In this document: piece by piece, positions 1 through 64,000 of the stretch
How positions within the stretch are numbered: position 1 is the first letter of the stretch
Layout: every line of letters starts with the position of its first letter
Assembly (NCBI GenBank): GCA_965248525.1
Contig: CBDFJO010000003.1
Location: forward strand, 41,727 to 105,726
Length of the DNA: 64,000 nt
Reading direction: 5' to 3'
Source: Urechidicola sp.
GTDB taxonomy: Bacteria > Bacteroidota > Bacteroidia > Flavobacteriales > Flavobacteriaceae
The notes under the pieces: generated by a model
Databases searched by the model: none
Told to the model about the DNA's origin: nothing
The model's input: the letters and a program-made list of their open reading frames with translations, nothing else
Translations under genes and position numbers: made by a program

Positions 1-516
1 GATAGAGGAGTTACAACTTGCCAATTACATATGCGCATGTTTAATGATGGCGACACTATTTATATCGAGCCATTTAGAGCCAATGCTTTTCCTGTAATCA
101 AAGATTTGGTTGTAGATCGTACTGCTTTTGAGCGTATTCAACAATCTGGAGGGTTTATTTCTGTAAATACATCAGGAAATACACAAGATGCAAATGCAAT
201 TCCTATTGCTAAATCTGCTGCAGATGAAGCTATGGATGCAGCAACATGTATTGGTTGTGGAGCTTGTGTAGCAACCTGTAAAAACTCAAGTGCAATGTTA
301 TTTGTTTCTGCCAAAGTAAGTCAATATGCATTATTACCTCAAGGTCAAGTAGAAGCAACAGATAGAGTAATGAATATGGTTGCTCAAATGGATACTGAAG
401 GTTTTGGAAACTGTACCAATACTGGAGCATGTGAAATTGAATGTCCTAAAGGAATTTCTTTGACCAATATTGCAAGAATGAACAGAGAATATATGAAGGC
501 AACATCAAAAGGATAA
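1..516 (+). CDS. sdhB: Succinate dehydrogenase/fumarate reductase iron-sulfur subunit (5' truncated by window edge)
   Basis: Frame open from base 1; [11 protein letters not shown] and [12 protein letters not shown] ferredoxin motifs. Confidence 0.9.
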
Positions 517-523
517 TCTAATT

Positions 524-550
524 TGTCATTCTGAGCTTAGCGAAGAATCT
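524..550 (+). repeat. Short intergenic palindromic repeat (TGTCATTCTGAG...GAAGAATCT type)
   Basis: tgtcattctgagcttagcgaagaatct; partial inverted copy ctcagaatgaca at 9026-9037; followed by (aaatctt)x3 at 560-580. Confidence 0.45.
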
Positions 551-629
551 AAAATACTAAAATCTTAAATCTTAAATCTTAAAAAGGTTTGAGATTTTTT
601 GTTTCTTTGAAATAAATACATAAACAAAA

Positions 630-2259
630 GTGGAAAGTCCAATTACATTTTATAACAACCAGTTAAAAAAGCATCTACTAGAGGTTAAAGCATATAAAAA
701 GAAACTAATACAACTTAGTTTGATTCGTTTTCTTGTTTTTTTAGCGACAATTATTGGCGTGTATTTTTCTTTCAAACAAACACAAATTGCAAGCATTCTA
801 GGAATTGTAGGATTGTCCATTTTTCTTTTTTTGTTGAAGAAATATTCGAAAATTAAATCAGAAAAAGAACTGTCAGAGGCACTGATTTGTATAAACAAAG
901 AAGAATTAAAAATTGCTTCTGGAGATTATTTTGATAAAGAACAAGGATTAGAATTTCAAGACCCAAAACAATTTTATAGTTTAGATATTGACTTGTTTGG
1001 GAGAGGCTCTTTCTATCAATTTATCAATAGAACAACGATAAAAGAAGGGTCAAAAAGATTGGCAGACGAACTCACTGCTAATGATGTAAAAAATGTAGTT
1101 TTAAGACAAGAAACACTAAAAGAATTGGCTTCAATTCCAGAATGGAGACAAAATTTCTCTGCAAGTGCAAGTTTGGTACACATTGAAACTCCTGCGAGTA
1201 CAATTATCAATTGGTTGAAAAAGTACAACGTCTTTTTACCAAAAATAATGAAATGGTTGCCGTTGATTTTCGCTATTGTTTCAGCAGTACTTTTAGGACT
1301 GTATTTTATGAGCATTCTCTCTCCATTTCCTGCAATTATTTGGATGTTTTTCGGTCTGTTTATTACAGGAAGATATCTAAAAAAGATATCCGATTTATCT
1401 TCTAATTCCGATAAAATAAAAGATACTTTTAGGCAATATTCAGTGTTGTTAGATAAAATAGAAAATAAGGTTTTCACGTCTGAGATATTAAAAGAAAAAC
1501 AACAGAAAATCACATCAGAAGGAAAAAAAGCATCCATTATTTTTAGCAAATTTTCAAAACTATTAGATGCTTTAGACAGCCGAAACAATATCTTTTTTGC
1601 CATTGTAGGAAATGGCTTTTTGTTGTGGGACTGTAAGCAAAGTTATAAGATAGAGCAGTGGATTAAAGATTACAATCACAAGGTTGAAGATTGGTTTGAA
1701 GTCATCTTCTTTTTTGATGCATACAATTCGTTGGGTAACTTTGTGTTTAACCATCCAACCTATATTTTTCCTGAAATAACAGCTAACAAAACGGCAATTA
1801 ATACAGAAAAATTAGGGCATCCTTTATTGAATGTAGAAAAGCGAATTGACAATGATTTAACAATAAATCAGGAGCAGTTTTTCATCGTTACAGGCTCAAA
1901 TATGGCAGGGAAAAGTACGTTTTTAAGAACTGTTTCTCTTCATATTATAATGGCAAATGTAGGTTTGCCAGTTTGCGCAACAGAAAGTAACTATTTTCCT
2001 GTAAAACTTATTACAAGTATGCGTACTTCAGATTCGTTGACAGACGATAGTTCATATTTCTTTTCAGAATTAACACGTTTAAAATTTATCGTAGATGCCA
2101 TTCAAAAAGAACCGTATTTTATTATTCTTGATGAGATTTTAAAAGGTACAAACAGTACAGACAAAGCAATTGGTTCTCGAAAATTTGTTGAAAAATTGGT
2201 AGCATCAAACGCTACTGGAATTATTGCAACACATGATTTAAGTTTGTGTGAAATAGAAA
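630..2259 (+). pseudogene. MutS-domain-V ATPase with N-terminal TM helices (MutS-related, not canonical MutS), 5' part, interrupted by IS4
   Basis: TGSNMAGKSTFLR, DEILKGTNS, ATHD motifs; ORF runs into IS TIR at 2260. Confidence 0.85.
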
Positions 2260-3537
2260 TTAGCCATCCCCTGTTTTTTTTAGAAATTCTAAATTAAGTT
2301 GTCCGCTACTCTCTATAGGCGGTATTTTTATTATATTCCATCTGCTTTTGGTTGGCATTAGTAGTATGGAAACCACCTTTGATATTTTGTAATAAATGAA
2401 ATTGATTAGTTCCCTCACACTCTGCCTGTTTAGATAGTTATAGCCTGCATTAAGCAACAAGTTAAAATGTAACGCTTGTATTTTCTTGTAAATCATATAC
2501 ATTGCCACAGTCAAAACAGCAAGCATTGACTGTAATCCATCAAAGGTTTTTAGTTGAATATCTTCCAATTTATATTCTTGTTTTATATGTCTGTGATATT
2601 CTTCTATTTTCCATCGTAAACCATACCCTTTAAAAGCCCATTTAGCAACTTCTATAGCTGTAGAAAGTTTGCTTTTGACAAGTAAATAACAGAGACCTCC
2701 GTGTCTTACATTTCTCGAAACGACTAACCACAATGAGAGTGTAACTCCCTTTATGGTGTAATTTATTGGGATTGCTCCTAATTGATACTCTTTTAAAACA
2801 GGTTTGTTTTTCTTTACCTTGGTCACTGTTTGTGTTATTGAAAAATCTATTTTTTTAAGAAGTTGGCTTACTTGTAACTCATTCTCTTTATGGTATAATT
2901 TTGTGTTTCTCTTCAAGCGAATGATTGTTTGTGAGCATTCACTGACAAAAAAATCTTTTAAAATACCACTATCTGCTCCTCTATCAAAAACCCAACAGCC
3001 TCTATGGGCTACATATTTCTGTACTTCTCTTACGGCTTTTTTTATTTCATTATTACTGCTTAATGCCCCCATTTCAAAACTATAAGCTTTGCTATAAAGA
3101 GGTGTTATTTCTTTATGATTGCTAATCACATTTATGTTTAAGACATTATAACCAAGTCCGATTTTGCTAGTATCACCATCCTTTACAAACTCCAAGCCCT
3201 CCATATATTTAGCATATTTTTTGCTGATGTCAGTACCGTCCATAAGAATAAAATTATCTTTTGAAATACTATTTCCAACGGTTTCAAGGTGAGTAGTCAT
3301 CACTTTTTCTGCATAATCTCCCTTTAAGTATTGAGCAGAAAGGCGCTTGCAAACATCTTTCAATTTTATAGACTCTCGTAAACTAGCTGCTATTTGATTT
3401 ACAAATACAGATTTTGACTTTAAAATTCCTAAAACCATCTCTTTTAAACAACGTGTTTCTGGTTTGGTCATTTCTGAATTAGATAAAAAATAGTCACTTA
3501 ATTGGGTTTGTATCTTTTTTGTTAGTATCTTGCTCAT
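2260..3537 (-). CDS. IS4-family DDE transposase
   Basis: DGT..., DRG..., YGLRWKIEEYHRHIK (Y-R-E-K signature); stop lies inside the TIR. Confidence 0.9.
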   Translation of the reverse strand: MSKILTKKIQTQLSDYFLSNSEMTKPETRCLKEMVLGILKSKSVFVNQIAASLRESIKLKDVCKRLSAQYLKGDYAEKVMTTHLETVGNSISKDNFILMDGTDISKKYAKYMEGLEFVKDGDTSKIGLGYNVLNINVISNHKEITPLYSKAYSFEMGALSSNNEIKKAVREVQKYVAHRGCWVFDRGADSGILKDFFVSECSQTIIRLKRNTKLYHKENELQVSQLLKKIDFSITQTVTKVKKNKPVLKEYQLGAIPINYTIKGVTLSLWLVVSRNVRHGGLCYLLVKSKLSTAIEVAKWAFKGYGLRWKIEEYHRHIKQEYKLEDIQLKTFDGLQSMLAVLTVAMYMIYKKIQALHFNLLLNAGYNYLNRQSVRELINFIYYKISKVVSILLMPTKSRWNIIKIPPIESSGQLNLEFLKKTGDG

Positions 3538-3681
3538 AGAACTGTTTTTAAGGTGATTTTGCTTTTTTTACAAGAACAAAATACAACTTTTTAAACAGTT
3601 TTCCAATTTTAAATCAACCGAAATTATCAATAAATTCAATACTTAACGAAGTATTTAATTCGTTTTTCGGGGGATGGCTAA
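2260..3681 (-). mobile_element. IS4-family insertion sequence
   Basis: 12-bp perfect TIR ttagccatcccc/ggggatggctaa; 11-bp target duplication tgaaatagaaa (2249-2259, 3682-3692). Confidence 0.92.
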
Positions 3682-3833
3682 TGAAATAGAAAAGGAGTTG
3701 GAAGACGTCAAAAATTACTACTTTGACGCAGAGATACTTAATGACGAACTCTATTTTGACTACACCTTTAAAAAGGGGGGGTTGTAAAAACATGAATGCT
3801 TCTTTTTTATTAAGGAAGATGGAGATAATTTAG
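3682..3833 (+). pseudogene. 3' remnant of the MutS-related gene
   Basis: Continues EIEKELEDVKNYYFDAEILNDELYFDYTFKK; extra G in a G7 run, then CKNMNASFLLRKMEII* in shifted frame. Confidence 0.8.
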
Positions 3834-3937
3834 AAGAATGTTGTTAATCCATATTCTGTAATCTTATTTAAAGGAAAAAGATTCTTTTTAATAAAAAACC
3901 ATTAACTTCGTTCAAATTAAATTTAATCAAATAAGTT

Positions 3938-4316
3938 ATGCTTTCCAATCACATATTACCAAACAATGCGACTAAACTACAGGATTATCCAAAAGATATT
4001 CCTTTGGTTATGCTTAATATTTTAAGGTTCAAAGCCAAAACAAGCACCAACGAAACAGGACAAAAAGCCTATACTCGTTAAAAATGCATCACCATTTGTA
4101 GAAAAATCTGGCGCAAAATTAATTTGGAAAGGGCAAGTTCATAATACAGTTATTGGAAATTCAGAACTACAGCCTCATATTGTGTTTTTGGTAGAATATC
4201 CAACAGTAAATCATTTCTTTGCAATGATTACCAATCCTGAGTATCAAAAAATAGCAAATGATAGATCTCTTGCATTAGAATATGGAGGTTTAATGGCTTG
4301 TCAAAACGCACAGTAA
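3938..4316 (+). pseudogene. DUF1330-like protein, frameshifted
   Basis: MLNILRFK...AYTR* (stop 4079-4081) then KNASPFVEKSGAKLIWKG...LVEYP...EYQKIANDRSLAL in another frame. Confidence 0.7.
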
Positions 4317-6410
4317 ATGGAAAGTGTAAAAACACATTATCGCACATGCAACCTTTGTGAAGCGATGTGCGGACTAAAAATCACCTATCAAGATAAAATC
4401 ATTCTAAAAATAGAAGGAGACAAAGAAGATGAATTGAGTAAAGGACATATTTGCCCTAAAGCAGTCGCTTTACAAGATTTATATCATGACAAAGATCGGC
4501 TGAAAACACCGATAAAAAGAACTAAAAATGGTTGGATAGACATTTCTTGGGAAGATGCCTTTGATGAGATTACAGAAAAGATAAAATCTATCCAAAATAA
4601 ATATGGTAAAAATGCTATTGGTTCTTATCGAGGAAATCCAACAGTGCATAATATAGGCTTGATGTTGTTTGGTGCGCCATTTATGCAAAGTATTGGTTCT
4701 AATCAAAAATATACCGCAACTTCGGTAGATCAATTACCACATCATTTTGCTTCATTGATGATGTTTGGTCACTATTTATTATTTCCGATTCCAGATATTG
4801 ATCGTACTGACTTTATGTTGATTATGGGCGGAAATCCTGCTGTTTCTAACGGAAGTATTATGACTGCTCCTAATTTTTCTAACCGATTAAAAGCAATAAA
4901 AAAACGAGGAGGAAAAGTTGTTGTTATTGATCCAAGATTTACAGAAACTTCTAAAATAGCGAGCGAACATCACTTTATAAAACCAGGAACAGATGCTTTT
5001 TTATTATTGGCAATGATTCATGTGGTTTTTAAAGAAAATCTCGCAACTCAAGGGCACTTAGAAGGACATTTGAATGGTTGGGACACTATAAAAGAGTTGG
5101 TAAAAGAATATTCTCCAAAGAAAATAGAGAATATTGTTGGGATAGACTCAGTATCAATTACTAAATTAGCACAAGAGTTTGCAAATTCTAAAACGGCGGT
5201 TTGCTACGGAAGGTTAGGACTCTCTACACAAGAATTTGGAGGTCTATGTCAGTGGTTAGTCAATGTTTTAAATGTGATTACTGGAAATTTAGATATACAA
5301 GGAGGCGCATTATTCACTAAACCTGCAATTGATATTGTTGGGATGTCAAAAATGACAGGGAAAACAGGAAGTTTTAATAAGCGTCAATCGAGAGTTCATA
5401 AGTTGCCAGAATTTACAGGGGAATTTCCTGTTGCTACTTTGGCTGACGAAATTTTGACAGAAGGCACAGATCAGATAAAAATAATGATTACCATTGCTGG
5501 AAATCCTGTGTTATCAACTCCAAATGGTCAGCATTTGGAAAAAGCCTTTGAGTCATTAGAATATATGGTTGCGATTGATATTTATTTAAATGAAACAACC
5601 AAACATGCCGATATTATTTTGCCAACAACTACAGGTTTAGAAACACCTTTATATGATTTGGTTTTTCATCAGTTTGCGATAAGAAATACGGCTAAATATT
5701 CTGAAATTCTTTTTGAAAAAAAAGAAAATCAACGTCACGATTGGGAAATCTTAAAAGAATTATCAACACGAATAAGTGGACAAGAAAACCCATTAAATTT
5801 AGAGCAAACATTGGATTATATATTGCAATTTAGTAGTTACCAAGAACCAAAATTATCTGTTGAGGAGCTAAAAAAACATCCTCATGGAATAGATTATGGA
5901 GACTTAAAACCACAATTACCAAAACGTTTATTTACTGATGATAAAAAAGTACAATTAGCACACCCTCTTTTTGTTGCAGATTTGAAGCGTCTGTATGAGA
6001 GGTTTATACGAAAAGAAGATGTATATCCATTTTACTTAATTGGCAGAAGGCATCTGCGTTCTAACAATTCTTGGATGCATAATAGTGAACGAATGATAAA
6101 AGGTAGAGAACGCTGTACATTGCTGATTCACTCAAAAGATGCTGACACATTGAATATTAAAGAAAGTCAAAAAGTTACTGTAACATCAAATGTTGGTGAA
6201 ATAAAAATTCCCATTGAAATTACAGATACGATGATGCAAGGTGTTGTAAGTATTCCTCATGGTTGGGGACATCATAGAGAAGGGACGAATATGGAAATTG
6301 CTCAAAAAAATGCAGGAGTTAGCCTAAATGATTTGACTAATAATATGCAATTAGATACGTTAACTGGCAATGCTGATTTTAGCGGAACAAGAGTTAAAAT
6401 TGAAGCGTAA
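4317..6410 (+). CDS. Molybdopterin-dependent oxidoreductase (DMSO reductase superfamily)
   Basis: CNLCEAMCG...HICPK Fe-S motif; VVVIDPRFTET; C-terminal molydop-binding IPHGWGH. Confidence 0.88.
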   Translation: MESVKTHYRTCNLCEAMCGLKITYQDKIILKIEGDKEDELSKGHICPKAVALQDLYHDKDRLKTPIKRTKNGWIDISWEDAFDEITEKIKSIQNKYGKNAIGSYRGNPTVHNIGLMLFGAPFMQSIGSNQKYTATSVDQLPHHFASLMMFGHYLLFPIPDIDRTDFMLIMGGNPAVSNGSIMTAPNFSNRLKAIKKRGGKVVVIDPRFTETSKIASEHHFIKPGTDAFLLLAMIHVVFKENLATQGHLEGHLNGWDTIKELVKEYSPKKIENIVGIDSVSITKLAQEFANSKTAVCYGRLGLSTQEFGGLCQWLVNVLNVITGNLDIQGGALFTKPAIDIVGMSKMTGKTGSFNKRQSRVHKLPEFTGEFPVATLADEILTEGTDQIKIMITIAGNPVLSTPNGQHLEKAFESLEYMVAIDIYLNETTKHADIILPTTTGLETPLYDLVFHQFAIRNTAKYSEILFEKKENQRHDWEILKELSTRISGQENPLNLEQTLDYILQFSSYQEPKLSVEELKKHPHGIDYGDLKPQLPKRLFTDDKKVQLAHPLFVADLKRLYERFIRKEDVYPFYLIGRRHLRSNNSWMHNSERMIKGRERCTLLIHSKDADTLNIKESQKVTVTSNVGEIKIPIEITDTMMQGVVSIPHGWGHHREGTNMEIAQKNAGVSLNDLTNNMQLDTLTGNADFSGTRVKIEA

Positions 6411-7190
6411 ATGCAAGAAAAACTAAACATCACAATCATTCAATCAGATATTGTTTGGAATAATCCAACGGAAAACAGGCGTATTTTTACTAAAAAAATT
6501 ACTTCTATTTCTTCAACTATTGATATTGTTGTGCTCCCAGAAATGTTTACAACAGGATTTTCCATGCATCCAGAAAAATCTGCTGAATCAATGAATGAGA
6601 AAACTGTTCTTTGGATGAGAAAACTTGCTAAAGAACAACAACTTGCCATTATAGGAAGTTTAATCATCAAAGAAGATAAAAAATACTACAATCGCTTGAT
6701 TTTTGCACATCCAAATGGAGAAATAGACACGTATGATAAGCGCCATTTGTTTACGTATGGAGGAGAGGATAAAGTTTATATAACTGGAAATAAACGATTG
6801 ATTGTTGAGTATAAAGGATGGAAAATTTGTCCGATGATTTGTTATGATTTGCGTTTTCCTGTTTGGTCTAGAAATAATGATGATTATGATATATTAATTT
6901 ATGTTGCTAATTGGCCAAAGCCTAGAATTTCTGCTTGGGACACATTATTAAAAGCTCGAGCCATAGAAAATATGTGTTACGTAATTGGTCTCAACAGAGT
7001 AGGAGTTGACGCAAATAAGTTAGAGTATGTTGGACATTCACAAGTTCTAGATATGCTTGGAAAAAAATTAATTAATAATGATATAGAAAAAGAAACTATT
7101 TTTCAAGTTCCTCTTGATAAAAAGAAACTAATTGAAATTAGAAATAAATTCCAGTTTTTAAATGACAAAGACTCATTTTCTATAGAGTAA
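6411..7190 (+). CDS. Nitrilase-family amidohydrolase (omega-amidase YafV-like)
   Basis: LPEMFTTGF, YDKRHLF, ICYDLRFP catalytic E-K-C. Confidence 0.88.
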   Translation: MQEKLNITIIQSDIVWNNPTENRRIFTKKITSISSTIDIVVLPEMFTTGFSMHPEKSAESMNEKTVLWMRKLAKEQQLAIIGSLIIKEDKKYYNRLIFAHPNGEIDTYDKRHLFTYGGEDKVYITGNKRLIVEYKGWKICPMICYDLRFPVWSRNNDDYDILIYVANWPKPRISAWDTLLKARAIENMCYVIGLNRVGVDANKLEYVGHSQVLDMLGKKLINNDIEKETIFQVPLDKKKLIEIRNKFQFLNDKDSFSIE

Positions 7191-7214
7191 TGAGTCTTTG
7201 ATTGGTATAAATTT

Positions 7215-8207
7215 TTAAATAGGATTCATCCATTTAAAATCAAACTTTGTATCAGGAATTACAATGCGTTCAGTAATACGATACATTCTCGCAGGCAATT
7301 TCATCAAATAATCACGTGCCTTTTCAGCTTCGTCAGTTAAACCTGTAATCTTATCTATTTCCCATGATTTGTTTAATTTTTCTATAATGTTTACATAATC
7401 AAAACCAGTATATACTCCTACACGTTGTGCAACCATAGAGAATTGGTCAAACAAAGAGCCTTTTGTTTCAAAAGATTCTCTTAAATGCATTCCAGGCATT
7501 ACAATTTTATGTTTCATCATATGCTGAAAAGCCAACATCATTTCGCTTGCATCATGTTGAAAAATTTGCTTAACAAATTCTACATAAGCCAAGTGATGGC
7601 GCATTTCATCACCTGCAATAATTTTATTCATTTTAGAGAGTAATTTGAACCCTTTTTTACGTGCAATTTTAGCAACATTATTATGAGAAATATAAGTTGC
7701 TAATTCTTGAAAACTTGTATAAACAAAGTTCTTATAAGGATCGCGCGCAGTACCAATATCAAAACCATCAGCAATTAAATGTTGTGTTGTGATTTCAACT
7801 TCGCGCATGTTTATTCTTCCAGATAAATATAGTATTTTATTGAGCACATCTCCATGTCTGTTTTCTTCTGCTGTCCATGCTCTAAGCCATTTTGCCCAAC
7901 CATTATCTCCACCACTATCACTGTGTTGTGAAACGCCTTCAACGTCAAGTAGCCAAGATTCATAAGTTGGTAATGCTTCTTCGGTAATCGTATCGCCAAC
8001 CATACATACCCAAAAATCATCACCTAAATCTTTAGATATTTCTTGAATTTCTTTTACCTCTTCAATAAAGGAATCACTTTGTGAGTTTGGTAAAAAATCT
8101 GTTGGTTGCCAAATTTTTTCTGGAGTTATTAGAAATTTATTTACAAACGTTTCGATGTTCTTCTCGAGAGTTTGCATTACTTCTAATCGAATGTTGTGTA
8201 ATGACAT
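7215..8207 (-). CDS. Acyl-ACP desaturase
   Basis: TEEALPTY, WTAEENRHGD, FQELAT, DEMRH diiron motifs. Confidence 0.9.
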   Translation of the reverse strand: MSLHNIRLEVMQTLEKNIETFVNKFLITPEKIWQPTDFLPNSQSDSFIEEVKEIQEISKDLGDDFWVCMVGDTITEEALPTYESWLLDVEGVSQHSDSGGDNGWAKWLRAWTAEENRHGDVLNKILYLSGRINMREVEITTQHLIADGFDIGTARDPYKNFVYTSFQELATYISHNNVAKIARKKGFKLLSKMNKIIAGDEMRHHLAYVEFVKQIFQHDASEMMLAFQHMMKHKIVMPGMHLRESFETKGSLFDQFSMVAQRVGVYTGFDYVNIIEKLNKSWEIDKITGLTDEAEKARDYLMKLPARMYRITERIVIPDTKFDFKWMNPI

Positions 8208-8218
8208 ATTTGCTTATT

Positions 8219-8968
8219 TTAAGTCTGTAATATTACAGCATTTTTAATTGTTTGTTCCGTTTTATCAAACAAATTTTCAAAAGAGTTAAATTTAACTTCA
8301 ATTGGTTTGTGAACTTCAAAAGTTAAATGTATTCCAATCGCTAAAGGAAATGTCCTTTTTTCTAATAATTTCCATGAATTGTTAATTGTGATGGGAATAA
8401 CATAAGAAGACGGCATAAACTTGACCAATGTTTTAAAACCATTATTAGAAAATTTCTTTGGAACACCAGTTTTACTTCGTGTTCCTTCAGGAAAAATAAC
8501 TGCTGAACGGTTATTCTTCTCAAGATATTTTCCAAAGTTAATAAGTGCAGTAATGGCTTGTTTTGGATTTTTTCGATCAATTAATACAGAGCCTCCATGC
8601 TTTAGATTATAAGATATACTTGGCAGCCCTTTACCTAATTCTTTTTTTGAAACAAACTTAGGATGGTGTTTTCTAAAAAACCAAGATATAGGAGAAATAT
8701 CATACAAACTTTGATGATTAGATACAATAATTAAAGGAACATCACCAGGAATACTTTGTTTGTTGATGAAAGTTATCCTTGTTCCCAGTATATATAAACA
8801 AGAAACTAAACAAAGATTAAATACATCAACTACCTTTTTATGTGCCTTGTATCCAAATATGTTATGGGCAAACCATTGTATAGGATGAAAAATTAACAGC
8901 GTACATCCAAAGAACAAATAATAAATTATTGTCAACGGATATGCTATTGTTTTTTTAAAGAATGACAT
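8219..8968 (-). CDS. plsC: 1-acyl-sn-glycerol-3-phosphate acyltransferase
   Basis: NHQSLYD and FPEGTRS motifs. Confidence 0.85.
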   Translation of the reverse strand: MSFFKKTIAYPLTIIYYLFFGCTLLIFHPIQWFAHNIFGYKAHKKVVDVFNLCLVSCLYILGTRITFINKQSIPGDVPLIIVSNHQSLYDISPISWFFRKHHPKFVSKKELGKGLPSISYNLKHGGSVLIDRKNPKQAITALINFGKYLEKNNRSAVIFPEGTRSKTGVPKKFSNNGFKTLVKFMPSSYVIPITINNSWKLLEKRTFPLAIGIHLTFEVHKPIEVKFNSFENLFDKTEQTIKNAVILQT

Positions 8969-9041
8969 TGAAAAAGAAAAGGTTTCTATAGATCATTTTT
9001 GAGCAAAGGCGAAAATACGTTAACACTCAGAATGACAATTA

Positions 9042-9461
9042 TTACATATTAAACCATTGACTCCAAGGAATTCTTGATAAAACTAATAGCAATGCTATTC
9101 CGTAAAAAATGGCAATTTTTTTAAATTTACCGTCGTCTGTTGCTTGCTTTTTGTGTTTTGACCATCCAATAGTAACAAATACAATTGCGAGTATCATAAG
9201 TATAGGATGCTCTACTGCTAATAGACGGTTACTTGCATCAATACCGTCTGCTTTCATTGATTTATACCAAGGAGACATAAAATACCATCCAAAACCTATT
9301 AAAAGCTGTATATGCATTACTATAAGTGTGAAAAGTGAAATGCGAAGATCTTTGTCCTTAAATTCTCTTTTAGAAATATAACCCATAATAGCATTTACTG
9401 TAGCAAGAATTAAGATTATTAAAGCAAGGTATGCCCAATAAGAGTGAATCATTTTCATCAT
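9042..9461 (-). CDS. Conserved four-TM membrane protein
   Basis: Hydrophobic segments, HSYWAY...HIQLLIG...EHP; start chosen at MMKMIHS. Confidence 0.6.
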   Translation of the reverse strand: MMKMIHSYWAYLALIILILATVNAIMGYISKREFKDKDLRISLFTLIVMHIQLLIGFGWYFMSPWYKSMKADGIDASNRLLAVEHPILMILAIVFVTIGWSKHKKQATDDGKFKKIAIFYGIALLLVLSRIPWSQWFNM

Positions 9462-9562
9462 AATGTAGTTTGTTTTAGTTTTGGTAAATGTAATAAATTT
9501 TAAGCATAAAAAAACCGCCAATTATGTTGACAGTTTTAAGTATTTTAGAATATTCTAACTAA

Positions 9563-9795
9563 TTAGAATTTATAACTTGCAGTTGTTTTTAAGTAACCAT
9601 CATTTGCCATACCTCCCATTTTTGTCTGTAGATCTCATCACAAAGTTTCAGTACCACCAACAGAAGAAATAGCTAGTTTAAAGCTCCTAATCCTCTCTGT
9701 ATTTGTACAACACTTGCAATATCAAATAATCCAGACCAGTTAGACCAAAACATTTTACTATCTCCTATACTGTTAATTGGTTGACCGTTTAAAAA
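9563..9795 (-). pseudogene. Deleted remnant of a TonB-dependent receptor
   Basis: LNGQPIN...FWSNWSGLFDIASVVQIQRGLGA / ISSVGGT / NDGYLKTTASY plug-domain pieces joined directly to terminal KF*. Confidence 0.72.
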
Positions 9796-9812
9796 GTGGT
9801 GTTTTCAACAAT

Positions 9813-11384
9813 TTAATGCTGTGTATCTATTTTATAAGCCAATTCTTTACCCAATTCTACTCCAAATTGGTCAAAACTATAAATATTCCAAATAATTCCT
9901 TGAACGAATATTTTATGTTCGTACATAGCAATTAGAGTCCCTAAGTTTCTTGGAGTCAGCTTTTTAATCAAGATTGTATTTGTAGGTTTATTCCCCTCAA
10001 AAACCTTAAAAGAAAGTAGTTTTTCTATGCTTTCTGCTTTTCCTTGGAATTTTAAATCAAGATGTACTTCTTCTTTCGTTTTTCCTGTGGCAAGTGCTTG
10101 AGTTTGTGCATAAAAATTTGCCATTAATTTTTTGTGGTGTTCATTATTTCCATAAAGTGACTCTTCAAAACCGATAAAATCTGCGGGAATTAATTTTGTT
10201 CCTTGATGAATGAGTTGCATAAAAGTATGTTGTGCATTTGTTCCTGCACTCCCCCAAATGATACTTCCTGTTTGATAATCTATCTTATTTCCATTTCTAT
10301 CTACCGCTTTTCCGTTACTTTCCATACTAACCTGTTGCAAGTATGCCGGAAATTTATTTAGATATTGAGAGTATGGTAAAATTACTTCCGTTTCACTACC
10401 AAAAAAGTTGTTATACCATATTCCGATAAGTGCTAATATAACAGGAATGTTTTTGTCAAATGATGTCTTTTTGAAGTGCTCATCCATCTCTGATGCGCCT
10501 TTTAAAAGTTGATTGAAATTATCAAAACCAACAGCCAAACTAATAGATAAACCAACAGTTGACCATAATGAAAAACGTCCTCCAACCCAATTCCACATTG
10601 TAAAAATGTTTTCTTTTTCGATACCAAACGCTGTTACATCTTTTAGATTTGTAGATACGGCAACAAAATGTTTTTTGATGGCTTTTTCATCAGCAGTTTC
10701 TAAAAACCATTTTCTAATTGTTGTTACATTAGTTAGCGTTTCTTGCGTTGTAAAAGTTTTAGAAACAATCACAAAAAGTGTTGTTTCTGGATTTAATTTT
10801 TTTATAATTTCTTGAACATGATCACCATCTATATTAGAAATAAAATGAACGTTTAGGTGGTTTTTATAATATTTGAGAGCGTCAACAACCATGTCTGGAC
10901 CTAAATCAGAACCTCCAATTCCTATATTGACAATATCCGTTATTTTTTTATTTGTATAACCTTTCCAAACTCCAGAAATAACACTATTTGTAAAGTTTTT
11001 AATTTGTGAAAGTGTTTGTTTTATTTCAGGTAAAATATCAATTCCGTCAACAAGAATTAGGCTATTTTTTTGAGTTCTCAATGCTGAATGTAGTACGGCT
11101 CTTTCTTCAGTTTCGTTTATTTTTTCTCCACTAAAACACTTTTCAATAGCATCTTGCAAATCTACTTCATTGGCAAGTTCAATCAAATGATTTACAGTTT
11201 CTTGTGTGATATTGTTTTTAGAAAAATCAACAGAAAAATCATTAAAGTTGACTGTGAAATCTTCTTTTCTATGAGAATTTTCATTAAATAATTTCTTTAA
11301 ATGAATATCTTTTGTTTCAGTAAAATGTTGTGTTAATTCTTGCCAAGCATTTGTTTGAATTGGGTTTATCCTTTTTAATGTCAT
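9813..11384 (-). CDS. pgi: Glucose-6-phosphate isomerase
   Basis: [35 protein letters not shown]. Confidence 0.96.
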
Positions 11385-12661
11385 GGTTCAATTAAATTAG
11401 AGTCATTCTGAATAAAAACTATACCTTCAGCAGGAAAATCTGAAAAAGAAATAGCATCTAATTTAGATTTTATTTCGGCAATAGAATTTAAATAAATTGG
11501 TTTTGTTGCTTCTTTCATGGGTTTTGCTGCAGGAAGTTTCTGTTTTAATGGATCTACTTGTTTGCCATTTTTCCAGAAACGATAGCAAACATGTGGCCCT
11601 CCAGTATTTCCTGTCATACCAACGTAACCAATTACATCACCTTGTTTTACGACTTCGCCAACTTTAACTGCTTGTTTACTCATGTGGAGGTATTGTGTAC
11701 TGTATGTCCCATTATGACGGATTTTTACATATTTTCCGTTGCCTCCTTTTCTACGAGATTCGGTTACAGTTCCATTTGCTGTAGCAATAATTGGCGTGCC
11801 TCTTGGCGAAGCAAAGTCTGTTCCCTTATGAGGTCTAATCTTATTTCCATAATATGCAATTCGCCTTCTCAAATTATATCGTGAAGATATTCTATAATTA
11901 AATTTTATAGGTGCTTTTAAAAATTGGCGACGCAATACATTTGTATTCTCATCATAATAATCTTCTATCATATTTGTAGAATCTGCAACAAATTTAAATG
12001 CATAAAATGGTTTTTTACCATGCTCAAAATAGGCTGCTTTTATTTGATGAATTCCAGCAGAAATAGTGTCATCAATATAACGTTCTTCGTAAACTATTTT
12101 AAATCTATCTTTTTTTTGAAGTCTAAAGAAATCGATTGTCCAAGCATAAATAGTTGATAAATCATTTGAAATAACAGCACTCAATCCTTGAGAATCTAAA
12201 GTTTCTGACAGTGAACTTGTAATAATTCCTGAAGCAGTTTTTTCGACATATTTTATTGGTTTTCTATTTTTAATAGCAACAATAGAGTCTGTAAAATCAA
12301 TAACTGTACTTTCTATTTTGTTGTGATGATAGATAAATACTTGTGCTTGATTAGTAGAGTCTTTTTTTGCGAGAAGAAGATAAGGTTTTCCCGCTCTTAA
12401 GTATCTTACATCAAAAGTGTCTTTTATAGTTGTTGTAATTTTATTTATTACTGGATAGTTGACATGATTTCTATCTAAAATAACTCCAAAACTTTCTCCT
12501 TTTTTGACGGTATCTCTAATAACTATATAATCATCAAGATTGTAGCCGAATTCATATAAAGGAGTTGAAGGCTGAAGCTGTGCTACTTCAATTTTTTGAG
12601 ATTTTGTTTCGCAAGATATAAGTATTAATGTGCTAAAAACAAGCACAAGATATTTTTTCAA
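11381..12661 (-). CDS. M23-family peptidase lipoprotein
   Basis: Lipobox LISC; HKGTD and YLH...HVCY zinc motifs. Confidence 0.88.
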
Positions 12662-12717
12662 AGGATTGTATTTTTTAAGATTAAAATATTTTAAACGTCA
12701 AAAATACAATTTTATTT

Positions 12718-13485
12718 TCAAAAAATAATGTTAAAAGGATGTGCCAATCCTTTAAATTGATATAAGTCTGCTTTTAAAGAGCCAACTGATAAATCTGCTT
12801 TTATTCTAATAGGAATTTTGTTTTTATCTGCAGTAATCCAAATAGTTAAACTTTCTTTGGCTTTAAAAATACGTCCAGATTGTACCGAAGGTCTAAATTT
12901 TAAACTTTTGATTTTTCCAAACTTCGTTTTTATTACTTCTTCTCCCAAATATTTCATCTTAAATCCAAAAATTTCATAATCAAGAAACATATCTAATTCT
13001 AATTCGTCGCCAACTTTCAAAGTACTAATGTCCTGATTTCTAAGATGATAAAAAGAAGACAGGATGTCTTGAACATTGTCAATTGTCAATGTTTTTTCTG
13101 TATTTTTTTTATGATCTTTAACGAGTGCCTTTTTTGCTTTTTGATCAAAATATACATCTCTAGAAATAGTATGTCCACCTTCATCAACTCTTCTTTTAAA
13201 ATGATAAGGCTTCAGATTGTCTTTATAAAACCATGTTTGATAATTATCTTCAACCTTAAAAAACAATTTTGTAACACCTGTAGTCCAACCTTTACTAATT
13301 ACATGAAAGGCTTCTTTTTTATCTTTCTTTATTGAATTTATACTTACTGTTGCAAAACCAGCATTTATGAAACCATAATGCATACGGTATTTAAGCCATT
13401 CTCCGCTTTTAAAAACCTCTTCTTTGGATTGTGCATTTGAAATGGTTAAAGTAAAAAGTAATATTCCGAGTACTATTTTTTTCAT
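12718..13485 (-). CDS. DUF3108-like secreted protein
   Basis: Signal peptide MKKIVLG; GEWLKYRMHYG; WITADKNKIP. Confidence 0.7.
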   Translation of the reverse strand: MKKIVLGILLFTLTISNAQSKEEVFKSGEWLKYRMHYGFINAGFATVSINSIKKDKKEAFHVISKGWTTGVTKLFFKVEDNYQTWFYKDNLKPYHFKRRVDEGGHTISRDVYFDQKAKKALVKDHKKNTEKTLTIDNVQDILSSFYHLRNQDISTLKVGDELELDMFLDYEIFGFKMKYLGEEVIKTKFGKIKSLKFRPSVQSGRIFKAKESLTIWITADKNKIPIRIKADLSVGSLKADLYQFKGLAHPFNIIF

Positions 13486-13596
13486 AATTGTTTTAATAGT
13501 TTTTTCTCTTATTGTTTTTAAAATTACAATTACCATTCCAAAAATAAAAAAAGCCTGACGGTTTAACGTTAAGCTTTTCCAAAAATATAGTAAAAA

Positions 13597-14541
13597 TTAT
13601 GATTTTGTTATTATTTTACAATTTTCAAGGTTTGTGATTCCCCAATTTTTAAGTTCTTCTTCATACCATAATTCTGGGAAGAAAATACGTTTTTGATAAC
13701 GAGGATGCATATATTTTTGCCAATTACTTCCACCTGTTGCTTCAATATCTCCATCGCCAAGATACTTGTTTGCAGCATTATAGTGAGCCATCACCCATTT
13801 TACATTTACCGTATGATCGTAATGACGCATGGCATTTATTAAATCACCATTTTTTTGGGTTTCTTTAGGTAGTTGTTTGAATTTTTTTGAAAGATTTATT
13901 TCATTATAATCTTCCATAAAATCAATAAAATCTCCTATATATTTTTTTTCAAACAGTTTTAAAAGGATAGATTTTTCTCCTGTTTCATAATTCTTACCTG
14001 CTGCTTGCCAATATAAGTGATCAAAAGCATTTTTAAAAGGTGTATTTCTATCAATTGTTTTCCTGAATCGAATATCAATTAAATTAATTAATTCTGTTGA
14101 AGCAAATTCTATCTTTCTGTATTGCGCAGATTGAAAACCGCTCGCTGGAGCTAAAGTATTCCTGAATTTTAAATATTGATCTACATCCATTCCGTTCATC
14201 ATTACAGTAAATGAACTTGAAAGCATATCAAAATAACGACTTATGCGAGCTAAATGTTTGGCGAATTTTTCTGCAGTTAGATTTTCTGCCATCGCTACTT
14301 GATCAATTTCCCACAAAATCATTTTAAACAACAATTCATTAACTTGATGGTACATAATAAATACCATTTCGTCTTTTTCAGTTGTTCTGGGAGTTTGCAA
14401 TCCTAAAAGGGCATCAGTTTGTATATAATCCCAATATGTTGTTGGTGTACTCCAAAGTAATCCTTCGAGCATTGTATTAAGAGGAACTCCTAATTTCTTA
14501 TATTTTTCTTCTATTTTTTGAAGTAATTCGTCTTTTTCCAT
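13597..14541 (-). CDS. kynA: Tryptophan 2,3-dioxygenase
   Basis: YWDYIQTD, FIMYHQVNEL, PASGFQSAQYR; start at MEKDELL next to hppD stop. Confidence 0.88.
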   Translation of the reverse strand: MEKDELLQKIEEKYKKLGVPLNTMLEGLLWSTPTTYWDYIQTDALLGLQTPRTTEKDEMVFIMYHQVNELLFKMILWEIDQVAMAENLTAEKFAKHLARISRYFDMLSSSFTVMMNGMDVDQYLKFRNTLAPASGFQSAQYRKIEFASTELINLIDIRFRKTIDRNTPFKNAFDHLYWQAAGKNYETGEKSILLKLFEKKYIGDFIDFMEDYNEINLSKKFKQLPKETQKNGDLINAMRHYDHTVNVKWVMAHYNAANKYLGDGDIEATGGSNWQKYMHPRYQKRIFFPELWYEEELKNWGITNLENCKIITKS

Positions 14542-14542
14542 A

Positions 14543-15706
14543 TTAAAGTGTGCCTCTATTTTTTTGTTCCCGTTCAATAGCTTCAAAAAGTGCTTTAAAA
14601 TTTCCTACACCAAAGGATTGCGCTCCTTTTCGTTGGATAATTTCAAAGAACATTGTTGGTCTATCTACAACAGGTTTTGTAAATAATTGTAATAAATAAC
14701 CTTCGTCATCACGGTCAATAAGAATACCATGTTCTTTAAGAACCTCTACATCTTCATCAATCTTTCCAACACGTTCTAATAAATCATCATAATAAGTGTC
14801 AGGAACGTATAAAAACTCTACTCCTCTATCTCTCAACGCTGAAACAGTCTTTACTATATCATTCGTTGTAGTAGCAATGTGCTGTACGCCTGCTCCTTTA
14901 TAAAAATCTAAATATTCTTCAATTTGTGATTTCTTTTTTCCTTTTGCAGGTTCGTTTATTGGGAACTTAATTCGACCATTTCCGTTAGACATTACCTTTG
15001 ACATCAAGGCAGTATATTCCGTAGAAATATCATCATCAGTAAATGAAATAATTTGTGCGAATCCCATAACTTTAGCATAAAAGTCACACCATGTTTTCAT
15101 TTCTCCCCAACCTACATTACCAACCATATGGTCAATAAATTTCAAACCAACAGGTTCTGGATTGTAATGTGATTCCCATTTTTGATATCCTGGAAGAAAG
15201 GTTCCTTTGTAATTTTTCCGTTCTACAAAAATATGCACCGTTTCACCATACGTATAAATTCCTGAACGCACAACATAACCATCTTTGTCTTCTTCACGTG
15301 TTGGTTTCATAAAAGGCTTTGCACCTCTTTTTGTGGTTTCCTCAAATGCTTTTGTAGCATCCTCAACCCAAAGTGCAATCTCTTTTACACCATCTCCATG
15401 TTTATTAATATGCTCGTTTATTACGCCTCCTTCATCTAAAGGTGTCGTTAAAACCAATCGTATTTTATCTTGCTTCAACACATAAGAAACACGGTCTTTA
15501 ACACCAGTTTCTAATCCTGCAAAAGCATGAGATTGAAATCCAAATGCCGTTTTGTAAAAATGTGCGGATTGTTTTGCATTACCAACATATAATTCTACAT
15601 AATCAGTTCCCAAAAGCGGTAAAAAATCTTCTGCATCTTCAAATAATTTCTCTAATCCGTATTCTGTATTTTGTAAGTTTTTTAAATTTTTTATTTCTGT
15701 TGCCAT
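14543..15706 (-). CDS. hppD: 4-hydroxyphenylpyruvate dioxygenase
   Basis: HGDGV, IDHMVGNV, GVQHIA, FFEIIQR...FGVGNFKALF. Confidence 0.95.
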   Translation of the reverse strand: MATEIKNLKNLQNTEYGLEKLFEDAEDFLPLLGTDYVELYVGNAKQSAHFYKTAFGFQSHAFAGLETGVKDRVSYVLKQDKIRLVLTTPLDEGGVINEHINKHGDGVKEIALWVEDATKAFEETTKRGAKPFMKPTREEDKDGYVVRSGIYTYGETVHIFVERKNYKGTFLPGYQKWESHYNPEPVGLKFIDHMVGNVGWGEMKTWCDFYAKVMGFAQIISFTDDDISTEYTALMSKVMSNGNGRIKFPINEPAKGKKKSQIEEYLDFYKGAGVQHIATTTNDIVKTVSALRDRGVEFLYVPDTYYDDLLERVGKIDEDVEVLKEHGILIDRDDEGYLLQLFTKPVVDRPTMFFEIIQRKGAQSFGVGNFKALFEAIEREQKNRGTL

Positions 15707-15796
15707 AATTTTTATTTTTTGAATGTCATAGTGAACGAAATCAAAATACCTTTAGTTTTTAATACCCCTCACTTTATTCGGAATGATAAGTTGTCT

Positions 15797-16954
15797 TTAT
15801 TTAAACCAAGATTTATAATAGTCATCAACTTCTAATTTTAGTGCTTCTTCGGTAATCATAACAGGATTAAAAGGATCTATCATAACTGCTAACTCTCCTG
15901 TTTCTTTTTTACCAACACTTCGCTCTATTGCTCCTGGATGTGGTCCATGAGGTATTCCTCCAGGGTGCAAAGTAATTTGTCCTTTTTCGATATTATTTCT
16001 ACTCATAAAATCACCATCAACATAGTATAATAATTCTTCAGAATCTATGTTTGAGTGATGATAAGGTGCTGGAATCGCTTGTGGATGATAATCGTACATT
16101 CTTGGCACAAAACTGCAAACCACAAAACCTGCTGCTTCCCATTGTTGATGAATTGGTGGAGGCATGTGAATGCGTCCTGTTATAGGTTCGAAATCGTGAA
16201 TTGAAAATGCATAAGGATAATGAAATCCGTCCCAACCAACCACATCAAAAGGATGATTAGCATGTATATATTCCCAAAGCACACCTTGTTTTTTTGAGAT
16301 GACTTTAAATTCTCCTTTTTCGTCATGTGTTGTTAAATTTTTCGGTAATCTGAAATCACGCTCACAAAATGGCGAATGCTCTAAAAATTGACCAAAATTA
16401 TTTCGGTATCTTGAAGGCGAAAGTATTGGACTAAATGATTCTATATATAATATTCTGTTATCTTCTGTATCAAAATCTATTTGATAAGTTGTTCCTCTTG
16501 GAATAATAAGATAATCGCCATATTTAAAATCAATATTCCCATACATGGTTCGTAATGTTCCTGAACCAATGTGAATGAAGAGCATTTCGTCAGCATCAGA
16601 ATTTCTGTAAAAATAATTTTTTGAAAATTCTTTTGGTGTAGCCAAGCCAATATGTAAATCTTTATTAGTGAATAATGTTTTCCTGCTGTCTAAAAAATCT
16701 TTTTCTGGCTTTAATGAAAAACCTTTAAAACTCAAGGCTTTCATGTTTTTATCTATTGCAATTTTTGGAGATACATCTGCTCCTCTTTTAATTTCACTAA
16801 CTACAGTTGGTGAATGCAAATGATAAATTAATGAGGACATTCCTGCAAATCCTGCAGTTCCAAATAATTCTTCTTGGTATAAACTACCATCTTCTTTTTT
16901 AAAGGTAGTATGTCTTTTTGGTGGAATTTTTCCAAGTGTGTGATATCGAGGCAT
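15797..16954 (-). CDS. hmgA: Homogentisate 1,2-dioxygenase
   Basis: PFDVVGWDG, PYHHSNIDSEE, HPGGIPHGP. Confidence 0.9.
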   Translation of the reverse strand: MPRYHTLGKIPPKRHTTFKKEDGSLYQEELFGTAGFAGMSSLIYHLHSPTVVSEIKRGADVSPKIAIDKNMKALSFKGFSLKPEKDFLDSRKTLFTNKDLHIGLATPKEFSKNYFYRNSDADEMLFIHIGSGTLRTMYGNIDFKYGDYLIIPRGTTYQIDFDTEDNRILYIESFSPILSPSRYRNNFGQFLEHSPFCERDFRLPKNLTTHDEKGEFKVISKKQGVLWEYIHANHPFDVVGWDGFHYPYAFSIHDFEPITGRIHMPPPIHQQWEAAGFVVCSFVPRMYDYHPQAIPAPYHHSNIDSEELLYYVDGDFMSRNNIEKGQITLHPGGIPHGPHPGAIERSVGKKETGELAVMIDPFNPVMITEEALKLEVDDYYKSWFK

Positions 16955-17096
16955 AATTTTTTAAATTAAATGATTGAAAAATTAAATGATTAAAAAATCA
17001 AAATACCTCTATTCTGGATTCCTTTTAATTAAATGATAATTAAGATAGATTAATATGTCTTGCCAAAATGGTTTCATAATAAAACAAATATACATA

Positions 17097-17348
17097 TTAT
17101 TTTGAATGTTCTTGAGTTACTTCAATTACTTTTTCTATTTGAGGTGCATAGCGTTTAATAGTTGCTTCAACTCCATTAGTGAGTGTCATTTGATTTACAG
17201 AACAACTTGTACATGCTCCTTCTAACTGAACTCTTACAATATTATTTTTAATATTTACAAGTGAAATATTTCCTCCATCAGACAATAAAAAGGGTCTGAT
17301 TTCTTCTAAGGCTTTTTCAACATTACTTTGTGTTTCTTGTGCTGTCAT
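17097..17348 (-). CDS. NifU/NfuA-like Fe-S carrier
   Basis: IRPFLLSDGG, GACTSC. Confidence 0.88.
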   Translation of the reverse strand: MTAQETQSNVEKALEEIRPFLLSDGGNISLVNIKNNIVRVQLEGACTSCSVNQMTLTNGVEATIKRYAPQIEKVIEVTQEHSK

Positions 17349-17354
17349 TTCTTG

Positions 17355-18482
17355 TTATTTGGTGCTACAACCACTCATTGTTGTTATTCTTACTACTTCT
17401 GTTGGAGGTAAATCAGAATTTCTTTTTACCAATTCAGAAAGCACATTTTTAGTAATATTTGTAAATATTTCTTCTAACTCTGTTCCGTCTTGTAATGCCA
17501 CAGGACTTCCAAAATCTCCTGATTCTCTAATGCTTTGTACCAATGGTACTTCTCCCAAAAATTTAGTATCTAAATCTATTGCTAAATTCTTTGCACCATC
17601 TTTTCCAAAGATATAATATTTATTGTCAGGCAATTCAGCAGGAGTAAAATAACTCATATTCTCAACAATACCGAGTACAGGAACGTTGATGTTTTCTTGC
17701 TGAAACATTGCAACGCCTTTTTTAGCATCAGCCAAAGCAATGTTTTGAGGAGTACTTACAATTACTGCTCCAGTTAGAGGTAATGCCTGCACGATTGATA
17801 AATGTACATCTCCAGTTCCAGGAGGTAAATCGATAATCAAAAAATCTAATTCTCCCCAATCTGCGTCAAAAATCATTTGGTTTAGTGCCTTTGATGCCAT
17901 TGGTCCACGCCATATTACTGCTTGGTTTGATTGTGTAAAAAATCCGAGAGAAAGAATTTTAACACCATAATTTTCTACAGGTTTCATCTTAGATCTTCCA
18001 TCTATAGTTGTTGAGCGAGGTTTTGCATTAGCAACATCAAACATTAAATGTGTTGATGGACCATAAACATCGGCATCTAAAATACCAACGGCAAATCCGA
18101 TTTTTGATAACGAAACAGCTAAATTTGAAGTGATTGTAGATTTTCCTACTCCTCCTTTTCCTGAAGCAACAGCAATAATATTTTTAACTCCTGGAATTTC
18201 TCTTCCTTTTTTTTGATTTACAGGTTTTTTTGGAACTACAACGGTTACATTTACCTTAATATCTGCTTTTGGATGTACTTTTTCATGAATTATCTTTATG
18301 ATTTCAACTTCTACACGTTTTTTTGCTTGCAAAGAAGGATTCCCTATTTCTACATCAAGAATTACTTCTTTATCAAAAATAACAATGTTTTTTACTGAAT
18401 TACTTTCTACTAAACTTTTCCCTTCTCCAGGAGCAGTAATGTTTTCAAGTGCTGCTAATATATCTTTTTTGAGGATGCTCAC
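17355..18482 (-). CDS. mrp: Mrp/NBP35 (ApbC) Fe-S carrier ATPase
   Basis: SGKGGVGKST, DLPPGTGD, VENMS. Confidence 0.9.
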   Translation of the reverse strand: MSILKKDILAALENITAPGEGKSLVESNSVKNIVIFDKEVILDVEIGNPSLQAKKRVEVEIIKIIHEKVHPKADIKVNVTVVVPKKPVNQKKGREIPGVKNIIAVASGKGGVGKSTITSNLAVSLSKIGFAVGILDADVYGPSTHLMFDVANAKPRSTTIDGRSKMKPVENYGVKILSLGFFTQSNQAVIWRGPMASKALNQMIFDADWGELDFLIIDLPPGTGDVHLSIVQALPLTGAVIVSTPQNIALADAKKGVAMFQQENINVPVLGIVENMSYFTPAELPDNKYYIFGKDGAKNLAIDLDTKFLGEVPLVQSIRESGDFGSPVALQDGTELEEIFTNITKNVLSELVKRNSDLPPTEVVRITTMSGCSTK

Positions 18483-18562
18483 GCTTTTCTAAATTAAAAT
18501 GATTCTAAACAACAAATATACTGTTATTTTTGATTTTCGATGACGATTTTCAAAAGGATGAT

Positions 18563-18901
18563 TTATAAATTTAATTCCTCAGAAGGGTTCCAAAAAACCG
18601 TCTCAAAATCTTGAATTTGGTTGTCAACAACCTTAATTCCTTCACTTTCGAGTAGTTGTTGCATTAAATTTGTTCCATCAAAATGCATTTTGCCAGTCAA
18701 AAGACCTTTCCTGTTTACAACTCTATGTGCTGGAACAGTATCATCATTATGTGAAGCATTCATAGCCCAACCAACCATTCTTGCAGAACGTGCAGCGCCT
18801 ATATATGTTGCAATTGCACCATAACTTGTAACTCTTCCTAAAGGTATAAGACGTGCAACGGCATACGATTTTTCGAAGAAATTATCGTTGGTTCTTTCCA
18901 T
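18563..18901 (-). CDS. MGMT-family alkyltransferase-like protein
   Basis: SYGAIA...ARMVGWA...PAHRVV (no catalytic Cys). Confidence 0.82.
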   Translation of the reverse strand: MERTNDNFFEKSYAVARLIPLGRVTSYGAIATYIGAARSARMVGWAMNASHNDDTVPAHRVVNRKGLLTGKMHFDGTNLMQQLLESEGIKVVDNQIQDFETVFWNPSEELNL

Positions 18902-18924
18902 TGATTAAAAATACAAGTTTTATA

Positions 18925-19602
18925 CTAATAATTCAATCGAAATTTGATATAAGTAATCGCTTTGTTAGTTTCTAAATACTGACTTTCATAAAAAGTTTGC
19001 GTTTCAATCACTTCTTTTGGAGAGTGTTGCTTGTTATTATACACATCATGATGCGCATATATAACTTCATGATTTTCGCCGTGCAAAATTCCTAAAGTAT
19101 AGCCATGCATAAACTCACTATCGGTTTTTAAGTGAATAATCCCATTTGGCTTCAAAATAGCATGGTATTTTTTTAGAAATTCTTGATTCATTAATCGGTG
19201 CTTTGTTCGTGTATATTTTATTTGAGGATCAGGAAATGTAATCCAAACTTCATCGATTTCATTCTCTTCAAAACACGAGTTAATAAGTTCAATTTGAGTG
19301 CGTAGAAAACCTGCATTTGATATATTTTCTTCTAAAGCTGTCTTTGCACCTCGCCAAAAACGTGCACCTTTAATATCTACACCAATAAAATTTTTGTCAG
19401 GATTTTTTTTTGCCAATGCAAGTGTATACTCACCTTTTCCACAGCCTAATTCAAGTACAATAGGATTATCATTCTTAAAAAAAGTATTCCATTTTCCTTT
19501 TAAAAAGAAATTGTTTGATAAGATATCTTCACGAGTTGGCTGAACAACATTAGAGAAAGTATCATTTTCGCGAAATCGCTTTAATTTGTTTTTACTTCCC
19601 AC
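18925..19602 (-). CDS. trmB: tRNA (guanine-N7)-methyltransferase
   Basis: LELGCGKG, FPDPQ, HLKTD. Confidence 0.93.
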   Translation of the reverse strand: MGSKNKLKRFRENDTFSNVVQPTREDILSNNFFLKGKWNTFFKNDNPIVLELGCGKGEYTLALAKKNPDKNFIGVDIKGARFWRGAKTALEENISNAGFLRTQIELINSCFEENEIDEVWITFPDPQIKYTRTKHRLMNQEFLKKYHAILKPNGIIHLKTDSEFMHGYTLGILHGENHEVIYAHHDVYNNKQHSPKEVIETQTFYESQYLETNKAITYIKFRLNY

Positions 19603-19639
19603 GAAAAAGAGATTTTAATAAAATATGAAGAGATTGGAA

Positions 19640-19840
19640 CTATTCTGTTCCTTCATTTTTAAATTTTTTCAATTGTCCCATCCAGTAAACAATTGCAACC
19701 ATACAGATGACAGCAAGAATCCAACTAAAAGTGTTTTGCACCCACCAATTTGAAACATCGTTACGCAACCATTCAAATGGTAGAAATCCAATATTTGTGA
19801 AAAAATCACCAATAACTCTAAAAATATTGTTTGCAATCAT
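19640..19840 (-). CDS. Small conserved membrane protein (DUF6341-like)
   Basis: 66 aa, one TM helix, ends MGQLKKFKNEGTE. Confidence 0.55.
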   Translation of the reverse strand: MIANNIFRVIGDFFTNIGFLPFEWLRNDVSNWWVQNTFSWILAVICMVAIVYWMGQLKKFKNEGTE

Positions 19841-19902
19841 AATTAATTGTATTTACACTGCAAATGTATAAAAACTCATGATGACTGCAAATTTTTTTTA
19901 TG

Positions 19903-20027
19903 ACTTAAGTTAAATTAGCAAATGTAACTTTTTAAGATTCATTTAGCATATCTATTTTTATCAATATTGGAATTTAAAAAAGTATAAAAATTTGATAATT
20001 ATTGCGTATTGTAGAATTTTATTTATC
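19903..20027. repeat. Conserved array-tail element, copy 1
   Basis: Roughly 80% identical by eye to 50520-50646; both abut the last attC-like site of an array. Confidence 0.75.
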
Positions 20028-20147
20028 GGTTTTGTATAAGATTTGTGCGGCTTAAAATCCGTAGGATTTTCAGCCTATTACAAATGTTTGTTGGTTGTTT
20101 TGGTTTTCAATTTTTCTTTAAATATAGCATAAAACTTATACGTTGTT
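20025..20147 (-). other. attC-like site (terminal, GAT core)
   Basis: tgtataag...cttatac arms, inner ggct.aaaatcc/ggatttt.agcc hairpin, ends gttgttagcaaac. Confidence 0.65.
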
Positions 20148-20157
20148 AGCAAACGTT

Positions 20158-20664
20158 TTAATTTCTATCCTCAATTATATTTTCAATATTTCCGTTATCA
20201 ATTTTGACTTCATCTTTTTCAGACAGAATTGCAAGTTTTACTGTCTCCAGAATTTCTCCGTGTGTTTGATTAAATAATTTATTCAATGCATTTTCGGGAA
20301 AGTCAGATGTTTTATTTTTTATGGCGAGTTTAATGATTTCACGACTTCTCGTGCTATCACAGATTTCCATTAACATCATAGCCATACTTATTGAATCATA
20401 CTTTTTCCAATATGACTCTTCCTTTAAATAAAATTTTTCTCGTGCTTTTGAATAATATTTTTGAGCCTCTTTATTATTCTCCGATATTTCTAGGATTAAG
20501 GCTCTTTGAGCAAGATAATAATACGATTCAGGATTTTCGTTTATTAACTTTTTATTGATTTCAAGTTCATTGCCAAACTTTTCGTTTTCAGTCAACTTGG
20601 TTGTCTTTTCTTTTTGACAACTTATTGTGATAATTAATGTTAATATTAGAAGTTTAATTTTCAT
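20158..20664 (-). CDS. Cassette-borne hypothetical lipoprotein (TPR-like helices)
   Basis: Lipobox TISC; flanked by gttagcaaacgtt (20145) and aatgtttgctaat (20669-20681). Confidence 0.65.
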   Translation of the reverse strand: MKIKLLILTLIITISCQKEKTTKLTENEKFGNELEINKKLINENPESYYYLAQRALILEISENNKEAQKYYSKAREKFYLKEESYWKKYDSISMAMMLMEICDSTRSREIIKLAIKNKTSDFPENALNKLFNQTHGEILETVKLAILSEKDEVKIDNGNIENIIEDRN

Positions 20665-20668
20665 TCGT

Positions 20669-20730
20669 AATGTTTGCTAATGTTAAGATAAAGTTTCGTT
20701 TTAATGAACTTTATCTTACGATATGTAAAG
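20669..20730 (-). other. Palindromic recombination-site-like sequence upstream of the cassette gene
   Basis: taagataaagtt/aactttatctta inverted repeat next to a degenerate core (ATT for GTT). Confidence 0.5.
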
Positions 20731-20810
20731 TTAGTTCAAATAATTGAGAAAGTCAAGTTTTATCAATTCTAAAATTTTATTGAGATAAAGTTGCATTTGC
20801 TAATTGAACT

Positions 20811-21016
20811 TAAAATTTACTAGCAAAACTGTACAAACTAACAAGCAAAGACTTGCTTTTTACTTATATCAAATAAAAGAGGTGATAGTACTTCAAATAA
20901 ACAACTTTAAACCAGCTAAAAATTTAGAATTCACATAAATTTTAAAATAGGTTTTCTCTAAAAATCGCTTATGTCAACTTTTTTGGACTGATTTTATATT
21001 CTTGTGCAACGATTAC
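20811..21016 (+). mobile_element. IS1182-family right-end remnant (~205 bp)
   Basis: Matches the last ~205 bp of the element at 61721-63467; ends cttgtgcaacgattac. Confidence 0.88.
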
Positions 21017-21096
21017 CCGTGTTGTAACCAGTACTTTTCCTAACTATCTTTTTATTCGAGGTGTTGTTGTTAGAATAGTAAAATAATCAATACTAT

Positions 21097-21446
21097 TTAA
21101 GATTTTAAACAACTTCGAATATTACAAAAATGTCCAATAATTGATGTTGAGAATAGAAACATTCCATATTCAAAAATTTCGGCACGTTCTTCGAGCAATA
21201 TGGATATCACAAAACCAGTAAAAACAATCCATAAAAACAGATTAATTCCTTTGGTGAAATTTCATTTTGTAGCTTTATAAATGGAAATAAATGCTGTCAA
21301 AACAAAGCCAAAAGCAATAATTGGATTACTCAGAAAACCAATTCCCATAGCTAAAAATGTAGGAACTGCAAGGCAATGGACGATACAGAGAATAGAACTA
21401 ATAACCCCTAATTTATCTGCCCAATATATTTTTTTGTTTGTATCAT
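21097..21446 (-). pseudogene. MerC-domain membrane protein, inactivated
   Basis: WADKLGVISSILCIVHCLAVP motif; -1 slip in A7 run near start and in-frame TGA at 21262-21264. Confidence 0.7.
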
Positions 21447-22756
21447 TTATTAAATGTTTTATTGTATTCTAGGTATTTTGTTTTATCGACTTTAACGGCA
21501 TTCCAAATGTCCAAAACCATTATTTCAATGCGTTTATCAACCAAATTTTGAATATCATTTCTATACGTTTGGTAATCGTCGTAATGTGTTTCAGATAAAT
21601 GATTGAATTTATTTTGAAAATAGGTCAAAGGATTAAACCAATAGGTTTTAGAAATAAATTCATTTTTAGACTGGCTATCGTCTTCTATATTGGCAGTAGC
21701 ATTTTTCATTACAATATTAATTAACGCTTCCATAGAATTTCGTCGTGCTCTTTTAATACTAATGCTATCTTTTGCTATTTCCGTTTGTTTTAAACTTGGG
21801 TATAAATCAAAAAGTTGCTTATCGATTATTTGGCTTTCTTGTTTATAGATGTCGGCTGTTTTGTCTCTTTTAGTGTCTATAATGTCAATCATTAAATTAG
21901 TTGGTTTTTCAATAGATATCCATTGTTGTATGGCAGCAGGAATAATAAATGCAAAAAGTAACCAAATTCCTATCATTTGTAAAGTATTTGAAATTGTATT
22001 TTCCCCATATTTCAGAATTAAAAAATAAATGACTGTCCAAAATATAAGATAAACTGCTACCCAAATAAAAATATTCCAAAACGTTGTATCTGTTTCAAAA
22101 ACATTGGTAAGCATAGCTCCATAAACTAATAAACCAAACAATATCGACAAAAGTAGTATAACGTAAAACGCAGTTCGTGATAGTATCCACCAATTTTTAG
22201 CCCCTGTTTGTACAAATACGAGTGGTAAAAAACCTTGCTCTGCTTCTAAACCTTTTATATTGTATAATAAAATCAGTAATAAAAGCGGTAATAGAAATAG
22301 GACTACAAATGAAAAATCTAATGTACCTGACTGAATACGCTCTGGATTGGCAATTTCTTTTGCCATATCTGAATCATAAGGACTACTTGATGTGCTAATT
22401 GCTTTATAGAACCCGTATTGTTCTGCTTGACCAATATTATAAACGATAGCTGGCGACGGTTTTTTATAATGGTAGGTTGGCGTATTCCAAATAGCCCAAA
22501 ATGGCTTTGTATTATCTACCCAAGGTCTATCTTTTGGTCCTTTTTCTCCGTTTTCGAAATAAGAGACTATAATTTCTTTTTTGGTTTCTGCTTCTTTAGT
22601 TATCCTTTCGATTTCGGCATTTTGCTTTTCATATAAATCTGCTCCATTTTGTAAACCATAAATACTTGCAATGATAAAAAGTATTAGTGCTACAATTTTA
22701 AAAGGACTACGGACAAAATGTTTATATTCGTATAAAAATATGTTTAAAGGTCTCAT
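21443..22756 (-). CDS. ABC-2 permease-like / DUF3526 membrane protein
   Basis: Multiple TM helices, LDFSFVVLFLLPL, operonic with 22753-24162. Confidence 0.75.
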   Translation of the reverse strand: MRPLNIFLYEYKHFVRSPFKIVALILFIIASIYGLQNGADLYEKQNAEIERITKEAETKKEIIVSYFENGEKGPKDRPWVDNTKPFWAIWNTPTYHYKKPSPAIVYNIGQAEQYGFYKAISTSSSPYDSDMAKEIANPERIQSGTLDFSFVVLFLLPLLLLILLYNIKGLEAEQGFLPLVFVQTGAKNWWILSRTAFYVILLLSILFGLLVYGAMLTNVFETDTTFWNIFIWVAVYLIFWTVIYFLILKYGENTISNTLQMIGIWLLFAFIIPAAIQQWISIEKPTNLMIDIIDTKRDKTADIYKQESQIIDKQLFDLYPSLKQTEIAKDSISIKRARRNSMEALINIVMKNATANIEDDSQSKNEFISKTYWFNPLTYFQNKFNHLSETHYDDYQTYRNDIQNLVDKRIEIMVLDIWNAVKVDKTKYLEYNKTFNK

Positions 22757-24162
22757 CCGTTTTCAATTTTTTTAGTTCCGAAATGAATAAGTATTATAAC
22801 CAGCACTGACCAAAAAGCTAGTAATACCAAGTCTAATAGATAGTTTGGTAAAACTTTGGAAAGCTTAGTGGGTTTATAATCAAAGTCAGGAACAGATTTA
22901 AAAAATCCGTTATCTTCTTTCCAACCCCAATCTCCTGTTTTAGAACCTCCGAAGGTTTGCTTATCGTTCAACATTTTAATAAAAACACGTCTATAATTTT
23001 CTACTTGCAACAAAAATTCTTGATGATGTAAGTTGTCACTAGCCATAAAACCCATACTGGTGTTTTGTAATGAGATAAATGGATTAACAATTCCTCCTAA
23101 TTGAAAGCTTTGCTTTTGTTCACGAAGAATCTTACGATTATTCCCAAAATGCTTGTCCCAAACACTATTTCCGTATTCTTCATCGGCTTGCATACGTATA
23201 CCATCAAAATTTATGGGTAGTTGCGATAAGTCATCTACATCATACTCTTTAAGTACTTTTTCTTTTAATGCTAAGCCTCTTTTGTCTCTTGGGTTGTGAC
23301 CGTCTATACCTGCAGAGCGGTCTTCTTTCATTGCGGTTTGAAATTGGTTTCTACTAGGAAGTGGATGCCATTTTTCTGCAGAACTCATTAAAATATTGGG
23401 TAAAAAAATCGTCCAAATTATCCAAATACCTAACATTGAAGTTAAAGCAAGTGTCGCGTTTTGCCATCGAGCAGAAAAGAAAACAGTAAGTCCACTAATA
23501 GTAAAATAGTATAAGGCGTAGGATAAAAAGAACAATCCTGTTCTGGTTAAAATTTCAGAAGTGATACTTTTAAGATTTAAAATGCCATAAACCACAACAA
23601 CAAAGCTTAATAGCAACAAACTATACAGCCAAACAGAAAGGGTTTTAGATAAAATAATTTGTAATGGTTTTGCACCTTGTAGTATGAGTAATTTTAGTCT
23701 TCCGCTTTGTTTTTCGCTACTAACTGAATTAAAGGCTAAAAAAATGAGTAAAAGTGGAACTATATATTGTAGTAGAAGTGAAGACTTTAATTTTCCAAAT
23801 CTTGAAATCGCCTGCATTTGCGATGCTTCAGAATGTATAATTTCATTTTGCACGTGTCCTTCAACACGAAGTACATTTCCTGTAACACTATTAACACCTT
23901 CATCTAAACTGCTCAATAAATTAGCAGGTTTAAACACATACGTGCCATAATGTGCTGCACTGTGAGGATTCATTTCGTCAATGCTTACCCATTGCTGACG
24001 TACATGGTCTTTAGCACTTTGATGTGTTTGTTCTTGCTTTTGTGTTTGATAATTTCCTAAAAAAACAGAGACTAACAAGATGGAAATAAAAGCAATGCTG
24101 ATACCTAAAAAAATACGACTACGGACTAAAAATCGCCATTCGTTTTTGATGATTTGCAACAT
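22753..24162 (-). CDS. ABC-2 permease-like / DUF3526 membrane protein
   Basis: NPHSAAHYGTYVFKP, SSEKQSGRLKLL. Confidence 0.78.
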   Translation of the reverse strand: MLQIIKNEWRFLVRSRIFLGISIAFISILLVSVFLGNYQTQKQEQTHQSAKDHVRQQWVSIDEMNPHSAAHYGTYVFKPANLLSSLDEGVNSVTGNVLRVEGHVQNEIIHSEASQMQAISRFGKLKSSLLLQYIVPLLLIFLAFNSVSSEKQSGRLKLLILQGAKPLQIILSKTLSVWLYSLLLLSFVVVVYGILNLKSITSEILTRTGLFFLSYALYYFTISGLTVFFSARWQNATLALTSMLGIWIIWTIFLPNILMSSAEKWHPLPSRNQFQTAMKEDRSAGIDGHNPRDKRGLALKEKVLKEYDVDDLSQLPINFDGIRMQADEEYGNSVWDKHFGNNRKILREQKQSFQLGGIVNPFISLQNTSMGFMASDNLHHQEFLLQVENYRRVFIKMLNDKQTFGGSKTGDWGWKEDNGFFKSVPDFDYKPTKLSKVLPNYLLDLVLLAFWSVLVIILIHFGTKKIENG

Positions 24163-24172
24163 AACATTCTTA

Positions 24173-24874
24173 TTAGTTTTGCATAAATTTTAAATACAAA
24201 TTTTCGAGTTCATTAGCACTTACATCTTCACTATTTAGTTCTTTAACTAAAATTCCATTTTTAAGAATACCAATGTGATTACATACCTCACGTACACGAA
24301 AAATATCATGTGAAGCCATTAAAATAGTTGCACCTTCTGAAGCTAATTTTTTTAGAAGAATAGAAAGTTCATTACTCGCTAAAGGGTCTAAACCACTCGC
24401 AGGTTCATCTAATAAATAGACCTTTGCTTTTTTTGCGTAAGCAATAGCAATGCCTACTTTCTGTCTCATTCCTTTGGAATATCCACTTACTTTTTTGGTA
24501 TGTTCCTTAGTTTCTAATCCGCAAATCGTTAGGTAGTTTTCAAGTTCATTTTTAGAATATTTTAATCCTGCTAACTTGCAGAAATAATCTAAATTTTCTG
24601 ATCCAGATAAATAAGGATATAGATTTACATTTTCAGGAATATAGCCAATAAGTTTTCTAGTCTCTTTTGAATTATGGATAGAGTCTATATCATTGATACG
24701 TATCTTTCCAAAATCTGGATTAAGAAACCCCAATAACATATTTATAGTAGTAGATTTTCCTGCACCATTTGCACCCAAAAGTCCTAAAATCTGACCTTTA
24801 TCGACTTCTAAATCTAAGTTTTGAATAGCGATATTTCCTTTAAATGACTTGCTAACGTTTTGTAATTGTATCAT
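24173..24874 (-). CDS. ABC transporter ATP-binding protein
   Basis: GANGAGKST, YSKGMRQ, LDEP, SHD. Confidence 0.92.
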   Translation of the reverse strand: MIQLQNVSKSFKGNIAIQNLDLEVDKGQILGLLGANGAGKSTTINMLLGFLNPDFGKIRINDIDSIHNSKETRKLIGYIPENVNLYPYLSGSENLDYFCKLAGLKYSKNELENYLTICGLETKEHTKKVSGYSKGMRQKVGIAIAYAKKAKVYLLDEPASGLDPLASNELSILLKKLASEGATILMASHDIFRVREVCNHIGILKNGILVKELNSEDVSANELENLYLKFMQN

Positions 24875-24890
24875 AAAAATAGCTTGTTAA

Positions 24891-24944
24891 TGCAACCAAG
24901 TTGCGAAAATAGAAAATAAAATTTGCAATTGCAACACAGTTGCA
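24891..24944. promoter_or_regulatory. Two palindromic TGCAAC-N3-GTTGC operator-like boxes
   Basis: tgcaaccaagttgcg (24891-24905) and tgcaacacagttgca (24930-24944) between divergent ABC and Fur-like genes. Confidence 0.55.
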
Positions 24945-24959
24945 TTAATTTTGTCATTA

Positions 24960-25263
24960 ATAAAAATTATTAGAAAAACAAAAGCTGTAACTATAGTACT
25001 CCAAATTTTTGAAGAGAGAAACGAAGCCAAATTAGTAGTGCGTCTCATAGAACTTTTAATGGAAAAGATGGTTTAAAGTGGTATGCTAAATGTGAGGGAT
25101 GTTCTGCTAATCATCATTCGGACAAGCATCCACATTTCCAATGCACTAAATGCGATAAAGTCGAGTGTTTGTCTTTAGATATTAAAATTCCTACCATAAA
25201 AATCATAAAGTAGATTCTTCAGACATTCTCTTAATGGGGCAATGTGAAGTTTGTAGTTTGTGA
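24960..25263 (+). pseudogene. Fur-family metalloregulator, decayed
   Basis: IIRKTKAV start without ATG; KWYAKC...HPHFQCTKC...GQCEVC; internal deletion and frameshifts. Confidence 0.72.
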
Positions 25264-25274
25264 GTATTGGTTAC

Positions 25275-25327
25275 AACATATGGATAACCCTATTGTGGTT
25301 ATATTTTATATTCTTGTCAACGATTAC
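25275..25327 (-). other. attI-like head fused to IS1182 terminal remnant
   Basis: aac-atatggataaccctattgtggttatat then tattcttgt(g)caacgattac. Confidence 0.7.
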
Positions 25328-25600
25328 TTGTGTTAGCAAAAGTGCTTATAAATTACAATGTTCAGCTTTCTCTCTTTTTTCTTCTGTAAAACGAAAGGTA
25401 AATTCAAATTCTAGTTCACTGATTTCTTTTCTATTTTCATAGTTTTCAATTTCAGTTAAACCAAGTTCACACTCTGAATTATTACCATAAATAAAAACAC
25501 GACTACCACTAATCTCTACAAATGGATCATAATTATTTATTAAAGGTTTTTTACCGTATTCATAAGCATTAAATAAGCGATTTAAAATTATTTCGGATGT

Positions 25601-26623
25601 TTAAATACCTAAGCTATTAAACAACTCTTTTAATTCCTTCATAGAAGGCCTAGGCGCATTAGGAGTTATGATATTTCCTTTTGGATCGATTAAAATGAAT
25701 CTTGGAATCCCTTCTATCTTATAGTTTTTTATAAACTCAGATTTCCCTGCTTTGTCAGCTAATAATTGAATTCCCCCTAGTTTTTTTTCTTTAATCATCG
25801 TTTTCCATTTGTCATAATCTTTAGGTTTGTCTATAGAAAGACTTACAAACTCAATGTTTTTACCGTGGTAAGCTTTCTCTACTTCTTTTAAGTAAGGAAT
25901 TTCAGCTAGACAAGGACGGCACCAAGTAGCCCAAACATCAATATAGACATACTTTCCTTTTAAATCATCTAAAGAAGTCTTTCCACCAGCATTGTTTTCA
26001 TATGCTATAAATTTTGGAGAGGTTTTTCCTTTTCCTAAAGCAGTTTTTATGTAAGATGCCTTTTCTTGAAGACTTCCTAGATATTTCTTTAATCTGGCAA
26101 ATCCTAATTTCTCGTTTGCAACAAAAGCAGTATCTAAACCAGATACTCCATCAAGGTTTTTCATGAAATCACTTTCAACAGTTTCTAATTTTGCAACGAA
26201 ATTTTCTTTGCTCATCTCAAACATAGTTTTATTTGCAAGAAGAGCCTCTTGGTTTAATATTTTTTTAGCTAAATAGTTATTAGCCTCAGCACCACTTCCA
26301 GTATAAACAATAGTTTCATCAAACTGCTTCGTGTCTAAAGTTAAATGTACATCTTGACCATTTTTAAGGTAAAGATCAGTATCTTCTGTCCCATCGGATA
26401 ACCAAAAACCACCAGTTACTACTTTTAAAGTATCACTAAAAGCACCATCAGTAGCAACAGTAATTCGCTTTTTAAAGTTTCCGTCTGTATCTGATATGAC
26501 TAAGGAGTCAGAATTTTGATTTGTTATTTTTCCTGAAAACGTAACATAGTCCTTAGCCTCTTGTTTACAGGCAACTACTATTAAAGCAGCAATAGTCAAG
26601 TACATTAATTTTTTTATTTTCAT
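25601..26623 (-). CDS. TlpA-family thioredoxin-like lipoprotein, copy 1
   Basis: Lipobox VVAC; WATWCRPC; IPRFILIDPKG. Confidence 0.88.
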   Translation of the reverse strand: MKIKKLMYLTIAALIVVACKQEAKDYVTFSGKITNQNSDSLVISDTDGNFKKRITVATDGAFSDTLKVVTGGFWLSDGTEDTDLYLKNGQDVHLTLDTKQFDETIVYTGSGAEANNYLAKKILNQEALLANKTMFEMSKENFVAKLETVESDFMKNLDGVSGLDTAFVANEKLGFARLKKYLGSLQEKASYIKTALGKGKTSPKFIAYENNAGGKTSLDDLKGKYVYIDVWATWCRPCLAEIPYLKEVEKAYHGKNIEFVSLSIDKPKDYDKWKTMIKEKKLGGIQLLADKAGKSEFIKNYKIEGIPRFILIDPKGNIITPNAPRPSMKELKELFNSLGI

Positions 26624-26666
26624 AATTTTTTGTTTTAAAGGTTAATGTTCATTTTACATTTTTACT

Positions 26667-26720
26667 AACATATGTATAACCCTATTGTGGTTATATTTTA
26701 TATTCTTGTGCAACGATTAC
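26667..26720 (-). other. attI-like head fused to IS1182 terminal remnant
   Basis: aac-atatgtataaccctattgtggttatat then tattcttgtgcaacgattac. Confidence 0.7.
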
Positions 26721-26990
26721 TTGTGTTAGCAAAAGTGCTTATAAATTACAATGTTCAGCTTTCTCTCTTTTTTCTTCTGTAAAACGAAAGGTAAATTCAA
26801 ATTCTAGTTCACTGATTTCTTTTCTATTTTCATAGTTTTCAATTTCAGTTAAACCAAGTTCACACTCTGAATTATTACCATAAATAAAAACACGACTACC
26901 ACTAATCTCTACAAATGGATCATAATTATTTATTAAAGGTTTTTTACCGTATTCATAAGCATTAAATAAGCGATTTAAAATTATTTCGGA

Positions 26991-28013
26991 TTAAATACCT
27001 AAGCTATCAAACAACTCTTTTAATTCCTTCATAGAAGGCCTAGGCGCATTATGAGTTATGATATTTCCTTTTGGATCGATTAAAATGAATCTTGGAATCT
27101 CTTCTATCCTATAGTTTTTTAAAAACTCAGATTTCCCTGTTGTTGTTCTGTCAGCTAATAATTGAATTCCCCCTAGTTTTTTTTCTTTAATCATCGTTTT
27201 CCATTTGTCATGATCTTTAGGTTCGTCTATAGAAAGACTTACAAACTCAATGTTTTTACCGTGGTAAGCTTTCTCTACTTCTTTTAAGTAAGGAATTTCA
27301 GCTAGACAAGGACGGCACCAAGTAGCCCAAATATCAATATAGACATACTTTCCTTTTAAATCATCTAAAGAAGTCTTTCCACCAGCATTGTTTTCATATG
27401 CTATAAATTTTGGAGAGGGTTTTCCTTTTCCTAAAACAGTTTTTATGTAAGATGCCTTTTCTTGAAGAATTCCTAGAAATCTCTTTAATCCGACAAATCC
27501 TAATTTCTCGCTTGCAACAAAAGCAGTATCTAAACCAGATACTCCATCAAGGTTTTTCATAAAATCACTTTCAATAGTTTCTAATTTTGCATCGAAATCT
27601 TCTTTGCTCATCTCAAGCAGAGTTTTATTTGTAAAAAGATCTCCTTGGTTTAATACTTTTTTAGCTAAATAGTTATTAGCCTCAGCACCACTTCCAGTAT
27701 AAACAACAGTTTCATCAAACTGCTTCGTGTCTAAAGTTAAATGTACATCTTGACCATTTTTAAGGTAAAGATTAGTCTGTTCTTTCCCATCTTGTAACCA
27801 AAAACCACCAGTTACTACTTTTAAAGTATCACTAAAAGTACCATCAGCAGCAACAGTAATTCGCTTTTTAAAGGTTCCGAATCCTATGAGTAAGGAGTCA
27901 GAATTTTGATTTGTTATTTTTCCTGAAAACGTAACATAGTCCTTAGCCTCTTGTTTACAGGCAACTACTATTAAAGTAGCAATAGTCAAGTACATTAATT
28001 TTTTCATTTTCAT
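26991..28013 (-). CDS. TlpA-family thioredoxin-like lipoprotein, copy 2
   Basis: Paralog of 25601-26623; WATWCRPC. Confidence 0.88.
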   Translation of the reverse strand: MKMKKLMYLTIATLIVVACKQEAKDYVTFSGKITNQNSDSLLIGFGTFKKRITVAADGTFSDTLKVVTGGFWLQDGKEQTNLYLKNGQDVHLTLDTKQFDETVVYTGSGAEANNYLAKKVLNQGDLFTNKTLLEMSKEDFDAKLETIESDFMKNLDGVSGLDTAFVASEKLGFVGLKRFLGILQEKASYIKTVLGKGKPSPKFIAYENNAGGKTSLDDLKGKYVYIDIWATWCRPCLAEIPYLKEVEKAYHGKNIEFVSLSIDEPKDHDKWKTMIKEKKLGGIQLLADRTTTGKSEFLKNYRIEEIPRFILIDPKGNIITHNAPRPSMKELKELFDSLGI

Positions 28014-28078
28014 AATTTTTTGTTTTAAAGGTTTAAAGGTTAATGTTCAAAGGTTAATGTTCATTTTATATTTTTACT

Positions 28079-28127
28079 AACATACGTATAACCTATTGTG
28101 GTTATATTTTATACGTCCGCAAATGTA
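28079..28127 (-). promoter_or_regulatory. Array head: attI-like site with TAnnTTTG promoter box firing into the array
   Basis: Minus strand tacatttg (28120-28127) ... tataaccacaataggttata-cgtat-G|TTAGT. Confidence 0.68.
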
Positions 28128-28431
28128 CAATTAATTTCTATTAATTCAAGTACTGTTTAATTTATTTTTTAGATGTACAATTATATTACGAATAAGGCAA
28201 AAAATAGAAGCTTATTACAGGGCAAACTCACACTTTATATTTCAAGAAAGTTATCTTGCTGAATATAAAGAGGTTATTATTTTTCAAATTCTTGATTTTA
28301 GAAATCTTACATTTTTAACACATTAATTATCAGCAAAATTTAAAAAGGTATGAGTTTGCCCTGGGTTTATTATGATATGGCATATCTGTCTTTGCAAGAA
28401 GAACAAAGATATAATTTTAAAAACAACTTTT

Positions 28432-29094
28432 CTATTTTCTATTCTCAATAAACGTATCCATCTTTTCTTGAGGAATAAACCCTTTTGAAACAAGTGCCAA
28501 TCCTAATATTATTAATATAATTCCTATTCCTCGTTTTATTTTAAGGATTACGTTTGGTGTGAGTTTTTCCCGTAGTTGTTTTGCAAGGACGATTTTACCA
28601 ATATCAGTAATGAAATATGAAATAAGAATAGCGGCAAAAAACCAAAAAATTCGGAATTCATCCATATCGAGTGACGGACCAATCCCAACAATAAGCAATA
28701 GCCAAAAAGTAAGCACTCCAACATTGATAAAATTCAAGAAAAACCCTTTTATAAACAATCCAAAATAATTATTTTTTTTAGGGAGTTCATCGAGTTCTTT
28801 TATAGTAGTTTTTGTTACTTTTTTTTGAAGAAAAGTTCCTAATCCATAAACAAAAAGAATTCCGCCACCAATAAAAAAAAGGTTAGGATCATCTTTGATT
28901 TTTAGCAATATTTGATGACTTCCATAATAAGCAAATAAAATAAAAACAATATCGGCTAAAATAACTCCTAAATCAAATAGTATTGCAGCCCTTACACCTT
29001 TTAAGATACTTGTTTGAATAAGCACAAAAAAGACAGGTCCAATCATAAATGCGAGTCCGAAACCAATAGGAATTGCTTTGAGAATATCTTCCAT
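28432..29094 (-). CDS. LysE-family translocator
   Basis: GFGLAFMIGPVFF, KGFFLNFIN. Confidence 0.82.
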   Translation of the reverse strand: MEDILKAIPIGFGLAFMIGPVFFVLIQTSILKGVRAAILFDLGVILADIVFILFAYYGSHQILLKIKDDPNLFFIGGGILFVYGLGTFLQKKVTKTTIKELDELPKKNNYFGLFIKGFFLNFINVGVLTFWLLLIVGIGPSLDMDEFRIFWFFAAILISYFITDIGKIVLAKQLREKLTPNVILKIKRGIGIILIILGLALVSKGFIPQEKMDTFIENRK

Positions 29095-29100
29095 TATTTG

Positions 29101-30144
29101 TTATACATCATCAAAATCAATAGTAATTTTTGCGGTTGTTGGGTATGCTTGACATGCCAAAATCAATCCTTCTTCTAGTTCATCATCAGTTAAAATTTCG
29201 TTTTTCATCATTGTTGCCGCCCCTTCTGTAACACGACAGAGACAACTACTACAAACGCCTCCTTGACAAGAATATGGAGCATCCAAATTTTTATTTAAAG
29301 CAACTTCTAAAATGTTTTTCTTTTGCGACATTACAAAAGTCGTTTCATCTTCATCAAGCACAACTGTTATTTCGGTATTTCCTTCAAGAAGGTCAGTTTT
29401 TTCATCATTTTCATTATCTAAAGGTACAGAAAATAACTCATAATGTATATTTTCTTTACTGATATTGTTACTAATAAGCGTTTCAGTAACTTCTTTAATC
29501 ATACTTTCAGGACCACACAAAAAGGCTTCGTCAAAAGAAGTGTTTTTATACTTATTTTTTAGAAAATAATTTACATTTCCAGTATCACATCGACCAAAAA
29601 GTGTGTCATCAGCATTTTCTTGACTGTAGATATAATGAACATTTAAATTGCTATTGTTTTTTGCTAAAGCATCTAATTCTGACTTAAAAATAGTTTCTTT
29701 TGCTGATTTATTTCCGTAAATCAATGTAAAATTACAAGCGGTTTTTAAAGCAGATTTTAACATTGCCATTACAGGAGTTATTCCACTTCCTGCAGCAAAT
29801 GCAATATAGTTTTTATTTGGTTGAGGTTCTAAAATGAATCTCCCTTCAGGTTTGGAAACCTCTAAAATAGCACCTTCTTTTAAAATCGTTGTTGCATAGA
29901 TTGAAAATGCACCGTTTTTTACTGCTTTTACTGCAACCTTAAATTCGTTGTTATTTGGTTCAGAGCATATAGAATAGGCTCTTCGAACTTCTTTTCCATT
30001 CAGTGCTTTTTTGATAGTTATGTATTGTCCTGCAATAAATTTAAAATCTGATTTTAAATTTTCTGGGACATCAAACGTAATAGAAACAGCACTTTCAGTT
30101 TCTTTTTTGATGTTTTTTATAGTGAGTTTGTGAAATTGCGCCAT
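29101..30144 (-). CDS. Ferredoxin-NADP reductase-like flavoprotein with C-terminal 2Fe-2S domain (PaaE-like)
   Basis: RAYSICS, AAGSGITP, CGP, CQGGVCSSC. Confidence 0.88.
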   Translation of the reverse strand: MAQFHKLTIKNIKKETESAVSITFDVPENLKSDFKFIAGQYITIKKALNGKEVRRAYSICSEPNNNEFKVAVKAVKNGAFSIYATTILKEGAILEVSKPEGRFILEPQPNKNYIAFAAGSGITPVMAMLKSALKTACNFTLIYGNKSAKETIFKSELDALAKNNSNLNVHYIYSQENADDTLFGRCDTGNVNYFLKNKYKNTSFDEAFLCGPESMIKEVTETLISNNISKENIHYELFSVPLDNENDEKTDLLEGNTEITVVLDEDETTFVMSQKKNILEVALNKNLDAPYSCQGGVCSSCLCRVTEGAATMMKNEILTDDELEEGLILACQAYPTTAKITIDFDDV

Positions 30145-30246
30145 TAAAATATATATTTACACTGCAAAAGTAAGAAACGAATAATACAATTTTGTAACAA
30201 ATTCATAACTTTGCCTACTAATTAAAAGAAATTAACAACAACTAAG

Positions 30247-30723
30247 ATAATTAAACACTTTTTAAGCCTTGAATGGGAACAGTTTTTCCGTTCTGCACAT
30301 TGGCAAAAAAGCAGGTCTTATTAAAAACATCAATGCTTTAGAAATTCTAAAAGACAAAGCCTTGGATTGGTTGGAAATAATGGCACAGGAAAAACATTTT
30401 TTTAATTTACTATTAGATTTAACCCAACCAACAACAGGAACTATTACTTCAAACAACATTCAAGTTGATCTAAGTGAAGATTGGAAATCCAGAAGTGATA
30501 ATTTTAGATGAGCCTTTTGCAAATTTGGATTCAACAACACAAATTAGATTAAAAAAGATGCTAAAAGAATTGGTTGATAACAAAGATGTTACAGTACTGA
30601 TTTCAAGCCACGATTTAGGACATGTAACTGAAGTTTGTGAGCAGTATTGTTGTGCTTGACAAAGGATGTTGTTAAACATTTGAAGCAACTTTAAAAGAAT
30701 TGGAAGCACATTTTGCGTTGTAA
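30247..30723 (+). pseudogene. Deletion chimera: 5' end of a DUF5687-like membrane gene fused to pieces of an ABC ATPase
   Basis: IIKHFLSLEWEQFFRS, then GLVGNNG.GK Walker A, then a jump to GNPEVIILDEPFANLD...SSHDL; several frameshifts. Confidence 0.72.
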
Positions 30724-30840
30724 GAAACCTAATAAACCAGCAACAAAACAACATATTCTGAATTAATTTGTATTTTTACAGCCCTTTAACAATATATACA
30801 AGGGAATTTAGTTAAAAACGAATACAAATTATATTCAAAT

Positions 30841-33027
30841 TTGAAAAAGATACTAAATACATATATTCTTTTGTTTGTAGTACTGTTTGCTATCAGTTGC
30901 TCTACAAAAAAAGATGCTTTTCTAAATCGAGGTTTCCATTCGGTAAACACAAAATTTAATGTGCTTTATAATGGTGATATTGCACTTCAAAAAGGACTTA
31001 AAGAACTCAATTCAAGATACAAAGATGATTATTGGAAACGACTTCCGATAGAACCGTTGAAGGTCGAAGAATTAGCAATTCCTGGAATAGATGTAAAAGG
31101 CGACAATTCTAATGAATCTTTTGAAAAAGCAGAAGAAAAAGCAGTAAAAGCAGTTCAAAAACACTCCATGAATATTGTGGGAAAAGAACGTAATAATCAA
31201 ATTGATGATGCATATTTATTATTAGGAAAGTCACGTTATTATTCACAACGATTTGTTCCTGCGCTCGAAGCATTTAACTATGTCTTAGAAAAATATCCAA
31301 CAGCAGATTTAATTCACGAAACAAGAATTTGGAAAGCAAAATCTCAGTTGAGATTAAATAATGAAGAGCAAGCACTTCAATTATTGCAGTTTATGCTAAA
31401 AAAAGAAGACCTTCTTGAAGATGATATTCTTGAAAAGGCACATACAGCAATTGCAATGGTTTATACAGAATTAGACAGTACAGATTTGGTTGTACATCAT
31501 CTAAAAAAAGCAATAATTACTGATAACAATAAAGAACAAAGAGCACGAAACCTATTTATTTTAGGGCAATTATATCGTGAGCGAAACGATATTGATTCTT
31601 CTCAAACAGCATTTCAGCAAGTGATAGAGATGAAGAAAATTCCGTATAAATACAGAATTCATTCACAAATAGAAAAAGCGAAAAACATATCAGATAGTAC
31701 AGACACAAAAGCACTTATCGAAACATTAGATAAGTTAATCAAGGATAGAGACAATCGCCCTTATTTAGATGAATTGCATTATCAAATAGGATTGGTACAT
31801 AATAAATTGGGAAGAACTGCCATTGCAGAAGAGCATTTTATAAAATCTGTTCATACAAGAAGTGCAAAACAATTTCAGCAGGTACTTTCTTATGAAGAAT
31901 TAGGAAATATATATTTTGACAAAGCAAAGTTTTTAGATGCTGGAGCATATTATGACAGTGTGCTTTCGATTCCTGTAGCGAACAAAAACACAAAACGATT
32001 ACGCAGATTAAAAAGAAAACGTGAGAACCTACAAGAAGTTATTTCGTTTGAAGAAACTTCTCAAAAAACAGACAGTATTTTAAATATTGTTGCAATGAGT
32101 AAAGACGAGCAAACAGCATTTTTTCAATCACATATTGATGCTTTAAAAGAGGCAGAAGAAAAAGCCAATCAAGAAATATTAAATGCAGGTTTTGGGTCGT
32201 TTGACGACACCAAAAACCAAGCGAATGGATCTGGAAAATGGTATTTTTATAATACACAAGTTGTAGGTTTTGGAGCACAAGAATTTCAACGAGTTTGGGG
32301 GAATAGACCTCTCGAAGATAATTGGCGTTTGTCTGATAAATCTGTTTTTAGAGCTGATGAAGAAGAGGAGAACGCAGAAGTTGCTACTGACGACGTAATT
32401 GAAGATTCAAAAAAGTATGAAATTGGATCTTATTTAGAAAGAATACCAACAGAAAAAAGGGTTATAGATAGTATAAAATCAGTTAGGAATGATGCGTATT
32501 ATAATTTAGGATTGATTTATAAAGAACAGTTTAAAGTATATAAATTAGCGATTGATAAATTAGAAAAACTCCTTACTTTTTCTCCTGACAAAAAATTAAT
32601 TCTTCCAACCAAATACCATTTATACAAATCATATTTAGCGATGAATTCCCCAAAGGCACCAAGCTACAAAAAAGACATTACAACCAATTATGCTGATTCA
32701 AAATACGCAAAACTTATTTTAAATCCGCAGTCAATAATTGCTGAGGCAAATGATGAAAACTCTCCAGAAAACACATACAAAAAAGTGTATTACGAGTTTG
32801 AAGATAAAAAATATTACGAAGTAATTTCTAAAACTGATAAAGCGATTATTAAATATGAAGATTTGCCAATCTTACCTAAATTTGAACTATTAAGAGCATA
32901 CGCTATTGGTAAAAAAGAGGGAATTGAGGCATTTAAAACAGCATTAGAATTTGTAAAATTAAATTATTCAAACACCGAAGAAGGAAAAAAAGCCGCGCAA
33001 GTTATAGAAACAATAAGCGCACAATAA
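30841..33027 (+). CDS. porW: T9SS TPR lipoprotein PorW/SprE
   Basis: Lipobox AISC, STKKDAFLNRGFH...FNVLYNG, TPRs; position upstream of bactofilin-atp genes. Confidence 0.75.
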   Translation: MKKILNTYILLFVVLFAISCSTKKDAFLNRGFHSVNTKFNVLYNGDIALQKGLKELNSRYKDDYWKRLPIEPLKVEELAIPGIDVKGDNSNESFEKAEEKAVKAVQKHSMNIVGKERNNQIDDAYLLLGKSRYYSQRFVPALEAFNYVLEKYPTADLIHETRIWKAKSQLRLNNEEQALQLLQFMLKKEDLLEDDILEKAHTAIAMVYTELDSTDLVVHHLKKAIITDNNKEQRARNLFILGQLYRERNDIDSSQTAFQQVIEMKKIPYKYRIHSQIEKAKNISDSTDTKALIETLDKLIKDRDNRPYLDELHYQIGLVHNKLGRTAIAEEHFIKSVHTRSAKQFQQVLSYEELGNIYFDKAKFLDAGAYYDSVLSIPVANKNTKRLRRLKRKRENLQEVISFEETSQKTDSILNIVAMSKDEQTAFFQSHIDALKEAEEKANQEILNAGFGSFDDTKNQANGSGKWYFYNTQVVGFGAQEFQRVWGNRPLEDNWRLSDKSVFRADEEEENAEVATDDVIEDSKKYEIGSYLERIPTEKRVIDSIKSVRNDAYYNLGLIYKEQFKVYKLAIDKLEKLLTFSPDKKLILPTKYHLYKSYLAMNSPKAPSYKKDITTNYADSKYAKLILNPQSIIAEANDENSPENTYKKVYYEFEDKKYYEVISKTDKAIIKYEDLPILPKFELLRAYAIGKKEGIEAFKTALEFVKLNYSNTEEGKKAAQVIETISAQ

Positions 33028-33056
33028 GTAAACTAACCATAAATACCTTTATAATT

Positions 33057-33458
33057 ATGTTTTCAGAGAAAAAAAAGAATTCAAATCAAGTTTTAGAACG
33101 AAATATTATAGCAAAAAACACTTCAATTGTAGGAGATATAATTTCAGAAGGAGACTTTAGAATTGATGGAATCGTTGAAGGAACGATCAAAACAACAGGA
33201 AGAGTTGTTATTGGCAGTCAAGGCACCGTAAAAGGAACGATAGAATGCACAAATGCAGATATTGAAGGAATGTTTTCTGGAAAATTAGTTGTTAGCAAAT
33301 TATTATCTTTAAAAGCAACAGCTAAAATTGAAGGAGAAGTCTTTATAAACAAACTTTCGGTTGAGCTAAACGCAGCATTCAACGCAACATGTAATATGAA
33401 AACAGGCGTAAAAGAATTGAAGACTAATGGAAGAGCAAAAGCCGAAAAAACCGCTTAA
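33057..33458 (+). CDS. Bactofilin (polymer-forming cytoskeletal protein)
   Basis: GDIISEGDFRIDGIVEGTI beta-helix repeats. Confidence 0.85.
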   Translation: MFSEKKKNSNQVLERNIIAKNTSIVGDIISEGDFRIDGIVEGTIKTTGRVVIGSQGTVKGTIECTNADIEGMFSGKLVVSKLLSLKATAKIEGEVFINKLSVELNAAFNATCNMKTGVKELKTNGRAKAEKTA

Positions 33459-33657
33459 TAAATTTTTACAATTTTCGAGCATGGTTTTTCAGATGATTGC
33501 AGTAATTGTAGCAGGAACTTATATTGGGACGAAACTTGATCAAAGATACCCGAATAATCACCAAATTTTTACGGTAATTCTGTCCATTGTCTTTGTGTCG
33601 GCATATATGTTTTTAATTATCAAAAAAATAATAAAAAACTTACAGAATGACGAATAA
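33427..33657 (+). CDS. AtpZ/AtpI-family protein
   Basis: Two TM, GTYIGTKLD, upstream of atpB. Confidence 0.7.
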   Translation: MEEQKPKKPLNKFLQFSSMVFQMIAVIVAGTYIGTKLDQRYPNNHQIFTVILSIVFVSAYMFLIIKKIIKNLQNDE

Positions 33658-34054
33658 CGATTTTATGCTATTAAATGTAAAAAAGACAGGATTACAACTT
33701 TTCCTTTTTACAACGATTTTATTCTTACTACATTTATTTATTAATAAAAAGTATTTTTTTTCAATTGAATTTTATTTTGACCTTTGGAAAATTTATGCTT
33801 TTCATTTTATTACCGTTGCAACGGTAATTTTAATTTTAACAAGGCAGAGCATAATAAAACCAAAATCAACATTTTATATTTTTATTGTGCTTAGCGTGTT
33901 GAAAATGCTTGCCGCACTATTGTTTTTATCACCTCTTTTTTATAATAAAGAGTTAAAACCAATTCCTTCAGTATTTAGTTTTTTCATTCCATATTTTTCA
34001 TTTTTGATCTTTGAATCTGTGATAGCGGTTCGTGTTTTAAACCCAAAAAAATGA
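33647..34054 (+). CDS. Four-TM membrane protein upstream of atpB
   Basis: Hydrophobic, LSVLKML...FFIPYF. Confidence 0.55.
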   Translation: MTNNDFMLLNVKKTGLQLFLFTTILFLLHLFINKKYFFSIEFYFDLWKIYAFHFITVATVILILTRQSIIKPKSTFYIFIVLSVLKMLAALLFLSPLFYNKELKPIPSVFSFFIPYFSFLIFESVIAVRVLNPKK

Positions 34055-34123
34055 TTGTTTTCTGTTGTTTTTTATAATATCAAAATTACTGATAATTAGT
34101 GTTTTTTTTCATAATAAAATTAG

Positions 34124-34131
34124 TACCTTTG
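34124..34131 (+). promoter_or_regulatory. Bacteroidota -7 promoter box
   Basis: TACCTTTG matches TAnnTTTG just upstream of atpB. Confidence 0.55.
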
Positions 34132-34166
34132 CAGTCGAAAATTAGGACAAAAAAAGTTATTAAAAT

Positions 34167-35333
34167 TTGACACTTATGAGAGTAAGAAAATATATTGAAA
34201 AGATATTACTTATTTTAGTATTATTAATTTCGTTTTCAGGAACTATTCTTGCCCAAGAAACTCCTCACACTCAAATTGTAGAAGAAGTTGAGGTCGAAGA
34301 AAAACTCGATATTACTGGGATGATACTTCATCACGTCGGGGATTCTCATAATTTTCATGTATATGGGAGTAATGAAGATCACTTTCCAAAAGCCCTTTCA
34401 ATTCCGTTGCCAATAATTTTATGGACAGAAAACGGATTTGTTTCCTTTATGTCGAGTGAATTTCAACATGACGAAGAAGGTAAAATAATTGTTGAAAAAA
34501 AAGGTCAAAAATTTACTATGTATCACGGTAAGATATATTATGCTAATGAGACAGTAAACAGCCATGGAGAATATGTGAGTGTTGATGAAGAGCATCACGT
34601 AATAAATAAAAGAATGCTTGACTTTTCAATCACTAAAAATGTATTCACCCTGTTTCTTTCTTTGATTGTTTTGTTACTCATATTTATATTCTCGGCAAGA
34701 TCGTATAAGAAATCAGAAAACAATTTGCCTTCTGGAATTGCTAAATTTACTGAACCACTAATTTTATTTGTAAAAGACGATATTGCAATACCGAATATTG
34801 GTGAAAAAAAATACAAACGGTTTTTACCATATTTATTAACAATATTTTTCTTTATATGGTTGAACAATATTTTTGGACTTATACCATTTTTTCCATTCAG
34901 TGCAAACTTAACGGGAAATATAGCTTTCACGATTACCTTAGCAGTAATTACTTTTATAATTACTAATGTAAATGGAAATAAAAATTATTGGAAGCATATT
35001 TTTTGGATGCCAGGAGTTCCGGTGCCTATGAAAATATTTCTGGCTCCTATTGAATTGATAGGTGTTATAACCAAGCCAGTTTCGTTATTTATCCGTCTTT
35101 TTGCTAATATTACTGCAGGACATATTGTGGTTTTAGCCTTAATAAGTTTAATCTTTGTATTTAAAAATATGTATGGAGATATAGCAGGGTATATTGCAGC
35201 TCCAGTGTCTATAGCGTTTGTAGTTATGATAAGTCTTATTGAGATATTAGTAGTAGCGATACAAGCTTATATATTTACAATATTATCAGCACTTTATATT
35301 GGGATGGCAACTGCGGAACATGAAGAACATTAA
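34167..35333 (+). CDS. atpB: ATP synthase subunit a
   Basis: IRLFANITAGH, IQAYIF. Confidence 0.95.
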   Translation: MTLMRVRKYIEKILLILVLLISFSGTILAQETPHTQIVEEVEVEEKLDITGMILHHVGDSHNFHVYGSNEDHFPKALSIPLPIILWTENGFVSFMSSEFQHDEEGKIIVEKKGQKFTMYHGKIYYANETVNSHGEYVSVDEEHHVINKRMLDFSITKNVFTLFLSLIVLLLIFIFSARSYKKSENNLPSGIAKFTEPLILFVKDDIAIPNIGEKKYKRFLPYLLTIFFFIWLNNIFGLIPFFPFSANLTGNIAFTITLAVITFIITNVNGNKNYWKHIFWMPGVPVPMKIFLAPIELIGVITKPVSLFIRLFANITAGHIVVLALISLIFVFKNMYGDIAGYIAAPVSIAFVVMISLIEILVVAIQAYIFTILSALYIGMATAEHEEH

Positions 35334-35355
35334 TAAGAGAACACGTTTAATTTAA

Positions 35356-35583
<228 letters not shown>

Positions 35584-35593
35584 TCAAATCATT

Positions 35594-35626
35594 AATTAAG
35601 GTGCAACGGTTGGTTGCACCTTAATT
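35594..35626. other. Intergenic hairpin between atpE and atpF
   Basis: aattaaggtgcaac/gttgcaccttaatt 14-bp stem. Confidence 0.6.
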
Positions 35627-35656
35627 ACAGTTATTTTAAAATTAAATTTAAAAATT

Positions 35657-36145
35657 ATGTTAACACCTGAAATAGGATTAATTGTTTGGACAACAATAGC
35701 TTTTGGAGTATTGTTTTTTATTTTGAGCAAATATGCTTGGAAACCGATTCTTAATTCAGTTAATGAAAGAGAGCAAGGAATTAAAAACGCATTAGCATCA
35801 GCAGAAGAAGCGCGTAAAGAAATGCAAAACTTAAATGCAGATAATGAGCGTATTTTAAAAGAAGCTCGTGCAGAACGAGAAGGAATGATGAAAGAAGCTC
35901 GTGAAATAAAAGAAGCAATGATTACTGAAGCGAAGGATGAAGCAAAATCTGAAGCAACTAAAATCATGTCTCAAGCACAAGCAGCAATACAATCAGAAAA
36001 ACAAGCAGCAATTGCAGACATTAAAAGTCAAGTTGCAGAATTATCAGTTGGTATTGCAGAAAAAGTTGTGAGAAAAGAATTGGCTAACGATAAAGATCAA
36101 TCGCAATTAATAGCGCAATTATTAAAAGAAGTTACAATCAGCTAA
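35657..36145 (+). CDS. atpF: ATP synthase subunit b
   Basis: KYAWKPIL, coiled coil. Confidence 0.93.
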   Translation: MLTPEIGLIVWTTIAFGVLFFILSKYAWKPILNSVNEREQGIKNALASAEEARKEMQNLNADNERILKEARAEREGMMKEAREIKEAMITEAKDEAKSEATKIMSQAQAAIQSEKQAAIADIKSQVAELSVGIAEKVVRKELANDKDQSQLIAQLLKEVTIS

Positions 36146-36155
36146 AAAAATAGCA

Positions 36156-36692
36156 ATGAGTAATAATAGAGTAGCAATACGATACGCAAAAGCAACTTTA
36201 GAATTGTCTGAAGAACAAAACTCTTCAGACGAAACGTACAGCAACATGCAATTAATTGAAGCAACCGTTACCACAAGTGATGAGTTGCAAACTGTTTTAA
36301 ACAGTTCAATTATAAAATCAGATGTAAAGAAAAACGCATTATTAGCTATTTTTGATGGAAAATTAAATGCTATTTCTAAAGGAATGATGGCTATTTTAGT
36401 TACCAATAAAAGAATTGCAGAATTTGGTGCTGTTGCATCACAATACATTGTACTATACGATGCGATGAAAGGAAAGCAAATTGCTAAAGTAACAACAGCA
36501 ATCCCTTTAACTGCTGATTTAAAAACAGCAGTACTATCAAAAGTAAAAGAATTAACAGGAAAAGAAGCAATACTTGAAAATACTATAAATCCAGATATTT
36601 TAGGAGGATTTATTTTACGTGTTGGAGATATACAATATGACGCAAGTATTTCAAACAAGTTAAATGTTATCAAAAGACAGTTTAGCGCATAA
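36156..36692 (+). CDS. atpH: ATP synthase subunit delta
   Basis: AIRYAKA, ILGGFILRVGD. Confidence 0.93.
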   Translation: MSNNRVAIRYAKATLELSEEQNSSDETYSNMQLIEATVTTSDELQTVLNSSIIKSDVKKNALLAIFDGKLNAISKGMMAILVTNKRIAEFGAVASQYIVLYDAMKGKQIAKVTTAIPLTADLKTAVLSKVKELTGKEAILENTINPDILGGFILRVGDIQYDASISNKLNVIKRQFSA

Positions 36693-36725
36693 TAAGTAAG
36701 AATAGCAGTTTTAAAAAATAAATAA

Positions 36726-38303
36726 ATGGCATCAATAAAACCAGCTGAAGTATCAGCAATTTTAAAGCAACAATTATCAGGATTTGACGGAAGCGCATCT
36801 CTTGATGAAGTAGGAACAGTATTAGAAATCGGTGATGGTATCGCACGTGTTTATGGTCTTGCAAATGTTCAATACGGTGAGTTAGTTCAATTTGAAAACG
36901 GACTGGAAGGAATCGTTTTGAATCTTGAAGAAGACAATGTAGGAGTTGTATTGTTAGGATCATATTTAGACGTTAAAGAAGGGTCAACAGTAAAACGTAC
37001 GGAGCGTATAGCCTCATTAAATGTTGGTGAAGGGATTGTTGGTCGTGTTGTAAATACACTAGGTCAACCAATTGATGGTAAAGGACCAATTCAAGGAGAA
37101 ACTTTTGAAATGCCATTAGAACGTAAAGCTCCTGGAGTTATATACCGTGAGCCAGTTACCGAGCCTTTGCAAACAGGAATTAAAGCAATTGATGCAATGA
37201 TTCCAGTTGGTAGAGGACAACGTGAGTTGATTATTGGTGACCGTCAAACAGGAAAATCTACTGTTGCGATTGATACTATTATCAACCAAAAAGAATTTTA
37301 TGATGCAGGTGAGCCTGTTTTTTGTATCTATGTAGCAATTGGTCAAAAAGCATCTACTGTTGCAGGAATTGTAGCATTATTTGAAGAAAAAGGAGCATTA
37401 GCATACACAACAATTGTTGCAGCTAATGCATCTGATCCAGCGCCAATGCAAGTATATGCACCAATGGCTGGAGCAGCAATTGGAGAATATTTTAGAGATA
37501 CTGGTCGTCCAGCATTAATTGTTTTTGATGATTTATCAAAACAAGCAGTTGCATACCGTGAAGTATCATTATTATTAAGAAGACCTCCAGGACGTGAGGC
37601 ATATCCAGGAGATGTATTTTATCTTCACTCTCGTTTATTAGAGCGTTCTGCAAAGGTAATCAACGATGATAAGATTGCTTCTGAGATGAATGACGTTCCT
37701 GATTCATTAAGAGGAAAAATAAAAGGAGGAGGATCATTAACTGCATTGCCAATTATTGAAACGCAAGCAGGAGATGTATCAGCATATATTCCAACAAACG
37801 TAATTTCAATTACTGATGGGCAAATTTTCTTAGACGGAGATTTATTTAATTCAGGTGTTCGTCCAGCAATTAATGTAGGTATTTCTGTATCTCGTGTTGG
37901 AGGAAATGCACAGATTAAATCAATGAAAAAAGTGTCAGGAACATTAAAATTAGATCAAGCACAATACCGTGAATTAGAAGCGTTTGCGAAGTTTGGTTCT
38001 GATTTAGATGCAGCAACTATGAATGTAATCTCCAAAGGACAACGTAATGTTGAAGTCTTGAAACAAGCACAAGCAAGCCCTTTAACAGTTGAAAATCAAG
38101 CAGCAATTATTTATGCAGGATCTAAAAACTTGTTAAAAGATGTTCCTGTGAATAAAGTAAAAGAATTTGAAGCAAACTATTTAGAGTATTTAAATCTAAA
38201 GCATAGAGATACTTTAGATACATTAAAAGCAGGAAAATTAACTGACGATGTTACTGATGTGTTAACTACTGCAGCGAAAGAAATCTCAGCACAGTATGTA
38301 TAG
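36726..38303 (+). CDS. atpA: ATP synthase subunit alpha
   Basis: [29 protein letters not shown]. Confidence 0.97.
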
Positions 38304-38396
38304 TTAATTAGGAATTAGTCTTCAGTTATATCAGTCCACAGTTAGCAGTAAAAAGCAGACTGAATACTGAAAACTGTTTACTGAAAACTTAAAGGA

Positions 38397-39257
38397 ATGG
38401 CAAATTTAAAAGAAATACGTAACAGAATTACATCTATCGGCTCAACAATGCAGATTACAAGTGCCATGAAAATGGTATCTGCTGCAAAGTTAAAAAAGGC
38501 GCAAGATGCAATTACTCAAATGCGTCCCTATGCTGAAAAGTTGACTGAACTTTTACAGAGTTTAAGTGCAAGTTTAGATGCGAATGCTGGAGGAACCTTT
38601 GCTGAAGAACGTGAAGTCTCAAAAGTATTGCTAGTTGCAATTACTTCAAACAGAGGTTTGTGTGGAGGTTTTAACTCATCAATAATTAAGGGAGCAACAA
38701 ATCATATTGCCAATAATTATATTGGAAAAAAAGTTGAAATTTTAGCAATTGGAAAAAAAGGAGCAGATATCTTAACTAAAAACTTCACTGTTATTGAAAG
38801 AAATACAGAAGTTTTTGATAATTTAACATTCGATAATGTTGCGGAAATTGCTCAAAGAGTAATGGATTTATATCTTGATGGAACGTATGATAAAATAGAA
38901 GTTATTTACAATCAATTTAAAAATGCAGCAACTCAAATTGTACAAATTGAGCAGTTTTTACCTGTCGAAAAGACAGAAGGGGCGGCAAATACAAATGTAG
39001 ATTACATTTATGAGCCCTCAAAGTCAGCCATTGTTTTACAATTGATTCCTAAGTCATTAAAAACACAACTATATAAAGCGGTAAGAGATTCTTACGCTTC
39101 TGAGCATGGAGCACGTATGACAGCAATGCATAAGGCTACAGACAATGCAAATGATTTACGTGATGAATTATTACTAACCTATAACAAAGCACGTCAAGCT
39201 GCGATTACTAATGAAATTTTAGAAATTGTTGGGGGAGCGGAAGCGTTGAATAATTAG
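38397..39257 (+). CDS. atpG: ATP synthase subunit gamma
   Basis: QITSAMKMVSAAKL, RQAAITNEILEIVGG. Confidence 0.97.
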   Translation: MANLKEIRNRITSIGSTMQITSAMKMVSAAKLKKAQDAITQMRPYAEKLTELLQSLSASLDANAGGTFAEEREVSKVLLVAITSNRGLCGGFNSSIIKGATNHIANNYIGKKVEILAIGKKGADILTKNFTVIERNTEVFDNLTFDNVAEIAQRVMDLYLDGTYDKIEVIYNQFKNAATQIVQIEQFLPVEKTEGAANTNVDYIYEPSKSAIVLQLIPKSLKTQLYKAVRDSYASEHGARMTAMHKATDNANDLRDELLLTYNKARQAAITNEILEIVGGAEALNN

Positions 39258-39307
39258 ACGAAGCAAAGTCAAATTTTCATTCCTGTAAAGAAAGGAGTCT
39301 AAGAATA

Positions 39308-39338
39308 AAAAATTATCTTCAAATTTGAAGATAATTTT
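39308..39338. terminator. Bidirectional intrinsic terminator
   Basis: aaaaattatcttc/gaagataattttt between convergent atpG and hflX. Confidence 0.7.
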
Positions 39339-39344
39339 TTAGTT

Positions 39345-40598
39345 TTAAAGATCATTCCCATTTTCATCATATTCATAATACAAGAAATCATTGTATGGAA
39401 AACGTTTTATGTGAATCTTTTTAACTTCTTCAAATATCTTTTTACGGAAGACTTCCATATTTTCTTTTTCTAATGCTGATATAAACAAACAATTTTCACC
39501 AAGTTCATTCACCCAAGTGTTTTTCCAATCATCAAGAGAATAATGCTCTTTAGCTTTTTCAGTTGCTATATCATCATTATCTATCGTTTTGTGAGTGTAC
39601 GCATCAATCTTATTAAAAACGAGAATAGAAGGCTTGTTAAGGCTATCTATTTCATCCAAAACTTTATTTACTGATGCAATATGATCTTCAAAATTAGTAT
39701 GTGAAATATCAACAACATGTAATAACAAGTCTGCTTCACGCACTTCATCAAGTGTAGATTTAAATGATTCTACCAATTGCGTTGGCAGTTTTCTAATAAA
39801 GCCAACAGTATCGGTCAATAAGAAAGGGATGTTTTTAATAACCACTTTCCGTACTGTTGTGTCGAGCGTTGCAAAGAGTTTGTTTTCGGCAAATATATCA
39901 CTTTTACTCACTACATTCATCAAAGTCGATTTTCCTACATTTGTATAGCCAACTAAAGCAACACGTACCATTTTCCCTCTGTTTTTTCGTTGGATAGCCA
40001 TTTGCTTATCAATAGTAACCAATTTCTTTTTTAAGAGTGAAATTTTATCACGGACAATACGTCTATCTGTTTCAATTTCTGTTTCTCCAGGACCTCTCAT
40101 TCCTATTCCTCCTTTTTGACGACTAAGGTGTGTCCATAAACGAGTTAAACGAGGTAAAAGGTATTGGCATTGTGCTAATTCAACTTGAGTTCTTGCATAA
40201 GACGTTTGTGCTCTTTGTGCGAAAATATCAAGAATTAAATTTGTTCTATCTAAGATTTTACAATCCAAGACCTTTTCAATGTTTCGCAATTGAGCAGGAG
40301 ATAGTTCGTCATCAAAAATAGCCGTACCTATGTTATGACTTTCTACATAACGCTGCACATCTTCCAATTTTCCTGTACCAATAAACGTTTTTGGATGAGG
40401 TTTTTCTAATTTTTGTGTAAATCGTTTTACAGCAACTCCTCCAGCAGTTGTAGTTAAAAATTCTAACTCATCTAAATATTCTTTGGTTTTTTCTTCGTTT
40501 TGTTGTTGTGAAATTACAGCGATTAAAACTGCTTTTTCTGATATTGCTTTTTTCTCATCAATCATGCTACAAAGGTACGGAAAAGACTGAAGAGACAA
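39345..40598 (-). CDS. hflX: GTPase HflX
   Basis: GYTNVGKS, LFATLDTT, DTVGFI, NKID. Confidence 0.95.
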   Translation of the reverse strand: MSLQSFPYLCSMIDEKKAISEKAVLIAVISQQQNEEKTKEYLDELEFLTTTAGGVAVKRFTQKLEKPHPKTFIGTGKLEDVQRYVESHNIGTAIFDDELSPAQLRNIEKVLDCKILDRTNLILDIFAQRAQTSYARTQVELAQCQYLLPRLTRLWTHLSRQKGGIGMRGPGETEIETDRRIVRDKISLLKKKLVTIDKQMAIQRKNRGKMVRVALVGYTNVGKSTLMNVVSKSDIFAENKLFATLDTTVRKVVIKNIPFLLTDTVGFIRKLPTQLVESFKSTLDEVREADLLLHVVDISHTNFEDHIASVNKVLDEIDSLNKPSILVFNKIDAYTHKTIDNDDIATEKAKEHYSLDDWKNTWVNELGENCLFISALEKENMEVFRKKIFEEVKKIHIKRFPYNDFLYYEYDENGNDL

Positions 40599-40674
40599 AG
40601 ATTCAAAGGAAAAAGGTTAAGAGAGGTAAACTCCGCAGAAAATATGTTGTAATTTTGGATTTTAAAATTACTCG

Positions 40675-41643
40675 ATGTTTTCATATTTTAAATCAAAAGA
40701 AAAAAATAGAAATGCTTTTACAATTGCATTTTATAACCTCGAAAATCTATTTGATACCGTTGATGACCCAAAAACGTTTGATGATGATTTTACTTCAGGC
40801 GGAAAATTGAAATGGAATAAAAAAAGATATTTTAAGAAAATTAGTAAGTTGAGCTATGTAATAAAACAATTGGGAACAGAAAAATCGTTTGTTCCTCCAG
40901 TACTTGTTGGTGTTGCAGAAGTTGAAAACAAAAAAGTTTTAGAAGATTTAGTTCGTTCTAAAAACCTACAAAAATTTCATTATAATTATGTGCATTATGA
41001 TTCTCTAGACGACAGAGGAATTGATGTAGGATTGCTATACAACAAGCAATTATTTGAGTTACTACATTCTGAACGATTCTCTCTGTATATAGAAAATGAA
41101 GAAGGTGAGCAAGACTTTACTCGTGATGTCTTATTAGTCAAAGGAAACTTTAATGGTGAATTGATGTATATACTTGTCAATCATTGGCCTTCGCGAAGAC
41201 AAGGTACGGAAGAGTCAGAATATAAACGTGTAAAAGCATCAGAATTAAATAGAGAAATTATTGATAAAATACGCCTTGAAGATGAAAAAGCAAAAATTGT
41301 TGTCATGGGTGATTTTAATGACAATCCAACAAATAAGAGCATTCAAAATCTAATCAAAGAGGACTTTTACAATCCTATGCAAAGTTTGCTTTCAAAAAGA
41401 AAAGGTACACTAAAGCATAAAGATGATTGGTACTTGTTTGACCAAATTATTTTTTCTAAAAACTTTATAGAAGTTAAAGAGCACCAACATTCGTTTAAAT
41501 ATGCCGAGGTTTTTGACCGTGATTTTCTAAAAGTTTTTAAAGGGAAAAACAAAGGGAAACCTTTTAGAACATTTATTGGACCTTGGTATCAAGGAGGTTT
41601 TAGCGATCATTTTCCTGTATATGTGTATTTGAAGAAAAATTAG
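40675..41643 (+). CDS. Endonuclease/exonuclease/phosphatase (EEP) family protein, no signal peptide
   Basis: FYNLENLFDT, NHWPSR, GDFND, SDHFP. Confidence 0.88.
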   Translation: MFSYFKSKEKNRNAFTIAFYNLENLFDTVDDPKTFDDDFTSGGKLKWNKKRYFKKISKLSYVIKQLGTEKSFVPPVLVGVAEVENKKVLEDLVRSKNLQKFHYNYVHYDSLDDRGIDVGLLYNKQLFELLHSERFSLYIENEEGEQDFTRDVLLVKGNFNGELMYILVNHWPSRRQGTEESEYKRVKASELNREIIDKIRLEDEKAKIVVMGDFNDNPTNKSIQNLIKEDFYNPMQSLLSKRKGTLKHKDDWYLFDQIIFSKNFIEVKEHQHSFKYAEVFDRDFLKVFKGKNKGKPFRTFIGPWYQGGFSDHFPVYVYLKKN

Positions 41644-41647
41644 GCAT

Positions 41648-41679
41648 AAAAAAACCGAAGCAATGCTTCGGTTTTTTTT
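41648..41679. terminator. Bidirectional intrinsic terminator
   Basis: aaaaaaaccgaagca-a-tgcttcggttttttt. Confidence 0.8.
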
Positions 41680-41701
41680 ATGTTTAATTTAAAAGGAAAT
41701 T

Positions 41702-43159
41702 TTACATTCCAGTAACTTTCACATCGTCAATGTGATATCTTGTTTCTGATACGCCAGCAGCACCTTTATATTTGAACGCTACATTTACATTTCCACTTAA
41801 ACAAGAAATATTAGTGTTTAATGTTATAAAGCTACCAAAACCTCCTCCTCCAACAGGAATATCAACATCTAATTGAGTCCATTCAGTTGTGGTTGGGTCT
41901 CCCGTATAATTTTCTGTAATAAGAGCTGTTAATACTTGCCCTGTTTCAAAATTTGCAGAAATTTCAAAACTCAATTCTTCTTGTATTGTGCCATCTAAAT
42001 TAATTGATGGTGAAACTAACCATGTTTGCATTGGATTTTCTCCTGTTCCAAAAGCAGAAATTTTCATATATCTATCTCCACTAAATGAATTGCTTTCAAA
42101 AAGTTCACTTCCTCCAGATACATTAACATTTGTCCACCCAAGAGCAGTTAAATCACCATTATTAAATACGGCTTGAAAATCTTCATTAAAAATTGTCATT
42201 GCTGTTGAAGTTGCTCCATCACAATCTAAAATTACAGGGTCACATCTGTCTGTACTTGAAAATTCTAAATCCGTTGGACTATTAACAATAAACACTAAAA
42301 AATCTGCACGGAAATCTTTTGCTAATACGGCATTCATATTTCCTACTTGTTCAGGTAAAGTATAAGAACTAAAATCTGCAAATGTACTAGTTTGTAAAGT
42401 TACTCCAGATTCATCTGCACAACTAATTAAGTTTCTAAACCCATTAAAAGAATCATTTGCTTCTCCAGAAAATGTTTTTCCCAATTCGTTGACTTCAAAT
42501 TGCATATTACTTAATTGAACAAATGTATTAATATGTTTTTCGGTAATATCAGCAGTTGTGATAGCGGTTGGCACTATTGTTGCCGTTTCTGTAGAGCGTA
42601 GAATACTGTTTAAATATGAATTTAAAGGAACTTCGTTTAAACCAAAGCCTCCTGCATCAATACCAACTGAATATCTTCCAATATTATCATCGGCATTAGA
42701 AGAACCTGCAGCAGTTAATCCAAAAGGAACATTATCTTCACCATCTTCATAAGAAATACTTAATCCAGCCATTTTTACGTAAACTTTTCTACCTATTTCA
42801 TAACTTTCAAATAATGATGATTTATCAATTAAGACTTCAATTCCATGCGTTGGATTATTTGGGCTATCTTGAATTACAATTGATTCAAAAAAGTTACCAG
42901 CATAATCACTTGAAACCACATATCCTGTAAATACTACATTAGAATCTCCCTCAAATGTCATTTTAGACTCTCCTTCGTCATTAAAGTGTTGCTTTAAAGC
43001 ACTTTTTACATTTTGAATAGTTGAAGTTACAGTAACACTTGGCTCAACTTGGTCTGCTATTGGAGGCACATCATATTCATCTGAATCAACACAAGACGCA
43101 ACAACTGTAATAGTTACGATTGCTACTAATATTAGTTTTAAAAATTTAATTGTTTTCAT
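41702..43159 (-). CDS. DUF5689-like surface lipoprotein
   Basis: Lipobox VASC; GYVVSSD..GNF; C-terminal beta-sandwich. Confidence 0.7.
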   Translation of the reverse strand: MKTIKFLKLILVAIVTITVVASCVDSDEYDVPPIADQVEPSVTVTSTIQNVKSALKQHFNDEGESKMTFEGDSNVVFTGYVVSSDYAGNFFESIVIQDSPNNPTHGIEVLIDKSSLFESYEIGRKVYVKMAGLSISYEDGEDNVPFGLTAAGSSNADDNIGRYSVGIDAGGFGLNEVPLNSYLNSILRSTETATIVPTAITTADITEKHINTFVQLSNMQFEVNELGKTFSGEANDSFNGFRNLISCADESGVTLQTSTFADFSSYTLPEQVGNMNAVLAKDFRADFLVFIVNSPTDLEFSSTDRCDPVILDCDGATSTAMTIFNEDFQAVFNNGDLTALGWTNVNVSGGSELFESNSFSGDRYMKISAFGTGENPMQTWLVSPSINLDGTIQEELSFEISANFETGQVLTALITENYTGDPTTTEWTQLDVDIPVGGGGFGSFITLNTNISCLSGNVNVAFKYKGAAGVSETRYHIDDVKVTGM

Positions 43160-43171
43160 TTTTCTTTTTAA

Positions 43172-46027
43172 TTAAAATTTGTAATATACATTTAGGTAAT
43201 ATGTAGTTCCGTATCCGTTCCAATATTTAGATCCAAATAAAGGAGTGTCACGTGATTTATCTTCTAATAACCTTCTATAATTAGCGTTTCGAGATTGTTC
43301 ATAACCTCCTGTTTTATATTTTGTGTTTAATATATTTCCGATAGTTGCAAAAAAGCCGATATAATTATCATCAATTTTCCAAGATTTTCCACCAACAGCA
43401 TTTACTAAGAAATAATCGTCAAACTGCTCTTGCGCTAATAATTCTCTTGCAATTGCAGGGTCATAATCATTAAATACTTGACCGTCTATTGGATCGCTAC
43501 TAAAATTATTTGTTCTTGTTATTGGTGCAATATCTACATAACCATTAGAAAAATAGTTTGTTGTTGCTCCAAACCACCAATAGTTAGGGTCTCTATATTC
43601 AAAACCTATAGAAACAGCTCTTTGTGGACCACCTGCAACATGGTAGTTTTTTAATGCTGATTCTCCAAATTCGATATTATTATCAAAATCATCTGATGCT
43701 AAATATAAGTTTGGATTGCTGTCATAAACATAATCTCCAATTGCTGCTGCACCTTTCAATTTAATTGTTGATGTTATTTGATATTCTATTCCAAGTTCTA
43801 ACCCTATATTACGTTTATCAACACCTGTTAAAACTTCTTGTACAAATCCAGCCGTTTCAGTTTCATCAACTTCAGTACTTCCATTAAGATTAATAGTTGT
43901 ATTCGTAATACCGCTAATTCCATCAGCATAGAAGAATGAAATATCAGTTGCATCTTCAAACTTGGTATAATATCCTGTTAAACGCCCTTTTATTTTAGGT
44001 GTTCTAACAATGTAACTTGCATCAAATGAAGTTATTTTCTCATCAGTTAAATCAATTACAATATCATTATTTTCTCTTGAATTTGAGAAAGTATTTCTAA
44101 TTGTTGGCGCCTTTGTTAAATATCCTGTATTGAAATCTAATAGATGACGACCAGAAATTTTATAAGTCAAACCTGCTTTTGTACTGAAATTAGTAAAGTC
44201 AACTTTTTCGCTTTTCCCAAAAGAATTATCTTCAAAACGACCATTTTTATATAATCCATTTCTTTGATAATCTGTCATTGAAATTTTTCCTGCTAAGTAA
44301 AAATCTACCTTATTGTATTTAAACTGCGCTTGTGTAAAGGCATCTAAAATATTCGCATCAATTTCAAAGTTGTATTTATATTTTTCTCCTACTTGTACCA
44401 ATCTATTAGGATTGTTTAAATCATTTTGCGCTTGATTGAATGTTTCAGAAAAAGAATCAACATTTAAATAACCATTACCTCCTAATACATCTAATATATT
44501 TGCAAAATTTTCAGATTTCAAATTACGGTAAGAAACAGAAGCATTTAAATCAATATTGTCATTTAATTCTGTACGGAAAATCGAATTTATAGAGAATTGA
44601 TTGTCATCATTTCTATCTTCGTATAAAGCATAAACTGAATTTCCACCAAACGAAGTAGAGGTTAAGTTTGCTTGGTATAAAGAATTCCAATTTATTTGAC
44701 CATCATTTCTAAAGTTTTGATCTGCTTCGTATGCTCTTGCGAGGTCAAAATCATTAGAACTGGGATGACGCAAAAAATAACTTGGCAATTTTTGGAAATA
44801 TGTTGGGTCTGGGTTTGAACCACCTCCAATAATAAAATCATTTCCAGAAGTATCAGTAACAATACTTGTTCCTCCATAATCTAAACGACTATTTCCTATT
44901 TTTCCTGTTTGATACGCAATATTCGTATTCAATGTAGTTTTATCACTGATATCCCAATAATGGTTTAACATAAACACAGGCTCTTCAATTTCTCTCACTC
45001 TTGAGTTTCTCTTGTTCCCATCTTGATACCCCCAATAAGCGTTGTAAGTTATTCCTTTTAAATCATACACTTCTTGAGTATTTGGTGAAGATTTACCTCT
45101 TCTGTTTGGCGTATAAAAAGCAGTTAAATTTAAACTATGATTCTCGTTTATTTTTTTCTCTACTGATGCAAAAAACGAATTGGAATCATATAATGTAGCG
45201 TCGTTATACCCTTCATTCCCATAACGTCTTGAAGCCAAGACTGAATAAGCCCAACCTTTTTCATTCATTCCTGAAGTATAACTTGCCATCACACGACCAA
45301 CATAACTTCTGTTAGATGAAGCATAAGAAACTTTTCCACCTTGTTTTAATTCTGAAGCCCTCATAGAAACGTTGTTAGAACCTCCTATTCCACCAAAAGT
45401 GTATTCTGATGGTGCCAAACCATTAGATAATGATTGGTTACGCATTACATCATTTAATCCTCCCCAATTACTCCATTGCGGACGACCATTGTAGATTTTG
45501 TTCATTTCAATTCCGTTGATTAAGAGTTTTCCGTTTTCAGAATTATATCCTCTTGCTCTAAAAAATGTAGCACTAAACTCATAAGCGGCAGTACTTGAAA
45601 AAATATCTCTTGACGCCTGTAATAAACCAGCAGTGTTATCTGCACCACCTTCGTCATCATTTAATTCATCTTCAGAAAGAGAAATAACACTTAAATCTTC
45701 TTGCGCTGTTTCATCTTTGTACATAAAAATAGCACCTAGATCAACCGTAGTGTTTTCAACTACAGTAACAGGAAAAATTTGTGTTTCATATCCTTCAACT
45801 TGAATTTTTACCAACTGACTTCCTGTTGGAACGTTTGATACTATAAAATTCCCACTCTCGTCAGTTACTTGTTTAATAGTTGTTCCTTCAACGGTTATAG
45901 CAACTCCACTTATTGAGTTCGTGCTATCACCATCAGAAACATTTCCTTTAACAACACCTTGTGATTGAGCATTTGTCGCAAAGACAAACAGTATTCCCAA
46001 AAGCAGTGCGCTAGTAAATTTTCTCAT
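43172..46027 (-). CDS. TonB-dependent receptor with carboxypeptidase-regulatory N-terminal domain
   Basis: Signal peptide; NGRPQWSNWGGLND plug; terminal YYKF. Confidence 0.88.
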   Translation of the reverse strand: MRKFTSALLLGILFVFATNAQSQGVVKGNVSDGDSTNSISGVAITVEGTTIKQVTDESGNFIVSNVPTGSQLVKIQVEGYETQIFPVTVVENTTVDLGAIFMYKDETAQEDLSVISLSEDELNDDEGGADNTAGLLQASRDIFSSTAAYEFSATFFRARGYNSENGKLLINGIEMNKIYNGRPQWSNWGGLNDVMRNQSLSNGLAPSEYTFGGIGGSNNVSMRASELKQGGKVSYASSNRSYVGRVMASYTSGMNEKGWAYSVLASRRYGNEGYNDATLYDSNSFFASVEKKINENHSLNLTAFYTPNRRGKSSPNTQEVYDLKGITYNAYWGYQDGNKRNSRVREIEEPVFMLNHYWDISDKTTLNTNIAYQTGKIGNSRLDYGGTSIVTDTSGNDFIIGGGSNPDPTYFQKLPSYFLRHPSSNDFDLARAYEADQNFRNDGQINWNSLYQANLTSTSFGGNSVYALYEDRNDDNQFSINSIFRTELNDNIDLNASVSYRNLKSENFANILDVLGGNGYLNVDSFSETFNQAQNDLNNPNRLVQVGEKYKYNFEIDANILDAFTQAQFKYNKVDFYLAGKISMTDYQRNGLYKNGRFEDNSFGKSEKVDFTNFSTKAGLTYKISGRHLLDFNTGYLTKAPTIRNTFSNSRENNDIVIDLTDEKITSFDASYIVRTPKIKGRLTGYYTKFEDATDISFFYADGISGITNTTINLNGSTEVDETETAGFVQEVLTGVDKRNIGLELGIEYQITSTIKLKGAAAIGDYVYDSNPNLYLASDDFDNNIEFGESALKNYHVAGGPQRAVSIGFEYRDPNYWWFGATTNYFSNGYVDIAPITRTNNFSSDPIDGQVFNDYDPAIARELLAQEQFDDYFLVNAVGGKSWKIDDNYIGFFATIGNILNTKYKTGGYEQSRNANYRRLLEDKSRDTPLFGSKYWNGYGTTYYLNVYYKF

Positions 46028-46169
46028 ATTATTTTAACTATTTAATGCGAACTTTTTCGCGAAGCAAAAATAACGATTTTTATAGTAATTTTATGGTTAA
46101 TCTAACATTGTTGTTGCTTTGGCTTAACTTTTGTACTTATTTTTGTAGTACCTAATAAATCAATATTAT

Positions 46170-47216
46170 ATGAAACATATTTCCCTTTTTGCCACAACTT
46201 TTTTTCTTGTCGGAAATATGACCTTTTCACAAGATAAAAACTACCAAATAAGAACACTTGCTTTTTATAACCTTGAGAATCTTTTTGATACGATTGACAA
46301 CACAGCAAAGAATGATGAGGCGAGTCCGATGATGGAGTTGAAGGGTAATAAGTCAAAAGTTTATTGGGATAAAATTGATAAACTTGGAAGTGTCCTTTCT
46401 AAAATAGGTGTTGAAAAAGCAAAGAACAGTCCTGCAATAATTGGAGTTGTAGAGATTGAAAATGATACAGTTTTAAGAGATCTGGTTGCTGGAAAGTTTC
46501 TAAAAGATAAGCGATACAGTATTATACATTATGAATCTCCAGACAAAAGGGGAATTGATGTAGGACTGTTATATCAGCCACGTTATTTTAAGCCTGTAAA
46601 TCATGAAAGCTTTGAATTATTGATTTATGATAATGAAGGAGAACGAATTTTCACAAGAGATCAACTATTAGTTTCAGGGTATTTAGATGGAGAAATGATA
46701 CACGTAATCGTTAATCATTGGCCATCAAAAAGAGGAGGAACAAGAAGCATCCCTTTTAGAGAAAAAGCTGCAGCATTGAATTTGAAAATCATAGAACAGA
46801 TTCGTGAAAACGAACCAAATGCTAAAATTATAACGATGGGAGATTTTAATGATGATCCTATTGAAAGCAGTTTTAAGAAAATAATGAAAACAAAGAAGAA
46901 AAAGAAGAATGTAAAAGAAAATGATATTTACAATCCTTTTGAAAACATGTTTATAAGAGGTTTTAATACCGCAGGTTATAGAGATAATATCAATCTGTTT
47001 GACCAAATCCTTATTAGTTCTCAATTATTAACAACGACCAAAGAATTTTCTACTTACAAAATGTTAAAAGCGGGAATTTACAATCCTAAATACTTAATAA
47101 ACAGCAAAGGAAGGTATAAGGGCTACCCTTTTAGAAGTTTTTCTTGGGGGATATACACAGGAGGTTATAGCGATCACTATCCTTCTTACATGTACCTTAT
47201 CAAAGAGAAAAAATAA
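46170..47216 (+). CDS. Secreted EEP-family nuclease/phosphatase
   Basis: Signal peptide; FYNLENLFDT, NHWPS, GDFND, SDHYP. Confidence 0.88.
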   Translation: MKHISLFATTFFLVGNMTFSQDKNYQIRTLAFYNLENLFDTIDNTAKNDEASPMMELKGNKSKVYWDKIDKLGSVLSKIGVEKAKNSPAIIGVVEIENDTVLRDLVAGKFLKDKRYSIIHYESPDKRGIDVGLLYQPRYFKPVNHESFELLIYDNEGERIFTRDQLLVSGYLDGEMIHVIVNHWPSKRGGTRSIPFREKAAALNLKIIEQIRENEPNAKIITMGDFNDDPIESSFKKIMKTKKKKKNVKENDIYNPFENMFIRGFNTAGYRDNINLFDQILISSQLLTTTKEFSTYKMLKAGIYNPKYLINSKGRYKGYPFRSFSWGIYTGGYSDHYPSYMYLIKEKK

Positions 47217-47287
47217 TTCCCTCAATAATTTATTATATATTTGAAGGTACTTAAAGTACATACTTTAAGACCTATAAATTGCTATAG

Positions 47288-48328
47288 ATGAAACATTTTT
47301 TAAGTACGCTTGTAGTATTATTTTTCGTTTTATTTTCTTTTTCTCAACAAAAAGAATATAAAATTAAAACGATTGCTTTTTACAATCTCGAAAATTTATT
47401 TGACACGATTGATAATCCTGATAAAAAGGATGAATATAGTCCTATTCTTCAAATGAAGTCAGGAAAAGAGACTGCTTACACTCAAAAGAGCGATAATATG
47501 GCAAAGGTAATTTCTGAAATAGGAAAAGAGAAAACTAGGAAAAGCCCTTCAATTATTGGTGTTTGTGAAATTGAAAATAGTGATGTGCTTGATGATTTAT
47601 TGAAAAACAAGAATTTAAAAAATGAAGGTTACAACTATGTTCATGTTGATTCTCCAGATTGGCGGGGAATTGACGTTGCATTGATTTATAAAGAATCTGA
47701 TTTTAGTGTTTCAAATTTTAAAACATACGAACTCAAAGCATGGAATAGTGAAGGATACCGTGTTAAAACTCGCAGTCAATTATTGGTTTCAGGATATTTA
47801 GACGGCGAATTAATCCATATTATAGTTAATCATTGGCCATCACAACGTGGAGGCGCAAAAAAATCGGAATATTTAAGAGTAAAATCAGCAGAGTTAAACC
47901 TTAAAATTATTGAAGATATCTATTTTGAAGAGCCAAATGCTAAAATAATTACGCTAGGTGATTTTAATGACAATCCAGATGCAAAAAGCATCAAAAAAAC
48001 CTTAGATTCTAAAGAGAAAAAGATAAACGCAGGGAATTTATACAATCCTTTCGCGAATATGTATAAAAGAGGTTTTGGCTCGTTAGGTTTTCTTGACAAT
48101 ATGAATTTGTTTGATCAAATCTTATTTACATCTAATTTTTTATCAGAAGATGTTAGAGATTATGATTCGTATAAATTTTACAAAACAACTATTTTCAACC
48201 CAAATTATTTAACCACACGAAAAGGAAGGTATAAAGGCTATCCGTTTAGAAGCTGGTCAAACGGAAAATTTACGGGAGGATATAGCGATCATTATCCTGT
48301 TTATGTATATTTGATTAAAGAGAAGTAA
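47288..48328 (+). CDS. Secreted EEP-family nuclease/phosphatase (paralog)
   Basis: Signal peptide; same motifs. Confidence 0.88.
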   Translation: MKHFLSTLVVLFFVLFSFSQQKEYKIKTIAFYNLENLFDTIDNPDKKDEYSPILQMKSGKETAYTQKSDNMAKVISEIGKEKTRKSPSIIGVCEIENSDVLDDLLKNKNLKNEGYNYVHVDSPDWRGIDVALIYKESDFSVSNFKTYELKAWNSEGYRVKTRSQLLVSGYLDGELIHIIVNHWPSQRGGAKKSEYLRVKSAELNLKIIEDIYFEEPNAKIITLGDFNDNPDAKSIKKTLDSKEKKINAGNLYNPFANMYKRGFGSLGFLDNMNLFDQILFTSNFLSEDVRDYDSYKFYKTTIFNPNYLTTRKGRYKGYPFRSWSNGKFTGGYSDHYPVYVYLIKEK

Positions 48329-48332
48329 AATT

Positions 48333-50030
48333 TTACTCTGCCTGAATATCTTTCAACAACAATTGTAGTGAAGTATTTCCGTTCCAATGGTTTTCATCAA
48401 TATTAAAAACGGCTTTGAAAGAAGTTCCGTTGGTTGCTAAATTGTATTTATCTCCCAACCCAAAACCAATAGCATTGTAGGTTTTTTTGTCAGCACCACT
48501 AATTATGTTGAGTTTTAAGTGGCTTTTATCAGCACCAACTTGCTTGCCGTAACCATTATCTCTCAATCCGTTTGCCATAAATGTTGGGCGCATATTTTGA
48601 GGACCAAAAGGTGCAAACTGGCTTAATATCCTGAAAAATTTAGGCGTAATATCTCCTAATTCTATTTCAGAATTAATAGTGATTTCTGGAGTTCTTAACG
48701 CTTTAGGAAGTGTTTTTTTGACAACTTCTTCAAATTTCGCTTTAAACTTTTCATAATTTTTTGGTAACAACGTTAATCCTGCAGCATATTTATGCCCGCC
48801 AAATTGTTCTATAAATTCTGAACATTTTTCTAAAGCGTCATAAACATCAAATCCTTTCACAGATCGCGCAGATGCTGCCAGTTTATCACCACTATTGGTA
48901 AATACAAGCGTTGGTCGATAGTGTTTTTCAATCAATCGAGAAGCCACAATACCAATAACACCTTTATGCCAATTTTCGTTATAAACAACAGTTGAAAAGT
49001 CCTGTTCTTTATTAGTTGTTTTAATTTGTTTAAGTGCTTCATCTGTTATTTTTTTATCAAGTTCTTTTCTATCGGCATTATAATTCTCAATAGCAATAGC
49101 TATTTGCTGTGCTTTTTCAAAATCGGTTTCCGTCATTAATTCAACAGCGTGTAAACCGTGTTTCATTCTTCCGGCAGCATTAATTCGAGGTGCAATTACA
49201 AAAACAACATCTGTAATCGTTAATTTTTTTGTGTGTAACTGATGGATAAATGTTTTAAAACCAATTCTTGGAGCCTTATTGATAACAATCAAACCATAAT
49301 AAGCCAAAATTCTATTTTCTCCTGTGATTGGAACTATATCTGCTGCAATTGCTGTTGCTACTAAATCTAGATATGGCAACAAATCATCCATTGTTTGATT
49401 TTTGTTTTTTGACAATGCCTGAATCAGTTTAAAACCAATACCGCAACCACACAATTCATCATATGGATACTTACAATCTTCACGTTTAGGATCTAAAACT
49501 GCGATTGCCTTCGGAATTTCATTTCCAGGTCTGTGATGATCACAAATAATAAAATCAATTTTCTTTTTTGATGCATAAGCAACCTTGTCAATAGCTTTAA
49601 TACCACAATCTAAAGCAATAATCAGTGAAAAATTATTGTTTTCTGCAAAATCAATTCCTTGATAAGAAATTCCATAACCTTCACCATATCTATCTGGAAT
49701 GTAAGTTGCAACATTTGGATAAAAACTTTTTAGATAAGACGAAACCAATGCAACGGCAGTTGTGCCATCTACATCGTAATCACCATAAATAAGAATGTTT
49801 TCGTTGTTAGAAATTGCTTTTTCTATACGTTCAACAGCCAACCCCATATCTTTCATTAAGTACGGATTGTGCAAATCGCTTATATCAGGACGAAAGAATT
49901 TTTTCGCTTCATCAAAAGTTTCAATTCCTCGCTGCAAGAGCAACTTCGAAATCAAAGAGTCAACGTGTAATTCTTGAGATAATTTTGAAATTTTCTCTTT
50001 TTTAGGCTGTGGTTTAAATATCCAACGCAT
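48333..50030 (-). CDS. recJ: ssDNA exonuclease RecJ
   Basis: YGDYDVDG, DHH, PRINAAGR, GGHKYAAG. Confidence 0.96.
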   Translation of the reverse strand: MRWIFKPQPKKEKISKLSQELHVDSLISKLLLQRGIETFDEAKKFFRPDISDLHNPYLMKDMGLAVERIEKAISNNENILIYGDYDVDGTTAVALVSSYLKSFYPNVATYIPDRYGEGYGISYQGIDFAENNNFSLIIALDCGIKAIDKVAYASKKKIDFIICDHHRPGNEIPKAIAVLDPKREDCKYPYDELCGCGIGFKLIQALSKNKNQTMDDLLPYLDLVATAIAADIVPITGENRILAYYGLIVINKAPRIGFKTFIHQLHTKKLTITDVVFVIAPRINAAGRMKHGLHAVELMTETDFEKAQQIAIAIENYNADRKELDKKITDEALKQIKTTNKEQDFSTVVYNENWHKGVIGIVASRLIEKHYRPTLVFTNSGDKLAASARSVKGFDVYDALEKCSEFIEQFGGHKYAAGLTLLPKNYEKFKAKFEEVVKKTLPKALRTPEITINSEIELGDITPKFFRILSQFAPFGPQNMRPTFMANGLRDNGYGKQVGADKSHLKLNIISGADKKTYNAIGFGLGDKYNLATNGTSFKAVFNIDENHWNGNTSLQLLLKDIQAE

Positions 50031-50043
50031 AGCAATACATTTT

Positions 50044-50457
50044 TTATTGTTCTATATACTCAACATTCACAGTAACAACAGTAAATTTACGAAACATTTC
50101 TATGACACCACAATATTTTTCTATTGATAAATCTACAGCTTTTTGAATTTTATCTTTTTTAAATTCTTTCCAAAAAAAACGATACGTTACAATTACATTT
50201 TTATAAATTTTAGGGTGCTCATCCGTTAAATCTGCAGTAACATCAATCTTAAAATCATCTACTTCTGCACGCATTTTTTTTAATAAAAGTACAATGTCTA
50301 AACCGCCACATCTAGCCAAAGAACTCAGCATTAATGCTTTGGGACTCATTCCTCTGCTTTTAGACCCATCAATTGGATTGTCAATCATAAAACTGCCATC
50401 ATCGTGTTTGGATTCAAATAACATATTGTCTTTCCAAGTTAATTCTACTTTTGCCAT
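50044..50457 (-). CDS. OsmC-family protein
   Basis: SPKALML...CGG...KYC. Confidence 0.82.
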   Translation of the reverse strand: MAKVELTWKDNMLFESKHDDGSFMIDNPIDGSKSRGMSPKALMLSSLARCGGLDIVLLLKKMRAEVDDFKIDVTADLTDEHPKIYKNVIVTYRFFWKEFKKDKIQKAVDLSIEKYCGVIEMFRKFTVVTVNVEYIEQ

Positions 50458-50519
50458 ATTTTTAGTATTTATTAAGTTTCAAATTTAAGCATTTCATATC
50501 AACTTCATTTTTTAATTTA

Positions 50520-50646
50520 ACTTAAGTTCAATTAGTAAATGCAACTTTTTAGGATACGGTCAGCGTATCTATTTTTATGAATATTGAAGTTCAAAAAAAG
50601 TATAAAAATTTGAGAGCTATTGTGTATTGTAGAATTTTATATTATC
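50520..50646. repeat. Conserved array-tail element, copy 2
   Basis: Homologous to 19903-20027. Confidence 0.75.
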
Positions 50647-50680
50647 CCCGGCCAAAAAGCGTTGTTGTCCCGCAGGGCAA

Positions 50681-51178
50681 CTATGGTTTTTTAGCCATTA
50701 TTAGCATTCGTTTTAGTTCTTCTTTATTCGGTATTTTTCCTTTTAATTTTTCAGGTAAATTGTGTGTCAGTTTATATTCCGAAACGCCAATAGGTTTAGA
50801 ACTCGTTCTTAAAGCATATTCTACTTCAACATCATCTTTTTCAGGACAAAGAATTATTCCGATTGTTGGGTTATCGTCCTCTATTTTTACTTGTTCGTCC
50901 AAAAGTTCCAAATAGAAATTCATCTTTCCTGCAAATTCAGGTTCAAATTCGACTGTTTTTAACTCAATTGCTACTAAACATTTTAATATTCTGTGATAGA
51001 ACAGTAAATCAATAAAATATTCTTTTTCATTTAGTTTTAACTTATATTGATTACCAATAAAGCAAAAACCATATCCAAGTTCCATTATTAAATTTCGGAT
51101 ATTCTCTATTAACTTGTTTTCTAGTTGTCTTTCCAATATTGGAGAAGTGATTCCTAGAAAATCTAAGTTGTATTCCTC
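50681..51178 (-). pseudogene. DUF1016/YhcG PD-(D/E)XK nuclease, 5'-truncated
   Basis: YNLDFLG...IDLLFYHR..LVAIELK...GKMNFYL; frame starts without ATG at a REP-like repeat. Confidence 0.78.
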
Positions 51179-51312
51179 GTTGGCGCAAGCGTCACGCTTG
51201 TGCCGTTAACCAAACTCAAACCATTTATTATCTTATTATAATTTCTACTCATTATTTTTTTATCTTCTTAATCTTGCTGTCACGAGCAAAAGATGCTCGC
51301 GCTAGCGAGGGG
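51175..51312. repeat. Divergent pair of REP-like palindromes
   Basis: cctcgttggcgcaagcgtcacgcttgtgc (51175-51203) and cacgagcaaaagatgctcgcgctagcgagggg (51281-51312). Confidence 0.6.
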
Positions 51313-51393
51313 AATTTTAAAATAGGGTTTCTCTAAAAAAATCGCTTAGGTCAACTTTTTTGGATTGATTTTATATTCTTGTGCAACGATTAC
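51312..51393 (+). mobile_element. IS1182-family right-end remnant (~80 bp)
   Basis: Near-identical to the end of 61721-63467. Confidence 0.88.
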
Positions 51394-51411
51394 CGGTGTT
51401 GGTGGCAGTAT

Positions 51412-52326
51412 TTATTTACTCGGAATTGGAGGAGGAGCTGCTTGTTCGATATATGCAATACCATTGTGATTTTCAATTATTTTCACACAATGTGTACTTG
51501 AAAATGTATGCATAAAAGCGTGATGTGTAGTAAGAACAGCATCTTGAAGTTCTTGGTTTTCTTCTAGGTCAGAAATTACTAAACCAACATCTAAACATTC
51601 CTTTTTTGAAATATGTCTTGCGTGTGATTTTTGGACATTATGGTTAGAGAAAGTATCAACTATTTTTTTTACTTTTTCTTTGTCTCCATTACACATATTA
51701 TTTTCTAACCATTCAAAGACCATTTTTTCAGACCATTCAATTGCTTGTTGACAAGCTCCTAAAAAAGTTGGATGATATTTACTAATAATTACTTGCCATA
51801 AAGAAGCTGAATGTGGATTTTGTTTAATGTCCGCTTTTGCTTGTTCAAATTCATTTAAAACTGCTTGACAAGCTAAACCTCCCATTTGTGGGTCTATAGG
51901 ACCTAAATTTGAATGTTTCCCCATAACGATTTCTTTCGAAGCGAAGGCAATCATTGTACCTGCAGACATTGATATTTGTGGAACTATAACTCGAATATCT
52001 TTCCCATACATTGAATAAAGGTAATCAACTAAAGATTCTGTAGCTGCAATGTCTCCGCCAGGAGTATGTAGAATTAAATCTAAACCTTGACTTCTGTCAA
52101 GTTTGTTAATTCCTAACATAAATCCAGATTTATCTTTGTCTCCCACTGCAGTTCCAGGAGCTTGAGGTTTTTGAAGCCAACCTGAATAATAAGCTATCGT
52201 GTTTCTGCCTGTAATTTCTGACACCTTTTTAAGGTACTTTCTTCTTACAGTATCTAACGCATTAACTTTAGGGTTTTTTCTTTGTTCTAGTTGAATTTCA
52301 ACAATGACTTCATTCCAATTCGGCAT
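51412..52326 (-). CDS. ClpP/SDH-like serine peptidase (cassette-borne)
   Basis: LHTPGG, SMSAGTMIA, LGPIDPQ, SHARHI. Confidence 0.8.
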   Translation of the reverse strand: MPNWNEVIVEIQLEQRKNPKVNALDTVRRKYLKKVSEITGRNTIAYYSGWLQKPQAPGTAVGDKDKSGFMLGINKLDRSQGLDLILHTPGGDIAATESLVDYLYSMYGKDIRVIVPQISMSAGTMIAFASKEIVMGKHSNLGPIDPQMGGLACQAVLNEFEQAKADIKQNPHSASLWQVIISKYHPTFLGACQQAIEWSEKMVFEWLENNMCNGDKEKVKKIVDTFSNHNVQKSHARHISKKECLDVGLVISDLEENQELQDAVLTTHHAFMHTFSSTHCVKIIENHNGIAYIEQAAPPPIPSK

Positions 52327-52333
52327 AATTTAT

Positions 52334-52570
52334 TTAGCTAATCAATGTTGTTCCTCCAAGAGTTGGAATAGAAGTGTAATTATTATCATACATTGATAGC
52401 TTTTGGAAAAAATCACCATCGTTCGTCCATTCAGATTCTACTACAACAGACGTTTCAGAAGAACTGATGATTTCATTATATTCTTTCGTAAAATTCTGTT
52501 TATCAATTGATTCTACTTTTTTTGTTCCGTTTTCCATATCACAAATATACATTTTTTTAATTAAACGCAC
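52334..52570 (-). CDS. Small acidic hypothetical protein co-cassette with the peptidase
   Basis: 78-aa ORF ending 7 bp upstream of the peptidase, inside the same cassette ends. Confidence 0.5.
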   Translation of the reverse strand: MRLIKKMYICDMENGTKKVESIDKQNFTKEYNEIISSSETSVVVESEWTNDGDFFQKLSMYDNNYTSIPTLGGTTLIS

Positions 52571-52592
52571 GATTTTCGTTCATATTGCCACC

Positions 52593-52653
52593 AACATATG
52601 GATAAGTGCAGTAATTTTTCCTTCAGAAAAATTATTGTCATTTATCTGATGTT
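52593..52653 (-). other. attC-like site
   Basis: aac-atatg-gataagtgcagtaatttttc/gaaaaattattgtcatttatc-tgat-gtt. Confidence 0.72.
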
Positions 52654-53061
52654 GTGTTTAGTCTTTCTATTTTGCTTTTCTTATTATTTTCAAATATAAG
52701 CAAAATAGAAAGACGTAGTCCAAAAAATGAAGCAATAGTATCAAAGGAATTAACTATAAATTTGTTTGTAAATAAGATAGGTCATTATATTTGTATAATT
52801 AATGTCTTATTTGCAAAATTATAGAAAATTTAAATCGATTATTTTATTTTTTGCTTTAAAACTTGATTTTCTCAAAAAAAATCAGTTTCTTTACTTAAGT
52901 TTTATAACATTCACAATGTTTGAAAGAGCAATCTTTCACAGTGTAACTGTCAAACTTAATGTAGAATTTGTTTCTAAAAATTCTAAAGCAAAAAAATAAA
53001 ATTTTCCTGCTATAATTAAAATTTGTAGTTAGTTTCAAACTTCATTTTTGGATTAAATCAC

Positions 53062-53119
53062 AACGGTGAGTATATGCGTAGTGCGACCGTTTAGGGAGCA
53101 TTATCGCATATACATTGTT
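53062..53119 (-). other. attC-like site
   Basis: aac-ggtga-gtatatgcg...cgcatatac-att-gtt. Confidence 0.8.
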
Positions 53120-53138
53120 CTCTGCTGGCTTTCTTTCG

Positions 53139-53435
53139 TTATTTATTTTTATTCATAATCAGGGTTCCAATTAATACTATCGCCCAAATTACATCAATTA
53201 AATTCCATAATTCTCTACCGAGTGAAATCTTAACAATTGGGTTTATCAATATTGCACTACCGATATAAAATATTACCCAATTATTATTTTCCAATCCATA
53301 TTCTCTGAATGCCAAATATCCGAAACCTATCATTGCTAAAAATCTTACAATCTGAAAATAGCCATAAGGCATATCAGCCAAGCAAATCAGGAATAATACC
53401 GAAAGCACAATCTTTATTATTGTAGTTTCTTTCAT
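53139..53435 (-). CDS. DUF6804-like membrane protein
   Basis: CLADMPYGYFQIVRF...LINPIVKI. Confidence 0.65.
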   Translation of the reverse strand: MKETTIIKIVLSVLFLICLADMPYGYFQIVRFLAMIGFGYLAFREYGLENNNWVIFYIGSAILINPIVKISLGRELWNLIDVIWAIVLIGTLIMNKNK

Positions 53436-53788
53436 TGTATAGCAAGTCCAATTACCAAGGCAATAATTCCTGCAACAAAAGCAGTTAACATATCTTTACC
53501 AAGTCCTTTGCCACTCGCAAAACGAACTAAAAACCCTTTAGTTAGCCAAGGTCCTAAAATCCAAACAACTGCAAGGTTAATAAAGAACAATGCTATCCAA
53601 TGAAATTCGGTAATGTTCGCCCAAGCAATAACTGGAAAAATAAAACCACTAATCCAAGGAATTGCGGACATTAATGGATTTGAAGTATACATTGGTTTAT
53701 CAATTTCACTTCCATTCGAAATGGTTGAATGGATACCAAATGCAGAAATTAGCAATACTGCTCCAATAACTAATAATACTGTTGCCAT
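53432..53788 (-). CDS. Hypothetical membrane protein
   Basis: Three to four TM helices; overlaps the next gene by ATGA. Confidence 0.6.
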   Translation of the reverse strand: MATVLLVIGAVLLISAFGIHSTISNGSEIDKPMYTSNPLMSAIPWISGFIFPVIAWANITEFHWIALFFINLAVVWILGPWLTKGFLVRFASGKGLGKDMLTAFVAGIIALVIGLAIQ

Positions 53789-53801
53789 AATTTATTATCT
53801 T

Positions 53802-54224
53802 TTAAAATGCTCCTCCAATTGTGTTGTTTTTATGATTTTCTACGACTTGTGTCATCTCCATAATCATTCTATCAGCTATCTTTTGTTGTTCAAAAATGCT
53901 TAGGTTTCGGACATCGTTAAATTGTTTTTCGTGAACTACTTCTTTTTGAAAATATTTATAACGCCAAGTTATAGTCAAATGACCTGTTCCGTATTGAAAG
54001 TTAATTATCTGATTTTGTCCATTTTCATAAAGATTAAAACCTCTTTTGTCAAGAGTTGTAATACTTCCACCACCATTAAAGGCAGCGTCATTGATTGCTG
54101 CTACTATTACCGCAAATTTTTCATTTAAGTTTTGACCTTGAAGGTCGTAATTATCTTTATTCAAGTCAGAAAAGAACCTAAACAAGATAAAGCCAATAAT
54201 TCCAATTACAATTACCCAAATCAT
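53802..54224 (-). CDS. Hypothetical protein with N-terminal TM anchor
   Basis: MIWVIVIGIIGFILF; first gene after the cassette core. Confidence 0.6.
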   Translation of the reverse strand: MIWVIVIGIIGFILFRFFSDLNKDNYDLQGQNLNEKFAVIVAAINDAAFNGGGSITTLDKRGFNLYENGQNQIINFQYGTGHLTITWRYKYFQKEVVHEKQFNDVRNLSIFEQQKIADRMIMEMTQVVENHKNNTIGGAF

Positions 54225-54257
54225 ATGTTATTTGTTTTTTTGTTTTTGCTTGCAGAG

Positions 54258-54316
54258 AACGGTGAGTATATGAATCGTAGCATCCCGCAGGGTGCTATGA
54301 TTTCATATACATTGTT
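54258..54316 (-). other. attC-like site
   Basis: aac-ggtga-gtatatgaa-tcgtagcatccc/gggtgctatga-ttcatatac-att-gtt. Confidence 0.82.
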
Positions 54317-54326
54317 AGTGGTCGTG

Positions 54327-55427
54327 TTATATTTGCTCAAGTAGCTTTTTAGCTGTTATACATTTATGGACTCCGTTTTCGAATTTATGTCTTGTATCAA
54401 TTGGTGCTTCCGCAGCAAAAAAGCCATCGCAATAACCAAAATATTTACATGAAACACAATTCCATGCCATGCGTTCATTCGCATTATTTATTGAGTTCTG
54501 GCATTTTTCTGATTTTAAAAGGACTTCTAAGTTTTCATTGAATATATTCCCATAAACATATCTTTCATCACCATATGGGTCACCATATCCTTGACAGTTA
54601 CCATTAGTGTTAACTATTAGAACGGAAGGGAATTCTTTTTTGTTATAAAAATTATCTCTAACTAATGATTCTTTAAAGTTATAAGAAATGGCCTCTAATT
54701 TATTCAAAGGATCAATATCTATTTGTTTCCCATCTGCTTGCCAGAGTATATTTAACTCATTCAGAAATTGATATATTTGATTTGAGGTGATTTGGAATTC
54801 GTTATGTTGATCTTCAAATGCACCATCAAAAAGAGGTAATATCCTAAAGCTCGTATTAGTATCTTTGAAGAAATTGTATATTTCATTATGAAATTGAATG
54901 TTCTTCTTGGTCAACACTACTATACATCTAAATTCTATTTTCTCAATTTTCAACGTGTTCATGTTTTTTAAAACAAGTTGATCCATGATTTTCGAATTTA
55001 TGTTTTCCCTTAATTCACCAAATACGTCAAATGAAACTCCCAAATTAATTTTATTGTTTTTTAGAAACAAAAGAAGTTTATCATTTAATTTGGTCAAATT
55101 AGTCTGAATAGAATTACTTAATCTAATTCTTGAATTGAAATGTTTAGATTGTAATTTAAAGGCTGTTTCTAAATACTCAATTGGGCAAAGAAAAGGTTCT
55201 CCTCCATGCCATATAAAGTTAACTATAGTGCTTTTATTGTCCTGCTTGTCCCTTTTGGAAACAAATTGACTAACATTCTTATAAAGTAATTCCAAGTTAT
55301 CTAAACTTATTCTTTCTTTATCCCCTAATTCTTTAAATTCATAACAATATTTACATCTTAGATTACATAGTTTAGAAATTTTTACAACTAAATCTAATCT
55401 TCTTTGATTATTTTTTTCTTTTGTCAC
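54327..55427 (-). CDS. Radical SAM protein with SPASM/twitch-type C-terminus
   Basis: CNLRCKYC, WHGGEP, QTN, CVSCKYFGYC...C. Confidence 0.88.
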   Translation of the reverse strand: MTKEKNNQRRLDLVVKISKLCNLRCKYCYEFKELGDKERISLDNLELLYKNVSQFVSKRDKQDNKSTIVNFIWHGGEPFLCPIEYLETAFKLQSKHFNSRIRLSNSIQTNLTKLNDKLLLFLKNNKINLGVSFDVFGELRENINSKIMDQLVLKNMNTLKIEKIEFRCIVVLTKKNIQFHNEIYNFFKDTNTSFRILPLFDGAFEDQHNEFQITSNQIYQFLNELNILWQADGKQIDIDPLNKLEAISYNFKESLVRDNFYNKKEFPSVLIVNTNGNCQGYGDPYGDERYVYGNIFNENLEVLLKSEKCQNSINNANERMAWNCVSCKYFGYCDGFFAAEAPIDTRHKFENGVHKCITAKKLLEQI

Positions 55428-55728
55428 TCTTTGCTGATTTCATTGCAGAAATAAAGTCAAGTACATCCTTTGGATTCGGGTTTTTATGATTCAAAAATTG
55501 TAGGATTGGAATTTCGTAAAATGTTGATTCTGGCCAAGCCCAATAAAATGGATTTCCTATATTATCTCCAAGATTACCACTTTGACTTAAGAATTTTTTA
55601 AAATCCGAAATCGCTTTTTTTGTCTCATCAAGACTTTCTCCATTTTTTAAAGAAGCTTTAGCACTCGTATACAATTTTTCCGCTAATTCTGTTAGTTCTT
55701 CTAAATGTTTGTTGTTTGAATTTTCCAT
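55408..55728 (-). CDS. Hypothetical 106-aa protein, candidate substrate/precursor of the radical SAM enzyme
   Basis: Overlaps the rSAM start; aromatic-rich FYWAWPESTFY segment. Confidence 0.55.
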   Translation of the reverse strand: MENSNNKHLEELTELAEKLYTSAKASLKNGESLDETKKAISDFKKFLSQSGNLGDNIGNPFYWAWPESTFYEIPILQFLNHKNPNPKDVLDFISAMKSAKSDKRKK

Positions 55729-55779
55729 TGTTTAAATTTATAGTTTAAAAATAAGTATTTAATTTTTCTCATGACCACT

Positions 55780-55899
55780 AACGTTGCCTGTATGGTTAGT
55801 GGCGTTTTAAAATTACTGTACTTTCGGTTAAGCACAAACTTTGTTTTAAGTATTGAACTTTGAACTTAGCACTATGTAGCCATTAACTATACAGATTGT
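55780..55899 (-). other. Long attC-like site, split by the group II intron
   Basis: aac-gttgcc-tgtatggttagtggc...gccattaactataca-gatt-gt|t; homologous to 60766-60887. Confidence 0.82.
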
Positions 55900-56420
55900 G
55901 TGTGCCTTGAATGGTAAATATACTAAAAGTTCTTTAAAAAGAAGTATTTATTTAAGAGAAAGTCCAAAGGGTGTAAGTCCCTTATGCGCAGGAGTAACAT
56001 TTTGAAGCCAAGTAAGTCGCAAGGGTGCTAACTGCGAAGTTATATCTGAAGTAAGCGAGACTACGTTGTCTGAACTGACGAACAGAAACGGGATACGAGG
56101 CATAGTTATTTAGGATAAGTAAGCACACCATTGCAAAGTCCTACGAATACCAAAAGAATAACTATGTAGATTCCGCAGGCTTAGACAAAAGGACATTTAC
56201 CTTACCAAGGGAGGTCTCTGTAATCACGAGATGATATAGCAGAGAAGTCAGCAGAAGTCATAGTACTTGTAGGAAAACGAGCCATAAAACAAATGGAGGT
56301 CTCACAAGCAAGCAAGGACAGAACATTAAACGTTTGCGTGAATTTGAATTCATAGGTTAAACAACGTACAGTAGTATAGGGGACTTCTAAAATTTAATTC
56401 ATTGTTAATCAGATAATTAT

Positions 56421-57503
56421 ATGTATCTTTCGTACTATAATCAAAACTGTAATAAAATGTATAAACCCAGAGGGAAAAAAGGATTATTTGATGAAGAATT
56501 TACAAAAGATCGCTTATCATCAATAGGCAATCCATTAGAAAACATAAGTAAAGTTATTGATTTTGAATTATTTAGAGAATTGCTAGAGCATAAGTTACTC
56601 AACACTAACAAAAAAAGCAATGCAGGAGCAAAACCTTATGACTTGGTAATGATGTTTAAAATATTGATACTTCAACGTTATTATGGTTTAGGAGATAGTC
56701 AAGTTGAATATCAAATATTAGATAGAATGAGTTTTAAAACATTTTTAGGATTAGAGACTGGCGATAAAGTACCAGATGAAAAAACCGTATGGAGTTTTAG
56801 AGAACGTGTAACAAAAACAGGTTTAGTAGAAGAATTATTTGAGCAGTTTACTTTCTTTTTAGAAGAAAAAAAACTCATATTTAATGAAGGACAATTGATT
56901 GATGCCAGTTTTACAGTAGCACCACGCCAAAGAAACACAAGGAAAGAAAACAAGAAAATAAAAGACGGTAAGGGTAATGAATTATGGAATGACAAACCCA
57001 ACAAGAAAAAACATAAAGATATTGATGCACGTTGGACAAAGAAAAATGGTGAAACTTTCTTTGGTTATAAAAATCACGCAAAGGTAGGCACTAAAAGTAA
57101 ATTCATTAACACTTACACAGTAACAGACGCCTCGGTTCACGACTCACAAGCTTTGGATGACTTGCTTACCGAAAAAGATAAAAACCAAGATTTACACGCA
57201 GATAGTGCATACACAGGCAAAGAGCAAGATAAGATTATCAAAAAATATGAAATGAAAAATAAAGTACACGAAAAAGGCTATCATAATAAACCATTGACAG
57301 AGAAACAAAAAGCAAGCAACACTAAAAAATCAAAAATTAGAGCAAGAGTAGAGCATGTATTTGGCTTTATGGAGCAAAGTATGAAAGGTTTAGTTTTAAA
57401 ATCAGTAGGAATTATAAGAGCATCAGGAATAATTGGTTTAATCAACTTAACCTACAATTTATTTAGGTATGAACAAATCAAAAGATTAAACATAACTTAC
57501 TGA
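56421..57503 (+). CDS. IS5-family transposase
   Basis: PDEKTVWSFRE, IDASF, DIDARW, ADSAY, RARVEHVFG; likely start at MYKPRG. Confidence 0.9.
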   Translation: MYLSYYNQNCNKMYKPRGKKGLFDEEFTKDRLSSIGNPLENISKVIDFELFRELLEHKLLNTNKKSNAGAKPYDLVMMFKILILQRYYGLGDSQVEYQILDRMSFKTFLGLETGDKVPDEKTVWSFRERVTKTGLVEELFEQFTFFLEEKKLIFNEGQLIDASFTVAPRQRNTRKENKKIKDGKGNELWNDKPNKKKHKDIDARWTKKNGETFFGYKNHAKVGTKSKFINTYTVTDASVHDSQALDDLLTEKDKNQDLHADSAYTGKEQDKIIKKYEMKNKVHEKGYHNKPLTEKQKASNTKKSKIRARVEHVFGFMEQSMKGLVLKSVGIIRASGIIGLINLTYNLFRYEQIKRLNITY

Positions 57504-57574
57504 TAGACGGATAGATTGGATAGATGGATAGATGGATAGATGGATAGATGGATAGATGGATAGATGGATAGATG
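57502..57574 (+). repeat. 8-bp tandem repeat (GATAGATG) inside IS5
   Basis: 7 perfect copies at 57519-57574 plus 2 degenerate copies. Confidence 0.95.
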
Positions 57575-57756
57575 GAATTTGATGTTTTGTGTATCAAAAT
57601 CAAAAAATATTACTACCTTTGTAGTGTTAATCTTTTTTCTAAAAAAGATAAAAAAGGGTTCTCATCTTTTTTAGAAAACTGAAAAACCAATTTTTAGAAC
57701 TCCCCTATAGTTTAACTTAACGGACAGAGGAGCAATAACAAAGTAACAATTTAATT

Positions 57757-58156
57757 ATGGAATTAATAACAAAAGTTTTAGAGTATTCAAATATCAAGGC
57801 TCACTATTTTTGTACGTGGTTGGGTAAACTATTATAAGTATGCCAATATGACTACAAAGTTAAAATCGTTAGATACTTGGGTTCGTAGTAGGTTGCGTTA
57901 CTGCATTTGGAAACATTGGAAAAAGCCCAACAAACGTATGCGTAGTTATATCCGTTTGGGTATTGCTAAAGGTCAGGCTTATGCTTGGTCACGTTCACGG
58001 ATGGGTGGCTGGGCAACGGCATTAAGCCCAATAATGAAAACCACAATAACAGTCGAAAGACTATTAAAACGTGGTTATCTTTCTTTTTCTGCTCAATTTC
58101 AAATGTCGTTTAGGTTAATACCAAAAGACATTCAATTAAAATTATCTTTTGTTTAA
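57757..58156 (+). pseudogene. Intron-encoded protein with the RT domain deleted
   Basis: MELITKVLEYSNIKA N-terminus, then out-of-frame jump to RGWVNYY...RSRLRYCIWKHWKK (maturase X domain); no YADD. Confidence 0.82.
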
Positions 58157-58248
58157 TGAACCGCCAAGTACGAGAACCGTACGCTTGGTGGTGTGAGAGG
58201 CGCACTCTCCTCAAGATTGAGGAGAGCCGCCTACTCGATTAGCAAACG

Positions 58249-59286
58249 TTATTTTTTATTTTCTTCTATTATCTCTTTTCTTTTTTGAGATATTTCTAAA
58301 TTGTATTTCCACTTTTTATTGTAATCAACATTTTCTCTCATTTTTGCATACTCAATCGCTTTGTCATAATTACCAAGAGCATAATTCACTCCAGAAATAT
58401 TGCTCAATATACTCCAGTAAACCTTTTTTTGTTTTTTATCAGTTTTATCCTTTATTTTTTTTAGTTCGTTTTCAAAATGAGTTAAACTCTCTTTTGCAAT
58501 GCTCTTTAAGTTTTCTTTATAGGTATCGCTAAATTTCAATTTATTCATTTCGATTAATTTTTCAACTTGGTCATTGTTTTTTATTCCAAATTTTTCTTCC
58601 TTTTTAATAAAAAATAAATTTATTCTTTTGGCTTCATAATAAGTAGAAAATTTTGATTTTAAAGATTTAGAAATATCTCCTATTACATAATCTGCTTGGT
58701 TCATGTTTTTACTAGAACGATATTCAATTGCATTTGCATTATACTGCTTTTTGATTTGAGATAATGCTATTCCATTAGATTTTATGGATGCATTATTAAA
58801 AACTTCAGCACTTTCTGTTTTGCTTTTTTGTGTAAAAACTTTATCAAAAAGAATATTTTTTTTGGTGTCTGTTACTACGACCTTAATTGATGAAGATATT
58901 TCAACAATACCTGTATAAGTGTTTTTTGCATCTTTACCATAGTTTTTTTTCTCTTTTACACTTAATATGTGTTTTATACCTAAATCAGTTAATTCTATAA
59001 TGAAATCAGGATTTTCTGATTTTGTAAAACCAGGGATTTTTAATGAACGGTCAATAAGGATCGAAATATTTGTGTTCTTAAATGAAGAAGACTTTTGTTC
59101 TCCGTTTATTATTAATCTTACATTATCACTATTAGAATTTACTTTTACAGCGTAATTTTGATACTCAACAGGTAATTTAATTTCTGGGTAATGTTTTTCT
59201 TCAATATACCAACCTTTATTTTTTGCGTTTTGTGCTGATAAATTGATACTTACTAATGTTAATAGTAATAAAATGAATTTTTTCAT
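58249..59286 (-). CDS. Cassette-borne secreted hypothetical protein (C-terminal TPR-like)
   Basis: Signal peptide MKKFILLLL...SA; ends match gt|tagcaaac and gtttgctaac. Confidence 0.7.
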   Translation of the reverse strand: MKKFILLLLTLVSINLSAQNAKNKGWYIEEKHYPEIKLPVEYQNYAVKVNSNSDNVRLIINGEQKSSSFKNTNISILIDRSLKIPGFTKSENPDFIIELTDLGIKHILSVKEKKNYGKDAKNTYTGIVEISSSIKVVVTDTKKNILFDKVFTQKSKTESAEVFNNASIKSNGIALSQIKKQYNANAIEYRSSKNMNQADYVIGDISKSLKSKFSTYYEAKRINLFFIKKEEKFGIKNNDQVEKLIEMNKLKFSDTYKENLKSIAKESLTHFENELKKIKDKTDKKQKKVYWSILSNISGVNYALGNYDKAIEYAKMRENVDYNKKWKYNLEISQKRKEIIEENKK

Positions 59287-59308
59287 ATTTTTTGTTTTAA
59301 TGTTTGCT

Positions 59309-59357
59309 AACGTATGGATAACCCTATTGTGGTTATATCTTATATGTCTGCAAGTTA
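59309..59357 (-). promoter_or_regulatory. Array head: attI-like site with degenerate promoter box
   Basis: Minus strand taacttg...ataaccacaatagggttatccatac-G|TTAGC; matches 28079, 26667 and 25275. Confidence 0.65.
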
Positions 59358-59497
59358 CTATTTTTTAATTCATCCAAAGGACTGCTAATATTTTTATGAA
59401 ATAAAAGTTATAGTTGCTATTTAAAGTTGCGTAATACGATATTAGAAAGTTAAGTTGGTATTGTGTTTTTTTTTGTACTATTGTTTACAAAAAAAAT

Positions 59498-59697
59498 ATG
59501 CCTTTAGTACAACCTTTAGCTGCCGATGCAAATCCTGATGTAAAAAAATTAGCCGAATTCTTTAACGAAACACTCGGTTTTTGTCCAAATTCGGTTTTAA
59601 CAATGCAAATTCGACCAGAAATTGCACGCTCATTTATAAATATGAATATGGCAGTAATGGATAATCAAGGTAGCGTAACATCAGCTTTAAAAAGAAT
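59498..59697 (+). pseudogene. AhpD/carboxymuconolactone decarboxylase family, 3'-truncated
   Basis: FFNETLGFCPNSVLTM...TSALKRM then unrelated sequence; CxxC region missing. Confidence 0.72.
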
Positions 59698-59796
59698 GAC
59701 CATTAACAATTCCGTGCTATTGAGTGCTTCCACTCCTTTAGCTGCCAATTTTTCTCTTGGTTTGTCATTATTGGGTATTTCTGATATTTTTCTCAC
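59692..59796 (-). pseudogene. radC: RadC N-terminal fragment
   Basis: GTG-RKISEIPNNDKPREKLAAKGVEALNSTELLMVIL, truncated against the ahpD remnant. Confidence 0.72.
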
Positions 59797-60314
59797 TTCT
59801 TTTTGGCATCCGTTTTAAAACCTATCCGTTCTCTGTTCTTGTGTTCTATTTGAGTTTTATCTTTTTTTAGCAAGTAATTAATGGCTTCATAAACATCCTT
59901 GAATTGTTTATTATACTTGGCTTCTAAGGCTTTGAGTTTTTCACCCATATCGCTGTATTGCATAGCGAATTGCTTAAGTGTAATAAAAGCACGAACTATG
60001 GCAATACTGGTTTGGCGAGCTTTTTTACTCTTGAGTACGTTGGCGAGCATTGTAACTCCGTGTTCAGTAAAGGCAAGTGGCAAGGCAGTTTTGGGTCGTT
60101 TTGCTGGGTATGTCATCACAATTTGTGATAACATCTCCCATTCGGTTTTAGAGAGCTTAAACATAAAATCTTCTGGAAAAATATCAGCGTTACGCTTTAC
60201 GGCCTGATTGAGTACTCTGGTTTCTACTTCGTATAACTCGGCCAGATCGAAGTCGAGCATTATTCGTTGTCCGCGTATTTCATAAATTCTATTTTGTATA
60301 ACTTGTAAATCCAT
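59793..60314 (-). CDS. ORF6N (KilA-N-like) domain protein
   Basis: IRGQRIMLDFDLAELYEVET..LNQAVKRN...FTEHG. Confidence 0.88.
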   Translation of the reverse strand: MDLQVIQNRIYEIRGQRIMLDFDLAELYEVETRVLNQAVKRNADIFPEDFMFKLSKTEWEMLSQIVMTYPAKRPKTALPLAFTEHGVTMLANVLKSKKARQTSIAIVRAFITLKQFAMQYSDMGEKLKALEAKYNKQFKDVYEAINYLLKKDKTQIEHKNRERIGFKTDAKKK

Positions 60315-60596
60315 CTATTTTTTTCTTACTCTTTTTAGGGTTAATTCAAGACAATCTTCGGCCAATTTTTCGCCATTTACAGTATCAAATACCTTGTCTG
60401 AGAGCCAAAGAATAAGCAATTGCTTTTCACTCGTTTTGAAAAGTTTAGCAAGTTTGGGCAGATAAGTTCTACTTATAGGCTTTTCTCTGCTTTCCATCTT
60501 GCTAATGTATGCCGTATCCACTTCCAATTTAGCGGCTACTTCTCTTTGCTTGAGCCCATTTTGCTCTCTCAATTCTTTGAGTTTTTGGCTCAACAT
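60315..60596 (-). CDS. XRE-family HTH regulator
   Basis: LKELRE...QREVAAKLEVDTAYISKMES. Confidence 0.85.
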   Translation of the reverse strand: MLSQKLKELREQNGLKQREVAAKLEVDTAYISKMESREKPISRTYLPKLAKLFKTSEKQLLILWLSDKVFDTVNGEKLAEDCLELTLKRVRKK

Positions 60597-60765
60597 ATGA
60601 CCAAATTATTCTTGTCCATTATTGGGCAAATATACAATTATCATACAGAAATTCAATTCGTTTTTGTAAAAGCAAAATTAGGCTCTTTTGGTTTTTTGAG
60701 CGTTGGCTTTTGTTATTGGCAAAAACCAAATGTGTCTGATGTGGGTGGGCTTCTATATGCCCTAC

Positions 60766-60887
60766 AACGATTTCTGTATGGTTAGTGGCGTTTTAAAGAA
60801 CCGAAATTTTCGGTTTATCACAGAACTTTATTAAAAGAATTGAACTTCAAATTTAGTACTTTGTAGCCATTAACTATACAGATTGTT
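60766..60887 (-). other. Long attC-like site
   Basis: aac-gatttc-tgtatggttagtggc...gccattaactataca-gatt-gtt. Confidence 0.82.
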
Positions 60888-60997
60888 ACAAGCCCTTTAT
60901 TGTATTTCAGTCAACAAGTTAAACTCCATTCGCGTTAGCATCTTTTTCATTTTGATTGATTTTTCCGTTGATTAAGATTTCTGCAAATAGTTATTTA

Positions 60998-61621
60998 TCA
61001 TAGAGAATAATTAAAACTTATTTGGAATACGGAACTTTTTGTATTATCTCTTTCAATTATTGCATAATTATAGCGTAATCCAATTTGATAATCATTTGAA
61101 AATGAGTAACCAATTCCTAAATTAACAGCCATTTCAAATTTATCAAAACTACCATTTCCATATGATAAATTATCATTATTATCAGTTACATTTTGATTTA
61201 CTACATATCCTGCTTGTGGCCCAATCTCAATACTGATATTGTTATTAAAATGGTAATCCAACATAATTGGGAGTAAAATTAAATTTTGTTTTATATCTGC
61301 TTTATAATTAATATTATTAAGTGGCTCATCAGAACCAATTAAACCTGTTTTAAGTTCATATTCTGCACTCTGAGTAGAGAAAAGTAATTCAGGGTTCAAT
61401 ATTAAATTATTAGTTAAATTTAAACTTAAAAACCCACCAATATGAAAACCAATTTTTCCATTAAAATCTGCCGGAAATTCATTAGGTATATCTTTTCCTA
61501 AAATAAAAGTTGAATAATTAATTCCTGCTTTTATTCCAAACTTAATTTTGTTATCTTGTGAGTTAGCATTAAGACTAAACAGCAGTATTAATATTCCAAA
61601 AAGTAATATGTTTTTTTTCAT
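60998..61621 (-). CDS. PorT-like outer-membrane beta-barrel protein (cassette-borne)
   Basis: Signal peptide; FGIKAGINYS; terminal FNYSL; ends gttacaagcc/ggcttgtaac. Confidence 0.78.
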   Translation of the reverse strand: MKKNILLFGILILLFSLNANSQDNKIKFGIKAGINYSTFILGKDIPNEFPADFNGKIGFHIGGFLSLNLTNNLILNPELLFSTQSAEYELKTGLIGSDEPLNNINYKADIKQNLILLPIMLDYHFNNNISIEIGPQAGYVVNQNVTDNNDNLSYGNGSFDKFEMAVNLGIGYSFSNDYQIGLRYNYAIIERDNTKSSVFQISFNYSL

Positions 61622-61664
61622 TTTTAAATTTATTATGTTAATTTTTATTCGTTTTATGGCTTGT

Positions 61665-61720
61665 AACGTTCCGTGTATGGTGTCGTAGCATCCCGAAGGG
61701 TGCTATGCACTATACACATT
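61665..61720 (-). other. attC-like site split by IS1182
   Basis: aac-gttccg-tgtatggtg-tcgtagcatccc/gggtgctatg-cactataca-catt|IS|catt-gtt. Confidence 0.82.
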
Positions 61721-63467
61721 GTGCCTGTTGCACAAGATACAATTAATTTCACAAAAATAATAATAATAAGGTTTTAAATTATTTTGTTAATCCATTGATA
61801 TTAAGTATCTTTATACATGCAAGGAAAGAAAATATACCAAGAAAAGTTGTTTGCTAATTTTCAGTTAAGCGACCGAGTTCCCAAGAACAATTTTTATCGA
61901 AGATTACATAAAGTTTTAGATTTAGACTTTTTGTATAAACTCACAAGACCATTTTATGGAGAGAGTGGACAGGAGAGTATTGATCCTATAGTTTTCTTTA
62001 AACTTTGTTTAGTAGGATATTTAGAAAACATCATAAGCGATCGCAAATTAATCTCTCATTGTGCAATGCGGTTAGATATTTTGTATTTTATAGGTTATGA
62101 TATTGATGAGCCATTACCTTGGCATTCTACCATAAGTCGTACCCGACAATTATATACAGAAGCAGTATTTGAAGAATTTTTTACCAAAGTATTACAAATG
62201 TGTATAAACAAAGGGATGGTTTCTGGTCATACCCAAGCCATAGATTCTGCACCTATAAAAGCCAATGCTTCTATGGATACATTGGAACTAAAAGTACCTG
62301 CCGAAGAACTAGAAGATTATTTACTCAAGGTTCGTCATATTAGCGATGTAGATAAACCCAAGAATACACGTAAAGCAAAAGAGAATAAGGCAAGTAAGGA
62401 GCAACAAACTGTTACTGCAAAGCCAAGTGAATTACAAGCCATAAAAAGCAGAAATAAAAAATGGTCTAAAGACCAGAATTATCGTCCAGGGGCAGGAAAT
62501 AAGGGATCTAAATATACATCCAACAAAACCCATTATAGTCCAACCGATCCAGATGCTCGGATAAGTGTCAAGCCAGGCAAAGCTAGGAAGCTCAACTATA
62601 GTAGTCAACTAAGTGTAGATACGGGTCATCATGTGATAACAGATATTAAAGCCTATCATGCAGATAAAAAAGACAGTCAATGTTTAGAAGATATCACTGT
62701 TCGATTAAAAAAGCGCTTAGATAAAAACGGATTACTTTGGCAAAACATATTGGCAGATACAGGCTATAGTGATGGTAGCAATTATGCCTTTTTAGAAACC
62801 GAAGCCTTAGAAAGTTATATCCCACCACATGGAACTTACAAAGGAGGACCAGAAGGTTTTTTATATGATAAAGAACAAGATTGTTATATATGTCCACAAG
62901 GAAAAACAATACCGTTTAAAAAAGTGTTTAGAGATTATAAAACAGGTACAAAAAAGAAAGAATATAGATGTTCATCACTAATTTGTAAGACTTGCCCTAT
63001 AAAGCAACAATGTTTGGGCAAAACTGCACAAGAAAAGAAGTTTACTGTAACCTATTATCGAGAAGAATATGAACGCAATAACAAAAGAGTAAACTCCAAA
63101 CAAGGACGTTATATGAAATACAAACGCAGTAGTACTGTTGAGCCTGTTTTTGGGACCCTCACTCAATTTATGGGACTCCGTAAAATAAATACGATTGGTA
63201 TTCAACAAGCCAACAAGGTCATGCATATGGCTGCAATTGCTTATAATATCAAGAAATACCTAAAATTCACTAGCAAAACTGTACAAACTAACAAGCAAAG
63301 ACTTGCTTTTTACTTATATCAAATAAAAGAGGCAATAGTACTTCAAATAAGCAACTTTAAACCAGTTAAAAATTTAGAATTTGTATGAATTTTAAAATAG
63401 GGTTTCTCTAAAAAATCGCTTAGGTCAACTTTTTTGGATTGATTTTATATTCTTGTGCAACGATTAC
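61721..63467 (+). mobile_element. IS1182-family element, complete
   Basis: 16-bp imperfect TIR GTgcctGTTGCACAAG / rc GTaatcGTTGCACAAG; 4-bp CATT duplication. Confidence 0.88.
61817..63388 (+). CDS. IS1182-family transposase
   Basis: GQESIDP, PWHSTISR, AIDSAP, TDPDAR, LADTGY, CxxCP..C, RSSTVEPVFG. Confidence 0.9.
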   Translation: MQGKKIYQEKLFANFQLSDRVPKNNFYRRLHKVLDLDFLYKLTRPFYGESGQESIDPIVFFKLCLVGYLENIISDRKLISHCAMRLDILYFIGYDIDEPLPWHSTISRTRQLYTEAVFEEFFTKVLQMCINKGMVSGHTQAIDSAPIKANASMDTLELKVPAEELEDYLLKVRHISDVDKPKNTRKAKENKASKEQQTVTAKPSELQAIKSRNKKWSKDQNYRPGAGNKGSKYTSNKTHYSPTDPDARISVKPGKARKLNYSSQLSVDTGHHVITDIKAYHADKKDSQCLEDITVRLKKRLDKNGLLWQNILADTGYSDGSNYAFLETEALESYIPPHGTYKGGPEGFLYDKEQDCYICPQGKTIPFKKVFRDYKTGTKKKEYRCSSLICKTCPIKQQCLGKTAQEKKFTVTYYREEYERNNKRVNSKQGRYMKYKRSSTVEPVFGTLTQFMGLRKINTIGIQQANKVMHMAAIAYNIKKYLKFTSKTVQTNKQRLAFYLYQIKEAIVLQISNFKPVKNLEFV

Positions 63468-63605
63468 CATTGTTGTGTTTTCGTTTTTTATTTTCATTTC
63501 GTTTTAACGTTGGGGCAAACATACTCTTTGGCAAGTTTTGGCTCGTGTGGTTGGTTTTTGAGCGACTTGACAATGTGTATGGTTGCTGGGTGATGGAATT
63601 CATCT

Positions 63606-64000
63606 TCAAATTTTTGCTACGTTGATTAATTTATTGTTCATTAGGACTGAATCCTCATATTTTGATCTGGTTAATTTCTTTTGAAGAAACAAATCCTTCT
63701 CAACAGCTTTAATCTGTTCTAATCCACTTTCGGAAACTGTAACAAACCACCCTTCTCCAACCTCTCCATCCTTACGTGGTGTCATGTTAGTATTTCCATT
63801 TGACCAATAAATAGATTGTGCCATTAATTCACCTTCAGAGTTTTTCCATGCAAATTGCTTGGTTGCTTCAGGCTTCCACCCTAGATGTCTTGCCAAAACA
63901 GGGTTAATAGCAATCCATTTAGATTTTAAATCAAATTGATCGAATCTATGATCCCTGACTACAACAATAAAATGCCCACCACCTTTCAAATCATGATAGT
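63606..64000 (-). CDS. C-terminal end of a larger protein running off the window
   Basis: INPVLARHLGW...SIYWSNG...GEVGEGWFV; frame appears open to the window edge. Confidence 0.55.
   Translation of the reverse strand, partial: YHDLKGGGHFIVVVRDHRFDQFDLKSKWIAINPVLARHLGWKPEATKQFAWKNSEGELMAQSIYWSNGNTNMTPRKDGEVGEGWFVTVSESGLEQIKAVEKDLFLQKKLTRSKYEDSVLMNNKLINVAKI

Follow-up and report, generated by a model that had tools for sequence, protein, structure and literature searches.

Two genes for TlpA-like lipoproteins stand in tandem in the window, the 64,000-nucleotide stretch of Urechidicola sp. DNA that was analysed, and the question they raise is how neighbouring copies came to differ at dozens of amino acids, at a single silent codon and at no aligned base of the adjoining non-coding DNA. 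Copy A (25601..26623, minus strand) and copy B (26991..28013, minus strand), the more derived of the two, are open reading frames of 340 aa within a repeat unit of ~1390 nt. A by-eye count in the sequence-only reading had given about 40 replacements, two 2-codon indels and one silent change, next to some 270 bp of identical flank. Codon alignment confirmed this observation, with 41 replaced codons, two 2-codon indels and one silent-only codon, a TTC/TTT pair with its third base at 26165/27561. The 44 nucleotides that differ within the coding region are distributed over 1 kb, with a mean spacing of ~20 nt. In the 3' non-coding tails (copy A, 25342..25600; copy B, 26735..26990; both minus strand), 0 of 271 aligned bases differed, the only difference being a 3-nt indel at the stop codon, and over 281 nt the 3' flank at 25318-25598 matches 26711-26991 with 100% identity.

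The tail provided a neutral yardstick. It resembles a decayed reading frame: its counterpart in relatives is broken by stops and frameshifts, has a deletion of 10 nt and diverges at the rate of silent sites (0.048-0.107 to the outgroups, matching a dS of 0.05-0.13 in the coding sequence). The 84-codon frame that runs past the stop codon is broken in relatives and yielded no protein domain, and a search of the unit for structured RNA gave no Rfam hit at E <=1 except one chance miRNA match.

Both copies are predicted to encode TlpA/ResA-like thiol-disulfide oxidoreductase lipoproteins. Their N-terminus, MK(I/M)KKLMYLTIA(A/T)LIVVAC, was read by eye as a signal peptide with a lipobox, and Cys19 is invariant in the family. 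In copy A, the signal peptide and lipobox (..VVAC) are followed by a beta-sandwich (residues 27-108), a helical region (112-195) and a thioredoxin fold (199-340) that contains WCRPC. The Pfam families Redoxin, AhpC-TSA and Thioredoxin_8 all scored above cut-off, on residues ~197-323 in copy B, and Pfam supports the assignment of copy A as well. The AF2 model of copy A (pLDDT 92) has the TlpA/ResA-like thioredoxin fold. Foldseek ranked 2lja first, followed by other Bacteroides TlpA-like structures, ResA and TlpA, with target TM values of 0.8-0.87 to 2lja, 4ka0, ResA and TlpA, and a profile search matched 2lja at 1e-50 as well as ResA and TlpA. The closest known proteins are the TlpA/ResA/CcmG-type periplasmic thiol-disulfide oxidoreductases, above all the large group of Bacteroidota lipoproteins called 'TlpA family protein disulfide reductase' (PDB 2lja, 4ka0, 3fkf), the kind of name that NCBI and JGI give to relatives. 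With these the copies share a C-terminal 140-residue thioredoxin fold, the CXXC motif, the cis-Pro loop and the signal peptide with lipobox, but they differ from them in WCRPC, in a basic mature protein and in an N-terminal region of ~175 residues (beta-sandwich and helical) for which we found no Pfam match and no solved structure among the top matches.

C235, P237, C238 and I306-P307 are invariant across 118 relatives and kept in both copies. The X1 residue of the CXXC motif is Arg in place of the usual Gly: WCGPC occurs in 98 of the 118 relatives and WCRPC in both A and B. The motif is therefore untouched between the copies, as had been claimed, though it was itself changed on their shared stem. 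In Bacteroidetes lipoproteins, an acidic run after the lipid-bearing Cys is a mark of surface export; the residues at this place, CKQEAKD, carry no such run. An exact look-up of the window protein returned no record, and the 90% clusters of A and B hold one member each in a collection of 15 billion proteins. Relatives of the gene, tail included, are present in marine metatranscriptomes.

A point absent from the sequence-only reading is that each gene appears, from its boundaries and neighbours, to be an integron-like mobile gene cassette of ~1.4 kb. Homology to four other contigs is confined to the unit, the neighbours differ each time, and three contexts agree on the base after GTT at which the left boundary falls. 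The tlpA cassette begins GTTAG(C/T)AAAA and carries a complementary box near its end, the start/end pair being GTTAGCAAAA and TTTTGCTAAC. This inverse-core-like (R'') box, recognised by its complementarity to the cassette start, lies at 26725..26734 (minus strand) at the end of cassette B and at 25332..25341 (minus strand) at the end of cassette A. Among relatives, this box and the cassette start (G followed by TTAGCAAAA) are perfectly complementary; the start found in the window, GTTAGTAAAA, departs from this by one mismatch. The 5' leader of copy A (26624..26666, minus strand) is homologous to the leader of relatives and has the same start base after GTT; that of copy B (28014..28078, minus strand) contains a tandem duplication, AACATTAACCTTT twice, which is absent from the A leader.

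The three junctions around the tlpA cassettes can be told apart by sequence. Between the cassettes, the junction element at 26667..26724 (minus strand; repeat families D5/D6) consists, in order, of ACAA, GTAATCGTTGCACAAGAATATAAAAT, a palindromic core (ATAACC-ACAATAG-GGTTAT), ACATAT and GTT, and this GTT is the start of the next cassette. The element after cassette A (25275..25331, minus strand) is alike, with one base missing and one changed, and is followed by unique DNA beginning GTTGTAACCA. Just before cassette B, an upstream copy of the palindromic site (28079..28122, minus strand) has a different left half, TTGCGGACGTATAAAAT, then the core, ACGTAT and GTT; this architecture recurs in the site located after a tyrosine recombinase gene at the metagenome loci L062, L067 and L079. 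The next unit of the array (21021..25277, minus strand) has GTTGTAACCA as its start and closes on the exact complement of this, TGGTTACAAC, an IS end lying 4 nt further, and it encodes an ABC ATPase and two DUF3526 permeases. The end of an IS also makes up the first 26 nt of the 61-nt end element of the tlpA cassettes. The array is located between a LysE gene and core genes of this marine Flavobacteriaceae genome. Start and end boxes were complementary in this manner at 8 of 21 metagenomic junctions compared with 11 of 418 controls (2.6%), and L072 differs from L067 by one extra unit inserted beside the recombinase gene. An initial reading of the unit as a terminal-inverted-repeat transposon was dropped for the cassette reading after comparison of the boundaries.

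The likeness to integron cassettes and to cassette arrays that have no integrase nearby (CALIN) extends to several features: discrete units of one gene or operon, a GTT start, and a complementary ..AAC box just after the ORF, the G|TT bound and its complementary inverse core being found in both the tlpA cassette and the next unit. As in integrons, a new unit enters beside a tyrosine recombinase gene, and the same unit occurs in different arrays. End sites of ~135 nt may resemble attC in their R''/L''/L'/R'-like helices, unequal spacers and a structure that is kept while the sequence varies; across relatives and the window's 168-aa ORF unit, compensatory changes occurred in 14 of 20 pairs, of which the L pairs and inner pairs are independent and the R pairs had served to pick the sites. 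There are also differences from integrons. The boxes are 9-10 nt rather than 7, and the short 61-nt element that closes the window tlpA cassettes contains a 7-7-7 hairpin but folds no better than shuffles (z -1.1 to -1.4), for which reason we rejected it as a stable attC-like hairpin. No integrase was found in the window. In related loci, the tyrosine recombinase that directly precedes the site has the same orientation as the cassettes and falls short of the curated integron-integrase cut-offs (174 bits against 265 for TIGR02249 and 180 against 220 for NF040815). IntegronFinder 2.0 reported one complete integron in Bacteroidota, in Salinibacter ruber (PMC9024848), and integrons are rare in this phylum.

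Other marine flavobacteria carry the cassette with a silent divergence of no more than 5-13%, whereas the flanking core genes are ~50% silent-diverged from the nearest known relative. This suggests that the cassette arrived recently or is exchanged often.

On the formal codon alignment, dN/dS was neither near nor below 1. The pairwise A-B value was 2.56 by NG86, with multi-hit codons pushing Sd to 4.5, and 3.1 by maximum likelihood (p=0.023), so that the pairwise test by itself is only moderately significant (p=0.02). In a branch model of our own implementation, with the stem and both tips as foreground, omega was 5.1 against a background of 0.375 (likelihood ratio p=4e-5 against 1 and p=5e-10 against background), a strong result that rests on four metagenomic outgroups of uncertain orthology, since moving cassettes could be paralogues. 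Multi-nucleotide changes and the two indel regions add to the signal, which persisted when multi-hit codons and indel neighbours were removed (omega 7.8, p=0.0045). A permutation that preserved the mutational spectrum predicted 16.6 silent codons where 3 were observed beside 73 replacement codons; 3 or fewer occurred in 0 of 20,000 simulations, and each of the three branches was separately significant (0.003, 0.026 and 0.028). In the same alignment, silent and replacement changes stood at 4:66 in the window lineage and at 44:43 on the outgroup branches. Positive selection on the tlpA lineage is the best reading of this replacement excess.

Several simpler causes were rejected. GC>AT or strand-biased mutation fails given that both directions occur and the permutation conditions on the spectrum; G>A relative to C>T stood at 20:4 in the window lineage and 20:9 on the outgroup branches. 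Genome-wide relaxation of selection is contradicted by the adjoining genes PaaE and LysE, with omega values of 0.145 and 0.114 at a dS of 0.46-0.59 to their nearest relative, which has no cassette at the corresponding place. An overlapping gene in another frame, in which the changes would be silent, was dismissed as no ORF of at least 60 aa overlaps either gene. Neutral conversion from a further paralogue in the window failed too, as the window holds no other paralogue and no donor sharing a 16-mer.

The excess is older than the duplication. Copies A and B share 38 fixed differences against all four outgroups, only one of them silent; relative to these close relatives, the stem carries ~34 replaced codons and 1 silent. 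Among these replacements are WCGPC>WCRPC and, within a loop of the thioredoxin domain, the change of a conserved Trp to Gly. Copy A has a further 11-14 nucleotide changes of its own, none silent, and copy B has 24-32, making it about twice as derived. Judged from these counts, the burst started before the duplication and went on in both copies, faster in B. Adaptive divergence of recent duplicates likewise combines omega >1 around the duplication with unequal rates (here ~2x faster in B) and a conserved fold core, but here the acceleration predates the duplication and covers three consecutive branches, and 3 silent against 73 replacement codons over a whole gene is high for a bacterial gene. 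The proposal of very strong diversifying selection after a recent duplication is therefore partly supported: the replacement excess is significant, but ~34 replacements came before the duplication and the pattern looks directional, as described below.

The most serious alternative, which we nevertheless consider unlikely, is that A and B are old paralogues under concerted evolution, with conversion between the copies, or with cassettes elsewhere, wiping out neutral differences while selection keeps functional residues. The identical flank and nearly identical silent sites fit this, the states seen at 11 of the A/B differences segregate among relatives too, and public contigs from the source sample alternate between the A and the B state, which could reflect real recombinants but more probably reflects graph artefacts. 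In the Logan contigs of that sample (3-8x, a depth too low for rare variants), every variant letter is the state of the other copy. Differences ~20 nt apart would, however, need conversion tracts that are shorter still, and the ~34 shared replacements with one silent change, scored against relatives in other genomes, would be left unexplained. No relative with A-like or B-like states was found, the 90% clusters being single-member, and the tandem cassette pair at L054 shows the opposite, ordinary pattern, its non-coding part being more diverged than its coding part.

The position and chemistry of the replacements bear further on positive selection. Clustering in the N-terminal domain, another feature of the sequence-only reading, is less marked when only the A-B differences are counted (25 of 169 sites, compared with 12 of 145 in the thioredoxin domain) and turns clear only with the stem changes common to both copies included (45 of 169 compared with 17 of 145; chi-square ~10.9, calculated by hand). 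Several of the replacements in the thioredoxin domain lie near the CXXC motif and the cis-Pro loop, judged by sequence position. Placed by family conservation rather than 3D coordinates, substituted sites fall in high-entropy columns of the 118-sequence alignment (1.65-1.84 against 0.98, p=6e-9), cannot be distinguished from sites that vary among the outgroups, and spare all 40-odd invariant family residues. Net charge was raised by ~3-10 units, to +3 and +1 in the two copies compared with -2 to -7 in close relatives and -10 +/- 6 in the family, which turns an acidic mature protein into a basic one. By this measure the pattern looks directional rather than purely diversifying. Together, the normally evolving neighbour genes, the avoidance of family-conserved columns and the rise in charge point to adaptive change rather than decay of the encoded proteins.

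Decay would mean that duplicated, possibly silent genes are drifting towards pseudogenes under relaxed constraint and that silent changes are scarce by chance, which we hold to be quite improbable. Genes in integron cassette arrays can be poorly expressed, and the same could apply to the genes of this array. Some well-conserved positions were indeed replaced, among them the middle residue of CXXC and the conserved Trp in both copies and E126G, Y181F, V230I and G305E in B, and these would also fit a partial loss of ancestral function. Against this, omega=1 was rejected by both the branch model and the permutation, both frames are intact over 340 codons, the Cys pair and cis-Pro are kept with the other invariant residues, and the change in charge has a direction.

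There seems only a slim chance that the tandem pair is an artefact, created when the assembly joined alleles from two strains, each with a single cassette, at a repeated junction element. The junction is multi-copy in the source sample, with a k-mer depth of 30-40x against 3-8x around it and many loose ends on both sides; the short public contigs all break there, depth is low, and in these contigs the tandem arrangement is supported by depth only. Contigs specific to A and to B nonetheless have depths of 3.6-6.5, compared with 3.4-7 for unique flanks and not half of that, the window was drawn from a 480-kb contig, and the three junctions differ in sequence. Even if the artefact were real, the dN/dS result would be unchanged.

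Integron-type cassettes pass through single-stranded intermediates. A targeted diversification mechanism, which the sequence-only reading had offered as its second option and which could be DGR-like or act through such intermediates to raise the gene's mutation rate before selection filters the products, would suit 48 coding differences beside an unchanged 271-nt tail, and diversity-generating retroelements also leave repeat differences that nearly all change amino acids, but it is the least credible alternative and a DGR or other retroelement was rejected: a frame-blind mechanism cannot deplete silent changes, so that selection would still be needed, no reverse transcriptase was found among the 40 scanned window ORFs of at least 150 aa, there is no template repeat and no preference for adenine or any other base (all twelve substitution types occur), the spectrum and kappa resemble those of the outgroup branches, and the changes extend over 1 kb instead of a short, confined variable region.

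We therefore favour, with a probability of about 0.62, the reading that a single ~1.4-kb mobile cassette is present twice in tandem, as A and B, within an integron-like array, and that their lineage underwent positive, largely directional selection before and after duplication. Of this, the data establish the substitution pattern with its significance and its timing, the constraint that was kept, and where the cassette is bounded. The cassette, comprising a TlpA/ResA-like lipoprotein gene, a decayed tail of ~260 nt and a recombination-site-like end, would have reached this lineage recently or undergo frequent exchange. Some 34 codons, including those of WCGPC>WCRPC and Trp>Gly, were replaced before the cassette was duplicated, an event that would have come about either by re-insertion or by unequal crossing-over between junction elements. 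Afterwards A went on to gain at least 11 nucleotide changes and B at least 24, while silent sites and the non-coding tail stayed nearly unchanged all along. As for the driver, the way in which the protein recognises partners or substrates may have adapted to a new host or niche, and copy B may have acquired a function that is new or modified.

A far more speculative extension, to which we give little credence, is that marine Flavobacteriaceae hold an unrecognised integron-like system, with a Xer/IntI-like recombinase co-oriented with the array, an entry site that is palindromic, long end boxes particular to each cassette and an IS inserting 4 nt after the boxes, and that genes passing through it, being excised, carried as single-stranded intermediates, re-inserted and duplicated, are thereby driven into, or permitted, bursts of protein change that greatly exceed the neutral rate. 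If true, cassette arrays would be not just gene stores but sites at which lipoprotein genes are rapidly remodelled.

A whole-gene dN/dS well above 1 over three consecutive branches is rare in bacteria and marks a protein whose interactions have changed quickly. Bacteroidota genomes encode many TlpA-like lipoproteins of unknown role, and a diverging pair with close, unaccelerated relatives as controls offers an entry to their substrates; the A/B pair in particular allows testing of what the N-terminal domain recognises. The mobile-cassette nature of the unit would tie cassette capture and duplication to later adaptive evolution, and it points to cassette systems in marine Flavobacteriaceae, members of a phylum in which integrons are thought to be very rare.

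The tandem TlpA/ResA-like lipoprotein genes, A (25601..26623, minus strand) and B (26991..28013, minus strand), are 340-codon reading frames enclosed by a direct repeat with a period of ~1390 nt. In a protein-guided codon alignment, the two differ at 41 amino-acid-changing codons, by two 2-codon indels, and at a single silent codon (TTC/TTT, third base at 26165/27561). The 281 nt 3' of the stop codons are 100% identical (25318-25598 and 26711-26991; 0 of 271 tail positions differ in a six-sequence alignment) and WCRPC is the same in both copies. As codon alignment, tail identity, and WCRPC identity all agree, the counts of replacements, indels, silent change, and identical flank made in the sequence-only reading were correct in every countable detail. 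Its claim that changes cluster in the N-terminal domain is weakly borne out by the A/B differences alone (25/169 sites vs 12/145 in the Trx domain) and becomes clear only after including changes shared by both copies (45/169 vs 17/145). The 5' leader of B contains a tandem duplication of AACATTAACCTTT (28035-28061) that is absent from the A leader and from relatives and could affect B expression.

Nei-Gojobori counting between A and B gave Sd 4.5, mostly from five multi-hit codons, and Nd 43.5, i.e., a dN/dS of 2.56 rather than one near or below 1. A pairwise Goldman-Yang F3x4 fit (our own implementation) yielded an omega (dN/dS) of 3.1 (likelihood ratio test against 1, p=0.023). The nearest relative in a search of 5.8 billion protein clusters showed 82% identity, and the DNA of four relatives served as outgroups: P0004 (L047), P0005 (L051/L053/L054), P0003 (L055), and P0007 (L001, a Flavobacterium-labelled MAG). 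Comparisons of A and B with these outgroups gave dS 0.05-0.13, dN ~0.10, and omega 0.9-1.9, whereas omega was 0.3-0.46 among the four outgroups and 0.10-0.16 to a Pseudotenacibaculum homologue.

By parsimony, 38 nucleotide changes (1 silent) fall on the stem common to A and B, 11 on the A branch (0 silent, ten at first codon positions), and 24 on the B branch; another 11 A/B changes are unpolarised. A six-taxon branch model assigned an omega of 5.1 to stem, A, and B together vs 0.375 elsewhere, with likelihood ratios of 16.8 (p=4e-5) against omega=1 and 38.7 (p=5e-10) against the background value. After removal of codons with at least two differences and of columns up to 3 codons from an indel, foreground omega was 7.8 (p=0.0045). 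When the observed from>to changes were placed randomly on positions of the same base, 16.6 silently changed codons were expected vs 3 seen (73 replaced); three or fewer occurred in 0 of 20,000 permutations, and stem, A, and B branches were each significant singly. Lineage-specific silent and replacement changes in one alignment numbered 4:66 for the window lineage vs 44:43 for the outgroup tips. The excess of replacements is thus real and survives formal testing. Strong selection after the duplication, as first proposed, is significant on the A and B branches, but the 38 stem changes predate the duplication. The power of these tests stems from the outgroup sequences, and dependence on four metagenomic outgroups is a main weakness of the selection result.

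The ~270-nt tail 3' of the stop codon is conserved in relatives, where it is interrupted by stop codons and a frameshift and has lost 10 nt, and no domain was found in its reading frame. Given that window and relatives differ in the tail (0.048-0.107) by as much as they do at silent sites of the gene, the tail is a fair neutral reference. By this yardstick, A and B have diverged by ~0% and the window lineage from its relatives by 1-3%, compared to 5.6% and ~10% at replacement sites. The adjoining PaaE and LysE genes show dS of 0.46 and 0.59 and omega of 0.145 and 0.114 against the nearest relative in the collection (L056), and another tandem pair in the window, Exo_endo_phos_3 paralogues that are old duplicates, has dS >1.4 and omega 0.17-0.34. 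Since these genes evolve ordinarily, the dN/dS anomaly is local to the tlpA gene. There are three such paralogues on the plus strand (40675-41643, 46170-47216, 47288-48328; two adjacent), flanking a CarboxypepD_reg-domain (TonB-dependent-receptor-like)/DUF5689 pair. Cassette duplication as such does not yield the tlpA pattern either, because a 171-aa lipoprotein cassette duplicated in tandem upstream of a relative's tlpA cassette (L054:246-1569) shows the opposite: 2 changes (1 silent, 1 replacement) in 516 coding nt and 7 in ~146 nt of non-coding end site.

Neutral conversion from other paralogues would require donors, and neither a further paralogue nor a donor 16-mer was found within the 64-kb window. 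The targeted diversification mechanism entertained in the sequence-only reading fared no better: no reverse-transcriptase domain was detected in 40 scanned window ORFs of at least 150 aa, all twelve substitution types are present, and kappa is ~3.6 across the whole tree. The G>A:C>T ratio (20:4 in the window lineage vs 20:9 on outgroup branches) follows base composition, and a frame-blind process could not deplete silent changes in any case. The finding does not amount to a mechanism of a new kind, nor did we find anything that would require one. The placement of the replacements in variable columns and the intact catalytic and invariant residues run counter to the picture of a drifting pseudogene.

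Both proteins have a signal peptide ending in a lipobox Cys and a C-terminal Redoxin/AhpC-TSA/Thioredoxin_8 domain, with profile matches to Bacteroides TlpA-like structures (2lja, 1e-50), ResA, and TlpA. An AlphaFold2 model from 118 relatives (pLDDT 92.3) comprises a beta-sandwich (residues 27-108), a helical region (112-195), and a thioredoxin fold (199-340), the last being the only domain with Foldseek matches. Mean family-wide column entropy is 1.65-1.84 bits at replaced positions vs 0.98 at unreplaced ones (p=6e-9), and its distribution at replaced positions is the same as for sites varying among the slow relatives. The catalytic cysteines, the cis-proline, and ~45 invariant residues are unchanged in A and B. 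The net charge of the mature protein is +3 in A and +1 in B, compared to -2 to -7 in the five closest relatives and -10 +/- 6 in the family, which suggests that the replacements are directional. Changes include Gly>Arg within CXXC (WCGPC in 98/118 relatives), Trp>Gly in the loop ADKAW-KSE (Trp in 99/118), and, in B, a 2-codon insertion in that loop and Gly>Glu beside the cis-Pro; judged by sequence position, several Trx-domain changes lie close to CXXC and the cis-Pro loop. B is ~2x as derived as A and carries the replacements at conserved positions; unequal divergence of two copies is usual for duplicates.

Homology of the window to each of the four relatives' contigs ends at the unit (26669..25328), and its neighbouring genes differ in every one of them. 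The left boundary lies at the identical base, straight after GTT, in three contexts: ..ATGTT then AGTAAAAATG in the window, and ..AACCGTT (L054) or ..GACCGTT (L055) then AGCAAAAATG. G+TTAGCAAAA at the start of the unit is matched by an exactly complementary box, TTTTGCTAAC, close to its 3' end. A palindromic core, TATAACC-ACAATAG-GGTTATA (7-7-7), is common to the three junctions in the window. Sites with this core (~47-61 nt, ending in GTT, minus strand) lie at 28122-28079, which opens the array on that strand and is followed by cassettes B and then A, and at 26720-26667, 25327-25275, and 59336-59309, the last preceded by a ~40-nt remnant of a recombinase 3' end. In the window and in L057-L080, such sites precede secreted, lipoprotein, or defence-type genes.

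Exact matches to a 20-mer from the core were found in 24 JGI metagenome contigs, one per contig and frequently at the end of a contig. In these contigs, identical left flanks continue directly past ..TGTT into differing right flanks. Three groups of loci have the 3' end of a Xer/IntI-like tyrosine recombinase gene as their left flank, and the best NCBIfam matches of this recombinase ('XerA / integron integrase', 'integron integrase') are under the curated cut-offs. In 8 of 21 distinct junctions (cross-controls, 11/418), the 9-10 nt that open the right flank are found again downstream as their reverse complement; in the five of these where an ORF of 60 codons or more precedes it, the complement lies 2-19 nt past the stop codon of that ORF. 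The resulting unit, GTTnnnnnn ... nnnnnnAAC (exact complement) and then a ~135-nt end site, is found in L054, L057-L059, L063, L066, L067, L072, L076, and the window (end site 20154-20020); L072 equals L067 plus one extra such unit adjoining the recombinase gene. Eight end sites, each circularised with its own cassette start, converge on one consensus structure that combines R''/R' and L''/L' helices with unequal spacers, and 14 of its 20 pairs show compensatory changes; only the non-R pairs are independent evidence, as the R pairs served to choose the sites. GTT start, complementary AAC box, and folded end site follow the same logic as integron cassettes. For Bacteroidota, integrons are reported to be very rare (PMC9024848), although the phylum does appear in a list of integron carriers (PMC8618304). 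We therefore describe this system of marine Flavobacteriaceae as integron-like and stop short of counting it among the integrons. The tlpA unit itself appears to be a mobile cassette.

Cassette A is followed on the minus strand by a 4.25-kb unit (25277..21021) with GTTGTAACCA at one boundary and the exactly complementary TGGTTACAAC at the other; if a cassette, it would be an unusually large one. Its three-gene operon encodes an ABC ATPase (24173-24874) and DUF3526 permeases (22753-24162, 21443-22756). Between operon and cassette A lie short broken reading frames (24951-25213, plus strand), one ending in ..HSDKHPHFQCTKCDKVECL, which we take to resemble a Fur-family regulator C-terminus; together with TGCAAC..GTTGCA palindromes at 24890-24945, they may be a decayed regulator and its operator. 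Next come an IS fragment and a 168-aa ORF unit (20681..~20020, minus strand) with a long end site.

In the window tlpA cassettes, a 61-nt element replaces the relatives' long end site 4 nt past the ..AAC box. Over its first 26 nt, this element is identical to the end (63467) of an IS at ~61740-63467 (transposase 61817-63388, plus strand, DDE_Tnp_1_6/DUF772). Further copies of this IS end (51401-51312, 21025-20808) also lie 4 nt past an ..AAC box; the end, GTAATCGTTGCACAAGAATATAAAAT, is always preceded by ..AAC + 4 nt, the position between the R''-like box and the remainder of the cassette end site. This suggests that the IS targets cassette end sites. With a depth of 30-40x vs 3-8x and loose ends on both sides, the 61-nt element is present in multiple copies in the source sample, and the duplication may have arisen by recombinase-mediated re-insertion or by unequal crossing-over between 61-nt elements. 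With DDE transposase genes also at 2260-3537 and 56421-57503, three in 64 kb, the region is IS-rich. A 345-aa secreted ORF (58249-59286) with box GTTTGCTAAT is followed by a G+C-rich structured stretch (58238-58150, minus strand; GGCGGCTCTCCTCAATCTTGAGGAGAGTGCGCC...) unlike the surrounding AT-rich DNA, with the transposase gene at 56421-57503 further on.

Read-level data comprised Logan contigs from four low-depth runs of one sample. Contigs specific to A and those specific to B are each covered about as deeply as the unique flanks, consistent with two cassette copies per genome; the tandem join is putative, another main weakness. Every variant letter in the contigs equals the state of the other copy, most simply explained by graph paths jumping between paralogues. 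No third state was seen in these source-sample contigs, whose low depth puts rare variants beyond reach. One contig of run X2 has a 15-nt insertion, AATACCTAAGCTATT, at the A stop codon (25603) that would duplicate the last five codons; strain variation or misassembly could account for it.

Together, these results are best explained by an episode of positive selection, largely directional, on a cassette-borne TlpA-like lipoprotein that was acquired recently and duplicated afterwards. Marine metatranscriptomes hold ~91%-identical relatives of the tlpA gene, tail included, and thus the cassette family is expressed in nature. The strong signal, the slow close relatives at hand, and the unexpected cassette context make the pair worth following up.

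Follow-up and report, generated by a model that had tools for sequence, protein, structure and literature searches.

The 64-kb stretch of DNA analysed here (the window) carries, at positions 55900-58239, a decayed group IIC intron, which we regard with good confidence as a once mobile element lodged in an integron-type attC-like site and derived from a Bacteroidota clade separate from the IIC-attC lineage. The attC-homing IIC introns described so far form one monophyletic lineage that is tied to classical integrons and whose hosts are almost all Proteobacteria. A second attC-homing clade across a whole phylum would show that such homing evolved repeatedly or is much older than thought. The intron and the parts of its ribozyme were delimited as follows.

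55900-58239, + strand: degenerate group IIC intron of 2340 nt, with GTGTG...CGAT ends, Rfam matches and blastn matches to three relatives (L006, L040 and L004)
56028-56319, + strand: ribozyme from the DI core to the DIII/DIV region, by matches to RF02001 and RF01998
56123-56130, + strand: terminal loop GCACACCA with the putative EBS1, by homology to the classical IIC-attC loop and by family alignment
58160-58192, + strand: domain V (DV), by sequence and RNAalifold
58196-58239, + strand: domain VI (DVI), closing in the 3' end CGAT, with A58233 as the candidate bulged branch point

At its 5' end (55900) the intron reads GTGTGCCTTGAATGG and at its 3' end (58239) ...GCCGCCTACTCGAT; without the insertion sequence that it holds it measures about 1.0 kb, its full-length relatives 1.84-2.0 kb. 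Its identity is far beyond chance, judging by the scores of Rfam models RF02001 (group-II-D1D4-3; 108.3 bits, E 3e-21, at 56028-56200) and RF01998 (38.9 bits, at 56220-56319) and by the features of DV. RF02001 also matched verified IIC-attC introns, at 132-135 bits. The boundaries and core are those of a bacterial class C group II intron (5' GUGYG, 3' AY and a DI-DIV core), as are the terminal domains, with a DV containing the CGC triad (58162-58164), a G.U pair and a 2-nt bulge, and a DVI with a bulged A. The Rfam model for these two domains (RF00029) gave no match anywhere in the window with the threshold relaxed to E<=1, and they were therefore checked by covariation within the family: with 43 relatives, RNAalifold returned a DV helix of 13 pairs, four of them with compensatory changes, and a DVI helix of seven pairs with compensatory changes at all seven.

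The intron interrupts an AAC...GTT hairpin of about 125 nt, within the R'' box of its bottom strand, and lies antisense to the adjoining cassette.

55775-55899, + strand: 5' exon, making up most of the attC-like site (bottom strand), by sequence, DNA fold and comparison with the homologous empty site
58240-58248, + strand: TAGCAAACG, start of the 3' exon and remainder of the bottom-strand R'' box, with its first T as IBS3
58249-59286, - strand: cassette ORF of 345 aa from the ORF list, antisense to the intron, 9 nt separating its stop codon from the 3' end of the intron
59302-59311, + strand: cassette start GTTTGCTAAC, followed by the next hairpin
60757-60895, + strand: homologous attC-like site without an intron, recognised from direct repeats D14 and D15, with a fold z-score of -3.8

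In silico excision of 55900-58239 restored the site ...CTATACAGATTGT|TAGCAAAC, in the same arrangement as at the uninterrupted homologue, which shares 71-86% identity with the 5' exon and has the sequence ...CTATACAGATTGT|TACAAGCC, with its core ATTGT|TACAAG at 60883-60893. When the restored site was folded as DNA, its R box CTAAC (55778-55782) paired with GTTAG and two 16-bp arms were also paired, namely the L-box arm CCTGTATGGTTAGTGGC (55787-55803) and, opposite it, GTAGCCATTAACTATACAG (55877-55895). The IBS1 TTGT (55896-55899) sits at the 3' base of this stem-loop (55778-55895), which is the position expected for a class C intron; introns of this class enter a DNA stem-loop or the position right behind it, using an IBS1 of 3-5 nt and no IBS2. 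Folds of five window sites showed the imperfect palindrome of an attC site, in which L boxes and an unpaired spacer accompany R'' (..AAC) and R' (GTT..). Hairpins of this kind lie at 53.0, 54.3, 55.8/58.2, 60.8 and 61.7 kb of the window. The cassette start at 59302-59311 matches the reverse complement of the interrupted core GT|TAGCAAAC in 10/10 nt; in controls with cores swapped between loci, complements perfect over the 10-mer turned up within 3.5 kb in 0.5% of cases. The original prediction had stated that excision restores a core like that of the uninterrupted homologue, that this core is complementary to the cassette start and that DV bears the CGC triad, and in all three respects it was correct. 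The 345-aa cassette ORF itself had no match in a Pfam search.

Insertion into the bottom strand at the attC R'' box, at the consensus TTGT/T and opposite to cassette transcription, is the hallmark of IIC-attC introns (PMC7923331, PMC3001079), and the window site, CAGATTGT|TAGCAAAC, has all of these properties. The R'' box lies beside the stop of ORF 58249-59286, which bears out the prediction that TTGT|T was the insertion point and that intron and cassettes run in opposite directions; in IIC-attC introns, too, the intron is found a few nt past the cassette stop. The verified class 1 integron introns used for comparison, located by tblastn as equivalents of the Kl.pn.I3 plasmids named in PMC5027574, have the same geometry (...GAACGAATTGT|intron|TAGACA-TTA, the last triplet being the aadA1 stop).

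The class of the intron-encoded protein (IEP) was established on full-length relatives, which have RT and X domains and no endonuclease domain, as in class C. The 438-aa IEP of relative L006 had the GsI-IIC RT as its best PDB match (8.6e-122, with LtrA at 3e-39 and TeI4h at 1.5e-31) and also best-matched the IIC RTs of E. rectale and R. intestinalis. Together with the RF02001 match, its closeness to the GsI-IIC RT confirms the assignment to class IIC made in the original prediction. In a neighbour-joining tree of about 410 columns with some 20 non-Bacteroidota references, all from plasmids, the Bacteroidota IEPs and the classical IIC-attC IEPs each formed a clade with 100% bootstrap, which supports the Bacteroidota lineage of attC-homing introns that had been suggested.

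Given the likeness of their targets, the window intron could be taken for an ordinary member of the IIC-attC lineage, of the S.ma.I2 or Kl.pn.I3 type, brought into a Bacteroidota genome by horizontal transfer. The core TTGT|T, the strand, the R'' position and the orientation are all identical (PMC7923331), the same Rfam model matches both groups and the first 20 nt or so are similar (GTGTGCCCAGCATGGGCAT and GTACGCCCAGCATGGGCAT). The window family also shares a class C ribozyme and an endonuclease-less IEP with the named IIC-attC introns compared here (S.ma.I2, E.c.I7, Kl.pn.I1 and Kl.pn.I3; Quiroga, Leon, Roy, Centron). We nevertheless consider this origin improbable, as IEPs of the Bacteroidota clade are 39-42% identical to five verified integron-borne IIC-attC IEPs, which is no higher than their identity to Firmicutes IIC IEPs (40-45%), and the two attC-homing clades were exclusive sisters in 0/200 bootstraps, also with added taxa. 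In these neighbour-joining trees with plasmid-derived references only, the window clade fell outside the monophyletic IIC-attC IEP subclade, the Firmicutes IIC IEPs fell between the two, and the nearest neighbours of the Bacteroidota clade were the Roseburia and B. thuringiensis IIC introns (157/200 replicates). The closest IEPs outside the clade were those of the terminator-homing IIC introns of Firmicutes and Microscilla, at 43-46% identity and up to 49% among tblastn matches. The ribozyme tells the same way: from DV-DVI to the 3' end, the Bacteroidota clade reads GGTGGTGTGAGAGG...CTACTCGAT, nearly identical in its DV and 3' end motifs to the Firmicutes and Microscilla IIC introns, whereas the classical IIC-attC clade reads GGTGGTGTGGGGGC...CTACCCGAT; the EBS1 loop holds ACAU or ACAC instead of the ACAA of IIC-attC introns. 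The two groups also differ in their hosts, Bacteroidota in one and Proteobacteria in the other. The IEP phylogeny thus supports a Bacteroidota clade distinct from the classical proteobacterial lineage, and points to an independent origin of attC homing in it.

The copy in the window has lost the ability to move by itself. Its domain IV has been invaded by a transposable element and most of its RT gene has disappeared; neither this IS5-family element, nor the deletion of about 0.9 kb in the IEP gene, nor the resulting death of the copy had figured in the original prediction.

56380-57705, + strand: IS5-family insertion sequence of 1.33 kb in intron domain IV (Pfam DDE_Tnp_1 and DUF772)
56421-57503, + strand: transposase ORF of the IS5-family element (Pfam DDE_Tnp_1 and DUF772)
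57758-58156, + strand: IEP remnant, by translations, GIIM match, homologues and the deletion limits from blastn

The IS5-family element has the inverted repeats GGGGAcTTCTAAAA and is flanked by TATAG repeats (56375-56379 and 57706-57710), while L006, which has no insertion sequence, aligns across the insertion junction with one copy of these 5 nt. The IEP remnant keeps only about 15 codons of the N-terminus, from 57758 (MELITKVLEYSNIKA, with MELITKVLDYSN at the start of the full-length L006 IEP), followed by the internal deletion, whose junction was placed by blastn at 57790-57797, and by the C-terminal X/thumb part (57790-58156, RGWVNYYKY...SFV*) in another frame than the N-terminus. A search with the 119-aa remnant returned only fragments of <=205 aa, and full-length IEPs were taken from genome loci instead. 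No intact IEP gene is present in the 64-kb window. The insertion and the RT deletion render the copy non-functional. The IS5-family element entered domain IV, and the RT gene lost about 0.9 kb, after the intron had arrived. Truncated copies, as well as tandem intron-after-intron arrangements, have been reported for IIC-attC introns in arrays without a nearby integrase (PMC3001079, PMC7923331).

It is unlikely that the window copy is still at work as an ORF-less intron mobilised in trans and hence no fossil. Its DI core, DV and DVI look intact, DV has lineage-specific compensatory pairs, and ORF-less relatives of 668 nt occur in two genomes, which suggests trans-mobilised derivatives; but domain IV of the window copy holds a 1.33-kb insertion sequence with a transposase gene of its own, and its IEP remnant is frameshifted in a window that lacks an intact IEP gene.

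Insertion of a IIC intron shows by itself only that a stem-loop is present, and the attC-like status of the window site therefore rests on the target pattern of the whole family and on cassette-end complementarity, not on this single event. The family was sampled at 79 related genome loci, almost all from Bacteroidota. The 5' exons (n=65) ended in TTGT (37), GTGT (12), ATGT (8), AAGT (4) or CTGT (3), and T was the first base of the 3' exon in 48/52 sites. Upstream AAC paired with GT|T in 35/47 folded sites, the span between them being 114-124 nt in 24 sites and 54-56 nt in four; folds were made with 10 nt of the 3' exon, as with 1 nt the terminal GTT of most sites found no partner in the minimum free energy structure. 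A perfect reverse complement of the 10-mer core was found 0.2-3 kb downstream in 30/67 sites (controls, 0.5%) and a complement with one mismatch in a further 19/67 (controls, 8%), so that 49/67 sites (73%) had cassette-end complementarity with <=1 mismatch, compared with 8.5% of controls; the complement was absent in about one quarter of the sites. In the matches inspected, it precedes AAC and the next hairpin. Both the window and its relatives thus show the integron signature of G|TT crossover, a cassette start that can pair with the R'' of its own attC. The stop of an antisense ORF lay within 80 nt in 46/67 related sites, compared with 24% of random positions. Matching of 7-mer R boxes inside one hairpin (<=1 mismatch) was weakly enriched (38% vs 23% in controls), as expected for arrays, in which nothing of the R boxes beyond AAC/GTT stems from one and the same site; the cassette-end 10-mer was the informative comparison.

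The clade of the window copy is accordingly specialised on attC-like sites and found almost only in Bacteroidota. Tabulation of its insertion sites placed the other copies in AAC...GTT hairpins with end complementarity and not mainly after ordinary terminators, and the RT fell within class C in a Bacteroidota clade of its own. The non-attC IIC outgroups, in contrast, insert after terminators made of a hairpin and a T-run: in the terminator-homing set (GsI-IIC and the introns of B. thuringiensis, E. faecium and Roseburia, all Firmicutes, and Microscilla pSD15), the GC-rich hairpins are followed by T-runs (TTTTTATT|, TTTTGTT| or TTTCTTT|), unlike the cassette sites with AAC...GTT in which the window clade resides. 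The suggestion in the original prediction that the hairpins are attC-like is upheld by the family targets and the cassette-end complementarity; the single insertion from which it had been drawn reveals a stem-loop and nothing further. As in integron attC sites, the hairpins are imperfect palindromes with AAC/GTT R boxes, an unpaired spacer, a variable central part and L-box arms with wobble or extrahelical bases, the sites of the window and its relatives measuring about 60 and about 125 nt.

The arrays hold small unrelated genes on the same strand, promoterless-looking and with toxin-antitoxin pairs among them; one cassette, at 25.3-28.0 kb of the window, is duplicated in tandem. Such one-strand arrangements of small genes, and cassette starts complementary to the cassette's own R'', are also found in integron and CALIN arrays. 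No tyrosine recombinase or integrase gene was present among the screened ORFs of the 64-kb window, so that the most that can be claimed for its array is a CALIN-like cluster or the far end of a longer one. It is very unlikely that the hairpins are ordinary terminators or REP-like repeats occupied by a terminator-homing IIC intron, with a coincidental resemblance to attC: for IIC introns as a whole, any suitable stem-loop can precede the insertion point (PMC3001079), the window lacks an integrase and some family copies occupy sites that are not obviously cassettes (that of L002 lies between the housekeeping genes for methylmalonyl-CoA mutase and an S41 peptidase), but the sites have no T-run, are bounded by AAC...GTT and come in two discrete sizes (about 56 and 120 nt), the 10-nt end complementarity is predicted by G|TT cassette recombination and not by terminators, and the same-strand arrays of small genes, the tandem cassette duplication and the IntI-like recombinase genes abutting at least 12 related arrays all speak against it.

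These IntI-like recombinase genes adjoin the arrays in the same orientation as the cassettes. The recombinases scored 219 bits against TIGR02249, below the 265-bit cut-off, and lack the IntI-specific domain (IntI1 residues ~209-249). An adjacent IntI with the IntI-specific additional domain was found neither in the window ORFs screened nor in the relatives, and canonical IntI is missing from the Bacteroidota arrays examined; in this the arrays targeted by the Bacteroidota clade differ from integrons and from the targets of IIC-attC introns. The term attC is used here by analogy and does not denote a demonstrated IntI substrate, given the missing domain and the sub-cut-off scores; by the same analogy, the intron appears to sit in an under-described integron-like system. 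Integron surveys have reported almost none in Bacteroidetes (PMC9024848). We give even chances to a broader reading, that Bacteroidota possess a widespread and largely unannotated integron-like system together with an independent IIC clade convergently specialised on the R'' core. Such a system may combine attC-like hairpins (AAC...GTT) with an Xer/IntI-like recombinase in the orientation of the cassettes that has an N-terminal extension of about 110 aa and no IntI-specific domain, and may extend over Flavobacteriia, Bacteroidia, Saprospiria and Cytophagia. If this reading is true, the introns are a natural marker for finding such arrays, which their conserved ends could help to locate. The introns also provide independent support that the Bacteroidota AAC...GTT hairpins around small genes behave as single-stranded attC-like structures.

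The preferred reading, a Bacteroidota-clade intron in an attC-like site, suggests that the intron arrived by retrohoming, with the bottom strand of a cassette recombination site as its single-stranded target, and that it recognised the DNA stem-loop, T at +1 and an IBS1 of 3-4 nt (TTGT), whose partner would be EBS1 ACA(N) in a terminal loop of DI. As the intron cuts the R'' box off from the remaining hairpin, the cassette was probably immobilised. Full-length relatives, such as that of Maribacter halichondriae, are candidates for studying how IIC introns read DNA structure. The EBS1/IBS1 pairing raised in the original prediction was found in part: ACA at 56125-56127 can pair with TGT of the 5' exon, giving 3 bp with firm support, but at the fourth position the window copy has a mismatch, with C facing T, and the covariation signal is weak. 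An alternative EBS1, ACAA at 56185-56188, was discarded since its position is not conserved in the family alignment. The corresponding loop of the RF02001 model reads GCACAAGA (ACAA) in classical IIC-attC introns. In most family members the EBS1 loop is GCACAUCA, with a nearly invariant ACA in the alignment, and variant introns with ACUU were found at AAGT sites in 2/4 cases.

The window intron is a degenerate group II intron, annotated with its interruption as follows.

55900-58239, plus strand: degenerate group II intron, starting GTGTGCCTTGAATGG and ending GCCGCCTACTCGAT
56380-57705: IS5-family element of 1326 bp inside intron domain IV, with terminal inverted repeats GGGGAcTTCTAAAA
56421-57503: IS5-family transposase ORF (Pfam DDE_Tnp_1 and DUF772)
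57758: ATG of the N-terminus of the intron-encoded protein (IEP) remnant, opening MELITKVLEYSNIKA
to 58156: C-terminal X-domain part of the IEP remnant, in another frame than the start (RGWVNYYKY...SFV*)
58160-58192, plus strand: domain V (DV), CGC triad with a G.U pair and a 2-nt bulge
58233, plus strand: candidate bulged A of domain VI (DVI), in a helix kept in relatives

Scanning the whole window at Rfam gathering thresholds gave RF02001 (group-II-D1D4-3; 56028-56200, 108.3 bits) as the sole match, to which a permissive scan added RF01998 at 56220-56319. Assignment to class C is well supported: the IEP of a full-length relative matched the GsI-IIC RT at 8.6e-122 and IIC RTs from E. rectale and R. 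intestinalis somewhat less strongly (1e-108 to 1e-84), with LtrA (IIA) at 3e-39 and TeI4h (IIB) at 1.5e-31, and one Rfam model matches both the window RNA and verified IIC-attC introns. The C-terminus of this relative lies shortly past domain X and the protein is without an endonuclease domain. Both the class and the CGC triad of DV were as originally predicted. In an RNAalifold alignment of 43 relatives, compensatory changes keep 4 of 13 DV pairs and all 7 DVI pairs; the window copy retains every one of the pairs, and its ribozyme parts look intact. The intron is broken in two ways on which the original prediction was silent, the IS insertion and the reduction of its IEP to a remnant. TATAG borders the IS5-family element on both sides and occurs once in L006, an uninterrupted relative whose IEP has 438 aa (N-terminus MELITKVLDYSN), and about 0.9 kb is absent from the window IEP gene, with the junction at 57790-57797. 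The window representative of its clade is a dead copy. Directly past the transposase stop, still within the IS5-family element, lies an 8-bp tandem repeat (GGATAGAT, about nine copies, 57509-57584).

Between about 50.6 kb and the right edge of the window lie small genes with no relation to one another, every one of them on the minus strand, encoding among others a YhcG nuclease, a ClpP-like protease, DUF6804, a radical SAM protein, an HTH and ORF6N pair and an OMP barrel, and the hairpins between them carry AAC at the left and (A)TTGTT at the right (plus strand). Excision of 55900-58239 joins ...CTATACAGATTGT to TAGCAAACG..., restoring a core like that of the uninterrupted homologue of the 5' flank (60757-60895, 71-86% identity, ...CTATACAGATTGTTACAAG), and GTTTGCTAAC at the cassette start (59302-59311) matches the restored core GTTAGCAAAC exactly when reverse-complemented, so that both of these earlier readings were borne out. 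In the restored fold CTAAC pairs with GTTAG on the outside, followed inward by an asymmetric unpaired spacer, 16-bp arms with G.T wobbles (these would be A.C mismatches on the opposite strand) and a variable central part. For the shorter sites (53.08, 54.26 and 61.67 kb) the fold z-scores lie between -3.9 and -4.8, and one arm of each contains a lone unpaired base. The minus-strand unit reads G|TTAGCAAAC - ORF (59286 to 58249) - stop - GTTTGCTA^AC - hairpin - G|TT, where ^ marks the intron, which thus sits in the R'' box of the cassette's own site. It lies in the bottom strand, 9 nt from the ORF stop codon, and its claimed antisense orientation to the cassette holds; this geometry is the published one for IIC-attC introns (PMC3001079, PMC7923331), and control class 1 integrons show it too, e.g. 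CTAACgcttgag...cttgaacgaaTTGT|intron|TAGACA-TTA(aadA1 stop).

At least 561 loci encoding relatives of the IEP remnant emerged from a degenerate-pattern scan that covered one genome per species, and all site statistics refer to the best 79 of these, with intron ends placed by conserved termini. Almost all are from Bacteroidota (a few MAG contigs are labelled otherwise), with hosts including Tenacibaculum (92%), Maribacter, Aquimarina, Marinifilum, Prolixibacteraceae, Saprospiraceae and Cyclobacteriaceae. Tabulated over 65 sites, 5' exons ended in TTGT (37), GTGT (12), ATGT (8), AAGT (4) or CTGT (3), and the 3' exon began with T in 48 of 52. In folds that included 10 nt of the 3' exon, 35 of 47 sites had GT|T paired to an AAC upstream. 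The spans cluster tightly in two size classes, as in attC sites: 114-124 nt in 24 sites and 54-56 nt in 4. The reverse complement of a 10-mer (GT and the 8 nt that open the 3' exon) was sought 0.2-3 kb downstream and found perfectly in 30 of 67 sites and with one mismatch in a further 19, against 0.5% and 8%, respectively, when cores were swapped between loci; in the matches inspected it was followed immediately by AAC-G and the next hairpin. Such complementarity is predicted by G|TT cassette recombination and not by terminators. An antisense ORF of at least 50 aa ended within 80 nt of the intron 3' end in 46 of 67 sites (24% at random positions), most often 9 nt away.

These relatives do not sit mainly at terminators or unrelated sites; the intron of the original prediction is real and its interpretation is supported. 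The nearest IIC introns outside the clade (B. thuringiensis, E. faecium, Microscilla pSD15) do follow a GC-rich hairpin and a T-run. It is reported that attC-homing introns retain some ability to use other stem-loops, with which the misfit minority is consistent, including L002, a mini-derivative between methylmalonyl-CoA mutase and S41 peptidase genes. Classical, mostly proteobacterial IIC-attC introns have GCACAAGA (EBS1 ACAA) as their terminal loop; at the homologous loop most members of the family have GCACAUCA, and the window copy has GCACACCA (56123-56130). ACA hardly varies in this loop, and neither does its complement TGT in the 5' exon. One Saprospiraceae intron group has ACUU in the loop, with two of its four sites ending AAGT. 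The predicted EBS1/IBS1 pairing is well supported for three base pairs (TGT/ACA); the fourth position is variable, and mismatched in the window copy.

Going by what is established for IIC introns, the RNP would have recognised the folded bottom strand, probably while single-stranded at replication, with the stem-loop serving in place of IBS2 alongside the TGT/ACA pairing and the +1 T. R'' is now 2.3 kb away from the remainder of the site, which has probably immobilised the 345-aa cassette.

ORF-less mini-derivatives of the family were seen at L038 1123-1790, L065 6318-6985, L058 3920-4464 and L002 6003-6458. Two of them, from Marinifilum and Draconibacterium, are both 668 nt, suggesting a lineage of non-autonomous derivatives that may be mobilised in trans. 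A second copy directly follows the 3' end of the first (...CTACTCGAT|GTGTG...) at L034 4410/4411, L064 1877/1878 and L045 4415, as in published tables of classical IIC-attC introns. In L003 (1-16489 of a 1.15-Mb contig) a long array of small minus-strand genes (ParE, PIN, UPF0175, DUF3368, SnoaL, globin and others) holds two antisense copies, the one examined with an internally deleted IEP.

Neighbour-joining trees (about 410 columns, 200 bootstraps) included five plasmid introns verified as integron-borne, neighbouring blaIMP-4, arr-2/qacEdelta1, aadA1, dfrA14/qacEdelta1 and a Shewanella intI, together with 15 further IIC IEPs. The Bacteroidota IEPs, including plasmid copies from Adhaeribacter and Chryseobacterium, and the classical attC introns each formed a clade with 100% support. 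None of the 200 replicates joined these two clades as exclusive sisters; the closest neighbours of the former were IIC introns of Roseburia and B. thuringiensis (157/200). The RNA motifs agree with the IEP tree: in DV-DVI and at the 3' end, the Bacteroidota clade is of Firmicutes type (...GGTGGTGTGAGAGG...CTACTCGAT) and not of the classical attC type (...GGTGTGGGGGC...CTACCCGAT). The family thus behaves as IIC-attC introns but fails phylogenetic membership, as judged by neighbour-joining against few, plasmid-derived references. The suggested Bacteroidota lineage of attC-homing introns is thereby supported; such introns are already known as a kind, and what is new is a Bacteroidota-specific, phylogenetically separate clade. 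Its interest lies mostly in the family-level pattern and its implications for integron-like arrays in Bacteroidota.

Surveys report essentially no integrons in Bacteroidetes, Salinibacter excepted (PMC9024848), and full-text literature searches returned no paper that connects Bacteroidetes with both group II introns and attC, apart from one mention as an outgroup. No tyrosine recombinase was found among the window ORFs screened with Pfam. At least 12 related loci carry, beside the cassette array, a tyrosine recombinase gene of about 380 aa on the cassette strand, with 26-33% identity to IntI1, including the following.

L082 5116-6267: recombinase gene
L031 4998-6164: recombinase gene
L039 6737-7879: recombinase gene
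L074 6176-7360: recombinase gene
L051 7183-8289: recombinase gene
L025 2177-3316: recombinase gene

Its stop lies 45-80 nt upstream of the first cassette boundary in the five loci checked. The protein scores 236 bits on NF040815 ('XerA/integron integrase', cut-off 220) and 219 on TIGR02249 (integron integrase), below the cut-off of 265 and with the match split in two. It has an N-terminal extension of about 110 aa and is without IntI1 residues ~209-249, the IntI-specific domain; it is a candidate non-canonical integron integrase.

Elsewhere in the window, a unit of about 1.39 kb is tandemly duplicated (25318-28040, 97-100% identity) and, with its 340-aa thioredoxin/AhpC-like gene and flanking hairpin, has the look of a cassette duplication. 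Two ~130-nt segments (19892-20022 and 50509-50640; 81-91% identical, no Rfam match) mark the left, cassette-distal edge of both window arrays (~20.0-28.2 and ~50.6-64 kb), and a 27-nt piece of them recurs inverted at 20787-20813 beside a truncated IS fragment. An IS1182-like element (61723-63467; ORF 61817-63388, DUF772 and DDE_Tnp_1_6) is flanked on both sides by the 6-bp direct repeat CATTGT (span 61717-63473). Its removal restores an attC-like core, ...CTATACACATTGT|TGTGTTTTCG, so that it inserted in the same core as the intron family's target. Solo right-end fragments adjoin similar cores at 20808-21025 and 51314-51402, and short pieces resembling its ends occur at 25290 and 26682; given this copy and the fragments at similar cores, the element may have a site preference for attC-like hairpins.
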